Source: a bacterium (lineage in GTDB: Bacteria > Patescibacteriota > Minisyncoccia > Phycocordibacterales > Phycocordibacteraceae). Taken from it: 48,176 nt of DNA. The position numbers and the translations under genes are program-made. The stretch lies in the NCBI GenBank assembly GCA_900299275.1, contig OMJE01000021.1, positions 1 to 48,176 on the forward strand, given 5' to 3'. The first letter of the stretch is position 1. Every line of letters starts with the position of its first letter. The notes beneath the pieces were generated by a model. The model saw only the letters and a program-made list of their open reading frames with translations. It made no database searches and was not told the DNA's origin. Shown piece after piece: positions 1 through 48,176 of this stretch.

Positions 1-310
1 CCACCTTTCTAATCTTTGCTCCGTGTAAATTGAGCGATGGATCATAGTAATCTGTAGTGTCACGCACAGTATGGAATTCATCGGTGAGCATCGTTTTGAC
101 TTCTACAAAATGCAGCACGTTCCCCATGCGGGCGATGATATCAATTTCACCGGTTTTGCGGGTGTAATTTGTGGCGATGATCTGGTGCCTGTGTCGTTTC
201 AAATAGACAGCAGCGACCTTTTCCCCAATATTCCCCACCTCTTTACGGCTTTTTGTGTGTAAATCCATGGCCTTGAATAAAATGGCGGAATTACTATTGA
301 TTTTAGTCAT
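1..310 (-). CDS. yraN: YraN-family (UPF0102) endonuclease-like protein, N-terminal part only (gene runs off the left edge)
   Basis: I translated the minus strand from the ATG at 310..308: MTKINSNSAILFKAMDLHTKSRKEVGNIGEKVAAVYLKRHRHQIIATNYTRKTGEIDIIARMGNVLHFVEVKT... The GE..A..YL, GEIDII and FVEVK motifs are the YraN signature. It is absent from the ORF track because no stop lies inside the window. Confidence 0.75.
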   Translation of the reverse strand, partial: MTKINSNSAILFKAMDLHTKSRKEVGNIGEKVAAVYLKRHRHQIIATNYTRKTGEIDIIARMGNVLHFVEVKTMLTDEFHTVRDTTDYYDPSLNLHGAKIRKV

Positions 311-410
311 AACACCCATACTCAGTCGTCCTTTATCCACATAAGTCACAGGTTTTTCCCCAACTGTCAAAAGTGTTGTTCAGAAAGGACTGAGCTCTGT
401 TTACATATGA

Positions 411-430
411 CCGATTGATGAATCAATCGG
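411..430. promoter_or_regulatory. Perfect 8-bp inverted repeat (ccgattga-tgaa-tcaatcgg) between divergent yraN and tRNA-Gly
   Basis: The palindrome was read directly from the sequence. It lies in the divergent promoter region. Its function as an operator or hairpin is unknown. Confidence 0.3.
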
Positions 431-451
431 ATTGTGAGAGGATACGAACAC

Positions 452-522
452 GCGGGTATGGTTTAGTGGTAGAACGCGTCCTTGCCAAGGACGAGACAGG
501 AGTTCGATTCTCCTTACCCGCA
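452..522 (+). tRNA. tRNA-Gly (anticodon GCC), 71 nt, no encoded CCA
   Basis: Hand-folded cloverleaf. Acceptor GCGGGTA/TACCCGC, D stem GTTT/GAAC, anticodon stem CGTCC/GGACG with loop TTGCCAA, T arm AGGAG-TTCGATT-CTCCT, discriminator A. The downstream bases are CCG, not CCA. Confidence 0.93.
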
Positions 523-540
523 CCGAGTGAGTTGAAAAAT

Positions 541-566
541 AAAACGCCTGTGGGCGTTTTCTTTTT
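541..566 (+). terminator. Intrinsic terminator after tRNA-Gly
   Basis: The stem is aaaacgcc/ggcgtttt with loop tgtg, followed by a T-run (ttttcttttt). Confidence 0.7.
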
Positions 567-643
567 GCGCCGAGCGAGGTGCGAGTATCGGCGTTTTCGA
601 TACCCGCACTCGAGCGATCGAGCTCACTTTCACTTCGTTCATG

Positions 644-715
644 TGCCCCGGCCAGGACTCGAACCCAGAATAACTGATCCGAAGTCAGTTGTGATATCCA
701 TTTCACCACCGGGGC
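644..715 (-). tRNA. tRNA-Arg (anticodon UCG), 72 nt, no encoded CCA
   Basis: Reverse complement: GCCCCGG TG GTGA-AATGGATA-TCAC A ACTGA-CTTCGGA-TCAGT TATT CTGGG-TTCGAGT-CCTGG CCGGGGC A. All four stems pair (two G-U pairs in the T stem) and the anticodon is TCG. Confidence 0.9.
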
Positions 716-790
716 CTGTCTGCAGAGGCAGGCATATACATAGTACGTCAAAACAGCCTAAATACCACTATTCCGTGATAGGATTTCAGC

Positions 791-2254
791 ATGAAGCATC
801 ACGTGCCTGAAGAAGTGCGTGCGGTCTCCTCTGCCCTGCGTGCAGCTGGATACGAGGCGTATTTAGTAGGCGGCTGCGTCAGAGATCTTATTTTGGGACG
901 CACGCCAAAAGACTGGGACATTACCACTAATGCAAAACCAGAGGAGATACAAGCTATATTCCCCGATTCTTTCTACGAAAATGACTATGGCACGGTCGGT
1001 GTTAAGACAGATTCAGTCTCCCCTGCCCTTGCAATAATCGAGGTTACACCGTATCGCACGGAATCTGGATATTCAGATAAACGCAGACCCGACGTAGTCA
1101 CCTTTGGTGTTTCCCTTACCGATGACCTTGCTCGTCGGGACTTCACCATCAACGCAATTGCCTATAACGAGGATTCCGGTGAGCTTGTGGACCCCTATGA
1201 AGGCCAAAAAGACATAAAGGACAAGCTTATACGAGCCGTTGGCAACGCCTTAGATCGGTTCAATGAGGACGCTCTGCGTATGATGCGTGCAGTCCGCCTT
1301 GTCGCAGAGCTCGATTTTGGCATCGACGGCAATACGGCTGCAGCAATTGGCCAGAACGCGGAGCATCTCAAAAAAGTTTCCCGTGAAAGAGTTAAGGATG
1401 AGCTGGTGCGGATTCTTGAGTCCAAACGACCTATGAATGCCCTAGTTTTAGCAAATCAGTTGGGCATTCTGGTGCATATCGCCCCTGATCTTGTCCGTGG
1501 CATTGGCGTGGAACAGAATCAAGCGCATAGCTACGACGTTTTTGAGCATTTGATGCGCACCATGCAGCATTCAGCCGATAAGGATTTTGGCTTTGACGTG
1601 ACTCTGGCCGGCTTATTTCATGATGTTTCTAAGCCAGAAACGCGCCGCTGGTCTGAAGAAAAGCAGGATTGGACTTTCCATGGACACGAGGTTGTTGGTT
1701 CACGTGTAACGAAGAAGGCGCTTGAAGACTTGCGGTTTTCACGTGAAACAATTGAAAAGATAACAAAGCTGGTGCGCTGGCATATGTTCTTCTCTGATCC
1801 CGACCAAATCACCTTGTCGGCCGTCCGGCGCGTCATAACGAACGTCGGCGAAGAAAATATATGGGATCTACTTAATTTACGTATATGCGACCGTATTGGT
1901 ACCGGCCGGCCAAAGGAGCAGCCATTCAGATTCAGGAAGTACAAGGCTATGGTAGAGCAGGCTCTGCGCGATCCTATTTCGGTGGCCATGCTCAATATCG
2001 ACGGAGCGCGGCTCATGGAGCTGTTTCATGAGAAACCTGGTCCGAAAATTGGTTTTACGCTCAATGCCTTGCTCGAGGAAGTGCTTGATGATGCTCAAAA
2101 GAATTCTGCTCAATACTTAGAGGGCAGGGCAGGGAAACTTCTTAAGATGGACATAAATGATTTAAGAACGCTCGGAGAGGCGGGCAAAAAGAAGAGAGAG
2201 GAGGCAGAAGAAGCCGCTCTGCTAGAAATAATGGAACGGCATCACGTCTGCTAA
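791..2254 (+). CDS. cca: CCA-adding tRNA nucleotidyltransferase with HD domain
   Basis: The N-terminus reads YLVGGCVRDLILGRTPKDWDITT and RRDFTINA (pol-beta nucleotidyltransferase, poly(A) polymerase/CCA family). An HD motif (LFHDVSKP ... HGHEVVG) follows downstream. Confidence 0.9.
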   Translation: MKHHVPEEVRAVSSALRAAGYEAYLVGGCVRDLILGRTPKDWDITTNAKPEEIQAIFPDSFYENDYGTVGVKTDSVSPALAIIEVTPYRTESGYSDKRRPDVVTFGVSLTDDLARRDFTINAIAYNEDSGELVDPYEGQKDIKDKLIRAVGNALDRFNEDALRMMRAVRLVAELDFGIDGNTAAAIGQNAEHLKKVSRERVKDELVRILESKRPMNALVLANQLGILVHIAPDLVRGIGVEQNQAHSYDVFEHLMRTMQHSADKDFGFDVTLAGLFHDVSKPETRRWSEEKQDWTFHGHEVVGSRVTKKALEDLRFSRETIEKITKLVRWHMFFSDPDQITLSAVRRVITNVGEENIWDLLNLRICDRIGTGRPKEQPFRFRKYKAMVEQALRDPISVAMLNIDGARLMELFHEKPGPKIGFTLNALLEEVLDDAQKNSAQYLEGRAGKLLKMDINDLRTLGEAGKKKREEAEEAALLEIMERHHVC

Positions 2255-2270
2255 TTGTTTGTTCCACGCG

Positions 2271-2305
2271 AAACAAAAAAGAAAAAGCCACCCATAGGGT
2301 GGCTT
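2271..2305 (-). terminator. Intrinsic terminator oriented for a minus-strand transcript
   Basis: The hairpin is aagccaccc-ata-gggtggctt (2285..2305). On the minus strand it is followed by a long U-run (plus-strand A-run 2271..2286). On the plus strand no T-run follows it. Confidence 0.55.
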
Positions 2306-2560
2306 CGGCGTAAAAGGAGCAGGGCGTTGTGATTGGGCCGAAGCCGGAGAAAGGCGGGCGGCTGTTTCTAGAACAATTTCGGTGGCTCGTATAAGGTACC
2401 GTACCTCTCTGGGCTTTGGTGCGGATACGCCGCAAGCGTAGATAGGTCCTTGTCAGAACAACCAAGCTGATGAGGAAAGATCAAGAAAGAACATCCTCCC
2501 GCTATTCAGCATAGCAGTGTAAAGGACATCGTAAAGGACATGCCTGTGGATAAGAAAAAA

Positions 2561-3325
2561 CTAAAGAGTTATTGAAAGAGGGCAGTGATCTGAGCCGTAA
2601 ATATCAGCGTGAATTTCGGCCTTTTTTATTTTTTTAGTCAGCTCGCTTGAGGCGAAGAAATAGTCGATACGCCAGCCGACGTTACGGTCGCGCGCGTGCG
2701 TGAAGAGGTCCCAATACGTGTAGGCCTCTTTGGTGTGCGGATGGAGGTGGCGAAACGTGTCTACATAGCCGGCATCGATCACTTCGTCGATCCAGGCGCG
2801 CTCTTCGGGAAGGAACCCAGTTGTTTTTTGATTTTCTTTAGGCCGGGCTAGGTCGATCTCTTCGTGAGCTGTGTTTACATCACCACAGAAAATGACCGGT
2901 TTTTTCTCTCGTAGACGCTCGCAATATTCAAGAAAGGCATCATAAAAGCGCATTTTGTAGTCGAGGCGATGCGGGCCTTGTCCGCCATTTGGAAAATACA
3001 CATTGAGAAGCCAGAAATCCTCATATTCAGCGCCCACGAGGCGTCCTTCCTGATCAAATTCTTTGATCCCCATACCATAGGAGACTGAGAGGGGCTCTTG
3101 CTTCGAGTAGAGTGCGACGCCGCTATAGCCTTTTTTTATTTCGCAGGATGAAAAGAATGCGGAGTATCCGAGAGGGTGCAGAAACTTTTCAGAAAGTTGC
3201 TCGGGATGTGCCTTGGTCTCTTGGAGGCAGAAAATATCTGGCTTTGTTCCTTTCAGAAAACTCTCCCAGTACCCATTTTTTGCGAGCGAACGAAGTCCAT
3301 TTACGTTCCACGAGACGATTTTCAT
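2561..3325 (-). CDS. xth: Exodeoxyribonuclease III (AP endonuclease, EEP fold)
   Basis: MKIVSWNVNGLRS, DIFCLQETK, LLNVYFPNG, GDVNTAH and a C-terminal SDHCPL are the canonical Xth/ExoIII motifs. Confidence 0.93.
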   Translation of the reverse strand: MKIVSWNVNGLRSLAKNGYWESFLKGTKPDIFCLQETKAHPEQLSEKFLHPLGYSAFFSSCEIKKGYSGVALYSKQEPLSVSYGMGIKEFDQEGRLVGAEYEDFWLLNVYFPNGGQGPHRLDYKMRFYDAFLEYCERLREKKPVIFCGDVNTAHEEIDLARPKENQKTTGFLPEERAWIDEVIDAGYVDTFRHLHPHTKEAYTYWDLFTHARDRNVGWRIDYFFASSELTKKIKKAEIHADIYGSDHCPLSITL

Positions 3326-3362
3326 TCAAAAAGTATACCTCGTCTTATAGTGCTCGGATCTC

Positions 3363-3390
3363 TTGAATAAAGGTAGAAGTAATGTAAAAT
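3363..3390 (+). promoter_or_regulatory. Sigma70-like promoter candidate for the 66-aa ORF (TTGAAT-N16-TAAAAT)
   Basis: The hexamers were read directly. They lie about 20 nt upstream of the ATG at 3412, and an AGAGG lies 10 nt before the start. Confidence 0.4.
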
Positions 3391-3411
3391 ACTGAGCAGA
3401 GGTATCAATGC

Positions 3412-3612
3412 ATGTTTGCAATCGAAATCGAGCCGTGGCACGAGCTTATCGGTACGTTCAAGAACAGGGAAGCAGCCGAGCGCGTGCTGCGAAAGAAAGG
3501 GTTCCGGTCCGTACATTTTCAGATGTGGATGCGCGAAGGCGAAAGGCTCGGCGAAGAGGAGTTCGCGCAGATTCGTCAGATTTTCTCGCCAAAAGAACAC
3601 GAACACATATAA
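3412..3612 (+). CDS. Hypothetical small soluble protein (66 aa)
   Basis: The ORF is bracketed by a promoter-like element, a purine-rich RBS-like AGAGG and a strong downstream hairpin. I recognise no motif in it. Confidence 0.5.
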   Translation: MFAIEIEPWHELIGTFKNREAAERVLRKKGFRSVHFQMWMREGERLGEEEFAQIRQIFSPKEHEHI

Positions 3613-3640
3613 CCGCCCAAGGAAACCGCTCCTTGGGCGG
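3613..3640. terminator. 10-bp GC-rich hairpin shared by convergent genes (ccgcccaagg / ccttgggcgg)
   Basis: The hairpin sits exactly between the stop at 3612 (plus strand) and the stop at 3646 (minus strand). Both flanks have only weak U-tracts. Confidence 0.55.
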
Positions 3641-3645
3641 TCTTC

Positions 3646-4362
3646 CTATACACCGACATAGCCGACAGGTGGCCATGTATGCAAGATCATCGCAAGGACG
3701 ATATATGAAGCAAGATGAATAGCGTACGCATATACAAATCCACCTCGAATTTTCAAAATCAGATACGGAAACACAAATGTGGACACAATAGACCAAAGTG
3801 TAATCCACACCGCGTGATCTTCGGGAGCGCCGGTAAGCGCGAAGAGGGCAATATGTGAGGTTACAAAAAGACCAGCATAAGCAAGGAGCATGGCATCAAA
3901 TGACTTGAATCGCGTGTAAAAGGCCAAGATAATACTTGTTATCAGGATCTGCTGCAGCATTACCTCGAATGCTTTCGGCAGGAAATACCATGGCGTTATG
4001 AAAAGTAGGTCCGTATAGGGCTCTATCTTTGGGCCGTGGAGAATGGGAAAAAAAGAAAGCAAATAGACGCCAATGCCAATGCATGCGGCAAATACGAGAC
4101 TTAAGCCGGCATAGCGCCAGATGTGTGAGTCAACAACAAGCCAGTCGCTAAATATTTTCCAGAAATATCCAAGACTCACGAGCGACCAAAGAAGATAATA
4201 AATAGCGATGGCAAATGGATCGGTGTTGTAGTCGAGTGAGTACCCGAGAAATGGAAGCACATAGTAGTAGCCAAGGAGAGAAAAGACCCAGAAAGCGGCA
4301 ATGGTACCGATTACTTCACGGAGTGGTGCGCGTCGGACGTCAGTATGATTGGTCTCGGGCAT
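3646..4362 (-). CDS. Polytopic membrane protein, CPBP/Abi-like (type II CAAX protease fold) with degenerate motifs
   Basis: About 7 hydrophobic segments. KAFEVMLQQIL sits where CPBP proteins have EExxxR. FVTSH fits FxxxH. AIHLASY sits where HxxxN/D is expected. The family assignment is tentative. Confidence 0.7.
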   Translation of the reverse strand: MPETNHTDVRRAPLREVIGTIAAFWVFSLLGYYYVLPFLGYSLDYNTDPFAIAIYYLLWSLVSLGYFWKIFSDWLVVDSHIWRYAGLSLVFAACIGIGVYLLSFFPILHGPKIEPYTDLLFITPWYFLPKAFEVMLQQILITSIILAFYTRFKSFDAMLLAYAGLFVTSHIALFALTGAPEDHAVWITLWSIVSTFVFPYLILKIRGGFVYAYAIHLASYIVLAMILHTWPPVGYVGV

Positions 4363-4530
4363 GCAAATATCATACTCCAGCCTTGCGCACTGCGCAGTCT
4401 GAGTGAGATGAAAGATGGGTGAATGTTACAGCAAGGAACGACACGTCGAGGCGTAGGATGGAAAGGTGGCAGCTACCATATAACGCGCAGAGAACGGCGC
4501 GCATGGTAGTCAACATATAAAATTGAATCC

Positions 4531-4557
4531 CGCCAAGCGCTATGAAGCTACTTGGCG
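4531..4557 (-). terminator. Hairpin at the end of the mini-ORF pair (cgccaag-N13-cttggcg)
   Basis: A 7-bp stem overlaps the TAG stop of the 34-aa ORF. On the minus strand it is followed by ggattcaatttta, a weak U-tract. Confidence 0.4.
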
Positions 4558-4652
4558 GGCGGGTGGGAATTCGGTCCTTTCGGTCGAGGTAGGTCCTCGC
4601 CAAATATGATCGCGAGGAGAATGATTACGAACAGAGCTGCGCCTCCACTCAT
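4548..4652 (-). CDS. Mini-ORF 2: 34-aa single-TM peptide MSGGAALFVIILLAIIFGEDLPRPKGPNSHPPAK
   Basis: My own translation; it is below the ORF-track size cutoff. GAAGGAGA lies 10 nt upstream of the ATG. The ATG overlaps the TGA of mini-ORF 1 (ATGA coupling). It has a hydrophobic helix followed by a Pro/Lys tail. Confidence 0.5.
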   Translation of the reverse strand: MSGGAALFVIILLAIIFGEDLPRPKGPNSHPPAK

Positions 4653-4771
4653 CGGTCACAGTCTCCTTCATAAGTGGAGACGACTGAGCCCGGGAAGGCG
4701 CTCAGAGCTACCAACACGACCGTCAGAGCGAGACAGCTGGCACAGAAGTCGAAGACACGCTTCAGATCCAT
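4649..4771 (-). CDS. Mini-ORF 1: 40-aa hydrophobic, Cys-containing peptide MDLKRVFDFCASCLALTVVLVALSAFPGSVVSTYEGDCDR
   Basis: My own translation. A canonical GGAGG lies 6 nt upstream of the ATG. It sits 53 nt downstream of the xerC-like stop on the same strand. Confidence 0.5.
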   Translation of the reverse strand: MDLKRVFDFCASCLALTVVLVALSAFPGSVVSTYEGDCDR

Positions 4772-4824
4772 TTCGCACCTCCGTAGAACAGACTATATAA
4801 ACTCTAGCGCGTTAAGTGGCGGCG

Positions 4825-5745
4825 TCAATGACGACTCCGAGAGTGGAACTTCTTGTGGATCTCGCGCAGGTGCGCATCGGTGACGTGGGTGTAGATCTGG
4901 GTGGTGGTGATCGAGGAGTGGCCGAGGAGCTGCTGCACCGAGCGAATATCCGCACCATTATTTAAGAGATCGGTAGCGAAGGCGTGGCGGAGCGTGTGCG
5001 GAGTCACCACGCTCGTGATCCCCGCGATCGCCACATAGCGCTTAAGGTGTCGTTGCACATCGCGCGGGGTGATGCGGTGAAGCTTGCCCGGTCGGCCTTC
5101 GACAAAGAGCGGTTCTTCCATATCCTTACGTGCTTTAAGATACTCCTGCACCGCCTCTTTAGCAGCAGGGGAGATAAAGACCACGCGTACCTTCTCGCCC
5201 TTACCGCGCACGCTCATCTCGTCCCGGCTGAGGTCGATGTCGCTATTTAAGCCGCAGAGCTCAGAGACGCGCAGGCCCGTAGAGAAGAGGAACTCAAGGA
5301 TCGCTGTGTCGCGGAGGCCCAAGAGCTTTTTAGCATCACTCTCGGCCTTGCTGGCGAGCTCGCGCGGCGCCTTAAGGAGCCGGTCGAGCTCAGCTGAGGT
5401 GATGAGGTCGAGGTGGCGCTCGGGGAGCTTAGCGAGCTCGATCTTCTCAGGCGAGATGACCGCCACGTCGCGCTTACGCATAAACTTAAGGAAGGCACGG
5501 AGTGCGATCATGTAGTAGTTCTGGGTCCGGCGCTTCATCGAGTCGCGACCGCTCCCGGGCTGGCGGTTAAGCCAGAGGCGGAAGTCGCGTATACTCTGCT
5601 CGCTGATATCAGACACCTTTTTAATATTCATCTGGGCGAAGTAGCGGGTGAGGTAGCGGTCATAATTCTCCACCGTCTTCACAGCGCGGCCGCGCTCAAT
5701 CTCGATATATTCTAAAAACTGGCGCTTAGCCGTCTCGGCGTCCAT
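4825..5745 (-). CDS. xerC: Tyrosine site-specific recombinase, XerC/XerD-like
   Basis: The C-terminal catalytic region reads HTLRHAFATDLLNNGADIRSVQQLLGHSSITTTQIYTHV. The N-terminal SAM-like domain reads FLEYIEIERGRAVKTVENYDRYL. I chose the start at M25 of the track ORF (ATG at 5745) because the 5817 start would overlap rpsO. Whether it is XerC or XerD cannot be decided. Confidence 0.88.
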   Translation of the reverse strand: MDAETAKRQFLEYIEIERGRAVKTVENYDRYLTRYFAQMNIKKVSDISEQSIRDFRLWLNRQPGSGRDSMKRRTQNYYMIALRAFLKFMRKRDVAVISPEKIELAKLPERHLDLITSAELDRLLKAPRELASKAESDAKKLLGLRDTAILEFLFSTGLRVSELCGLNSDIDLSRDEMSVRGKGEKVRVVFISPAAKEAVQEYLKARKDMEEPLFVEGRPGKLHRITPRDVQRHLKRYVAIAGITSVVTPHTLRHAFATDLLNNGADIRSVQQLLGHSSITTTQIYTHVTDAHLREIHKKFHSRSRH

Positions 5746-5840
5746 ATGAAAATAAGTATACCTCCCTAGCGGGGAGCCCTCCGCTCCGCATTTGAACACC
5801 CTTGCGTTTTTTTGCAAGGCGTGGTAAGGTCAGGAGGTCT

Positions 5841-6107
5841 ATGCTTACAACCAAGAAGAAGGCCGCGGTTATCAAAGTAGCCGCTCGACATGATACGGAC
5901 ACCGGCTCGGCCGATGTTCAAGTTGCGCTTCTCTCGAAGAAAATCGATGAGCTCGCAAAGCACTTGAAGAAGAATCCTAAAGATGTGCACTCACGTCGTG
6001 GTCTTTTGCAGATGGTTGCCGATCGCCGTGCCCACCTCCGCTATTTGGAGACCAACAACAAGCGCGGTTACAACGCTCTCATTAAGAAGCTCGGTTTGAA
6101 GAAGTAA
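5841..6107 (+). CDS. rpsO: 30S ribosomal protein S15
   Basis: GSADVQVALLSKKIDELAKHLKKNPKDVHSRRGLLQMVADRRAHLRYL is classic S15. The start was trimmed to MLTTKKK, which is preceded by AGGAGG. Confidence 0.93.
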   Translation: MLTTKKKAAVIKVAARHDTDTGSADVQVALLSKKIDELAKHLKKNPKDVHSRRGLLQMVADRRAHLRYLETNNKRGYNALIKKLGLKK

Positions 6108-6184
6108 GTTTACTTCAAAAACTTTTCTCTACGTTCGTACAAGAGTTAAAAAACGGTCACCCATCGAGGTGGTATCATAGAAGT

Positions 6185-6206
6185 GTAGTCTTTTGACTAC
6201 GTTTTA
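6185..6206 (+). terminator. Small hairpin plus T-run downstream of rpsO (gtagtc-tttt-gactac-gtttt)
   Basis: Read directly from the sequence. The stem is only 6 bp. Confidence 0.4.
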
Positions 6207-6236
6207 ATAACGTTCGTTTTCATAAAGTTATTTTTT

Positions 6237-6752
6237 ATGGCAGTTATCAAACATCCAGCTCAGCGTGTGGGCGTATTCATCGACACGCAAAATCTCTATC
6301 ACAGTGCAAAGAATCTCTACAAAGCTCGCGTGAATTTTGCAAACATCCTCGAGGAGGCTGTAGGCGGACGCACACTCGTGCGTGCGATCGCGTACGTGAT
6401 TTCAACGGAGGGCGGCGAAGAGCAAAATTTCTTTGACGCGCTCACAAAAATTGGTATTGAAACAAAGGTTAAAGACCTGCAGATTTTTGCTGGAGGCGCA
6501 AAGAAGGCTGACTGGGACGTGGGGCTCGCTATCGATGCCGTAAAACTTGCCCCAAAACTCGATACCATCGTTCTCGCTACTGGCGATGGCGATTTTGTGC
6601 CGCTCATTCAGTATCTTGATATGCACGAAGGATGCCAAGTTGAAGTTATTTCATTTGGCAAATCGTCATCGGGAAAACTCAAAGAAGCCGCTCATGCTTT
6701 CACCGATATGAGTGACAATCCAAAGAAATTCACTATTAGTTCTCGCGGATAA
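6237..6752 (+). CDS. NYN-domain (LabA/DUF88, PIN-like) putative RNase
   Basis: VGVFIDTQNLY, ADWDVGLAIDA and LATGDGDFVPL give the acidic-residue pattern typical of NYN/LabA domains. Confidence 0.8.
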   Translation: MAVIKHPAQRVGVFIDTQNLYHSAKNLYKARVNFANILEEAVGGRTLVRAIAYVISTEGGEEQNFFDALTKIGIETKVKDLQIFAGGAKKADWDVGLAIDAVKLAPKLDTIVLATGDGDFVPLIQYLDMHEGCQVEVISFGKSSSGKLKEAAHAFTDMSDNPKKFTISSRG

Positions 6753-6790
6753 CACGCGAAGCGGTTTTCATGCGCTACACTACGTAGTGA

Positions 6791-8071
6791 ATGGCCGACG
6801 AACCAATCAAAAATAATGGAGCGAAGCCGGCGGTGAAATTTATCCGTACGTATGCTTCAGACATGGAGATCGCCAAGAAGGGCGGTCAGCCCGACCTGAA
6901 GCCCTATGAAGAGCGCGAAAGTATCATTCCCCTGCAATCAGCCGAAACTCCGGAAGTCAGTGCGCCTGCACCCGTAGTATTAAAAGAGCCGAATGAGTTT
7001 CTAAAACGGCAGGCAGCAGTGGCTTCGCCTGAAGTAGCACCTCCTGCTCCGCCGGTGCTGGCTAAAGAAATGGAATTGCCTAGGTCTATACCTGAACCGA
7101 CGGCGCCAATTGGAGCGCCCACGCCACTCCATACGTATGCCGAAGATTTTTCACAGCACGTGAAGGAAGAAAAGGCATCGACGTTTGAGATTCTTGCAGC
7201 GCAGCAGGACACGGGAAAGGCTGTGCCGAAAGCGGCGCCGAAGAAAAGTAACACGATGCTGTACCTTATTGGCGGGACTGTGCTCTTTGTGCTTGGCGCG
7301 GGTGGGGCCTATGTTGGCTATCTCCGCTACCAGGCGGCTTACGCGCCGATCATGCCTGCACCAACGATATCAGCACCGATTTTTTATGACGAGCAACGCG
7401 AAGTGGCGGGCGACGGTCCAGCGCTGGCTCAAAACATAGCGCAAGCGGCGCAGGAAGCGCTCACGAGTAATAAAGTTCGACTTATATATAGTGCAAATGC
7501 CACAACAACGCGTCTAGGACTGTTTGTGGCAGCACAAATCAATGCACCAGCGGGAATCACGCAGAATGTTGTGGGCGAGAGTAGTATGGTGGGAAGTGTG
7601 AATAGTGATGGAGTCCCGTCGCCGTTTTTTATTCTCTCGGTGCTGTCCTACAGTGACACCTTTGCCAATATGCTTGCGTGGGAGTCGTCAATACTCAGCG
7701 ATCTTCGCGATTTCTATCCCGCATATCCCGCAGTTGTGCCGTTGCCAGAGGTGCCTCCAGTCATTGCGACCACCTCCATCGCCGCTACCACCACCCCGAC
7801 GACAACCTCAACAAAACAAAAGAAAACACAGCCAGCACCACAAAAGAAACCGCAACCCGCACCCGCACCAATACCAGTGCCACCCGCGATTGTGGTGGGC
7901 TTCGTCGACGGTGTGGTGAGCAATCTCGATGTGCGCATGTACAAGGACGTCGCGGGACGCACGGTCATTGTGTATGGCTTCTGGAATCCCAACACGTTGA
8001 TCATTGCGCGGGATGGGGCAGCATTCACCGAGATAGTGCGTCGGCTGCGCACGACGCGCACCCAGCCCTAG
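6791..8071 (+). CDS. Hypothetical single-pass membrane protein with Pro/Ala/Thr-rich linkers
   Basis: One clear TM segment (MLYLIGGTVLFVLGAGGAYVGYL) and low-complexity stretches (TTTPTTTSTKQKKTQPAPQKKPQPAPAPIPVPP). No recognisable domain. Confidence 0.7.
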   Translation: MADEPIKNNGAKPAVKFIRTYASDMEIAKKGGQPDLKPYEERESIIPLQSAETPEVSAPAPVVLKEPNEFLKRQAAVASPEVAPPAPPVLAKEMELPRSIPEPTAPIGAPTPLHTYAEDFSQHVKEEKASTFEILAAQQDTGKAVPKAAPKKSNTMLYLIGGTVLFVLGAGGAYVGYLRYQAAYAPIMPAPTISAPIFYDEQREVAGDGPALAQNIAQAAQEALTSNKVRLIYSANATTTRLGLFVAAQINAPAGITQNVVGESSMVGSVNSDGVPSPFFILSVLSYSDTFANMLAWESSILSDLRDFYPAYPAVVPLPEVPPVIATTSIAATTTPTTTSTKQKKTQPAPQKKPQPAPAPIPVPPAIVVGFVDGVVSNLDVRMYKDVAGRTVIVYGFWNPNTLIIARDGAAFTEIVRRLRTTRTQP

Positions 8072-8090
8072 GATTTGCTACCATACCCAA

Positions 8091-8441
8091 ATGGACACGA
8101 CACATTTGAAAGAAAAATTAGAAAAAGAAAAAGTAGCGCTTGAAACGCGACTGGCGAGCGTGGGACGCAAAAGCGCCACGGTCCCTGGCGACTGGGAGAA
8201 TTTGCCGGCAGAGCAGAACGTAGAACCAGATCCGATCGATCAGGCGGAGGTAACAACAGAACGCGAAAATGAAGTTGCCATCTTGGAAGCGCTGGAGTCG
8301 CAGTATGATGCGGTGCTGAAAGCATTGAAACGCATCGATGACGGCACCTATGGAAAGTGTGAGGTGTGCGGAGCATCGATCGCGCCGGAGCGGCTCGAAG
8401 CAAATCCAGCAGCGACCACCTGCACGCTGCACATGCAGTAG
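8091..8441 (+). CDS. DksA/TraR-family zinc-finger protein (variant CxxC-X17-CxxH)
   Basis: A coiled-coil-like N-terminus is followed by [32 protein letters not shown], which matches the DksA/TraR C4 finger layout. The last ligand position is His. Confidence 0.8.
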
Positions 8442-8449
8442 ACACAAGA

Positions 8450-10009
8450 ATGGCTGTCCCGAAACCAGCATCGGGCAAGACAACACCGCACACAAAGCAA
8501 GGGTATGCGAAAACACTTGCTGCGCAGCCAGTGGGTTCGAGTGCAGAACTTGTGACCGTCGAAGCAGACCTCACGCGAGGTCTGCATTCATTTAGTATCG
8601 TCGGACTTGCTGATAAAGCGGTTGAGGAAGCGCGCGATCGATTGAGTGCGGCTATTCGTCACTCCGGAGTGAAATCGCCAAAGCAACAAAACAAACGTAT
8701 TGTACTCTCGCTCTCGCCCGCAGATTTAAAAAAAGAGGGTTCACATTACGATCTCGCCCTTGCCGTCGCGTATCTTGTCGCTGTCGAAGAGCTGAGGCCG
8801 CTTCTCAGTGAATCGCTCTTCATCGGCGAACTCGCGCTCGATGGAACGCTGCGAACCGTGCGCGGTGTGTTGCCGCAAGTGCTCGCCGCAAAGCGCGCCG
8901 GGGTGGAGAAGGTCTTTGTGCCGTCCGGGAATGCGCGCGAGGCACTCATCGCAGAGGGAGTACACGTGTACGCACCGGCTACGCTCGACGAGCTCATTAA
9001 ATATCTGAAAGGAGAAAAGCCCCTTGCTGAGCGTTTGCGTGATCGCACCAAATCCGCACCGCCACCTGCTCTCGACCTCGCTGAGGTAAAAGGGCAGGAG
9101 ACAGCGAAGCGTGCGCTCGAGATTGCCGCCGCGGGGCGGCACAATATTGTGTTCTATGGACCTCCCGGAACGGGCAAGACAATGCTCGCACGAGCACTTG
9201 CTGGTATTCTGCCGCCCTTAACGAGCGATGAAGTGCTTGAAGTGACGGCTATTCATTCGACGGCAGGTCTTCTCAAGGATGGCGAGGCAGTGCATTGGCC
9301 GCCCTTCCGCGCACCCCATCACTCGGTGTCGCATGTGGCAATCGTCGGGGGCGGCGCATTTCCAAAAGCAGGTGAAGTGACACTGGCACACAAAGGCGTG
9401 CTCTTTCTTGATGAATTTGCGGAGTTCGATTCGCGCGCCCTTGAAGCGCTTCGTCAGCCGCTTGAAGATAAAATTGTTACGGTGTCGCGTGCGCGGGCGA
9501 CGATCACATTTCCAGCCGACTGTATGATCGTCGCTGCGATGAACTCAGCAGACACGCTCACGGACGACACTGCGACAGCGTTGCGCGCGGCCGCAAAGCA
9601 GGCGCGCAGGATCAGTCGCCCGATCGTCGATCGACTTGATCTATGGATCGAAGTGCCACATGTGCCGCACCAAACACTGACGAAGCTCGCAACAGGGGAG
9701 AGCTCAGAAAAAGTGCGTGCCCGTGTGCTCGCCGCGCGCGCAAAAGCACAGGTGCGGAGTAGCAAAGCAGGCTATACGAATGCTGCCTTAAGCGGTAAAG
9801 AGCTCGATGAAAAAAGCGGCTTCACCGCTGCAGCCACCGAGGCACTCTCGAGTGCTGCTGCACGACTCAATCTCTCACCACGCAGTTATCACCGCACGAT
9901 GCGTGTGGCGCGCACGATTGCTGATCTCGCGGGCTCTGATGCCGTCGCTCCCGCGCATGTACTTGAGGCGCTGCAATATCGCCCGCGCGGGTTGTTTGGA
10001 TTTGAATAA
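8450..10009 (+). CDS. comM: Mg-chelatase-like AAA+ protein ComM/YifB
   Basis: The N-terminal Lon-protease-like domain reads [18 protein letters not shown]. Walker A is [18 protein letters not shown] and the C-terminal [18 protein letters not shown] are also present. The start was trimmed to MAVPKP, just after the dksA-like stop. Confidence 0.88.
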
Positions 10010-11053
10010 TTAGTGGGCAAACGGATTTTTAGCACCGCGAACTTCGAAGTGGAGGTGCGTACCAGTCGATTTACCGGTCGAGCCCATGTAGCCGATGACC
10101 TGACCCTGGTTGACGCCCTGGCCGGGCACGACAATCGCATTCACGAGGTGGCCATAGAGCGTCTGAGTGCCATTCGGGTGGCTAATAACTACGTAGTTTC
10201 CATAACCACCATTCCAGCCACCGTTGCGGGCAATGATGATAGTTCCGTCTGCTGCCGCAAGAATTGGTGTGCCGCGTGCAGCGCCAAGATCGACACCATT
10301 GTGACCGTGGAGACCCTGAGTGAGATGCGAACCCGGGGCGGGGTTAGCATAGTAACCAGCGATCAATGGTCCGCCGCCGCCCAGATAGGGTTCAGCGCCG
10401 CTGGTTTTTCTCGTATGTTTTTTCGAAATCGGCGCAGTAGCAACTGAGTTTACTTCGCCTCCCGGAATGATAACCGTAGAACCGACGGCAAGAGGCTCGT
10501 GCGGGTCAAGGCCGTTGTATTGGGCTATTTCGTTTGCGTCTGCGCCATACGCCTTGGCCAATGATTGAAGCGTGTCGCCCTTTGTTACCGTGCGGCGTAT
10601 GCCACTCACGGGCAAGATTGCGAGCGTGTCACCTACTTTAATATCCTTTGGGCCCTTCAAATTGTTTGCCCAAATAATGGTGTTTACGGAAACATTGAAC
10701 ATCTTTGCGATGTCAGAGAGCGTATCTCCAGGACGCACCACGTATACAGAGATTTGATCGGTGGAAGGCATGTCGATCACGTCCGAAACGGTCCCGGATG
10801 GCCCAGAATAGGCAACAAGTGCTGCGTCACCCGACGTAGCAAGCGGAATATCTGGATCGGCGCCTGGATCAATATTGATCGGTGCAACCAGAGCTGCTGT
10901 GGACGCGCTCGGCACCACGGACACTTCCTGCGCGTCGGCGTTATTCCATGAAAATGGCCAAAAAGCCTCCGCGTGCTGCGGGAGAAGACTTAACGAGAAC
11001 AAAATGCTAGAGAGCCCTGCTGCGAGATGTTTTTTGTTTTCTGTAATAGGCAA
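10010..11053 (-). CDS. Secreted LysM-LysM-M23 peptidoglycan metalloendopeptidase
   Basis: It has a signal/TM segment and two LysM repeats (YVVRPGDTLSDIAKMF..., TVTKGDTLQSLAKAYG...). The M23 motifs HNGVDLGA, GNYVVISHPNG and GTHLHFEV are present. Confidence 0.9.
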   Translation of the reverse strand: MPITENKKHLAAGLSSILFSLSLLPQHAEAFWPFSWNNADAQEVSVVPSASTAALVAPINIDPGADPDIPLATSGDAALVAYSGPSGTVSDVIDMPSTDQISVYVVRPGDTLSDIAKMFNVSVNTIIWANNLKGPKDIKVGDTLAILPVSGIRRTVTKGDTLQSLAKAYGADANEIAQYNGLDPHEPLAVGSTVIIPGGEVNSVATAPISKKHTRKTSGAEPYLGGGGPLIAGYYANPAPGSHLTQGLHGHNGVDLGAARGTPILAAADGTIIIARNGGWNGGYGNYVVISHPNGTQTLYGHLVNAIVVPGQGVNQGQVIGYMGSTGKSTGTHLHFEVRGAKNPFAH

Positions 11054-11085
11054 ACGGGGAATTCCAGGAAGTTCAGCTCATACAA

Positions 11086-11119
11086 AAATGGCTTACATAC
11101 TCACGTATATAAGCCATTT
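11086..11119. promoter_or_regulatory. 10-bp perfect inverted repeat AAATGGCTTA-N14-TAAGCCATTT in the M23/pcrA divergent region
   Basis: Read directly from the sequence. It lies 33-66 nt upstream of the M23 start on the minus strand. It could be an operator or a 5'-UTR hairpin. Confidence 0.3.
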
Positions 11120-11228
11120 CTTGATTGCATCCGTATCAGTCGATAGGTGGAGTATAGCCTGGTAAAAACCCCCGTCAACCAACATTTCGGATACCTGTGG
11201 AGAGCGGTTTTTAGGGTATAGTCTGATA

Positions 11229-13163
11229 GTGAAATACCTCGACGGACTTAATGAAGCTCAAAAAAGGGCCGTGCTCGCCACCAAAGGGCCCGTTTCCGTG
11301 CTTGCGGGAGCGGGGAGCGGCAAAACGCGCGTACTTACCACGCGCATTTACCACTTAATACGCGAAGGAGTGCCCGCCTCCGAGATCCTCGCCGTCACCT
11401 TTACCAACAAGGCCGCACGCGAGATGCGCGAGCGCGTGCGCGTAATGCTGGGCGACGACGCGGGACCGAATGGCACTCCTTTTATCGCTACGTTCCACGG
11501 TTTGGGGCGCGAATTACTTGAAAGTTACGGCAGTGTGATGGGCATCCCTCGCTATTTCACGGTGTACGATCGCGACGACTCTGAACGCGTCATTGGCGCC
11601 GCACTCAAGAAACTTGCTGTGGAGGCAAAAGAACTTTCGCCGCGCGCGGTGCTTGGCCGCATTTCACGACTCAAGGGGGAGGGTACGCGCGCCAGTGAGT
11701 TCAATGAAAAGCAAGGACGGTCGAGCTTTGGTGCGCGCGTGACGGCCGAAGCATGGCTTGCCTATGAAAAAGAGTTGGCCAAAGAAAAAGCCCTTGATTT
11801 CGATGATCTCATTGCACTGCCGGTGCGTTTGCTCGAACAGTATCCCGAGGTGCGCGCTCGTGCACAGCAGCGCTGGCGGTATTTACATATTGATGAATAT
11901 CAAGACACCAATGCGTTACAGGAAAAACTTGCGACGCTGCTCGCAGCTCCGCTCAATAATATTTTTGTCGTGGGCGATGGTGATCAGGCCATTTACGGCT
12001 GGCGCGGTGCAAAGATGGAGAATATTTTGAATTTCGGCAAGCGTTTCCCGAGCGCGGAGACCATCATTCTGGAACACAATTACCGCTCCACTAAGAATCT
12101 CGTGGAAGCGGCAAATGCGGTAATCGAACAAAATAAGAAGCGTGCCGATAAGAAATCGATTACCGACAATGAGCGTGGCGACCGGATAACACTCCATATA
12201 GCAGTAAATGCAGAAGATGAGGCGCGGTGGGTTGCGCAAAAAATAAAAGAATTGATCCGCGGAGGCGAAAAACCAGAAAACATCGCCATATTGTTCCGAA
12301 CCAACTTCCAATCACGCGCGCTTGAAGAAGGGCTTTTGCGCTCCGGCGTACCGTACAAGCTTCTCGGTACGCATTTCTTTGCGCGAAAAGAGGTGAAGGA
12401 TGTGCTTGCGTGGATGCGTCTTGCGCTTGAGCCCACGCGCGAAGCCGATAAGATGCGCGCGGCAGCTAATCCGTCGCGCGGTATTGGCAAAGTGACGCTC
12501 GGAAAGCTTGTGGCGGGAGATCGCGACGCACTTCGTCCGAGTGAAAAAGCAAAGGTGGCGGCATTTGAGAATGTAATCCGTGAGCTTGCAGAAGCAGCAG
12601 AGACTGAGACGCCGTCGGCATTCGTAAAAATGGTCATTGAAAAAAGCGGCATGGAGGCGGCACTCCGAGAAGGCGACGCGGACGATCGTGAGCGTTTTGA
12701 GAACATTGAAGAGTTGGTGTCGGTCGCGACGCGTCACGATGGTATGCCCGGTCGCGCCGGTATCGCGGCCTTTCTCGCTGATGCAGCGCTTGCGAGTGAT
12801 CAAGACGAAATAGATCAAGGAGAAAAGACGGGCGTTATGCTGATGACCGTTCATGCAGCGAAGGGTCTGGAATTCGATACAGTGTTTGTGACCGGTATGG
12901 AGGAGGGACTCTTCCCTCACGAGGGAATGGGGGACCGCGACCGCGACGAAGAAGAGGAGCGACGACTTTTTTATGTGGCAATGACACGGGCGCGGCGCCG
13001 ACTTTTCCTCACGCTCGCGCGTATGCGCAAGATCTACGGCAGTGATTTTATGTCGGAACCATCGTCATTCCTGGCCGACATCGACCGCTCACTCCTTATA
13101 TATGATGAGACGCAGGCTCGTTATGGAGCGTATGATGACTATATACCGAGCATAGAGCTATGA
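11229..13163 (+). CDS. pcrA: UvrD/PcrA/Rep-family SF1 DNA helicase (GTG start)
   Basis: LNEAQKRAV, Walker A AGAGSGKT, TFTNKAAREM, DEYQDTN, VGDGDQAIYGWRGA, NYRST, TVHAAKGLEF and YVAMTRAR are all present. Confidence 0.9.
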   Translation: MKYLDGLNEAQKRAVLATKGPVSVLAGAGSGKTRVLTTRIYHLIREGVPASEILAVTFTNKAAREMRERVRVMLGDDAGPNGTPFIATFHGLGRELLESYGSVMGIPRYFTVYDRDDSERVIGAALKKLAVEAKELSPRAVLGRISRLKGEGTRASEFNEKQGRSSFGARVTAEAWLAYEKELAKEKALDFDDLIALPVRLLEQYPEVRARAQQRWRYLHIDEYQDTNALQEKLATLLAAPLNNIFVVGDGDQAIYGWRGAKMENILNFGKRFPSAETIILEHNYRSTKNLVEAANAVIEQNKKRADKKSITDNERGDRITLHIAVNAEDEARWVAQKIKELIRGGEKPENIAILFRTNFQSRALEEGLLRSGVPYKLLGTHFFARKEVKDVLAWMRLALEPTREADKMRAAANPSRGIGKVTLGKLVAGDRDALRPSEKAKVAAFENVIRELAEAAETETPSAFVKMVIEKSGMEAALREGDADDRERFENIEELVSVATRHDGMPGRAGIAAFLADAALASDQDEIDQGEKTGVMLMTVHAAKGLEFDTVFVTGMEEGLFPHEGMGDRDRDEEEERRLFYVAMTRARRRLFLTLARMRKIYGSDFMSEPSSFLADIDRSLLIYDETQARYGAYDDYIPSIEL

Positions 13164-14764
13164 CGTCATCAGGAAAGGGCAGACCGTATTACGCCGCGAG
13201 CTTTGCGGCTGGCTTTTGTCTGATGGCTGTGGAGATAGTGTCGTCGCGCATTGTCGCTCCTATTATTGGGTCATCGCTGTATACGTGGACGGCAGTCATT
13301 GGTGTGACGCTGCTTGGATTGTCGCTCGGGAGTGTCCTGGGTGGCATCTTGGCCGATCGTTATTTGCCGCTCTTTGGCCGTAAAGTCCTCGCGTATGCGG
13401 CGTTGGGCTGCGCCGCCCTGGTGTACGCCATGGTGCCACTTTCAAAGAATCTCGGTTTCATATTTTCTTTTTCGACGTCTCTTCCACCTTTGTCGCTGCT
13501 CATTAGTGCGGTATTATTTTTGCTACCTGCTCTTGCCATCGGCACGCTCTCGCCGCTCATTTTTAAATTGTACGTTTCAGATTTGCAGGATATTGGCACC
13601 AAATATGGGCAACTCTCCGGCATCTGGTCACTCGGGAGCATCGCGGGAGTTTTTGTGACAGGGTATTATTTTATCCAGTCGTTGGGTACCGCTCGCACGG
13701 TAAGCGTTGTTGCAGTGCTACTGCTCGCTCTGTTTTTTTATTTTTTTACGAGCGATATGCGCCGCTCTATGGATGCACGACGCGATGCGCTCATTCTTGG
13801 GGCAGTACTGCTTGCCGCATTACTTATCGGCACTTTCTCGTGGGGACGTGCCGCTAAAGCCGCTGATAACATTCTTTTTGAAAAAGATACTGCCTACTAT
13901 GCCGTAAAGGTTGTCGACCACGATCTGTATCCGCGATATGGCAAAAACAGAATGCTGTTTCTTGATGTTGACATGCATAGTATTCAGACTGAAAAACCAT
14001 CGCACGAGTTTTACACGGACATCGCGCCGGCATTTTCTGCTTTATCATCGACAATCAACAACATTTACGTAATTGGTGCAGGCGCGTATACGTTGCCTAG
14101 TAATCTGCGCAGACAGTACCCCAAAGCGTCGATTGATGTGTTGGAAATCGATCCCGAGATCGAAAAGGTGGGCCGGCAATTTTTTAATAGCAACGACTAT
14201 GCACTCCACACCATTGTGGGAGACGCGCGTGTTTTCTTTCGCGACCAGCCCACGGCACATACGAAGAGGTATGACCTTATCTACGGCGATGCCTACAATT
14301 CTTTTGTGTCCGTGCCATGGTACCTGCTGACAAAAGAATCGATAGCCGAAACGAAGCGCTACCTGAATCCGGGCGGTATGTACGCCATAAATTTTATTAG
14401 TGCGCTCGAGGGTCAGGATGCGGCGTTATTTCGGAGTGTACGTCGCACGATGGCAGAATCGTTTCGAAATAATTACGTCTTCGCTTTCGGTAAGGACGCA
14501 GAAAAGATACAGAACATAACGATTGTCGGGGTAGCAAGTGATGTGCGGATTCCCGACGACGTTATTAGTGGACGCCTACAGTCCATCGACCAGACCCATT
14601 TTCTTGCGCAGGCGTTTGCGGCAAATGCCGTCGTACAAAAGCAAGATATCAATAAAGGCACGTTGCTCACCGATGATTTCGCACCAGTGGAATCAATGAT
14701 GTCAGGGCTTATGAAGGACTATTTCCCAAAATATATTGCGTTGTATCATGACATACTTAGCTAA
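13160..14764 (+). CDS. Membrane-fused spermidine-synthase-like (PABS/class I methyltransferase fold) protein
   Basis: The N-terminal ~200 aa are polytopic. The C-terminal part reads VIGAGAYTLPSNL ... IDVLEIDPEI ... GDARVFF ... YDLIYGDAYN, typical of spermidine-synthase-like domains. Its ATGA overlaps the pcrA stop. Confidence 0.8.
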   Translation: MTSSGKGRPYYAASFAAGFCLMAVEIVSSRIVAPIIGSSLYTWTAVIGVTLLGLSLGSVLGGILADRYLPLFGRKVLAYAALGCAALVYAMVPLSKNLGFIFSFSTSLPPLSLLISAVLFLLPALAIGTLSPLIFKLYVSDLQDIGTKYGQLSGIWSLGSIAGVFVTGYYFIQSLGTARTVSVVAVLLLALFFYFFTSDMRRSMDARRDALILGAVLLAALLIGTFSWGRAAKAADNILFEKDTAYYAVKVVDHDLYPRYGKNRMLFLDVDMHSIQTEKPSHEFYTDIAPAFSALSSTINNIYVIGAGAYTLPSNLRRQYPKASIDVLEIDPEIEKVGRQFFNSNDYALHTIVGDARVFFRDQPTAHTKRYDLIYGDAYNSFVSVPWYLLTKESIAETKRYLNPGGMYAINFISALEGQDAALFRSVRRTMAESFRNNYVFAFGKDAEKIQNITIVGVASDVRIPDDVISGRLQSIDQTHFLAQAFAANAVVQKQDINKGTLLTDDFAPVESMMSGLMKDYFPKYIALYHDILS

Positions 14765-14768
14765 TCGT

Positions 14769-15521
14769 ATGACGCGGGCAAAAAAATCCCTCGGTCAGAA
14801 TTTCTTGATGCATGCGCGCATTGCAGAAAGAATTGTGCTCGCTGCGCAGATATCTTTGGAAGATGTTGTCTTCGAAATTGGTCCAGGGACCGGCATGCTC
14901 ACCAAGGAATTGTTGAAACGAGCCAAGAAGGTCATTGCGCTAGAAGCCGATAATGAACTTTATGACACGCTACAGCGCGACTTTGCCGACGACATCGCAC
15001 TTAAAAAACTCGAGCTTCACCATGGCGACATCCGCACCTTCGATCCGATGGACTTGCCGAAAGGGTATGTTGTTGTCGCGAATATTCCGTATTACATCAC
15101 CGGCGAGATCATCCGCCTATTTCTCGAGACCAAGAATCAGCCACAGAATATGACCCTCTTGGTGCAAAAGGAGGTGGCGGAGCGTGTTGCACGCAGTAAA
15201 AAAGAAAGCATTCTCTCCCTCTCGATGAAGGCCTACGGCACGCCAAAGTACTTGTTCACGGTGCCGCGCGGGGCGTTCCGTCCCGCGCCTAAGGTAGACT
15301 CAGCGGTACTGTCTATCTCACACATTTCACGCGCACACTTTAAAAACATCACGCAAGAACAAAAGTTTTTTGAACTCCTGCACGCAGGTTTTGCACATAA
15401 ACGCAAGTTTGTACGAAAAAATTTGCTTGATGCCGGACTACCTGTGGGAGAGATACCGGAAAAAGCGCGCGCTGAGGACGTTCCACTTGCGACCTGGCTC
15501 CTATTGAGCTCGTTAGCCTAG
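14769..15521 (+). CDS. rsmA: 16S rRNA (adenine1518/1519-N6)-dimethyltransferase
   Basis: KKSLGQNFL, FEIGPGTGMLT, ALEAD and VVANIPYYIT are KsgA/RsmA motifs. The start was trimmed to MTRAKK, after the upstream stop. Confidence 0.9.
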   Translation: MTRAKKSLGQNFLMHARIAERIVLAAQISLEDVVFEIGPGTGMLTKELLKRAKKVIALEADNELYDTLQRDFADDIALKKLELHHGDIRTFDPMDLPKGYVVVANIPYYITGEIIRLFLETKNQPQNMTLLVQKEVAERVARSKKESILSLSMKAYGTPKYLFTVPRGAFRPAPKVDSAVLSISHISRAHFKNITQEQKFFELLHAGFAHKRKFVRKNLLDAGLPVGEIPEKARAEDVPLATWLLLSSLA

Positions 15522-15568
15522 TTTACGTGCATACAATATGTGCAGATAGTGCGTTGACGGATGTGCCA

Positions 15569-15579
15569 GCTGGTATACT
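15569..15579 (+). promoter_or_regulatory. Extended -10-like element GCTGGTATACT, 9 nt upstream of the cluster's first ATG
   Basis: TGGTATACT fits the pattern TGn plus a -10 hexamer. TTGACG lies 14 nt upstream. The same 11-mer recurs at 26363..26373. Confidence 0.35.
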
Positions 15580-15588
15580 AAGTGCATT

Positions 15589-16626
15589 ATGGAGGGTGTT
15601 CTACGAAATTGGCGTATCGTAAGCGCATTGCTCTTTTCAACTGCACTCATAGTCGGTGCGTATGTACTTACGCAGGGCATTTCTTCTCCAACACACGTGG
15701 AAGCATCTACGGAGACGGCACTGCTTGAAGCCATAGCAACACGCGATTCAGATAATGACGGTCTTCCTGACTGGGAAGAGTCACTTTATGGGACCAATCC
15801 GCAGGTGGCAGACACGTTTAAGCTTGGCATGACGGATGGCGCAGCGGTGGCCAAAGGACTTATTGTGCCGAAAGCAATTGCCAATATGCCGGGCACGGCC
15901 ACAACATCAGGCCCTGCCATCGTCACCGCCCCTGGTTTGCCTCCTCCGCCCGCCGAAGGCACCATTACGGCGACCTTCGCGAGGAATTTATTTACCGCAT
16001 ATCTTGCGGCGGTGCAGAAGAGCCCAGATGGCAATCTTTCGGACAGCGATACAAAAGCATTAGCGACCGATGCGTTGGCTCAGCTCATGGGATCCGTTGT
16101 TGCCGCTCCGGATTTCAAATCAATGAACAATCTCGTTGTCTCAGGCTCTGGACCTCAGGCGCTGAAGGAATATGCGGCCAGCGTCGAGGCGATATTTCTA
16201 GCGAACAAGGGCAATGCGCAAACGAGCGAGATCGTATATTTAAAGAAAGCCGTTGAGGAGAGTGACGATGCGGCGCTTACACATATTGCTGCAATTGCAA
16301 AGATGTATCGCATGTCGGCGGCGGGCCTCGCCGCGCTTGCGGTGCCGCAGGAACTTGCGCAGGCTGATCTTGATCTGATGAACGCAATGAGTCAGCTCAG
16401 CTCGATAAATGAAGATTTCACGCGGGTCAACACGGATCCGCTTGCTACCATCCTGGCTCTTAAACAGTATCCGAATGCCGTAAAAAAGCTTAGTGGCGCC
16501 TTTGTTGCCATCAATCAAATTTACAAAAACAGTGGAGTTGTTCTCGCAAAAGGTGAACCCGGAGCATCAATTGTGAATCTGATTGCCGATGTAGCCGCCG
16601 AGCAGAAGGCCACTAATAAACAATGA
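15589..16626 (+). CDS. Hypothetical N-terminally anchored exported protein (cluster gene 1)
   Basis: An N-terminal TM segment (IVSALLFSTALIVGAYVL) is followed by the acidic motif DSDNDGLPDWEESLYGTNP (thrombospondin-type-3-like Ca-binding pattern). The rest is Ala-rich and looks helical. No further motif. Confidence 0.75.
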   Translation: MEGVLRNWRIVSALLFSTALIVGAYVLTQGISSPTHVEASTETALLEAIATRDSDNDGLPDWEESLYGTNPQVADTFKLGMTDGAAVAKGLIVPKAIANMPGTATTSGPAIVTAPGLPPPPAEGTITATFARNLFTAYLAAVQKSPDGNLSDSDTKALATDALAQLMGSVVAAPDFKSMNNLVVSGSGPQALKEYAASVEAIFLANKGNAQTSEIVYLKKAVEESDDAALTHIAAIAKMYRMSAAGLAALAVPQELAQADLDLMNAMSQLSSINEDFTRVNTDPLATILALKQYPNAVKKLSGAFVAINQIYKNSGVVLAKGEPGASIVNLIADVAAEQKATNKQ

Positions 16627-18368
16627 GCACCTATCGATCAATACTTGCGCGCGCATTAATGATTGTACTCATTGCTGTGCTGCCATCGACCGTGCTTGTG
16701 TTTCCTCAGAGAGCACATGCGATTGTTGTTCCGGTTGCAGTTACCGAGGACCTTCCTACATGGGCTGAGACGACAATTACTGCGGTAAAATCAACGATCT
16801 CAGCTGTGGCAAACGTTACGTCGGCAGCAGCAACGTATGCAACCTACATCAAAGACTATGTTCTCGAACCGATAGCGTTTATCACGTCCGGCAACCTCAT
16901 ACGTTCACTTACGGCCGGCGTTATCGACTTTGTTAATGGAAAAACAAACAGCACGGGCCAGTCGCAATTTGTTCAGGACCTCCAAGGCAATCTAAAAAAG
17001 TTAAGCGATAACCAGGCAAGCGCGTTTTTGGTGCAATTCGGAAAACATAACAACTCCCCGTTCGCTGCTTCTATTGGCTCATCGCTCCGCAATAACTATT
17101 ACCAGGACACCAGCTTGGCGGGGTTCTTTGCAAAAAATCGAAATACGCTCCCTCAATTCTCTAGTGATCCTGAGGCGTTCTTGCGGGGAGATTGGTCTAA
17201 GGGGGGTGTGGGTGCTTGGATGGCTCTCACTACACGACCCGAAAATAATCCTTATCTGCTGCATCAGAGAGCACAGGAAGAGATGGCACTCATGATTGAG
17301 TCAAAAACGGCTGAACGACTGAACCAATTGTCGTGGGGCAGTGGCTTTATGTCTTGGTGCGGTGGTACGGCAGAAAAAGATGCGTGTAATGCAGACGGCA
17401 ATCCGGGCACACTGCAGGATAGTGGTCTTTGTTTACCTAATACTCAAAAAGATGCGCAGGGCAACAATGTTCCGGCGACGCCTGATCAGGCGGGGGATCC
17501 CTGCATTAAGAAAGATGGTACCCCCGGGAAGATTCAGACGCCGGGATCGGTTATTAAGTCCACGCTCGACAAAGCGCTCGGACTATCTGCAGATAAGATT
17601 GCACAAATGGGCAACACCGCAGCGCAAATAAATCAAATTCTTAGCAACATTTCGAGTGTTATGGACACCGTTAATTTTGCATCTGGCATTTTGGGTAGCG
17701 CGAGTGTGAGCGGTCTCACAGGTGGGCTTGCGGGTTCTAGTGATACGCGGCCAGACGGCATTTCGTACATGGACTCTTACAAGATTAATATGGGCGCGTT
17801 TGGCGTTACGCAAGACACCATCACGCATGATGCTGCCGGATCCCCGACGCTTAATGGCGAGCAGTATAGCGAAGGCCTCAATGATTATGAGACCTACTGG
17901 AAAAAGATAAAAGCACAGGCCGACAAAACAGCTGCGAATCTTGCGCTACTGAAGACCGATCTAGGTAATCGACAGTGTTTCAACAAAGAATACACACTCG
18001 ATGCCACTGCTATCGATAGGGCGGTGGCTTCCAGCGTAACTCCAGTCTTTGATGCGTATACGACGGCATCTACTACCATTGCTGATGGGAGGGCATTTTT
18101 ACAGCAGCTCAAAGCGAATGCTACGTCATCGGACCCGGCCAAGCGCGATCAATATGTGAACGATCTCCGTTCGCTGCAGACTCGGCCGCCGACGGCACGC
18201 AACGTGGCACAGGCAGAACAAGAGTCGCAAACTACAAGATTGGCAGTTCCGACGCCGGCGGACTCGTATGCGCTCGACGTATCAGATGGCACCGTGGTCG
18301 ACAGATTGCAGCTCTTGATACAAAACTCAGACAAGCTCAGGCAAGCATGCTTCCTACAACGACGCTAA
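16623..18368 (+). CDS. Hypothetical secreted protein, 581 aa (cluster gene 2)
   Basis: A signal-like N-terminus ends in AHA-IVVPV. There is a Cys-containing Gly/Asp-rich middle part and a helical C-terminus. The start overlaps the gene 1 stop (ATGA). Confidence 0.75.
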   Translation: MSTYRSILARALMIVLIAVLPSTVLVFPQRAHAIVVPVAVTEDLPTWAETTITAVKSTISAVANVTSAAATYATYIKDYVLEPIAFITSGNLIRSLTAGVIDFVNGKTNSTGQSQFVQDLQGNLKKLSDNQASAFLVQFGKHNNSPFAASIGSSLRNNYYQDTSLAGFFAKNRNTLPQFSSDPEAFLRGDWSKGGVGAWMALTTRPENNPYLLHQRAQEEMALMIESKTAERLNQLSWGSGFMSWCGGTAEKDACNADGNPGTLQDSGLCLPNTQKDAQGNNVPATPDQAGDPCIKKDGTPGKIQTPGSVIKSTLDKALGLSADKIAQMGNTAAQINQILSNISSVMDTVNFASGILGSASVSGLTGGLAGSSDTRPDGISYMDSYKINMGAFGVTQDTITHDAAGSPTLNGEQYSEGLNDYETYWKKIKAQADKTAANLALLKTDLGNRQCFNKEYTLDATAIDRAVASSVTPVFDAYTTASTTIADGRAFLQQLKANATSSDPAKRDQYVNDLRSLQTRPPTARNVAQAEQESQTTRLAVPTPADSYALDVSDGTVVDRLQLLIQNSDKLRQACFLQRR

Positions 18369-18369
18369 T

Positions 18370-20274
18370 ATGACATGGAAATCTAGAACTATTGCGTTGC
18401 TTAGCATCCTCTGCGTTGTGGCGTTTGCGATGCCAGTCGGTAGAGTGGCCTACGCCGCAGCGGACCCAAATACTCCTGCGGCGCCTACACCAGCGCCCAC
18501 AACGGCGTCCACTCCCGATGCCTCGGCTAAAATTGTCACTCCCGCAAATCAACCCAAGATGGAGGGCTTTCTGGCAACGATGGTGCAAGACATCGTCACA
18601 ATATTTGCCTGGATGCTCGGTACTTCCGCCATTGTGCTCGATAAGGTGGTGCTGTATACGGTTGTTAAAATGGGTGACTATGTGAACGGGCTGAGTGCGG
18701 TGGGCGTCGTGTGGCGCATCTTTCGTGATATTGGCAACATTGCGCTTATTTTCGGATTTCTTGCTATCGGTATCTCGATAATCCTCGACTCAGGGAAATT
18801 TGGGTATAACAAAAATATGCTCCCCATGCTGCTCATTGTGGCAGCAACATTAAACTTCTCGTTATTTGCCGCGGAGGCGACCGTTGATGTGGGTAATCTC
18901 TTTGCGACACAGATATATCAGCAAATTCGCGGAGGGCAGGCCGCGGGCACGGCCGATTCACAAGGTGTAATGGGTGAGGGAATTTCCAATCGTGTTATGG
19001 GCCAGCTTGGTTTGCAAACAATGTACAACAGTGCCATCGCAAATAAAGAACTATATAACGCCAATAGTTCGCTGATTGTTGGATTTTTTAGCATTATACT
19101 GTTCCTGACCGCGGCAACAATATTTTTTATGCTCGCGCTCATTCTGGTATTCCGTTTTGTGGTGCTCATTCTTGTGGTCATGACATCGCCGCTTGGTATT
19201 GCCGGGCTCGTAATACCAAAACTTGGGCCCACGGCCCAAAAGTGGTGGCACCATCTCATCAATCAAACTATCTCCGCGCCAGTGCTTTTGCTCATGCTTT
19301 ACGTGGCACTTGCGGTGATTACCGACGTCAATTTTCTCACCGGCTTCAATATTAAGGCACCTGATGGATGGTTGTATTCCTTTGGTGCAGATCCGGGAGC
19401 CACGGCTGGACTGATTCTTTCTTTTGCAGTGGCCATGGCACTTCTTGCCCAAGTCGCTGTTGTTGCTAAGGCGATGGGTGCAGCGGGTGCCGATCTTGCT
19501 CTGAGAGGTGGGCAAATGGCTTCCTTCGGGAGCATGGCGCGCCTTATCGGAGGTGCAACGAATCTCGGCGGCTATATAACTCGTAAAAGTCTCCAGGCGT
19601 CGGGCTACACGGGCCCTGGCTCGCGCCTGGCGATGCGCGGAGCCTTAGCTGCCCAGGGTGCGCGGGGGGACATTCGAAACATTCCTGGCGTGGGTGCGGG
19701 ACTAGCAGCGACGGGTCTGGGCGCGGCGGCAAAGCCTGTTAGCACCGGTGTGTACGTTGGTGGTACGGGTGTGCGAGAGGCCTGGAGCAAAGCGTCCAAA
19801 GAAAGAGGAAAGGCCTATGAAGCTCAGATGAGGGTCCCCTTGTTGTTAAACGCAACGAGCAGTACAGAACAGGCGCGGCTTTTGAACGCCATGACAGATG
19901 ATGAGCTCAAGAGCGCGGAAATCACAAACTACTTCGCCGCTAATCCTTCCAAGATCGCGCTGCTTACACCAAACAAGATCGGTGGTGTCGATCCAAAACT
20001 TTTTGCAACAAGCCCAGCGGTGGTTGAAGAAATGACAAACAATCAATTCAAAGCACTTAAAAACAAGGCAGGTGACTTTGATAGCGAGACAGCAACCGCG
20101 ATTGGTGCAAAACTCTCGAGTAGTAGAAGCTTCAATTCTATGTTTAGAACCGCGAACGGTGATCTTCAAAAAGAATTTACAGATGCTTTTAACCTAGCGG
20201 CCGCAGCTGTAAGCACATCTTCAGGCGCAGCGTATGACCCCGACAATCCACCTGCGGATATGGCGGTGCACTAA
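18370..20274 (+). CDS. Hypothetical polytopic membrane protein, 634 aa, TrbL/VirB6-like architecture (cluster gene 3)
   Basis: It has a signal peptide (AYA-AADP), a Pro/Thr linker, at least 6 hydrophobic helices and a soluble ~170-aa C-terminal domain. The start is 2 nt after the gene 2 stop. The VirB6 analogy rests on architecture only. Confidence 0.75.
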   Translation: MTWKSRTIALLSILCVVAFAMPVGRVAYAAADPNTPAAPTPAPTTASTPDASAKIVTPANQPKMEGFLATMVQDIVTIFAWMLGTSAIVLDKVVLYTVVKMGDYVNGLSAVGVVWRIFRDIGNIALIFGFLAIGISIILDSGKFGYNKNMLPMLLIVAATLNFSLFAAEATVDVGNLFATQIYQQIRGGQAAGTADSQGVMGEGISNRVMGQLGLQTMYNSAIANKELYNANSSLIVGFFSIILFLTAATIFFMLALILVFRFVVLILVVMTSPLGIAGLVIPKLGPTAQKWWHHLINQTISAPVLLLMLYVALAVITDVNFLTGFNIKAPDGWLYSFGADPGATAGLILSFAVAMALLAQVAVVAKAMGAAGADLALRGGQMASFGSMARLIGGATNLGGYITRKSLQASGYTGPGSRLAMRGALAAQGARGDIRNIPGVGAGLAATGLGAAAKPVSTGVYVGGTGVREAWSKASKERGKAYEAQMRVPLLLNATSSTEQARLLNAMTDDELKSAEITNYFAANPSKIALLTPNKIGGVDPKLFATSPAVVEEMTNNQFKALKNKAGDFDSETATAIGAKLSSSRSFNSMFRTANGDLQKEFTDAFNLAAAAVSTSSGAAYDPDNPPADMAVH

Positions 20275-20301
20275 AGAAGCTCTGCATTGTAAAATACAAT
20301 A

Positions 20302-21261
20302 ATGAAAACATTTTCTCCGCAGGAAGTTGATGTTGCGTACAGGTCCTTGCCTGCCTTCGTGCGTGAGTACATGGACGACAGCGAGCAGTACGTTGATATC
20401 TTGGTCGCCATCGGCGATCAGTACAAGATGCGTATTGATGTGCTGGGGGAATTTTCAGAACTTTTCCGGAATATGATGTACGGTCTCATTTCACCTCAAG
20501 AGCTGGTGCAAGGACTCGTCGAGCTGGGCATCGCAAATGCTGATGTGCAAAAAATCATCGCGGAAATAAATCAAAAAGTGCTGATACCGTTGCGAGAAAA
20601 ATTGCGGGCGGAAACCAAGACGCCTAGCGCTACGGCGGTTGTGAATCCGCAGGCGGCATCCGTGCGACCCCAAGTACCGCCTGCTGCTGCGCCGGTAAGG
20701 CCACAGCCTGCGCCTGCGCGACCGCCATCACCACCTGCTATGCCAAAGATGGTGACAAGCTATGCGCCACCACCACAGTCGCCACGCTATGTGCGTCCTG
20801 AGGTGGTCGTCGAAACAGTCTCCGCACCACTACCTCCAAAAACGATCATGCCGAATGCGCCAACACTGCCGCAACAACGGGATTCGACGCCTGTGCCACC
20901 TCCGCTCGCTCCCGCGCCATTCGAGCGACCAGATCTAAGCAGGGAGATGTCCGTGAGCGCGATGCCGAGTAGTCCACCACCACAATCGTTTGTATCACCA
21001 GAACCGCGCATGGCGGCCTCACCAGTGGCCATGCCTGCGGTTCCGCCGTCTGTGTCCTATCGTGAGCCGGTAGTGCCTGCATACATGCCACCAGCTCCAG
21101 CGCCCGCCATGCCAGAAATGAGTGCAACAATGCCTGCGCCTATGGCACCGCAGGTGCCACCATCGCCGATGCGCTCTTCTTCCACCATCCGCCCACCCGA
21201 GCCCACCATATCCCCCGCGGTGCCTGGCTCGCCCGATCCGTACCGCGAAGTGATAGAGTAA
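20302..21261 (+). CDS. Hypothetical protein with a ~105-aa N-domain and a ~210-aa proline-rich tail (cluster gene 4)
   Basis: No signal peptide. From residue ~110 onward the sequence is dominated by P, A, V, S and M (PPAAAPVRPQPAPARPPSPPAMP ...). Confidence 0.7.
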   Translation: MKTFSPQEVDVAYRSLPAFVREYMDDSEQYVDILVAIGDQYKMRIDVLGEFSELFRNMMYGLISPQELVQGLVELGIANADVQKIIAEINQKVLIPLREKLRAETKTPSATAVVNPQAASVRPQVPPAAAPVRPQPAPARPPSPPAMPKMVTSYAPPPQSPRYVRPEVVVETVSAPLPPKTIMPNAPTLPQQRDSTPVPPPLAPAPFERPDLSREMSVSAMPSSPPPQSFVSPEPRMAASPVAMPAVPPSVSYREPVVPAYMPPAPAPAMPEMSATMPAPMAPQVPPSPMRSSSTIRPPEPTISPAVPGSPDPYREVIE

Positions 21262-21275
21262 TCCGCCCACGGCAT

Positions 21276-21327
21276 TTGCATTTCGACGCGTATTCATTTA
21301 TATTGCTTTAGACCCTTTGAGGGGTCT
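21276..21327 (+). promoter_or_regulatory. str-operon promoter TTGCAT-N17-TATATT plus a 5'-proximal stem-loop
   Basis: The -35 is at 21276..21281 and the -10 at 21299..21304. A hairpin agaccc/gggtct (21310..21327) lies at the predicted 5' end of the transcript. Confidence 0.5.
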
Positions 21328-21339
21328 TCTTTTATCTAA

Positions 21340-21747
21340 ATGGCCACCATAAATCAGCTGAGCAAGAAGTCTCGCCGCAACACCACTCGCAAGAGTAAGG
21401 TTGTGGCTCTTACGCGCGGCTTCAATTCCCTCAAGAACCGCCCGACCTTCTATGCGTCGCCCTTCAAACGCGGCGTCTGCACCAAGGTGACCACAAAGAC
21501 CCCTCGCAAGCCAAACTCGGCTATTCGTAAGATCGCTCGCGTACGCCTTACCAACGGCATGGAAGTCACTGCGTACATCCCAGGTATGGGCCACAACCTC
21601 CAGGAGCACTCGGTGGTGTTGCTTCGTGGTGGCCGCGTGAAAGACATTGGTGTGCAGTACACGATCGTACGCGGCAAGCTCGATACGGCGGGTCTTGAAA
21701 AGCGCCGCCGCGGCCGTTCTCGCTACGGAGCAAAGAAGCCTAAATAA
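21340..21747 (+). CDS. rpsL: 30S ribosomal protein S12
   Basis: MATINQL ... KRGVCTKV ... KPNSAIRK ... RVRLTNG ... GHNLQEHS ... RGGRVKD matches S12. Confidence 0.96.
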
Positions 21748-21759
21748 TAGACAATTACT

Positions 21760-22224
21760 ATGCGTCGACCCCTTAAAAAGAAGCGTACGTGGAATCCTGA
21801 TCTTAAATACGGATCGGAAACGCTGACTCGTTTCATAAATGCTGTCATGTGGAGCGGCAAGAAAGACACTGCTCGTGCCGTTGTGTACGATGCTTTTGAC
21901 AAGATCAAGGAGGGTGGGGCAGATCCGCTTGAAACTTTTGAAGCTGCAATTCGCAATGTCTCGCCTTTGATGGAAGTGCGTTCACGTCGTGTGGGTGGTG
22001 CAAACTACCAAGTGCCACGCGAAGTGCCGCAGAGCCGCCGTTTGGCACTCTCATTCCGCTGGCTTATCAATGCGGCCCGCTCTAAGAAGGGTCAGCCGAT
22101 GGCCGATAAGCTCGCTACCGAGCTTCTCCTTGCAGCAAAGAGCGAAGGTGATGCAATCAAGAAGCGCGATGAAATGCATCGCATGGCTGAAGCCAACAAG
22201 GCCTTCGCCCACTTCGCCTGGTAA
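21760..22224 (+). CDS. rpsG: 30S ribosomal protein S7
   Basis: LTRFINAVMWSGKK ... MEVRSRRVGGANYQVP ... MAEANKAFAHFAW matches S7. Confidence 0.96.
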   Translation: MRRPLKKKRTWNPDLKYGSETLTRFINAVMWSGKKDTARAVVYDAFDKIKEGGADPLETFEAAIRNVSPLMEVRSRRVGGANYQVPREVPQSRRLALSFRWLINAARSKKGQPMADKLATELLLAAKSEGDAIKKRDEMHRMAEANKAFAHFAW

Positions 22225-22230
22225 TAAAAA

Positions 22231-22260
22231 AGAAAAGCCCCCATCGGGGCTTTTCTTTTG
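22231..22260 (+). terminator. Intrinsic terminator after rpsG
   Basis: The stem aaaagcccc/ggggctttt has loop catc and is followed by a T-run. Confidence 0.75.
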
Positions 22261-22326
22261 TTGCATAATCCGCTATTGTATAGCCAACGCTTCGGCGCCT
22301 TATTTTTTATTTACTCATAACACATT

Positions 22327-24474
22327 ATGAAACGAGACTATCCGCTCGATAAAGTTCGAAACTTCGGCATCATTGCCCACATTGACGCGGGCAAGACGAC
22401 CACCAGCGAGCGCGTCCTCTACTACACCGGCAGCCAACACAAGATTGGCGAGGTGCATGAAGGTGAGACGACCACCGACTGGATGGAGCAGGAGCGTGAG
22501 CGCGGCATCACCATCACGGCAGCTGCCATCACCTGCTTCTGGAGCAAGACGAACGAGCCGGACAAGAAGGATGCGTCGAAGAAATATCGTTTCAATATCA
22601 TCGACACCCCAGGACACATCGACTTCACCGCCGAAGTGAAGCGCTCGATGCGTGTGCTCGACGGAGCCGTGGTGGTGTTCGACGGCGTGGCAGGCGTGGA
22701 GCCGCAGAGTGAGACGAATTGGCGCTATGCCGACGAGGCAAATGTGCCGCGTGTCTGTTTCATCAACAAGCTCGACCGCACCGGAGCTTCTTTTGAGGAT
22801 TCGTACGCCAGCATTCTCGATCGCCTTTCACTGAAAGCGATTCGCATGCAGATTCCGATCGGGCTCGAGAACGAACACGAGGGAATGGTGGATCTTCTGA
22901 GCATGAAGGCCTACACCTTCTCGGGAAAGATGGGTGATGATGTGATTGAAGGCGAGATTCCCGCAAATCTTTTAGAGGATGCAAAGAAGTACCGTGCTGC
23001 ACTCGTTGAGCGTATCGTTGAGCAGGATGATGAGGCGATGGCAGCCTACCTTGAAGGCAACGAGCCATCGTATGAGAAATTGAAGGCTATTTTGCGCAAG
23101 GCCGTGATTGCAAACGAAATCTTCCCGGTGTACTGCGGTAGTGCCCTCAAGAACAAGGGTGTACAGCTTGTGCTCGACGCTGTGGTTGACTACCTCCCGA
23201 GCCCGCTCGACTTGAAGCCAGTCACTGGTACTAATCCAAAGACGGGGGATCCTATCGAACGCCATGCAAGCGACGATGAGCCGTTTTGCGCACTGGCCTT
23301 TAAGCTTCAGACCGACCCGTTTGTGGGTGCTTTGACGTTCTTCCGTGTCTATTCGGGTTCGATTACGGCAGGTTCGTACATTTATAATTCGACGAATGGC
23401 AGCAAAGAGCGTGTGGGCCGTATCGTCCGCCTCCAGGCCGACAAGCGAGAAGAAGTAGAGCAAGTCTTTACCGGTGAGATCGCTGCGGCGGTAGGCCTTA
23501 AGGACACGAAGACCTCGCACACCCTTTGTGACGAGAATAATCCGATTATTCTCGAACAGATCAAGTTCCCCGAGCCAGTGGTTTCGCTCCGCATCGAGCC
23601 TAAGACAAAGGCCGACCAGGAGAAGATGGGCAATGCGCTCCACAAGCTCTCAGATGAAGATCCAACCTTCCGTGTTACCGGTGATGAAGAGACGGGCGAA
23701 ACGATCATCTCAGGTATGGGCGAGCTTCACCTCGAAATTCTCGTCGACCGCATGAAGCGTGAGTTTAATGTCGAGGCAAACGTTGGCAAGCCGCAGGTGG
23801 CCTACCGTGAGACAATCCTTGGCGCGTCAGATGCAGAAGGTAAGTACATCAAGCAGACTGGCGGTAAGGGTCAGTATGGTCACGTGAAGATCAAGATGAA
23901 GAAGCTTGAAGCGATTGACCCAGAGGCTAAGATTGCCAAGAACGTCACCCGCGAAGAACACTTCGAGTTCATTAACAATATTAAGGGCGGCGTGGTGCCG
24001 CAGGAGTACATCCCGGCGGTGGAGAAGGGTGTACGCGAAAGTATGACGCGTGGCTTCCTTGCCGGCTTCCCGATGGTGGATGTTTCAGTGGATCTCTATG
24101 ACGGTTCGTACCACGATGTGGACTCAAGCGAAATCGCCTTTAAGATCGCCGCCTCGATGGCCTTTAAGGAGGCAGCGTCGCGCGCCAAGCCAGCACTTCT
24201 CGAACCGATCATGAAGGTAGAAGTGGTGGTACCGGAAAAGTTCATGGGTGATATCACCGGCTCACTCTCGGGCAAGCGCGGTCAGATCGAAGGTATGGAA
24301 GAGCGCGGTATGAACAAGGCGATCCACGCCAAGGTGCCGCTCTCTGAAATGTTCGGCTACACCACGACCTTGCGCTCGATGACCGAAGGTCGCGGCAATA
24401 TGACAATGGAATTCGATCACTATGATGTCGTCCCGCAGAACGTGGCTGCAGACATCATCGCGAGCCGAAAGTAA
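22327..24474 (+). CDS. fusA: Elongation factor G
   Basis: [39 protein letters not shown] and NKLDR, with full five-domain length. Confidence 0.97.
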
Positions 24475-24496
24475 AAGAGTTTAAAAGAAAAGAAGA

Positions 24497-24528
24497 GAGT
24501 GCGGCGGGTCTTACGACCTGCCGCGCTC
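24497..24528 (+). terminator. 14-bp hairpin after fusA (weak U-tract)
   Basis: gagtgcggcgggtc-ttac-gacctgccgcgctc, with two G-U pairs. It abuts the tuf -35 hexamer. Confidence 0.5.
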
Positions 24529-24557
24529 TTGCATTACCTCGAGTGCTTGCGTATAGT
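24529..24557 (+). promoter_or_regulatory. tuf promoter TTGCAT-N17-TATAGT
   Basis: The -35 is at 24529..24534 and the -10 at 24552..24557. This implies a leader of about 160 nt. Confidence 0.55.
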
Positions 24558-24683
24558 AAATCTAACGCATCTTGGCGTCGCTCTTTGGCTTGTCTAAAAC
24601 GCTCCCGCCCACCTTTGGCGGAGCGGGGTGTAAATCGGCAGGCCTTAGGGTTTGGTCCGATTCACCCGTCTCAAAAGACAGGC

Positions 24684-24722
24684 ATCGGATAATTATTATT
24701 GTTTACAAGTAACTTATCCGAT
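24684..24722 (+). promoter_or_regulatory. 9-bp stem (atcggataa / ttatccgat) ending 1 nt before the tuf ATG
   Basis: Read directly from the sequence. The 3' arm occupies the position where a ribosome-binding region would be. Confidence 0.35.
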
Positions 24723-24723
24723 T

Positions 24724-25923
24724 ATGGCAGAATTCAATCGTGCAAAGCCGCACATGAACGTCGGTACTATCGGTCACGTTGACCACGGTAAGACCACGCT
24801 CACGGCCGGTATTCTTCACGTGCTTTCGATGCTTTCTGGCGAGGGCTATGCTGCTCGCGTCGAGAACGTCGACAATATTGACAGCGCTCCTGAGGAGAAG
24901 GCACGCGGTATCACTATCGCGCTTCACCACTCTGAGTACGAGACGCCAAACCGTCACTACGCTCACATCGACGCCCCAGGTCACGCTGACTACATTAAGA
25001 ACATGATCACTGGTGCCGCCCAGATGGACGGCGCAGTACTCGTGGTTGCAGCAACTGACGGCGTGATGCCTCAGACGCGCGAGCACATCCTTCTTGCAAA
25101 GCAGGTGGGTCTTAAGAAGCTCATCGTCTTCTTGAACAAGGTGGACATGGTGGCAGAAGCAGATCTCATCGACCTCGTTGAGGAAGAGATCCGCGAGCTC
25201 CTCACGAAGCAGGGATACGACGGTGCAAATACGCCGATCCTCCGCGGTTCTGGTCTTAAGGCCCTCGAATCGAAGGAAGTTTCTGATGAGTGGGCACAGA
25301 AGGTGAAGGCCCTCGTTGATACGATGGACTCCTACTTCGATATGCCTGAGCGCGAAGTGAACAAGCCGTTCCTTATGCCGATCGAAGACATCTTCTCAAT
25401 TGAAGGTCGCGGTACCGTAGTTACGGGCCGTATCGAGCGCGGCGAGATTAAGGTCGGTGAGGAAGTCGAGATCGTTGGTATCAAGGATACGACGAAGACG
25501 ACCGTCACTGGTATCGAAATGTTCAACAAGCAGCTTCAGAGCGGCCAGGCCGGCGACAATGCAGGTATTCTTCTCCGTGGTACGAAGAAAGAAGACGTGC
25601 ACCGCGGTCAGGTGCTTGCAAAGACGGGTTCGGTAACACCGCACACCGACTTCGAAGCTGAGGTGTACATCCTCGGTAAAGATGAAGGTGGCCGTCACAC
25701 GCCGTTCTTCACGGGCTACAAGCCGCAGTTCTACATCCGCACCACGGACGTTACCGGTGAGGTGACGCTTCCGGAAGGCAAGGAAATGGTGATGCCTGGC
25801 GACACGGTGACCTTCAAGGTCAAGCTCGTGGCACCGGTAGCACTTGAGCAGGAACAGCGCTTTGCTATTCGCGAAGGTGGTAAGACCGTAGGTGCAGGCG
25901 TGGTCACTAAGATCACTGCCTAA
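24724..25923 (+). CDS. tuf: Elongation factor Tu
   Basis: [42 protein letters not shown] and NKVD. The start was trimmed to MAEFNR; the track ORF begins at an upstream TTG. Confidence 0.97.
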
Positions 25924-25930
25924 TACTAAA

Positions 25931-33969: not shown

Positions 33970-34367
33970 CTGACCGCATCGGAGATTTCATAGTGCGCCT
34001 TCAAAACGCCATGCTCATCAACAAGCGCGAGGTGCGTGTGCCACATTCAAACTATCTCGAGGCGATTGCACGAAAGCTCAAGGACCTCGGTTTCTTGTCA
34101 TCGGTTTCGGTCGAGGCAAAGGAGGAGGGGAGTGCAGCAAAGGTTCTTATTGTCACGCTTTCCTACAATGAGCGCGGTGATGCTCGTTTGCACGGCGTAA
34201 AGCGCATCAGCAAGCCGGGTCGTCGACTCTATGCACCGCATACGCACGCACATCGCGTACGTCACGGTGTTGGTGCTCGCTTGCTCTCGACGTCGGCAGG
34301 TGTGCTCACTGATGCCGAGGCACGTAAGCAGAAGGTCGGCGGCGAGGAACTTTTTGAGATCTGGTAA
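33963..34367 (+). CDS. rpsH: 30S ribosomal protein S8
   Basis: [13 protein letters not shown] ... ISKPGRRLY ... [16 protein letters not shown] matches S8. It overlaps rpsN by 7 nt. Confidence 0.95.
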
Positions 34368-34377
34368 TTATTTTCGT

Positions 34378-34908
34378 ATGAGCCGTCTTGCTAAGAAACC
34401 AATAGAACTACAGAAGGCCACGGTTACCGTCGAGGGTGGTGTCCTTACTGTAAAAGGTTCTAAAGCAACGCTCACGAAGCGCGTGCACCCGAGCGTTTCT
34501 ATCGAAGTGACGCCAGAGGGCATCATGGTTGGGCCAAAAGATTCGTCGCGTCTCGCACGTGCGCTTACGGGCACTTTTGCCTCGCACGTAAAAAACATGA
34601 TTGCAGGCGTTGACACTCCCTATGTGAAGAAGCTCATCCTTGAAGGTGTTGGCTACCGCGTAGAGCTCAAAGGAAAGGACCTCGTTCTCTCAGTGGGCTT
34701 TTCTCATCCAGTCACACTCGCCATTCCAGACGACGTGACGGCAGTGGTCGAAAAGAACGTACTCACGCTCTCAAGCTCCAACAAGGAATCAGTTGGTCAA
34801 TTTGCCGCTGTGGTGCGCCGCCAGAAGCCGCCAGAGCCATACCTCGGCAAGGGCTTCCGCTACTCTGACGAGGTCATCCGCCGCAAGCAGGGCAAGAAGG
34901 CCGTCTAA
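34378..34908 (+). CDS. rplF: 50S ribosomal protein L6
   Basis: MSRLAKKPIELQKATVTVEGGVLTVKG ... GVGYRV ... PEPYLGKGFRY matches L6. The start was trimmed to MSRLAKK. Confidence 0.95.
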   Translation: MSRLAKKPIELQKATVTVEGGVLTVKGSKATLTKRVHPSVSIEVTPEGIMVGPKDSSRLARALTGTFASHVKNMIAGVDTPYVKKLILEGVGYRVELKGKDLVLSVGFSHPVTLAIPDDVTAVVEKNVLTLSSSNKESVGQFAAVVRRQKPPEPYLGKGFRYSDEVIRRKQGKKAV

Positions 34909-34916
34909 AAAATACT

Positions 34917-35267
34917 ATGATCCACGGACCAAAAACAAAGAATGAACTCCGCGCTCGTCGCCACAACCGCATTCGTGCGAAGGTGAAGGGTACTGTCGAG
35001 CGTCCACGCCTCGCAGTGTATCGCAGCAACCGATTCATATCGGTGCAGCTTATTGACGACACGGCGGGCAAGACCATTGCTGCGGCGCATGGTCGCGATT
35101 TCAAGGGTCCCCTTTCAGTGCAGGCAAAGGCTGTTGGGGCAGCCATTGCTGAAAAGGCAAAAGCAGCGAAGGTTACCGCAGCGGTCTTCGACCGCGGAGG
35201 TTATCAGTATGCTGGTCAGGTGAAGGCGCTCGCTGAAGCCGCACGCGCCGGAGGTTTAACTTTTTAA
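34917..35267 (+). CDS. rplR: 50S ribosomal protein L18
   Basis: RRHNRIRAKVKGT ... RPRLAVYRSNRFISVQLIDD ... VFDRGGYQYAGQVKALAEAARAGGL matches L18. Confidence 0.95.
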   Translation: MIHGPKTKNELRARRHNRIRAKVKGTVERPRLAVYRSNRFISVQLIDDTAGKTIAAAHGRDFKGPLSVQAKAVGAAIAEKAKAAKVTAAVFDRGGYQYAGQVKALAEAARAGGLTF

Positions 35268-35273
35268 TTATTT

Positions 35274-35873
35274 ATGGACACGACACTCGAGAATGCAGTA
35301 ACGCAAGACATGAACACCGATACGACTCCGGCGGCGGCTGCAGAAGTGTCAGTACCCGAAGCAGCGCCACGTGGTCGCGAGGGCAGGGGTGCAGTACGCG
35401 GTCGCGCACCACGTCCGCGCGCACCGCGCGAACGTTCGGAATTTGATCAGGTCACTATCGACGTGCGTCGCGTGGCCCGCGTTATGGCCGGCGGACGCCG
35501 TTTCAACTTCAGCCTCGTTATCGTCATTGGCGATCGTAAGGGACGTGTGGGTGTGGGCCTCGGTAAGGCAGCAGACACGGCGCTTGCCATCGAGAAGGCA
35601 ACGCGCGATGCACAGAAGCACATGATCAAGGTGCCGCTCACGGCATCGAATTCGATTGCGCATGCGGTGAGTGCAAAGTATGCATCTTCCCACGTTGAGA
35701 TTTTCCCATCGAAGGGGCGTGGTCTTGTGGCCGGCTCCGCAGTTCGTACGGTGCTCGACCTTGCCGGTGTGACCGATGTTGTTTCAAAGATTCATACGCG
35801 CACTAAGAATAAGCTCACCATTGCTCGCGCAACGGTGGAAGCGCTCAAAGCGCTCTCTGTAGAAAAGGCGTAA
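35274..35873 (+). CDS. rpsE: 30S ribosomal protein S5 (with ~55-aa Arg/Ala/Pro-rich N-terminal extension)
   Basis: IDVRRVARVMAGGRRFNFSLVIVIGDRKGRVGVGLGKA ... GRGLVAG matches S5. Confidence 0.95.
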   Translation: MDTTLENAVTQDMNTDTTPAAAAEVSVPEAAPRGREGRGAVRGRAPRPRAPRERSEFDQVTIDVRRVARVMAGGRRFNFSLVIVIGDRKGRVGVGLGKAADTALAIEKATRDAQKHMIKVPLTASNSIAHAVSAKYASSHVEIFPSKGRGLVAGSAVRTVLDLAGVTDVVSKIHTRTKNKLTIARATVEALKALSVEKA

Positions 35874-35883
35874 TATTTATCGT

Positions 35884-36333
35884 ATGCAACTCAACACGCT
35901 CAAATCTAGCACCAAGCGCAACGTTCCCGAGCCAGTCGGCCGTGGCGGCAAGCGCGGCAAGACTTCCGGCCGTGGCGGCAAGGGGCAGACGGCTCGCGCC
36001 GGTCACAAGATTCGTCCCGAAGTACGCGATCTCATTAAGAAGCTCCCGAAGCGCCGTGGTCATGGTAAGAATCGTGCGCGTACCGTCCGCAGCGAACGCA
36101 TCAACTATGCAGTCGTAAATCTTGCAACACTCGAGACGGCGTATGCAGCGGGTGAGACAGTGTCTCCGGCATCGCTTCTCGCAAAAGGTCTTGTGCGCCG
36201 CGAAAAAGGTCGCGCACCGAAAGTGAAGATCCTTGGTACGGGTGAGCTTTCAAAGAAATTGGTGATTCGTGGTTGCGTGCTTTCCGACTCCGCTCGAAAA
36301 GCGCTTGGTGTAACCGACTCACACAATGTTTAA
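35884..36333 (+). CDS. rplO: 50S ribosomal protein L15
   Basis: MQLNTLKS ... GRGGKRGKTSGRGGKGQTARAGH ... KILGTGEL matches L15. It follows rpsE after a 10-nt gap, so there is no rpmD. Confidence 0.95.
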   Translation: MQLNTLKSSTKRNVPEPVGRGGKRGKTSGRGGKGQTARAGHKIRPEVRDLIKKLPKRRGHGKNRARTVRSERINYAVVNLATLETAYAAGETVSPASLLAKGLVRREKGRAPKVKILGTGELSKKLVIRGCVLSDSARKALGVTDSHNV

Positions 36334-37600
36334 TACATTCATCCGCAAGATAAAGCTTTCATTCGGCGATGCCGACATACGCCGCCGCATGCTCTTTCTT
36401 GCAGGCGCGCTCGTGCTTTTCCGTGTGCTTGCCGCGATACCGGTTCCCGGAGTTAATACGGCGGCGCTGGCATCTTTCTTTGCGCAGAATCAATTCTTCG
36501 GACTCCTAAACCTGTTCTCAGGCGGTGGCCTCTCGCAGCTTTCTATCGTAATGCTGGGTGTTGGTCCGTACATTACGGCATCCATTATCATGCAGCTTGG
36601 TACGATCATCTTCCCGCAGCTCAAGGCTGCCTACTCGGAAGACGGTGAAGCAGGACGCGCGCGCTTCATTCAATGGGGCCGCCTCCTCTGTATCCCGATC
36701 GCCGTATTGCAAGCCGTTGCCTTTCTCTTCCTGCTTCAGAACCAGGGTATTATTGCAGCACTTGATAGCGCATCGTTTGTAGCAAACATTCTAATGATTG
36801 CCGCAGGTTCGCTCTTGCTTATGTGGATCGGCGAGCTGGTGACCGAATTTGGCATCGGTAATGGCGTGTCACTGCTCATTTTTGCAGGTATCCTCGCGCG
36901 TATACCGGAACATCTTTCGCAGATGCTTTTTACCGCCTCAGCGGCAAATATCCCCAGCTATCTCGCTTTCACGGCGCTTTCGCTCGCGATGATCTATGCG
37001 GTAGTCATCGTCTCTGATGCTGAGCGCTCCATACCTATCGCCTATGCGCGTGCAGTGCGTGGGGCAGCGCTCTCACAGGGTGCCGCTACCTATTTGCCAA
37101 TTCGCCTCTTGCAGGCAGGTGTAGTGCCAATCGTCTTCGCGCTTTCGCTTATGCTGCTTCCGCAGATGGCGCTCTCGGCTCTTGCAGGATTGAAGCTTTC
37201 TTTTGCCGTGGGGGCTGCTACGGCATACTCGGCCTTTCTTGCTAACCCATGGCAGTATGGATCGGTATACTTTGTGCTCGTTGTGCTCTTTACCTACTTC
37301 TATACGTCCGTTACGTTCGAGCCGCATCGCATTGCTGAGAATCTCCAGAAAACCGGCGCCTTCATTCCTGGTGTTCGTCCGGGACGCGAAACGGAGGAAT
37401 ACATTAGCAACGTAGTGAATCGCGTCACTTTCCCAGGCGCGCTCTTCCTCGGTCTTCTTGCGGTTGCTCCATCCATCGTGCAAGGTCTCACGGGTGTTAC
37501 GGCCCTCGTGCTTGGTGGTACGGCACTCCTTATCGCGGTGCAGGTCGCTCTTGATCTCGCTCAAAAAATCGACGCTCAGGTTTCGCTCCGAGAATACTAA
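36326..37600 (+). CDS. secY: Preprotein translocase subunit SecY
   Basis: It has 10 TM segments and reads GGGLSQLSIVMLGVGPYITASIIMQL and GNGVSLLIF. Its position after rplO is canonical. Confidence 0.96.
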   Translation: MFNTFIRKIKLSFGDADIRRRMLFLAGALVLFRVLAAIPVPGVNTAALASFFAQNQFFGLLNLFSGGGLSQLSIVMLGVGPYITASIIMQLGTIIFPQLKAAYSEDGEAGRARFIQWGRLLCIPIAVLQAVAFLFLLQNQGIIAALDSASFVANILMIAAGSLLLMWIGELVTEFGIGNGVSLLIFAGILARIPEHLSQMLFTASAANIPSYLAFTALSLAMIYAVVIVSDAERSIPIAYARAVRGAALSQGAATYLPIRLLQAGVVPIVFALSLMLLPQMALSALAGLKLSFAVGAATAYSAFLANPWQYGSVYFVLVVLFTYFYTSVTFEPHRIAENLQKTGAFIPGVRPGRETEEYISNVVNRVTFPGALFLGLLAVAPSIVQGLTGVTALVLGGTALLIAVQVALDLAQKIDAQVSLREY

Positions 37601-37629
37601 AAAGTCCCGTCTGGTGGTACACTCGATCT

Positions 37630-38193
37630 ATGGGACCACAGACTATATTCTTTATCGGTAAACCCGGTAGCGGGAAGGGCACGCAGTCGGCATTGCTTGC
37701 AAAACAAACCGGCTGGCCGATCGTCGCGGCAGGCGAACAGTTCCGAGCTATCGCGAAAGAGGACTCAGTTCTCGGTCGCAAGGTCAAAAGCACTATTGAT
37801 GCGGGTATTCTGACGCCACATTGGTTCCCAATGTATCTCTATCTCAAGTCACTCTTTGCGATATCGGAAGAGAGCAGTGTAATCTTCGACGGTTTCAATC
37901 GCAAAGTGCCGGAAGCGGAGTTGATTATCGATTCGCTCAATTGGATTGGTCGTCCCTTCACGGTATTTCATTTGAAGGTCACGGACGATGAAGTGCGACG
38001 CCGTCTTGCGATACGAAAAGAGGTGGAAGGTCGTGTCGACGATACTGCGGTCGATAAGCGTCTTGAAGAATACTATGCACACACCGACGGTACCATCACG
38101 CTGTTCAAGAATGCAGGGGTGCTCGTGGATATCAACGGCCAACAGACACCGGAGCTCATTGCTGCAGATATTCGAGCTCATCTAAAGATCTAA
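37630..38193 (+). CDS. adk: Adenylate kinase (short form, no zinc lid)
   Basis: P-loop FIGKPGSGKGTQ plus the canonical position after secY. The sequence is more divergent than typical Adk. Confidence 0.85.
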   Translation: MGPQTIFFIGKPGSGKGTQSALLAKQTGWPIVAAGEQFRAIAKEDSVLGRKVKSTIDAGILTPHWFPMYLYLKSLFAISEESSVIFDGFNRKVPEAELIIDSLNWIGRPFTVFHLKVTDDEVRRRLAIRKEVEGRVDDTAVDKRLEEYYAHTDGTITLFKNAGVLVDINGQQTPELIAADIRAHLKI

Positions 38194-38957
38194 TGACTGT
38201 AACGACTGACGAACAGCGCGCGAATCTGATTGAAGCGGGGCAACACCTCGCCGCTGTATTGCGCGCCCTTGAAGAAGCCGTTGCACCAGGCGTAACTACT
38301 GAATCATTGGATGATCTGGCAGAAAAGATGATTCGCGACTTTGGGGACGAGCCGTGCTTTCTCGGCTACACCCCCGAGGGCGCAGGTCGACCCTATCCAG
38401 CAACTCTCTGCGTCTCTATCAATGACGAAATCGTGCACGGCATTCCAAATGAAATCCACAAAGTCCTTTCCGAAGGTGACATTGTTGGCCTCGATCTCGG
38501 ACTCTCGCACAAAGGAGTCATTGTGGACGCGGCGATAACCGTGGCAGTAGGGAAGGTGAGTGATGACAGTCGACGACTGATGGATGTTACAAAAGCTGCA
38601 CTCGATGCGGGAATTGCTGCGGCTAAACCAGGAAGACACATTGGCGACATATCGCACGCAATTCAGCTAGAGATTGAAAAAGCGGGCTTCAAGGTGGTGC
38701 GGGAGCTTGGGGGTCATGGGGTGGGTGATCGTGTGCATGAAGAGCCTTTCATTCCTAACTACGGACGCGCCGGTGAAGGTGAGGAACTTACTGAGGGAAT
38801 GGTGCTTGCGCTCGAGCCAATCTCAGCGGCTGGCAAGGCAGGCGTCATCCTTGCGCCAGATGGCTATACGTATCGTACCAAAGACGGATCCAGAAGCGCT
38901 CACTTCGAGCACACTATCTTGATTGAAAAGGAGGGCGCGCGTATCATAACGCAATAA
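38193..38957 (+). CDS. map: Methionine aminopeptidase, type I
   Basis: CVSINDEIVHGIP, GDIVGLDLG, GHGVG, ALEP and HFEHT contain the metal-ligand set of MetAP-I. Confidence 0.94.
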   Translation: MTVTTDEQRANLIEAGQHLAAVLRALEEAVAPGVTTESLDDLAEKMIRDFGDEPCFLGYTPEGAGRPYPATLCVSINDEIVHGIPNEIHKVLSEGDIVGLDLGLSHKGVIVDAAITVAVGKVSDDSRRLMDVTKAALDAGIAAAKPGRHIGDISHAIQLEIEKAGFKVVRELGGHGVGDRVHEEPFIPNYGRAGEGEELTEGMVLALEPISAAGKAGVILAPDGYTYRTKDGSRSAHFEHTILIEKEGARIITQ

Positions 38958-38987
38958 CCGCGACCGCGATTTTTATTTTTTTACACC

Positions 38988-39464
38988 ATGACACACGAAA
39001 AAGAAGAGAAGACACTAATCATATTAAAGCCCGATGCTGTGCATCGAGGACTTGTGGGGGCCATTGTGCAGCGCTTTGAACGCAAAGGACTAAAGATCAT
39101 TGGCATGAAGATGGTGCAATTGGAGGACGCTGTACTCGAGGCGCACTACGCGCACATCAAGGACAAACCGTTTTTTGGCGGCATCAAAAGTTTTATGAAA
39201 TCATCGCCCGTCGTGGTGTTGGCTCTTTCTGGTATAGACGCGGTTTCGGCGACACGACTTATTGTGGGGCCCACGAAGGCGCATGAGGCGCCCGCAGGTA
39301 CGATTCGCGGCGATTTCTCACTGTCTATGCAGTCAAATATCGTGCACGCCTCAGATACTGTAGAGAACGGCGTGGCAGAGGTAGGTCGCTTCTTCTCTGA
39401 GAGCGAGCTCTTTGCGTACAAGCGTAATGACTTCGATTACATTCACGCGGATTACGTGTTCTAA
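38988..39464 (+). CDS. ndk: Nucleoside-diphosphate kinase
   Basis: EKTLIILKPDAV.RGLVGAIVQRFE.KGLKI ... GPT ... GTIRGDF ... NIVHASD matches Ndk. Confidence 0.93.
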   Translation: MTHEKEEKTLIILKPDAVHRGLVGAIVQRFERKGLKIIGMKMVQLEDAVLEAHYAHIKDKPFFGGIKSFMKSSPVVVLALSGIDAVSATRLIVGPTKAHEAPAGTIRGDFSLSMQSNIVHASDTVENGVAEVGRFFSESELFAYKRNDFDYIHADYVF

Positions 39465-39652
39465 TTTTTTATCCACTACACCATCATGCGAGAGGGTGTA
39501 TAGTGGGAAGTGGGGCTGTTCTTGAAAATCAACTTGCTAGTTTCTAGGGACCGATGCATTGAGGTGCGCTTGGTGAAGTCTCTTTGAGACATCCGAAGGC
39601 CACCGTTACATCTCCCACCTGGCACATTTAAGTTGAACTTGGAATAGCTCCA

Positions 39653-39689
39653 CGGGTAAACCGCTCCTCGAGAGCGGTTTACCCGTTTT
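39653..39689 (+). terminator. Very strong intrinsic terminator (14-bp stem plus TTTT), 190 nt downstream of ndk
   Basis: cgggtaaaccgctc-ctcga-gagcggtttacccg-tttt, plus-strand orientation only. Confidence 0.8.
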
Positions 39690-39725
39690 AGGGTCCGCCT
39701 AGGATGCCTGTGCTAGCATTACGCT

Positions 39726-41120
39726 ATGGCATTTACACTCACGTGCATTGGAGGCGCGGGCAAAGTCACAGGGTCTACATTTTTAGTAAAAAGTAGCCAA
39801 GCATCGGTGCTTATCGATTGCGGTATGGAACAAGGGGCTGATTTTTGCGAGACGTGTGTGTACGATCCGTTTCCATTTGACGCATCGTCGATCGATGCGG
39901 TGCTCATTACGCACGCGCATCTCGATCATATTGGCCGTCTGCCAAAGCTAGTACGCGAAGGATTTACGGGAACGATTTATCTTACGCCACCCACGCGAGA
40001 TCTGACAGCACTTATTCTTCTAGATTCGGTCGGTATTCTCGCAGAAGAAGCAAAGAAGCTAAAGCGAGAACCCCTGTTTACTGCGGAAGATGTTGAGGCG
40101 ACGTTCAAACAATTTGAAACAATTGAGTATCACGAATCAAAAGAGGTGGCACGAGGTCTTGCGGTGTATTTTAGAAATACAGGCCATATTTTAGGCTCGG
40201 CGAGCATACGCCTTACCGATGAGGATGGTACGGCCATAGCCTTTACAGGCGACATCGGGAACGCTCCTTCGCCACTCCTGCCACCCTGGGAAGCAGTCGA
40301 CGATGTGGATGCGCTCCTTATGGAAAGTGTGTATGGCAATAGACTTCACCCATCGCATGAAGATCGTCTCATTATGCTGCAGAAAGTACTCAGTGATGGC
40401 ATACAGCGCGGGGGTACCATCCTTATTCCGGCGTTTTCGCTCGAACGCACGCAGCTCATGCTGTATGAGTTTGCTCATTTTTTTGCAAGCAAAGCAATTC
40501 CCGAAGTGCCCGTCTTCTTGGATTCTCCACTTGCCATAAAAATTACAGACGTGTATGAAAAGTGGGGCGGTACTTATTTCAATGAGGAGGCAAAGAATGA
40601 GATCAACAAGAACAAAGACATATTTTCTTTTCCATTCCTGAAGAAAACAGCATCACCGCAGCAGTCGCACGAGATAGAAAAAGTCCCTGGGCCAAAAATC
40701 ATCATCGCAGGAGCAGGTATGAGCCATGGTGGGCGCATCGGCGCGTGGGAGGCGCGCTATCTGCCTGATCCCAAAAATACGCTTGTTATCGTAGGTTATC
40801 AGGCACCTGGCTCACCAGGACGACGCCTCCAAGATGGAGCGAAAGAAATTCGCCTGCAAGGGCAGCCTGTTAAAGTTGCGGCACATATCGAAACCATCGA
40901 GGGTTGGTCGGGTCACGCAGATCGTGATCAGTTGCTAGCGTTTGCGGAAGCTGCTCTTAGAGGTAAGCGTCTCAAGACCATTTTCGTCGCCTTAGGCGAG
41001 CCCGCTGCGGAACGTTTTCTTGCGCAGCGCATTCACGACTATTTGGGTGGCAACGCAATTGTGCCCGAACCTGGGGAGGTATTTCACATTGGCGCCGATG
41101 TGGTAAAGCAGGCATCATGA
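39726..41120 (+). CDS. MBL-fold beta-CASP family RNA-metabolising hydrolase (RNase J/CPSF-like)
   Basis: GGAGKVTGS, LIDCG and ITHAHLDHIGRLP (HxHxDH), then the beta-CASP region and the C-terminal GWSGHAD motif. Confidence 0.88.
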   Translation: MAFTLTCIGGAGKVTGSTFLVKSSQASVLIDCGMEQGADFCETCVYDPFPFDASSIDAVLITHAHLDHIGRLPKLVREGFTGTIYLTPPTRDLTALILLDSVGILAEEAKKLKREPLFTAEDVEATFKQFETIEYHESKEVARGLAVYFRNTGHILGSASIRLTDEDGTAIAFTGDIGNAPSPLLPPWEAVDDVDALLMESVYGNRLHPSHEDRLIMLQKVLSDGIQRGGTILIPAFSLERTQLMLYEFAHFFASKAIPEVPVFLDSPLAIKITDVYEKWGGTYFNEEAKNEINKNKDIFSFPFLKKTASPQQSHEIEKVPGPKIIIAGAGMSHGGRIGAWEARYLPDPKNTLVIVGYQAPGSPGRRLQDGAKEIRLQGQPVKVAAHIETIEGWSGHADRDQLLAFAEAALRGKRLKTIFVALGEPAAERFLAQRIHDYLGGNAIVPEPGEVFHIGADVVKQAS

Positions 41121-41434
41121 CCATGATGCAAAAAATACTGGCAGGCATTGCAGTCGTGGTCGTTCTAGGAATCTTTGTGCTGTATTTCGGAGGCTTTTCA
41201 AATGTCCTCGTTAATAGCGAATACCAGTATGACTGTGAAAGGGGATACTATGTGACAGGAATCAACATTATTAATGGGCCAGTAGCCTATTACGACAGTA
41301 ACAATACGCTGCTTGGTTCATGTAAGGGAATGGTGCCGCCAAATGAGTTACAACAGTGCAGTAAATTAAGAGAACAGGTCGGCGCATGCAGTGCAACACC
41401 TAAAACAGTACACAATCTCAAGCGTAGGTGGTAA
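41117..41434 (+). CDS. Hypothetical small N-terminally anchored protein with 4 Cys
   Basis: The TM segment is ILAGIAVVVVLGIFVLYF. The start overlaps the upstream stop (ATGA). No known motif. Confidence 0.6.
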   Translation: MTMMQKILAGIAVVVVLGIFVLYFGGFSNVLVNSEYQYDCERGYYVTGINIINGPVAYYDSNNTLLGSCKGMVPPNELQQCSKLREQVGACSATPKTVHNLKRRW

Positions 41435-41658
41435 TTATGAAGCTTGGCGTCTACCAGCATTACAAAAGCCCAGACAAGAAATACCGCGTGATCGGGGTAG
41501 GTAAGCACTCTGAAACACTCGAGGATCTAGTTTTCTATGAGGCCTTGTATGACAACGAGCTGTCAAAACTGTGGGCGCGACCACTAGACTCGTTTCTTGG
41601 CGAGGTTCTCGTAGACGGAAAGAAAGTTCCGCGCTTTACCTACCTCGGAGAAGAATAA
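41428..41658 (+). CDS. DUF1653-family small protein
   Basis: YQHYKS.DKKYRVIGVGKHSETLEDLVFYEALYDN ... LWARPL..F fits the pattern I recall for DUF1653. Confidence 0.75.
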   Translation: MVIMKLGVYQHYKSPDKKYRVIGVGKHSETLEDLVFYEALYDNELSKLWARPLDSFLGEVLVDGKKVPRFTYLGEE

Positions 41659-41660
41659 AA

Positions 41661-41690
41661 CAAAAAGAACCGCCTTCCGGCGGTTCTTTT
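41661..41690. terminator. Bidirectional intrinsic terminator between DUF1653 and rplT
   Basis: aaaaa-gaaccgcc-ttcc-ggcggttc-ttttt is symmetric, with an A-run and a T-run. Confidence 0.85.
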
Positions 41691-41707
41691 TGTTGTTGGC
41701 TTTGTTA

Positions 41708-42055
41708 TTAGCCGACCTTCTTTACAATGCGAGTGAAAATTTCAGGGTGCTCGGAAGCAAAGGTCGAGAGAACTTTGCGATCGAGTGCAATGCCGCTCGT
41801 CTTCAATTTTGCGATGAAGGTGCTGTATGACTTCTGACCATTCTCACGGATTGCTGCATTCAAGCGCACAATCCAGAGCTGGCGGAAATCACCCTTCTTG
41901 TCCTTGCGGTGTGCGAAGGCATAGCGGCCTGCGCGCATGAGGCCTTCCTTGGCCTGCTTGATCTTTGTTGATCGGCCATGGCGGAAGCCCTTGGCACGCT
42001 CCAAAATATTGGTGCGGCGCTTGTGTGCTGAAACTCCTCCTTTAACTCGTGCCAT
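41708..42055 (-). CDS. rplT: 50S ribosomal protein L20
   Basis: MARVKGGVSAHKRR ... AKGFRHGRS ... AFAHRKDKKGDFRQLWIVRLNAA matches L20. Confidence 0.96.
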   Translation of the reverse strand: MARVKGGVSAHKRRTNILERAKGFRHGRSTKIKQAKEGLMRAGRYAFAHRKDKKGDFRQLWIVRLNAAIRENGQKSYSTFIAKLKTSGIALDRKVLSTFASEHPEIFTRIVKKVG

Positions 42056-42079
42056 ACGTGATTACTTAATTCAATAAAT

Positions 42080-42274
42080 TTAGGCAGCTGCCGTACCAGC
42101 AAGAAAGCGACGACGAACACGCTTCGTGAGGGAAAGGTTAATAGCGCGGCGTTTGGCCGTGCGCTTTGAACCACTCGCCTTAGCATTGAAGTGGTTCTGT
42201 CCCTTCACGCGAGCAACGATTTTTCCGTTGCGCGTGACACGAAGACGTTTCATATATGACTTATTTGTTTTCAT
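42080..42274 (-). CDS. rpmI: 50S ribosomal protein L35
   Basis: MKTNKSYMKRLRVTRNGKIVARVKGQNHF matches L35, and it sits between infC and rplT. The start was trimmed from the track ORF and overlaps the infC stop by 14 nt. Confidence 0.88.
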   Translation of the reverse strand: MKTNKSYMKRLRVTRNGKIVARVKGQNHFNAKASGSKRTAKRRAINLSLTKRVRRRFLAGTAAA

Positions 42275-42827
42275 GGTTTGGTTTGGTTTCTTTTTCGCGC
42301 TTTTGCTGGGCGGCAAGGTCTCGCTCTACAACAGCCGCAAAACCCTTCGGGCTTTTGGCTATCGGTTCAGCGAGCTTATAGGCATAGGGAATACGGATAA
42401 GAAACTTCTCAAGGCGCTCAGAGAGGAATTTTTCATCCATCCCCTTATAGCGGCCCTTTAAGAAGAGCTCAGCCCGTACGCGGTGGCCTTCAGCGAGCCA
42501 CTCGGCGGCCTTCTTGGCCTTGAGCATCATATCGTTGTCCCCGGTACCCACTTTTATCTGGATTTCCTTGGTTTCTGATACTTTTGCCTTGGCTTTTGCT
42601 GCCTTTTCCTTCTTGCTACGCTCGTACTCAAATTTACCATAATCCATGATCTTGGCAACCGGGGGGTTGGCCGCAGGCGATATTTCGATCAAATCGAGGC
42701 CGGCCTGCTTTGCGGCGCGGAGGGCCTCCTCGAGGGTGATGACACCGAGGTTTTCACCCTGTGCACCAATAACGCGCAGCTCGCGCGCGCGGATCTCGTT
42801 ATTGATGCTTATGCGTTCAGTAGCCAC
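42261..42827 (-). CDS. infC: Translation initiation factor IF-3 (start codon uncertain; GTG 42827 proposed)
   Basis: INNEIRARELRVIGAQGENLGVITLEEAL ... DLIEISP.ANPPVAKIMDYGKF.YE matches IF-3. The track ORF simply starts at the first TTG after the upstream stop. Confidence 0.9.
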   Translation of the reverse strand: MATERISINNEIRARELRVIGAQGENLGVITLEEALRAAKQAGLDLIEISPAANPPVAKIMDYGKFEYERSKKEKAAKAKAKVSETKEIQIKVGTGDNDMMLKAKKAAEWLAEGHRVRAELFLKGRYKGMDEKFLSERLEKFLIRIPYAYKLAEPIAKSPKGFAAVVERDLAAQQKREKETKPNHENK

Positions 42828-42872
42828 CGGAAATGTGCTGTAACTGTACCACAAAAACGGACAGAGGCGCAA

Positions 42873-43775
42873 CTAAAACTTGAGTTGGGTTGGGTCCTGA
42901 AGAATGATCTCCGCCTTGCCTTGGTATGAAGTAATTTTGCCGGACACGGTAACGCTGTGCCCGATAGCAGCTCCTAGGTTTGGAAAGCTGTGACTGTCGT
43001 CAGAAAAGATGACGCCCGAAAAGGGGCAGGATTTGTAGTTTGCGCAGAAGTCGAGATAGGTGACGCCCTTTTTCGAGACATAGGTAGAGATGAGGGTGCC
43101 TGTGACCCACGCGTATTCGCCGATGTGCTGTAAGGCCTCAGTGTAGGGAATGGGTCCAATAAAAACAGGCGCGGCCGCTTGTGCGGCCGCGTTGTTTTTA
43201 TAAGTCTCTAAGAGTTGCCGCAGGATCGTTTCATAGGCTTTGCGCACGGTTTCATCTGTGCCTATCTCGAGCAGTTCATCATTCACGGTCGTAGCCGATT
43301 TCGTCCAATTGTAGCTACCCATAGCATAGGCCGATTCGGTGACGATGGCCTTGATATGCATAATGCCCGTACCATCGGAGTGGCGTTCTGTGACTACAGG
43401 CACGCCGCCGTCCTGAAGAATTTTCATCACACCGGAGCTATAGGATTCGTGGCTTTGCCCGCTATCAACCAAGCCGCGCACATCGACGCCGCGCTTTTTT
43501 GCTGCTACGAGTGCCTCCGCGATTGAGGGGAGAGTAAACGTGTACACGGCAAAATAAATATGTGATTTTGCATTGTTGATGAGGGCGATGATTTCCTTGT
43601 CGTTCTGTTTTTGGGTAAGCGAGTACACGACGCGCACTGAATCAGCGGGCGGTGCGGTAACTGTGGCAGCGGGAATGTCTGGTGTTTGTGGAGAACTTGC
43701 AAGACCGATGCTATAGCCCACGAATCCTGCGGCAAGGGCGAGTACGAGTGCACCGACAATGCGTTTACGATCCAT
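42873..43775 (-). CDS. Membrane-anchored PLD-superfamily (single HKD, Nuc-like) nuclease with a C-terminal OB-fold-like domain
   Basis: The TM segment is IVGALVLALAAGFVGY. The HKD-type motif is GIMHIKAIVTESAYAMGSYNWTKSA (H-x-K-x4-E-x5-GS-x-N). The C-terminal ~90 aa (YAWVTGTLISTYVSKKGVTYLDF ... VTVSGKITSYQGKAEIIL) look like an OB barrel. The start was trimmed to MDRKR. Confidence 0.8.
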   Translation of the reverse strand: MDRKRIVGALVLALAAGFVGYSIGLASSPQTPDIPAATVTAPPADSVRVVYSLTQKQNDKEIIALINNAKSHIYFAVYTFTLPSIAEALVAAKKRGVDVRGLVDSGQSHESYSSGVMKILQDGGVPVVTERHSDGTGIMHIKAIVTESAYAMGSYNWTKSATTVNDELLEIGTDETVRKAYETILRQLLETYKNNAAAQAAAPVFIGPIPYTEALQHIGEYAWVTGTLISTYVSKKGVTYLDFCANYKSCPFSGVIFSDDSHSFPNLGAAIGHSVTVSGKITSYQGKAEIILQDPTQLKF

Positions 43776-44391
43776 GTGTTCGGGATTTATCCACGAGGAA
43801 TCCTTTCCGCAGCCGCTTATGTATGACGTTAATGTGGCTGGCAATCGCTATCACGGCAATAACAAATGCTGCAATGACCCAACGCTCTTGATGCAGCCAC
43901 TCAGCGGTCACGGAACCAAACCAATAGGAGAGTCCGAACAGTACGGTTGTCCATATGGAGGTCGCAAGGATGACGGTCGTCACAAAGGTGCTAAATGATT
44001 TGCCGATGAATCCGCTCGCGGCATACGTGGGAAGACGCGAGCCGGGAATGAAGCGTGCCGAGAATACGGTGAGCACGTAGCGTGTCTCAAGCCAGGCCCG
44101 CACTGGCGCCACATACTCATGATCAACATACGAAGCAAAACGCGGATGCTTGCTCGCATATCGGCCAATCGAAAAGAAAAATAGATCGCCGAGGATAACG
44201 CCCGTATAGAGCGAGAGAAGAGCCACTGGTATTGAGATGAGGCCATCAGACGCAAGTACGCCCGTCAAAATGATGGTGGGATCTTCTAAAATAAACGTGC
44301 CGATGACAATAACGAGAGATAGAATGACTGGGTGGCCGAGTGAGCCACCGATGGCGGTCGCGAGATAAGCATTGGGGCGCATAGGTACCAC
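43765..44391 (-). CDS. DedA-family (SNARE-associated) membrane protein
   Basis: FILEDPT ... G ... VFSARFIPGSRLPTYAASG is the DedA signature. The protein is polytopic. Confidence 0.85.
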   Translation of the reverse strand: MVPMRPNAYLATAIGGSLGHPVILSLVIVIGTFILEDPTIILTGVLASDGLISIPVALLSLYTGVILGDLFFFSIGRYASKHPRFASYVDHEYVAPVRAWLETRYVLTVFSARFIPGSRLPTYAASGFIGKSFSTFVTTVILATSIWTTVLFGLSYWFGSVTAEWLHQERWVIAAFVIAVIAIASHINVIHKRLRKGFLVDKSRTHGS

Positions 44392-44481
44392 CTATTCTAC
44401 CAAATTGTGTGCGTCTGTGGGCACGAGGCGCGGGCGATTTTTCTTGTTGCGCGACCCTTCTGGTGAGCGTATTGTATCTCT

Positions 44482-44931
44482 ATGCGCCGCGCCGCTCTTG
44501 GTATCATTCTTCTTCTCACGTTTTTCGGTATCGCCGATACCGCCTACCTTTCGCAAAGTGAGCACAATGGGGTGCCGCTCATATGTAATGTGCAAAGTCT
44601 GTCAGAGTGCAACAGTGTCGTGACGAGTCCATACTCGCGGCTCTTCGGATTACCGCTTGCTGACTTTGGTCTTATGTACTACATCGTGCTTTTTGTGCTC
44701 ATTGTAGTGGAGCTCTGGTTGCCCAATAGTGTGCTCCGTCGGCTTATTCAGCTTGCCGCACTCGTCGGTTTTGTTACCTCCGCGTATTCAGTGTATACGC
44801 AGCTTGCTGTGCTGCATGCCATTTGCATATATTGTATGGCCTCCGCGGGTACCACATTTATTATCTTTCCGTTTGCGCTCCTGCTCGAACCGCTGCGCAG
44901 AAAGCCCGCTTTTGTTGAACTAACAATATAA
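44482..44931 (+). CDS. VKOR-family (vitamin K epoxide reductase-like) thiol oxidoreductase
   Basis: It has 4 TM segments, a loop Cys pair (LICNVQSLSECNSV), SPYSRLFGLPLADFG, and the active-site CxxC in a TM helix (AICIYCM). Confidence 0.82.
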   Translation: MRRAALGIILLLTFFGIADTAYLSQSEHNGVPLICNVQSLSECNSVVTSPYSRLFGLPLADFGLMYYIVLFVLIVVELWLPNSVLRRLIQLAALVGFVTSAYSVYTQLAVLHAICIYCMASAGTTFIIFPFALLLEPLRRKPAFVELTI

Positions 44932-44934
44932 GGT

Positions 44935-46104
44935 ATGAAAAACACTCTTATCGCCGTGGCTGTCATCGCTCTTTTTTGCCCGGCACTAGCGAGTGCAGCC
45001 GATGCGCCAGCGTCTATTTCGCTCGCCCCCTCACTCATTGCAACAAGTTCGGCGCCCGGCAATGCGTATCTTTTCGGGCGATCGATTATCGTTACGGCAC
45101 CAACGATGGGGGATTTAAGTGCGCTCGGTTGGTCGGTGGTGAGCGCGGGTAAAACCTACGGAGACGTTTTCCTTATGGGCGGGTCAGTAAGCTCGCGTGC
45201 TCCTGCTTTGGGAGATCTACGTGCTGTTGGCGGTAGTGTTCGTGTAGAGCAAGATGTGGCGGGCGATTTAGTCGCCCTTGGATATCACGTCGACGCCCCT
45301 GCGCACGTGGGTGCAAGCTCGCTTATCGCCGGGCTCAATGTTTCGCTTACGGGAGGAGCTTCGGGGCCGGTCACTATCTATGGTAACAACGTCCTGCTCT
45401 CTGGGACTTTTACGGACACGGTGAATGTTGTCGCCACCGGCGTTGTCACGCTTGATACTAATACCGTCATGCGCGGGAAATTCACTTATGAGTCGCCTGA
45501 TATGGCGCGCATTCCGGAGACGGCGCGACTCACGGGTGGCGTCGAGCGACACAATTCATCATATCTACCTGACGTAGGCACCTCGCGCGCTCTCGCTTTT
45601 GCGAGCATCGTCATTTTTCTCCTCGTCCGCGTCGTGGGAGCCATCATTTTGGCGGGACTCCTCGCAGGGCTTTTCCCATCTCTTGCCGAACGCGTGGTGG
45701 AACGCGCAAGTAAACGGCCCGTGCGAACATTCTTTGTGACGGCTCTGCTCGGCTTTGCGATACTCGTCGCGACACCCATTTTGTGCGTCCTCTTAGCACT
45801 CACCTTTGTGGGACTTGGTCTCGCGGTGCTCATTGGTATTTTGTATTTGCTGCTTGTTGTGCTTGCCGTGCTCTATGCTGGCATCCTCGTAGGTACGCTC
45901 ATTTTGCGACGTATCTTTGATCGCGATGGGGTCCGCTGGCACGATGGTGTGGTCGGCATGCTTTTAGTCTCGCTCATTGCGCTCGTGCCTGGCATAGGGG
46001 CGCTCATCGCCGGAGTCCTTACCGCATTTACTGCGGGCACCCTTTTTGTGATTGCGTATCGCTTTGCCTTTCCGCACGACGAACTCGCAGAAGAGGTGTT
46101 ATAG
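44935..46104 (+). CDS. Hypothetical exported protein with ~20-aa beta-helix-like repeats (bactofilin-like pattern) and a C-terminal multi-TM region
   Basis: A signal peptide (ALASA-ADA) is followed by the repeats GDLSALGWSVV, GDLRAVGGSVRV and GDLVALGYHV. About 5 hydrophobic helices follow. Confidence 0.7.
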   Translation: MKNTLIAVAVIALFCPALASAADAPASISLAPSLIATSSAPGNAYLFGRSIIVTAPTMGDLSALGWSVVSAGKTYGDVFLMGGSVSSRAPALGDLRAVGGSVRVEQDVAGDLVALGYHVDAPAHVGASSLIAGLNVSLTGGASGPVTIYGNNVLLSGTFTDTVNVVATGVVTLDTNTVMRGKFTYESPDMARIPETARLTGGVERHNSSYLPDVGTSRALAFASIVIFLLVRVVGAIILAGLLAGLFPSLAERVVERASKRPVRTFFVTALLGFAILVATPILCVLLALTFVGLGLAVLIGILYLLLVVLAVLYAGILVGTLILRRIFDRDGVRWHDGVVGMLLVSLIALVPGIGALIAGVLTAFTAGTLFVIAYRFAFPHDELAEEVL

Positions 46105-46111
46105 TTTTGGT

Positions 46112-46585
46112 ATGAAAATGCCAAGCATTGGTGAGTCGGCTCCGAGCTTCTCACTACCGGATCAGGACGGCAAAATGCATACGTTAAAGGAGTATCAGGG
46201 TGAGTGGCTCCTTCTCTATTTTTATCCAAAAGATGACACGCCGGGCTGCACGATAGAAGCGTGTACCATTCGTGATCAGTTCCAAGATTTTAAAAAAATA
46301 GGCGCAAAGGTGATTGGCATTTCAACGGATTCGGTGCAAAGTCATAAAAAATTTGCAGATGCCTACGAGCTGCCGTTCACGCTCCTTGCGGATGAAAACA
46401 AGGAAGTGGTAGGGGAGTATGGCGTCTTTGGCGAGAAAAAGTTTATGGGCCGCACGTATATGGGTACGACGCGCGCAAGTTTTCTCATCGATCCGAAGGG
46501 AAAGGTTGCGAAGGTGTACGAGAAAGTAAAGCCAGCTACACACGCCGCCGAAGTGATTGCCGATCTAAAGACGCTCGCTCAATGA
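46112..46585 (+). CDS. bcp: Peroxiredoxin, Bcp/PrxQ type
   Basis: APSFSLPDQDGK.H.L.EY.G.WLLLYFYPKDDTPGCT.EAC matches Bcp. The start was trimmed to MKMPS, after the upstream stop. Confidence 0.92.
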   Translation: MKMPSIGESAPSFSLPDQDGKMHTLKEYQGEWLLLYFYPKDDTPGCTIEACTIRDQFQDFKKIGAKVIGISTDSVQSHKKFADAYELPFTLLADENKEVVGEYGVFGEKKFMGRTYMGTTRASFLIDPKGKVAKVYEKVKPATHAAEVIADLKTLAQ

Positions 46586-47244
46586 AAAATCTCGACGAAC
46601 GCAAAGCACGGGTAAAGAAAATCGTTGCGTATCTCAAGAAGGCGTATCCGGAAGTGAAGAGTGAGCTCCACCACAAAACGGCTTTTCAATTTGTGGTCGC
46701 CGTCGTCCTTTCGGCGCAGTGCACCGACAAGGCCGTGAATAAAGTCACGGCAACACTGTTCAAAAAATACAAAACGGCAAAAGATTTTGCAGCGGCGTCG
46801 CCCGCGCTATTTACGAAAGAAATTTCCGCCATTCCTTTTTATCGCAACAAAGCAAAGGCCATCATTGGAGCGGCAAAAATTGTTACTGAAAAATACAAAG
46901 GTAAGGTGCCCCAAACAGAAGCAGAGCTCGTGACGTTGCCTGGCGTGGGGTATAAGACGGCGCACGTGATCCTCGGCGAGCTCTACGATATCTGGGAGGG
47001 GATTCCGACGGACACCCACGTGAAGCGCTTTGCGAAGCGCTTTGATCTGACCGATCAAAATGATCTAAAAAAGATCTCAAAGGATCTCGAAGAACTCGTG
47101 CCAAAAAAGGATTGGAAATATGTAAACAACGGCCTCGTCCTCTACGGCCGCTACGTCTGCAATGCCCGCCCACACGACTGCGTGAAGCATCCACTCACAA
47201 AACTTTGGCCTGAAGCGGCCACAAGGTGGCCCAAAGCGAAATAA
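46582..47244 (+). CDS. nth: Endonuclease III (HhH-GPD glycosylase/lyase) with an incomplete Fe-S Cys motif
   Basis: SAQCTDK, LPGVGYKTAHV (HhH), the catalytic Lys context and DTHVKR. The C-terminus reads C-x6-C-x2-H-x5-W. Confidence 0.9.
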   Translation: MKNLDERKARVKKIVAYLKKAYPEVKSELHHKTAFQFVVAVVLSAQCTDKAVNKVTATLFKKYKTAKDFAAASPALFTKEISAIPFYRNKAKAIIGAAKIVTEKYKGKVPQTEAELVTLPGVGYKTAHVILGELYDIWEGIPTDTHVKRFAKRFDLTDQNDLKKISKDLEELVPKKDWKYVNNGLVLYGRYVCNARPHDCVKHPLTKLWPEAATRWPKAK

Positions 47245-47258
47245 GGTACGATGTGAGT

Positions 47259-47951
47259 ATGCCAGCCCTACGCAAAGTCGCCGTATTTGATATTGATGGG
47301 ACGATATTTCGCTCCTCTCTCCTGCTCGAACTCGTGGAGCGGCTTATTCAAAAAGGACACTTTCCAGAAAGCACCCGCGCCGCCTATGAGCGCGAGGAAC
47401 GCGAATGGCTCGACAGAAAGGGCGACTATGAGGCCTACATAAATAGGGTTGTCGCCGTGTTTGCGGAGCAGGCCAAGGGTCTTTCGTACGAAGAGGCGCA
47501 GTATATTGCGGGCGAGATCATCGAAGAGAAGAAAAACCGCGTGTATCGCTACACCCGCGATCTCATCAAAGAATTAAAGAGCCAAGGCTACTACCTGCTT
47601 GCGATATCGCATTCGCCCAAGCTCATCGTCGACGCCTTTGGCTACGAGATGGGCTTCGACAAAGTGTACGGCACCATTTATGAGATAGGGCCAAACGAAT
47701 GCTTCACGGGTGAGATTGAAGACAAGGAGCTCATATTTAATAAGAACGCTGTGCTCCAACGCGCGTTGCGGAAAGAAGGGCTTTCGCTTGAAGGTTCGGT
47801 TGGTGTGGGCGATACGGAAAGCGATATTCCGATGCTTGAGATGGTGGAGCGGCCCATTGCCTTTAACCCAAATGCAAAACTCTATCGGCATGCCAAGATG
47901 CGTCAGTGGGAAATAGTCGTGGAGCGTAAGGATGTCATTCATAGGATTTAA
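47259..47951 (+). CDS. HAD-superfamily hydrolase, subfamily IB (SerB-like)
   Basis: Motif I is [11 protein letters not shown], motif [10 protein letters not shown] and motif [14 protein letters not shown]. The start may alternatively be GTG 47253. Confidence 0.85.
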
Positions 47952-48176
47952 GAAAATTGTTTGGGCACACTATAAAAAACAAGGGAGACACGATCTTCCT
48001 TGGCGAAAAACCACAGACCCGTACAAGATTCTCGTGTCAGAGGTGATGCTGCAGCAGACGCAGGTCGAGCGCGTGATTCCGTTTTATAAAAACTTCTTAA
48101 AGCAATTTCCGACAGTGAAAGTGCTGGCGGCCGCGCCACTCTCCGAGGTGCTCGTCGCGTGGCAGGGGCTCGGCTA
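47941..48176 (+). CDS. mutY: A/G-specific adenine glycosylase MutY, N-terminal part only (runs off the right edge)
   Basis: My own translation reads [86 protein letters not shown] and SE.MLQQTQV are MutY N-terminal motifs. Confidence 0.88.

Follow-up and report, generated by a model that had tools for sequence, protein, structure and literature searches.

The four consecutive genes found between rsmA and rpsL in a 48,176-nt stretch of patescibacterial DNA (hereafter the window) probably constitute the VirB6 module of the MPF-FATA-like type IV secretion system (T4SS) that Patescibacteria carry on the chromosome. A sequence-only reading of the same DNA had regarded them as an undescribed dedicated machine, a view superseded by the gene order of related loci, which is that of the published patescibacterial T4SS (PMC12102498, PMC10633639). 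The present analysis adds three conserved families without a name (ORF1, ORF2 and ORF4) as constant partners of VirB6. The genes are arranged as follows:

15589-16626, + strand: ORF1, 345 aa
16623-18368, + strand: ORF2, 581 aa
18370-20274, + strand: ORF3, 634 aa
20302-21261, + strand: ORF4, 319 aa

The ORF listing confirmed the lengths and the spacing previously reported, with junctions of -4 nt (ORF1/ORF2), +1 nt (ORF2/ORF3) and +27 nt (ORF3/ORF4). The start formerly placed at 15569 had to be corrected, being 20 nt 5' of the ORF1 ATG and out of frame; the start at 15589 agrees with the length of the ORF1 protein. ORF1-4 occur in identical order in about 80 species-level Kaiserbacteria/Paceibacteria genomes. 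Among 80 genome loci collected via ORF3, in which ORF1 and ORF2 were sought by tblastn, ORF2 was retrieved in 75 and ORF1 in 72, with strand and order invariably the same; a positional homologue of ORF4 was present in 61 of 65 loci and the 4-nt overlap between ORF1 and ORF2 was retained in 64 of 69. The expectation that the four families co-occur in a fixed order across CPR genomes was borne out, and the coupled envelope cluster initially proposed stands as a single conserved, tightly coupled unit of envelope proteins.

The cluster is bordered by rsmA upstream and by rpsL-rpsG-fusA downstream, in a region of uniform GC content, and the module is found away from virB4 and immediately 5' of rpsL in 60 or more species-level genomes. 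Other features of the window are:

4825-5817, - strand: tyrosine recombinase gene, about 10 kb upstream of the cluster
10010..11053, - strand: Peptidase_M23 + LysM cell-wall hydrolase (Pfam M23 2e-31, LysM 5.7e-27)
15554..15579, + strand: weak promoter-like element read from the sequence, TTGACG ... TGgTATACT (extended -10)
21310..21335, + strand: terminator-like hairpin AGACCCTTTGAGGGGTCT followed by a T-run, a consensus match only

The promoter-like element, omitted by the consensus scan because its spacer is only 14 nt, ends 9 nt 5' of the ORF1 ATG and would produce a near-leaderless transcript of the cluster. The hairpin, 3' of the ORF4 stop (21261) and 5' of the rpsL ATG (21340), likely represents the 3' end of a four-gene transcription unit; terminator-like sites are not enriched in the region (8 found vs 8.8 expected from shuffled sequence). 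The M23/LysM hydrolase gene has a conserved position upstream of uvrD, and a minus-strand homologue is present in all 49 related loci with sufficient flank, including L056 and L081, where the module is contiguous with virB4. M23/LysM proteins near virB4 have been counted as VirB1-like and are VirB4-associated in Paceibacteria (PMC12102498), and a row of Table S3 of that survey places a LysM 'VirB1' 8 genes ahead of VirB3 in GCA_000990165.1. The hydrolase of the window is possibly a VirB1-like partner of the system.

Judged from its sequence, ORF3 is a polytopic membrane protein of a divergent, 'extended' TrbL/VirB6-like type. It displays a signal-like N-terminus, a Pro/Thr/Ala-rich linker read as exposed, and about 7 TM segments (residues 75-372) holding nearly all invariant residues of the family, the invariant columns running from F79 to F386, with D434 and R436 in addition. 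The C-terminal tail of 260 aa is hydrophilic, variable and probably cytoplasmic, because its first 68 residues comprise 8 K/R vs 2 D/E. About 7 TM segments combined with a hydrophilic tail are also the layout that PMC12857230 describes for 'extended VirB6' proteins. Pfam TrbL was matched by 11 of 33 family members and TrbL_4 by 2 of 33; the TrbL matches span profile positions 24-214 of 215 and score about the gathering level, the best one (E 8.1e-6) reaching 26.2 bits vs a cut-off of 25.9. Members of the family also matched the NCBIfam models of the Mycoplasma ICE Mbov_0396 TM protein, the MMCAP2_0566 conjugal transfer protein and CD3337/EF1877. The ORF3 of the window gave a weak CD3337/EF1877 match in NCBIfam (E 0.13) and no match at E<=0.1 to VirB6/TrbL models, the hhalign comparison of the family with one diderm VirB6 (R46 TraD) was not significant (E 0.12), and of the 27 ORF3-like proteins encoded next to VirB4, just 1 matches Pfam TrbL at E<=0.01.

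ORF1 possesses a single N-terminal hydrophobic segment acting as membrane anchor (residues 8-31), a motif, DSDNDGLPDWEE, of the TSP3-type calcium-binding form DxDxDG, which matches the Pfam TSP3_bac repeat over residues 53-72 (23.8 bits vs a cut-off of 25), and a Pro-rich linker followed by an all-helical C-terminal domain. Its homologues, at least 397, share 52-62% identity among the 120 listed and have near-constant lengths, mostly 340-350 aa. The AF2 model is all helical (pLDDT 74, pTM 0.71) and found no match below E 0.29 with Foldseek against the PDB; the PDB profile search gave no matches. ORF2 begins with a signal-like segment ending in AHA, a cleavable-looking signal peptide, and continues with a predicted secreted, mostly helical body whose C-terminal helical bundle (residues 410-577) is confidently modelled, with a pLDDT above 90 in this domain and of 69 overall. 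Cys246 is conserved in 61/61 sequences and Cys294 in 57/61, and the profile matches 4,698 cluster representatives at E<=1e-3. The best PDB match that Foldseek found for the ORF2 model had E 0.2, profile comparison with the PDB yielded coiled-coil noise alone, and Pfam gave no consistent matches to the family. Three members showed weak DUF4141 matches, N-terminal in the one with a reported position, with E-values of 7.6e-4 for the L056 orthologue and 2.5e-3 for one A2 member; a Peptidase_M15_4 insert in two long members is a weak lead. ORF4 lacks any hydrophobic or TM segment and contains 20.7% proline. A conserved N-terminal domain, about 100 aa long and helical in appearance, precedes a variable proline-rich tail (18-36% Pro in homologues); nothing credible emerged from Pfam and PDB profiles. 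The anchored, secreted, polytopic with soluble tail, and cytoplasmic proline-rich proteins that had been described thus fit the hydrophobicity and composition of ORF1-4, and standard annotation does fall short, the window proteins getting only the sub-threshold TSP3 match in standard libraries.

The link to secretion comes from the relatives. In the close ones (L056, L061, L081 and L089), ORF4 directly precedes the genes for PrgI/VirB3, an ORF in TrsD position and the VirB4 ATPase, and all more distant relatives whose flank was long enough show the same succession; further downstream of virB4, contiguous loci carry more envelope genes and a VirB2-like pilin gene. In L056, L061 and L081 these products are PrgI (PF12666, 2.5e-11), a TrsD-position ORF of 211 aa, VirB4 (PF19044 6.6e-27, plus AAA_10 and DUF87) and a T4SS_pilin/TrbC protein (PF18895, 7.4e-8). 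A set of 80 metagenomic VirB4 loci was then examined, and one clade, referred to as split, is excluded from the following counts: the HMM of the ORF4 N-terminal domain matches the ORF immediately 5' of PrgI in 37/38 loci, ORF3 is present in 24/24 and ORF1 in 19/19 loci with sufficient flank. The ORF3 orthologue sits four genes 5' of virB4 in all 24 contiguous loci. The ORF2 gene lies directly 5' of the VirB6-like gene, and in relatives ORF4 is the gene separating virB6 from virB3/prgI. Rows for two genomes in Table S3 of PMC12102498 give the order VirB6, one unlisted gene, VirB3, TrsD, VirB4, and KsgA (RsmA) is abundant near virB4 according to the same study. ORF1, ORF2 and the cytoplasmic-looking ORF4 are conserved and constantly accompany VirB6 in the patescibacterial T4SS loci; none of them has an assigned family. 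The earlier statement that no protein was assignable to a known transporter holds for these three; it fails for ORF3, because this protein is TrbL/VirB6-like and the genes of its relatives run into the T4SS core.

In the VirB4 tree, all loci without ORF1-4 (17/17) group as a single terminal clade inside the contiguous lineages. They retain prgI, the TrsD-position ORF, virB4 and the pilin gene, all intact; ORF1-4 HMM matches were found in none of the 16 with at least 3.8 kb upstream, nor elsewhere in their flanks, and no VirB6-like gene of their own was found. ORF3 is the sole VirB6 candidate left for these split loci. The window harbors no VirB4, VirB3 or pilin gene over its 48 kb. Because of the topology of the VirB4 tree, the arrangement rsmA-ORF1-4-rpsL is read as the other half of a single derived split, and we infer that the window carries this second half; judging from the relatives and the published table, the ATPase module (VirB3/TrsD/VirB4) would be encoded elsewhere in the genome. 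The location between rsmA and the str operon, put forward in the sequence-only reading, is thus real, but the VirB4 tree makes it an apparently derived rearrangement and not a defining trait. Six genomes with an rsmA-ORF1-4 cluster figure as VirB4-positive in the published lists; five of them (L005, L007, L014, L024 and L042) are split, the cluster adjoining rpsL, and L061 is contiguous.

The separation from virB4 could also mean that the module became independent after the split, as a VirB6-centred envelope complex (adhesin, anchoring platform or passive conduit) expressed beside the str operon and working without the T4SS ATPase. Its place directly 5' of rpsL, apart from virB4, in at least 60 species-level genomes, its seemingly own promoter-like and terminator-like signals and the ATPase gene missing from the 48-kb window would agree with such independence, which we nevertheless consider unlikely, as the split VirB4 loci keep prgI, the TrsD-position ORF, virB4 and the pilin gene intact, yet without VirB6. 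A T4SS without VirB6 would be unusual. Moreover, the domain layout and coupling of the four proteins match those in contiguous loci, and PMC12102498 cites precedents for dispersed T4SS genes, Rickettsia among them. The separation, together with an evolution faster than that of the neighbours (median identity of 29-52% vs 69-87% for RsmA, RpsL and FusA), might otherwise point to a non-functional remnant, decaying after the ATPase half moved or was lost. This is scarcely plausible for a cluster whose four ORFs are each intact in the window and widely kept among relatives (ORF2 75/80, ORF1 72/80, positional ORF4 61/65 loci), with a near-constant ORF1 length, the 4-nt overlap in 64/69, invariant residues in the TM core and the two conserved cysteines of ORF2 (Cys246 61/61, Cys294 57/61); rapid evolution is ordinary for surface-exposed proteins.

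Taken to mean a new envelope machine that is specific to CPR and has no relation to type IV secretion, the sequence-only reading itself would require the TrbL similarity to be due to chance and the virB4 adjacency to be incidental. It draws on the window proteins having no significant Pfam, NCBIfam or PDB match, on the non-significant hhalign comparison with TraD and on the lack of a structural neighbour for the ORF1 and ORF2 models. It is very improbable given that three independent model libraries indicate VirB6-type conjugation membrane proteins, with near full-length TrbL coverage, that the module adjoins prgI/TrsD-position ORF/virB4 everywhere except in one derived clade (37/38, 24/24, 19/19), and that the order agrees with the VirB6-x-VirB3-TrsD-VirB4 rows of the published table. 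Membership of an integrated conjugative or mobile element has a next to negligible probability: VirB6-like proteins are typical of conjugative elements and the window has a tyrosine recombinase gene about 10 kb 5' of the cluster, but the chromosomal site is fixed between housekeeping genes in all relatives, the GC content is uniform, relaxase and coupling protein were not found nearby and ORF2 and ORF3 have no plasmid match; relaxases are, according to the literature, missing from most patescibacterial T4SS.

As the VirB6 module of a T4SS, the cluster would contribute ORF3 as the polytopic platform or channel in the membrane. The anchored, helical ORF1, with its calcium-binding motif, and the secreted, putatively disulfide-bearing, helical ORF2 may form an extracytoplasmic, wall-spanning part atop ORF3, and could serve as base or adhesin for a VirB2-like pilus. 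ORF4 would stand at the cytoplasmic face, its proline-rich tail connecting it flexibly, as an adaptor, to the ATPase module (VirB3/TrsD/VirB4), and translational coupling may keep the ORF1:ORF2:ORF3 stoichiometry. The roles of ORF1, ORF2 and ORF4 are proposed from topology and gene position. Neither substrate nor function has been established for the patescibacterial T4SS (PMC11665869); a homologous T4SS (SEML1_0006-0019) is essential for epibiotic growth in the cultivated Saccharibacterium Southlakia epibionticum (Wang et al. 2023, PMC10633639).

Compared with the chromosomal MPF-FATA-like T4SS of Patescibacteria (CPR) surveyed by Quinonero-Coronel et al. 2025 (PMC12102498), the system shares the taxon Paceibacteria, the VirB6-like, PrgI/VirB3, TrsD-position, VirB4 and VirB2-like pilin components of orthologous loci, the absence of a nearby relaxase, a housekeeping chromosomal context adjoining KsgA/RsmA and, in the rows of its Table S3, the order VirB6, one gene, VirB3, TrsD, VirB4. 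ORF1, ORF2 and ORF4 are not among the T4SS components in those rows, and most of the ORF3 family is missed by the VirB6 profiles of the survey, which found 480 VirB6 vs 2,474 virB4. Unlike in the surveyed systems, the VirB6 module of the window stands next to the str operon, away from the module for ATPase and pilin.

Monoderm conjugative T4SS, for which we take PrgH of pCF10 and ConG of ICEBs1 to be VirB6-type comparators along with CD3337/EF1877 and Mbov_0396, have similar polytopic proteins with a large hydrophilic extension, encoded beside VirB3-like and VirB4 genes, and likewise span the wall without an outer-membrane core. The similarity of the ORF3 family to them is however marginal (E 1e-3 to 4e-6, in some members only), and the patescibacterial system differs in being chromosomal, devoid of relaxase and equipped with VirB2-like pilins, lacking in Gram-positive systems. 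A secreted, largely helical protein encoded directly 5' of a VirB6 homologue recalls diderm virB5-virB6 and the TraI(DUF4141)-TraJ pair of Bacteroides conjugative transposons, in which the DUF4141 gene adjoins traJ. This likeness of ORF2 is positional and topological alone: the protein is over twice the size of VirB5, its hhalign comparison with R46 TraC was not significant, and Foldseek of its model found no VirB5 structure. A parallel to the dispersion of the genes is the rvh system of Rickettsiales, an exception to T4SS clustering (cited in PMC12102498), with genes over several chromosomal sites and VirB6-type genes away from virB4. Unlike rvh, with its array of paralogues, the present system has a single VirB6-like gene, and the VirB4 tree suggests that its split happened once, recently, in a single clade.

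The four genes on the + strand between rsmA and rpsL, designated here ORF1 to ORF4, very probably constitute the VirB6-containing half of a patescibacterial T4SS that has, in this lineage, become separated from the half with the ATPase. The sequence-only reading had regarded them as an envelope machine of unknown function; they are instead attributable to a known system, with ORF3 resembling VirB6 and the ORF4 of some relatives running into prgI-virB4.

Genes of the cluster and signals around it
15589-16626, + strand: ORF1, 345 aa
16623-18368, + strand: ORF2, 581 aa
18370-20274, + strand: ORF3, 634 aa
20302-21261, + strand: ORF4, 319 aa
3' end 9 nt before the ORF1 ATG: promoter-like TTGACG/TGgTATACT, consensus match only
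within the 78 nt separating the ORF4 stop from the rpsL ATG: GC-rich hairpin and T-run, consensus match only
21275-21335, gap between ORF4 and rpsL: promoter-like TTTGCA-18-TATATT, then hairpin and T-run

The spacing of -4, +1 and +27 nt previously reported between the four ORFs was reproduced by the ORF listing, the earlier descriptions of the proteins agree with our hydropathy scan, and the inference of a single operon is sound. The four ORFs themselves stand as described, but not the start of the cluster at 15569, which lies 20 nt 5' of the ORF1 ATG and out of frame. Coupled translation of the cluster proteins would be possible where stop and start codons overlap or abut. The element at 21275-21335 may terminate the cluster, act as a leader of the str operon, or do both. 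The cluster is preceded in the window by uvrD/pcrA, a gene for a 534-aa membrane protein and rsmA, and followed by rpsL, rpsG and fusA, the GC content being even throughout the region. An Rfam scan of the window returned two tRNAs and nothing else.

The 534-aa polytopic membrane protein (13160-14764), encoded between uvrD and rsmA with a 3' end overlapping the start of rsmA by 29 nt, has no Pfam match, and a spermidine-synthase-like identity was dropped for this reason. It was detected in no more than 5 of the 80 related loci, with the opposite orientation in two of these, and is considered a lineage-variable insert. Another ORF devoid of Pfam match (6791-8071, 426 aa) is flanked by an NYN-domain gene (6237-6752) and a ComM/Mg-chelatase-like gene (8366-10009).

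Conservation of the cluster was analyzed in 80 species-representative genome loci retrieved through ORF3, which has hundreds of homologues in metagenome-assembled genomes of Kaiserbacteria/Paceibacterota. At least 397 homologues of ORF1 were found, those among the 120 listed sharing 52-62% identity and being mostly 340-350 aa long. A word-indexed search gave 127 homologues of ORF2, and a full profile search with its alignment, taken to E<=1e-3, reached 4,698 cluster representatives. In the sequence-only reading, the association of the four families was to be judged on their co-occurrence and fixed gene order, and both are borne out since they are found together and in the same order in related loci: tblastn detected ORF2 in 75/80 and ORF1 in 72/80 of the genome loci, and 61/65 loci have a homologue of ORF4 by position. 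The order uvrD-rsmA-ORF1-ORF2-ORF3-(ORF4)-rpsL-rpsG-fusA is constant and on one strand, apart from the absence of rpsL after ORF4 in three of the 80 (L056, L061 and L081), and the 4-nt overlap of ORF1 and ORF2 is retained in 64 of 69 loci. The four genes evolve faster than their neighbours, with median identities to the window of 52% (ORF1), 36% (ORF2), 42% (ORF3) and 29% (ORF4), where RsmA reaches 69% and RpsL 87%. Such fast evolution is usual in exposed envelope proteins.

The three loci in which rpsL does not follow ORF4 connect the cluster to the T4SS, and their gene content identifies them as the patescibacterial T4SS locus of Quinonero-Coronel et al. (PMC12102498).

Genes 3' of ORF4 in L056, L061 and L081, in order
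gene 1: 137-aa PrgI/VirB3-family protein (PF12666, 2.5e-11)
gene 2: 211-aa ORF at the TrsD position, between prgI/virB3 and virB4 (no Pfam match, assigned by position only)
gene 3: 608-aa VirB4-type ATPase (PF19044 P-loop_TraG, 6.6e-27, with AAA_10 and DUF87)
after VirB4: a membrane protein, then a secreted protein
next: protein with a T4SS_pilin/TrbC (VirB2-like) N-terminus (PF18895, 7.4e-8; TrbC, 6e-4)
last: 403-aa ORF without Pfam match, then yidC on the opposite strand

Scanning metagenome contigs with the VirB4 alignment provided 80 further loci, which were then searched by tblastn and with HMMs of ORF1 to ORF4. The contiguous order is uvrD-rsmA-ORF1-ORF2-ORF3-ORF4-prgI-TrsD position-virB4-...-pilin-yidC and, among the contiguous loci with enough flank, ORF4 lies directly 5' of PrgI in 37/38, with ORF3 found in 24/24 and ORF1 in 19/19. 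A third arrangement was observed in L125 (JADMIO011409266.1, 1-7000), where ORF3-ORF4-prgI-TrsD position-virB4 and two small genes precede rpsL-rpsG-fusA; the ATPase core is thus placed between ORF4 and the str operon, with the pilin part elsewhere.

According to the Kyte-Doolittle scan, a signal-like segment of ORF3 is followed by about seven hydrophobic segments (residues 75-372) and then by a hydrophilic tail of 260 aa. VirB6 proteins are polytopic inner-membrane proteins with at least five TM helices, to which a large hydrophilic domain may be added ("extended VirB6"; PMC12857230), and the layout of ORF3 agrees with this description. Nearly all residues invariant in the family fall in the transmembrane core, from F79 to F386, and the start of the tail contains 8 K/R vs 2 D/E, which suggests that the tail is cytoplasmic. 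The window protein has no Pfam match at E<=1, and its sole NCBIfam match is the CD3337/EF1877 "mobilome membrane protein" (E 0.13). Its homologues are more informative: Pfam TrbL/VirB6 (PF04610) is matched by 11 of 33 at E<=0.01, the best at E 8.1e-6 with 26.2 bits (cut-off 25.9) over profile positions 24-214/215, and TrbL_4 by two more. Family members also match the NCBIfam models Mbov_0396 ICE transmembrane protein (4.4e-6), MMCAP2_0566 conjugal transfer protein (2.6e-5) and CD3337/EF1877, all three being conjugation membrane proteins of wall-less or Gram-positive bacteria. Among the VirB4-adjacent relatives of ORF3, only 1/27 reached TrbL. The hhalign comparison of the family with one diderm VirB6 (R46 TraD) was not significant (E 0.12), a PDB profile search with the family returned no VirB6 chain, and a single-sequence search of the PDB with ORF3 matched only a designed helical protein, at the tail. 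Judged on sequence alone, the relationship to VirB6 would therefore be remote, and the decisive evidence is genomic: orthologues of ORF3 sit with VirB3 and VirB4 in the T4SS loci L056, L061, L081 and L089, and in every non-split VirB4 locus with enough flank. ORF3 is best placed in a VirB6-like family, and within T4SS loci it is constantly accompanied by the genes of ORF1, ORF2 and ORF4.

No VirB4 is encoded within the 48 kb of the window, which spans the entire contig. Some VirB4 loci, referred to as split, display the order prgI-TrsD position-virB4-... after some 9 kb occupied by housekeeping genes of no relation to the cluster. Of the split VirB4 loci, 16 extend 3.8 kb or more upstream, and none of these gave a match to the HMMs of ORF1 to ORF4, so that they hold no VirB6-like protein; no homologues of window genes were found in split loci. 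In two of them (L084 and L098), the genes in the roughly 9 kb 5' of prgI look, from their motifs, like housekeeping genes (for an RNase H-like protein, an M50-like protease and a large membrane protein), and the window has no homologue of any of them. In the VirB4 neighbour-joining tree, all 17 split loci group into a single terminal clade that falls within the contiguous lineages; its sister is L089, followed by L056, L061 and L081. The simplest reading is that the split is derived, a single rearrangement having broken the ancestral locus at the junction of ORF4 and virB3. After this cut, the VirB6 module would have stayed beside rsmA and been brought up to the str operon, and the module of the ATPase and pilin would have relocated elsewhere. 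We infer that the rsmA-ORF1-4-rpsL arrangement of the window is the other half of this split, the two halves being seen in separate loci and not in one genome.

Published tables fit this reading. Six genomes carrying the rsmA-ORF1-4 cluster (L005, L007, L014, L024, L042 and L061) are VirB4-positive in Table S1 of PMC12102498; rpsL follows the cluster in the first five, and L061 is contiguous. Rows of Table S3 of the same study give, for RAAC4_OD1_1 (genes 531-535), VirB6, one unlisted gene, VirB3, TrsD and VirB4, and an identical VirB6-x-VirB3-TrsD-VirB4 row for GCA_000990175.1 (genes 293-297). KsgA/RsmA is also reported as abundant near virB4 (PMC12102498). The cluster could alternatively contain a lone VirB6 paralogue, with a canonical VirB6 remaining at the VirB4 locus, but this idea was dropped because the split VirB4 loci are without VirB6. 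A mobile element was considered as well and dropped because the position of the cluster is fixed in the core; tblastn of ORF2 and ORF3 against plasmids gave no match, and neither relaxase nor coupling protein was found among the window ORFs scanned. The window also encodes a tyrosine recombinase (4825-5817, - strand; Phage_integrase with a SAM-like N-domain), not adjacent to the cluster and most likely of the housekeeping XerC/D type.

The three partners of ORF3 have no consistent Pfam, NCBIfam or PDB family match. ORF1 possesses one N-terminal hydrophobic anchor by hydropathy scan, and its DSDNDGLPDWEE motif resembles a bacterial thrombospondin type 3 repeat (PF18884), scoring slightly under the cut-off (23.8 vs 25 bits). 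It occurs as a single repeat of the calcium-binding DxDxDGxxDxxE type, and the alignment shows no variation at its motif residues. A precomputed match to PF18884 exists for many homologues, which NCBI names TSP3 repeat-containing proteins. VirB8-like bitopic proteins (PrgL/TcpC/ConB) combine an N-terminal TM with an extracytoplasmic NTF2-like alpha/beta domain. The bitopic topology of ORF1 would fit this family, but its AF2 model (pLDDT 74, pTM 0.71) is all helical, whereas VirB8 has the NTF2 fold, and ORF1 was thus not retained as VirB8-like: Foldseek against the PDB gave no significant neighbour (best E 0.29) and no VirB8-like structure, and a PDB profile search with the family returned nothing. 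In three distant metagenome VirB4 loci (L138, L145 and L152), two tandem ORF1-like genes lie 5' of the gene at the ORF2 position, suggesting a duplicated anchored helical subunit.

By hydropathy scan, ORF2 has a signal-like N-terminus that ends in AHA; Cys246 is conserved in 61/61 sequences and Cys294 in 57/61. Its AF2 model (pLDDT 69, with the C-terminal bundle above 90) has no significant Foldseek neighbour in the PDB, the matches being generic helical bundles only (best E 0.2). Direct Pfam and NCBIfam scans gave chance-level matches only, and PDB sequence and profile searches only coiled-coil noise. The VirB5/TraC/TrbJ fold is a three-helix bundle with a globular appendage. Membership of ORF2 in this family is not demonstrable, none of 61 members having a Pfam VirB5-type match and hhalign against R46 TraC giving E 0.2; the agreement with VirB5 is limited to the position 5' of virB6 and the secreted helical nature. 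Three members of the ORF2 family match DUF4141 weakly, in one with a reported position at the N-terminal residues 22-54, and in Bacteroides conjugative transposons the DUF4141 gene adjoins the VirB6 homologue traJ. Ten long members searched against Pfam gave only two weak Peptidase_M15_4 matches, in an inserted central region (P0392 and P0422). DUF4141 and Peptidase_M15_4 are weak leads for the identity of ORF2. Fibronectin type III domains (8.8e-11) were observed in two VirB4-linked-locus sequences of alignment A6, ORF3-like or ORF2-position proteins, and together with the Peptidase_M15_4 insert they point to modular surface extensions. ORF4 has no hydrophobic segment and contains 20.7% proline; in its positional homologues, the first 100 aa or so form a conserved domain, followed by a tail with 18-36% proline. 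Pfam and PDB profile searches with the N-terminal domain gave marginal, inconsistent matches (mTERF, PUF).

In the proposed assembly, ORF3 would provide the T4SS with its polytopic membrane platform. ORF1, anchored, helical and with a calcium-binding motif, and ORF2, secreted and with conserved cysteines, could build an extracytoplasmic wall-spanning part or the base of a pilus, and ORF4 would act on the cytoplasmic side beside VirB3, TrsD and VirB4. Published surveys indicate that VirB8 is largely missing from Patescibacteria, that VirB6 occurs in a minority of virB4-positive genomes and that there is almost no VirB5. ORF2 lies directly 5' of the VirB6-like ORF3, 1 nt apart. It is conceivable, though we consider it rather unlikely, that the T4SS has ORF1, ORF2 and ORF4 among its core subunits and that these have so far escaped recognition, with ORF2 as a functional counterpart of VirB5 docking on VirB6 and nucleating or capping the VirB2-like pilus, and ORF1 as a wall-spanning stator replacing VirB8. 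Such a role of ORF2, if true, would explain how a monoderm T4SS builds a pilus.

The analysis places a highly divergent VirB6 family, mostly missed by standard profiles, as a constant part of the T4SS of Paceibacteria, and three unnamed families (ORF1, ORF2 with its approximately 4,700 cluster representatives, and ORF4) as constant partners of VirB6, which makes available concrete candidates for the wall-spanning and pilus-base subunits that are so far missing. It also suggests that a T4SS can be split across the chromosome, so that searches of the virB4 neighbourhood would overlook half of it. This matters for a system that belongs to the small set of machines demonstrated to be indispensable when a cultivated CPR bacterium lives as an epibiont: Southlakia epibionticum cannot grow on its host without the homologous T4SS (SEML1_0006-0019; PMC10633639), whose locus has neither coupling protein nor relaxase (PMC10633639; PMC12857230; PMC11665869). 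A VirB1-like hydrolase was reported near virB4 in Paceibacteria (PMC12102498), and the cell-wall hydrolase with Peptidase_M23 and two LysM domains encoded at 10010-11053 (- strand), which is kept on the - strand 5' of uvrD in 49/49 related loci, may be the protein designated "VirB1-like" in that survey. The locus is not evidence of a system of a new kind. With the patescibacterial MPF-FATA-like T4SS (PMC12102498), the window cluster shares the absence of relaxase and a chromosomal housekeeping context (uvrD, rsmA, rpsL, rpsG and fusA) and, in orthologous loci, PrgI/VirB3, the TrsD-position ORF beside VirB4 and the VirB2-like pilin.
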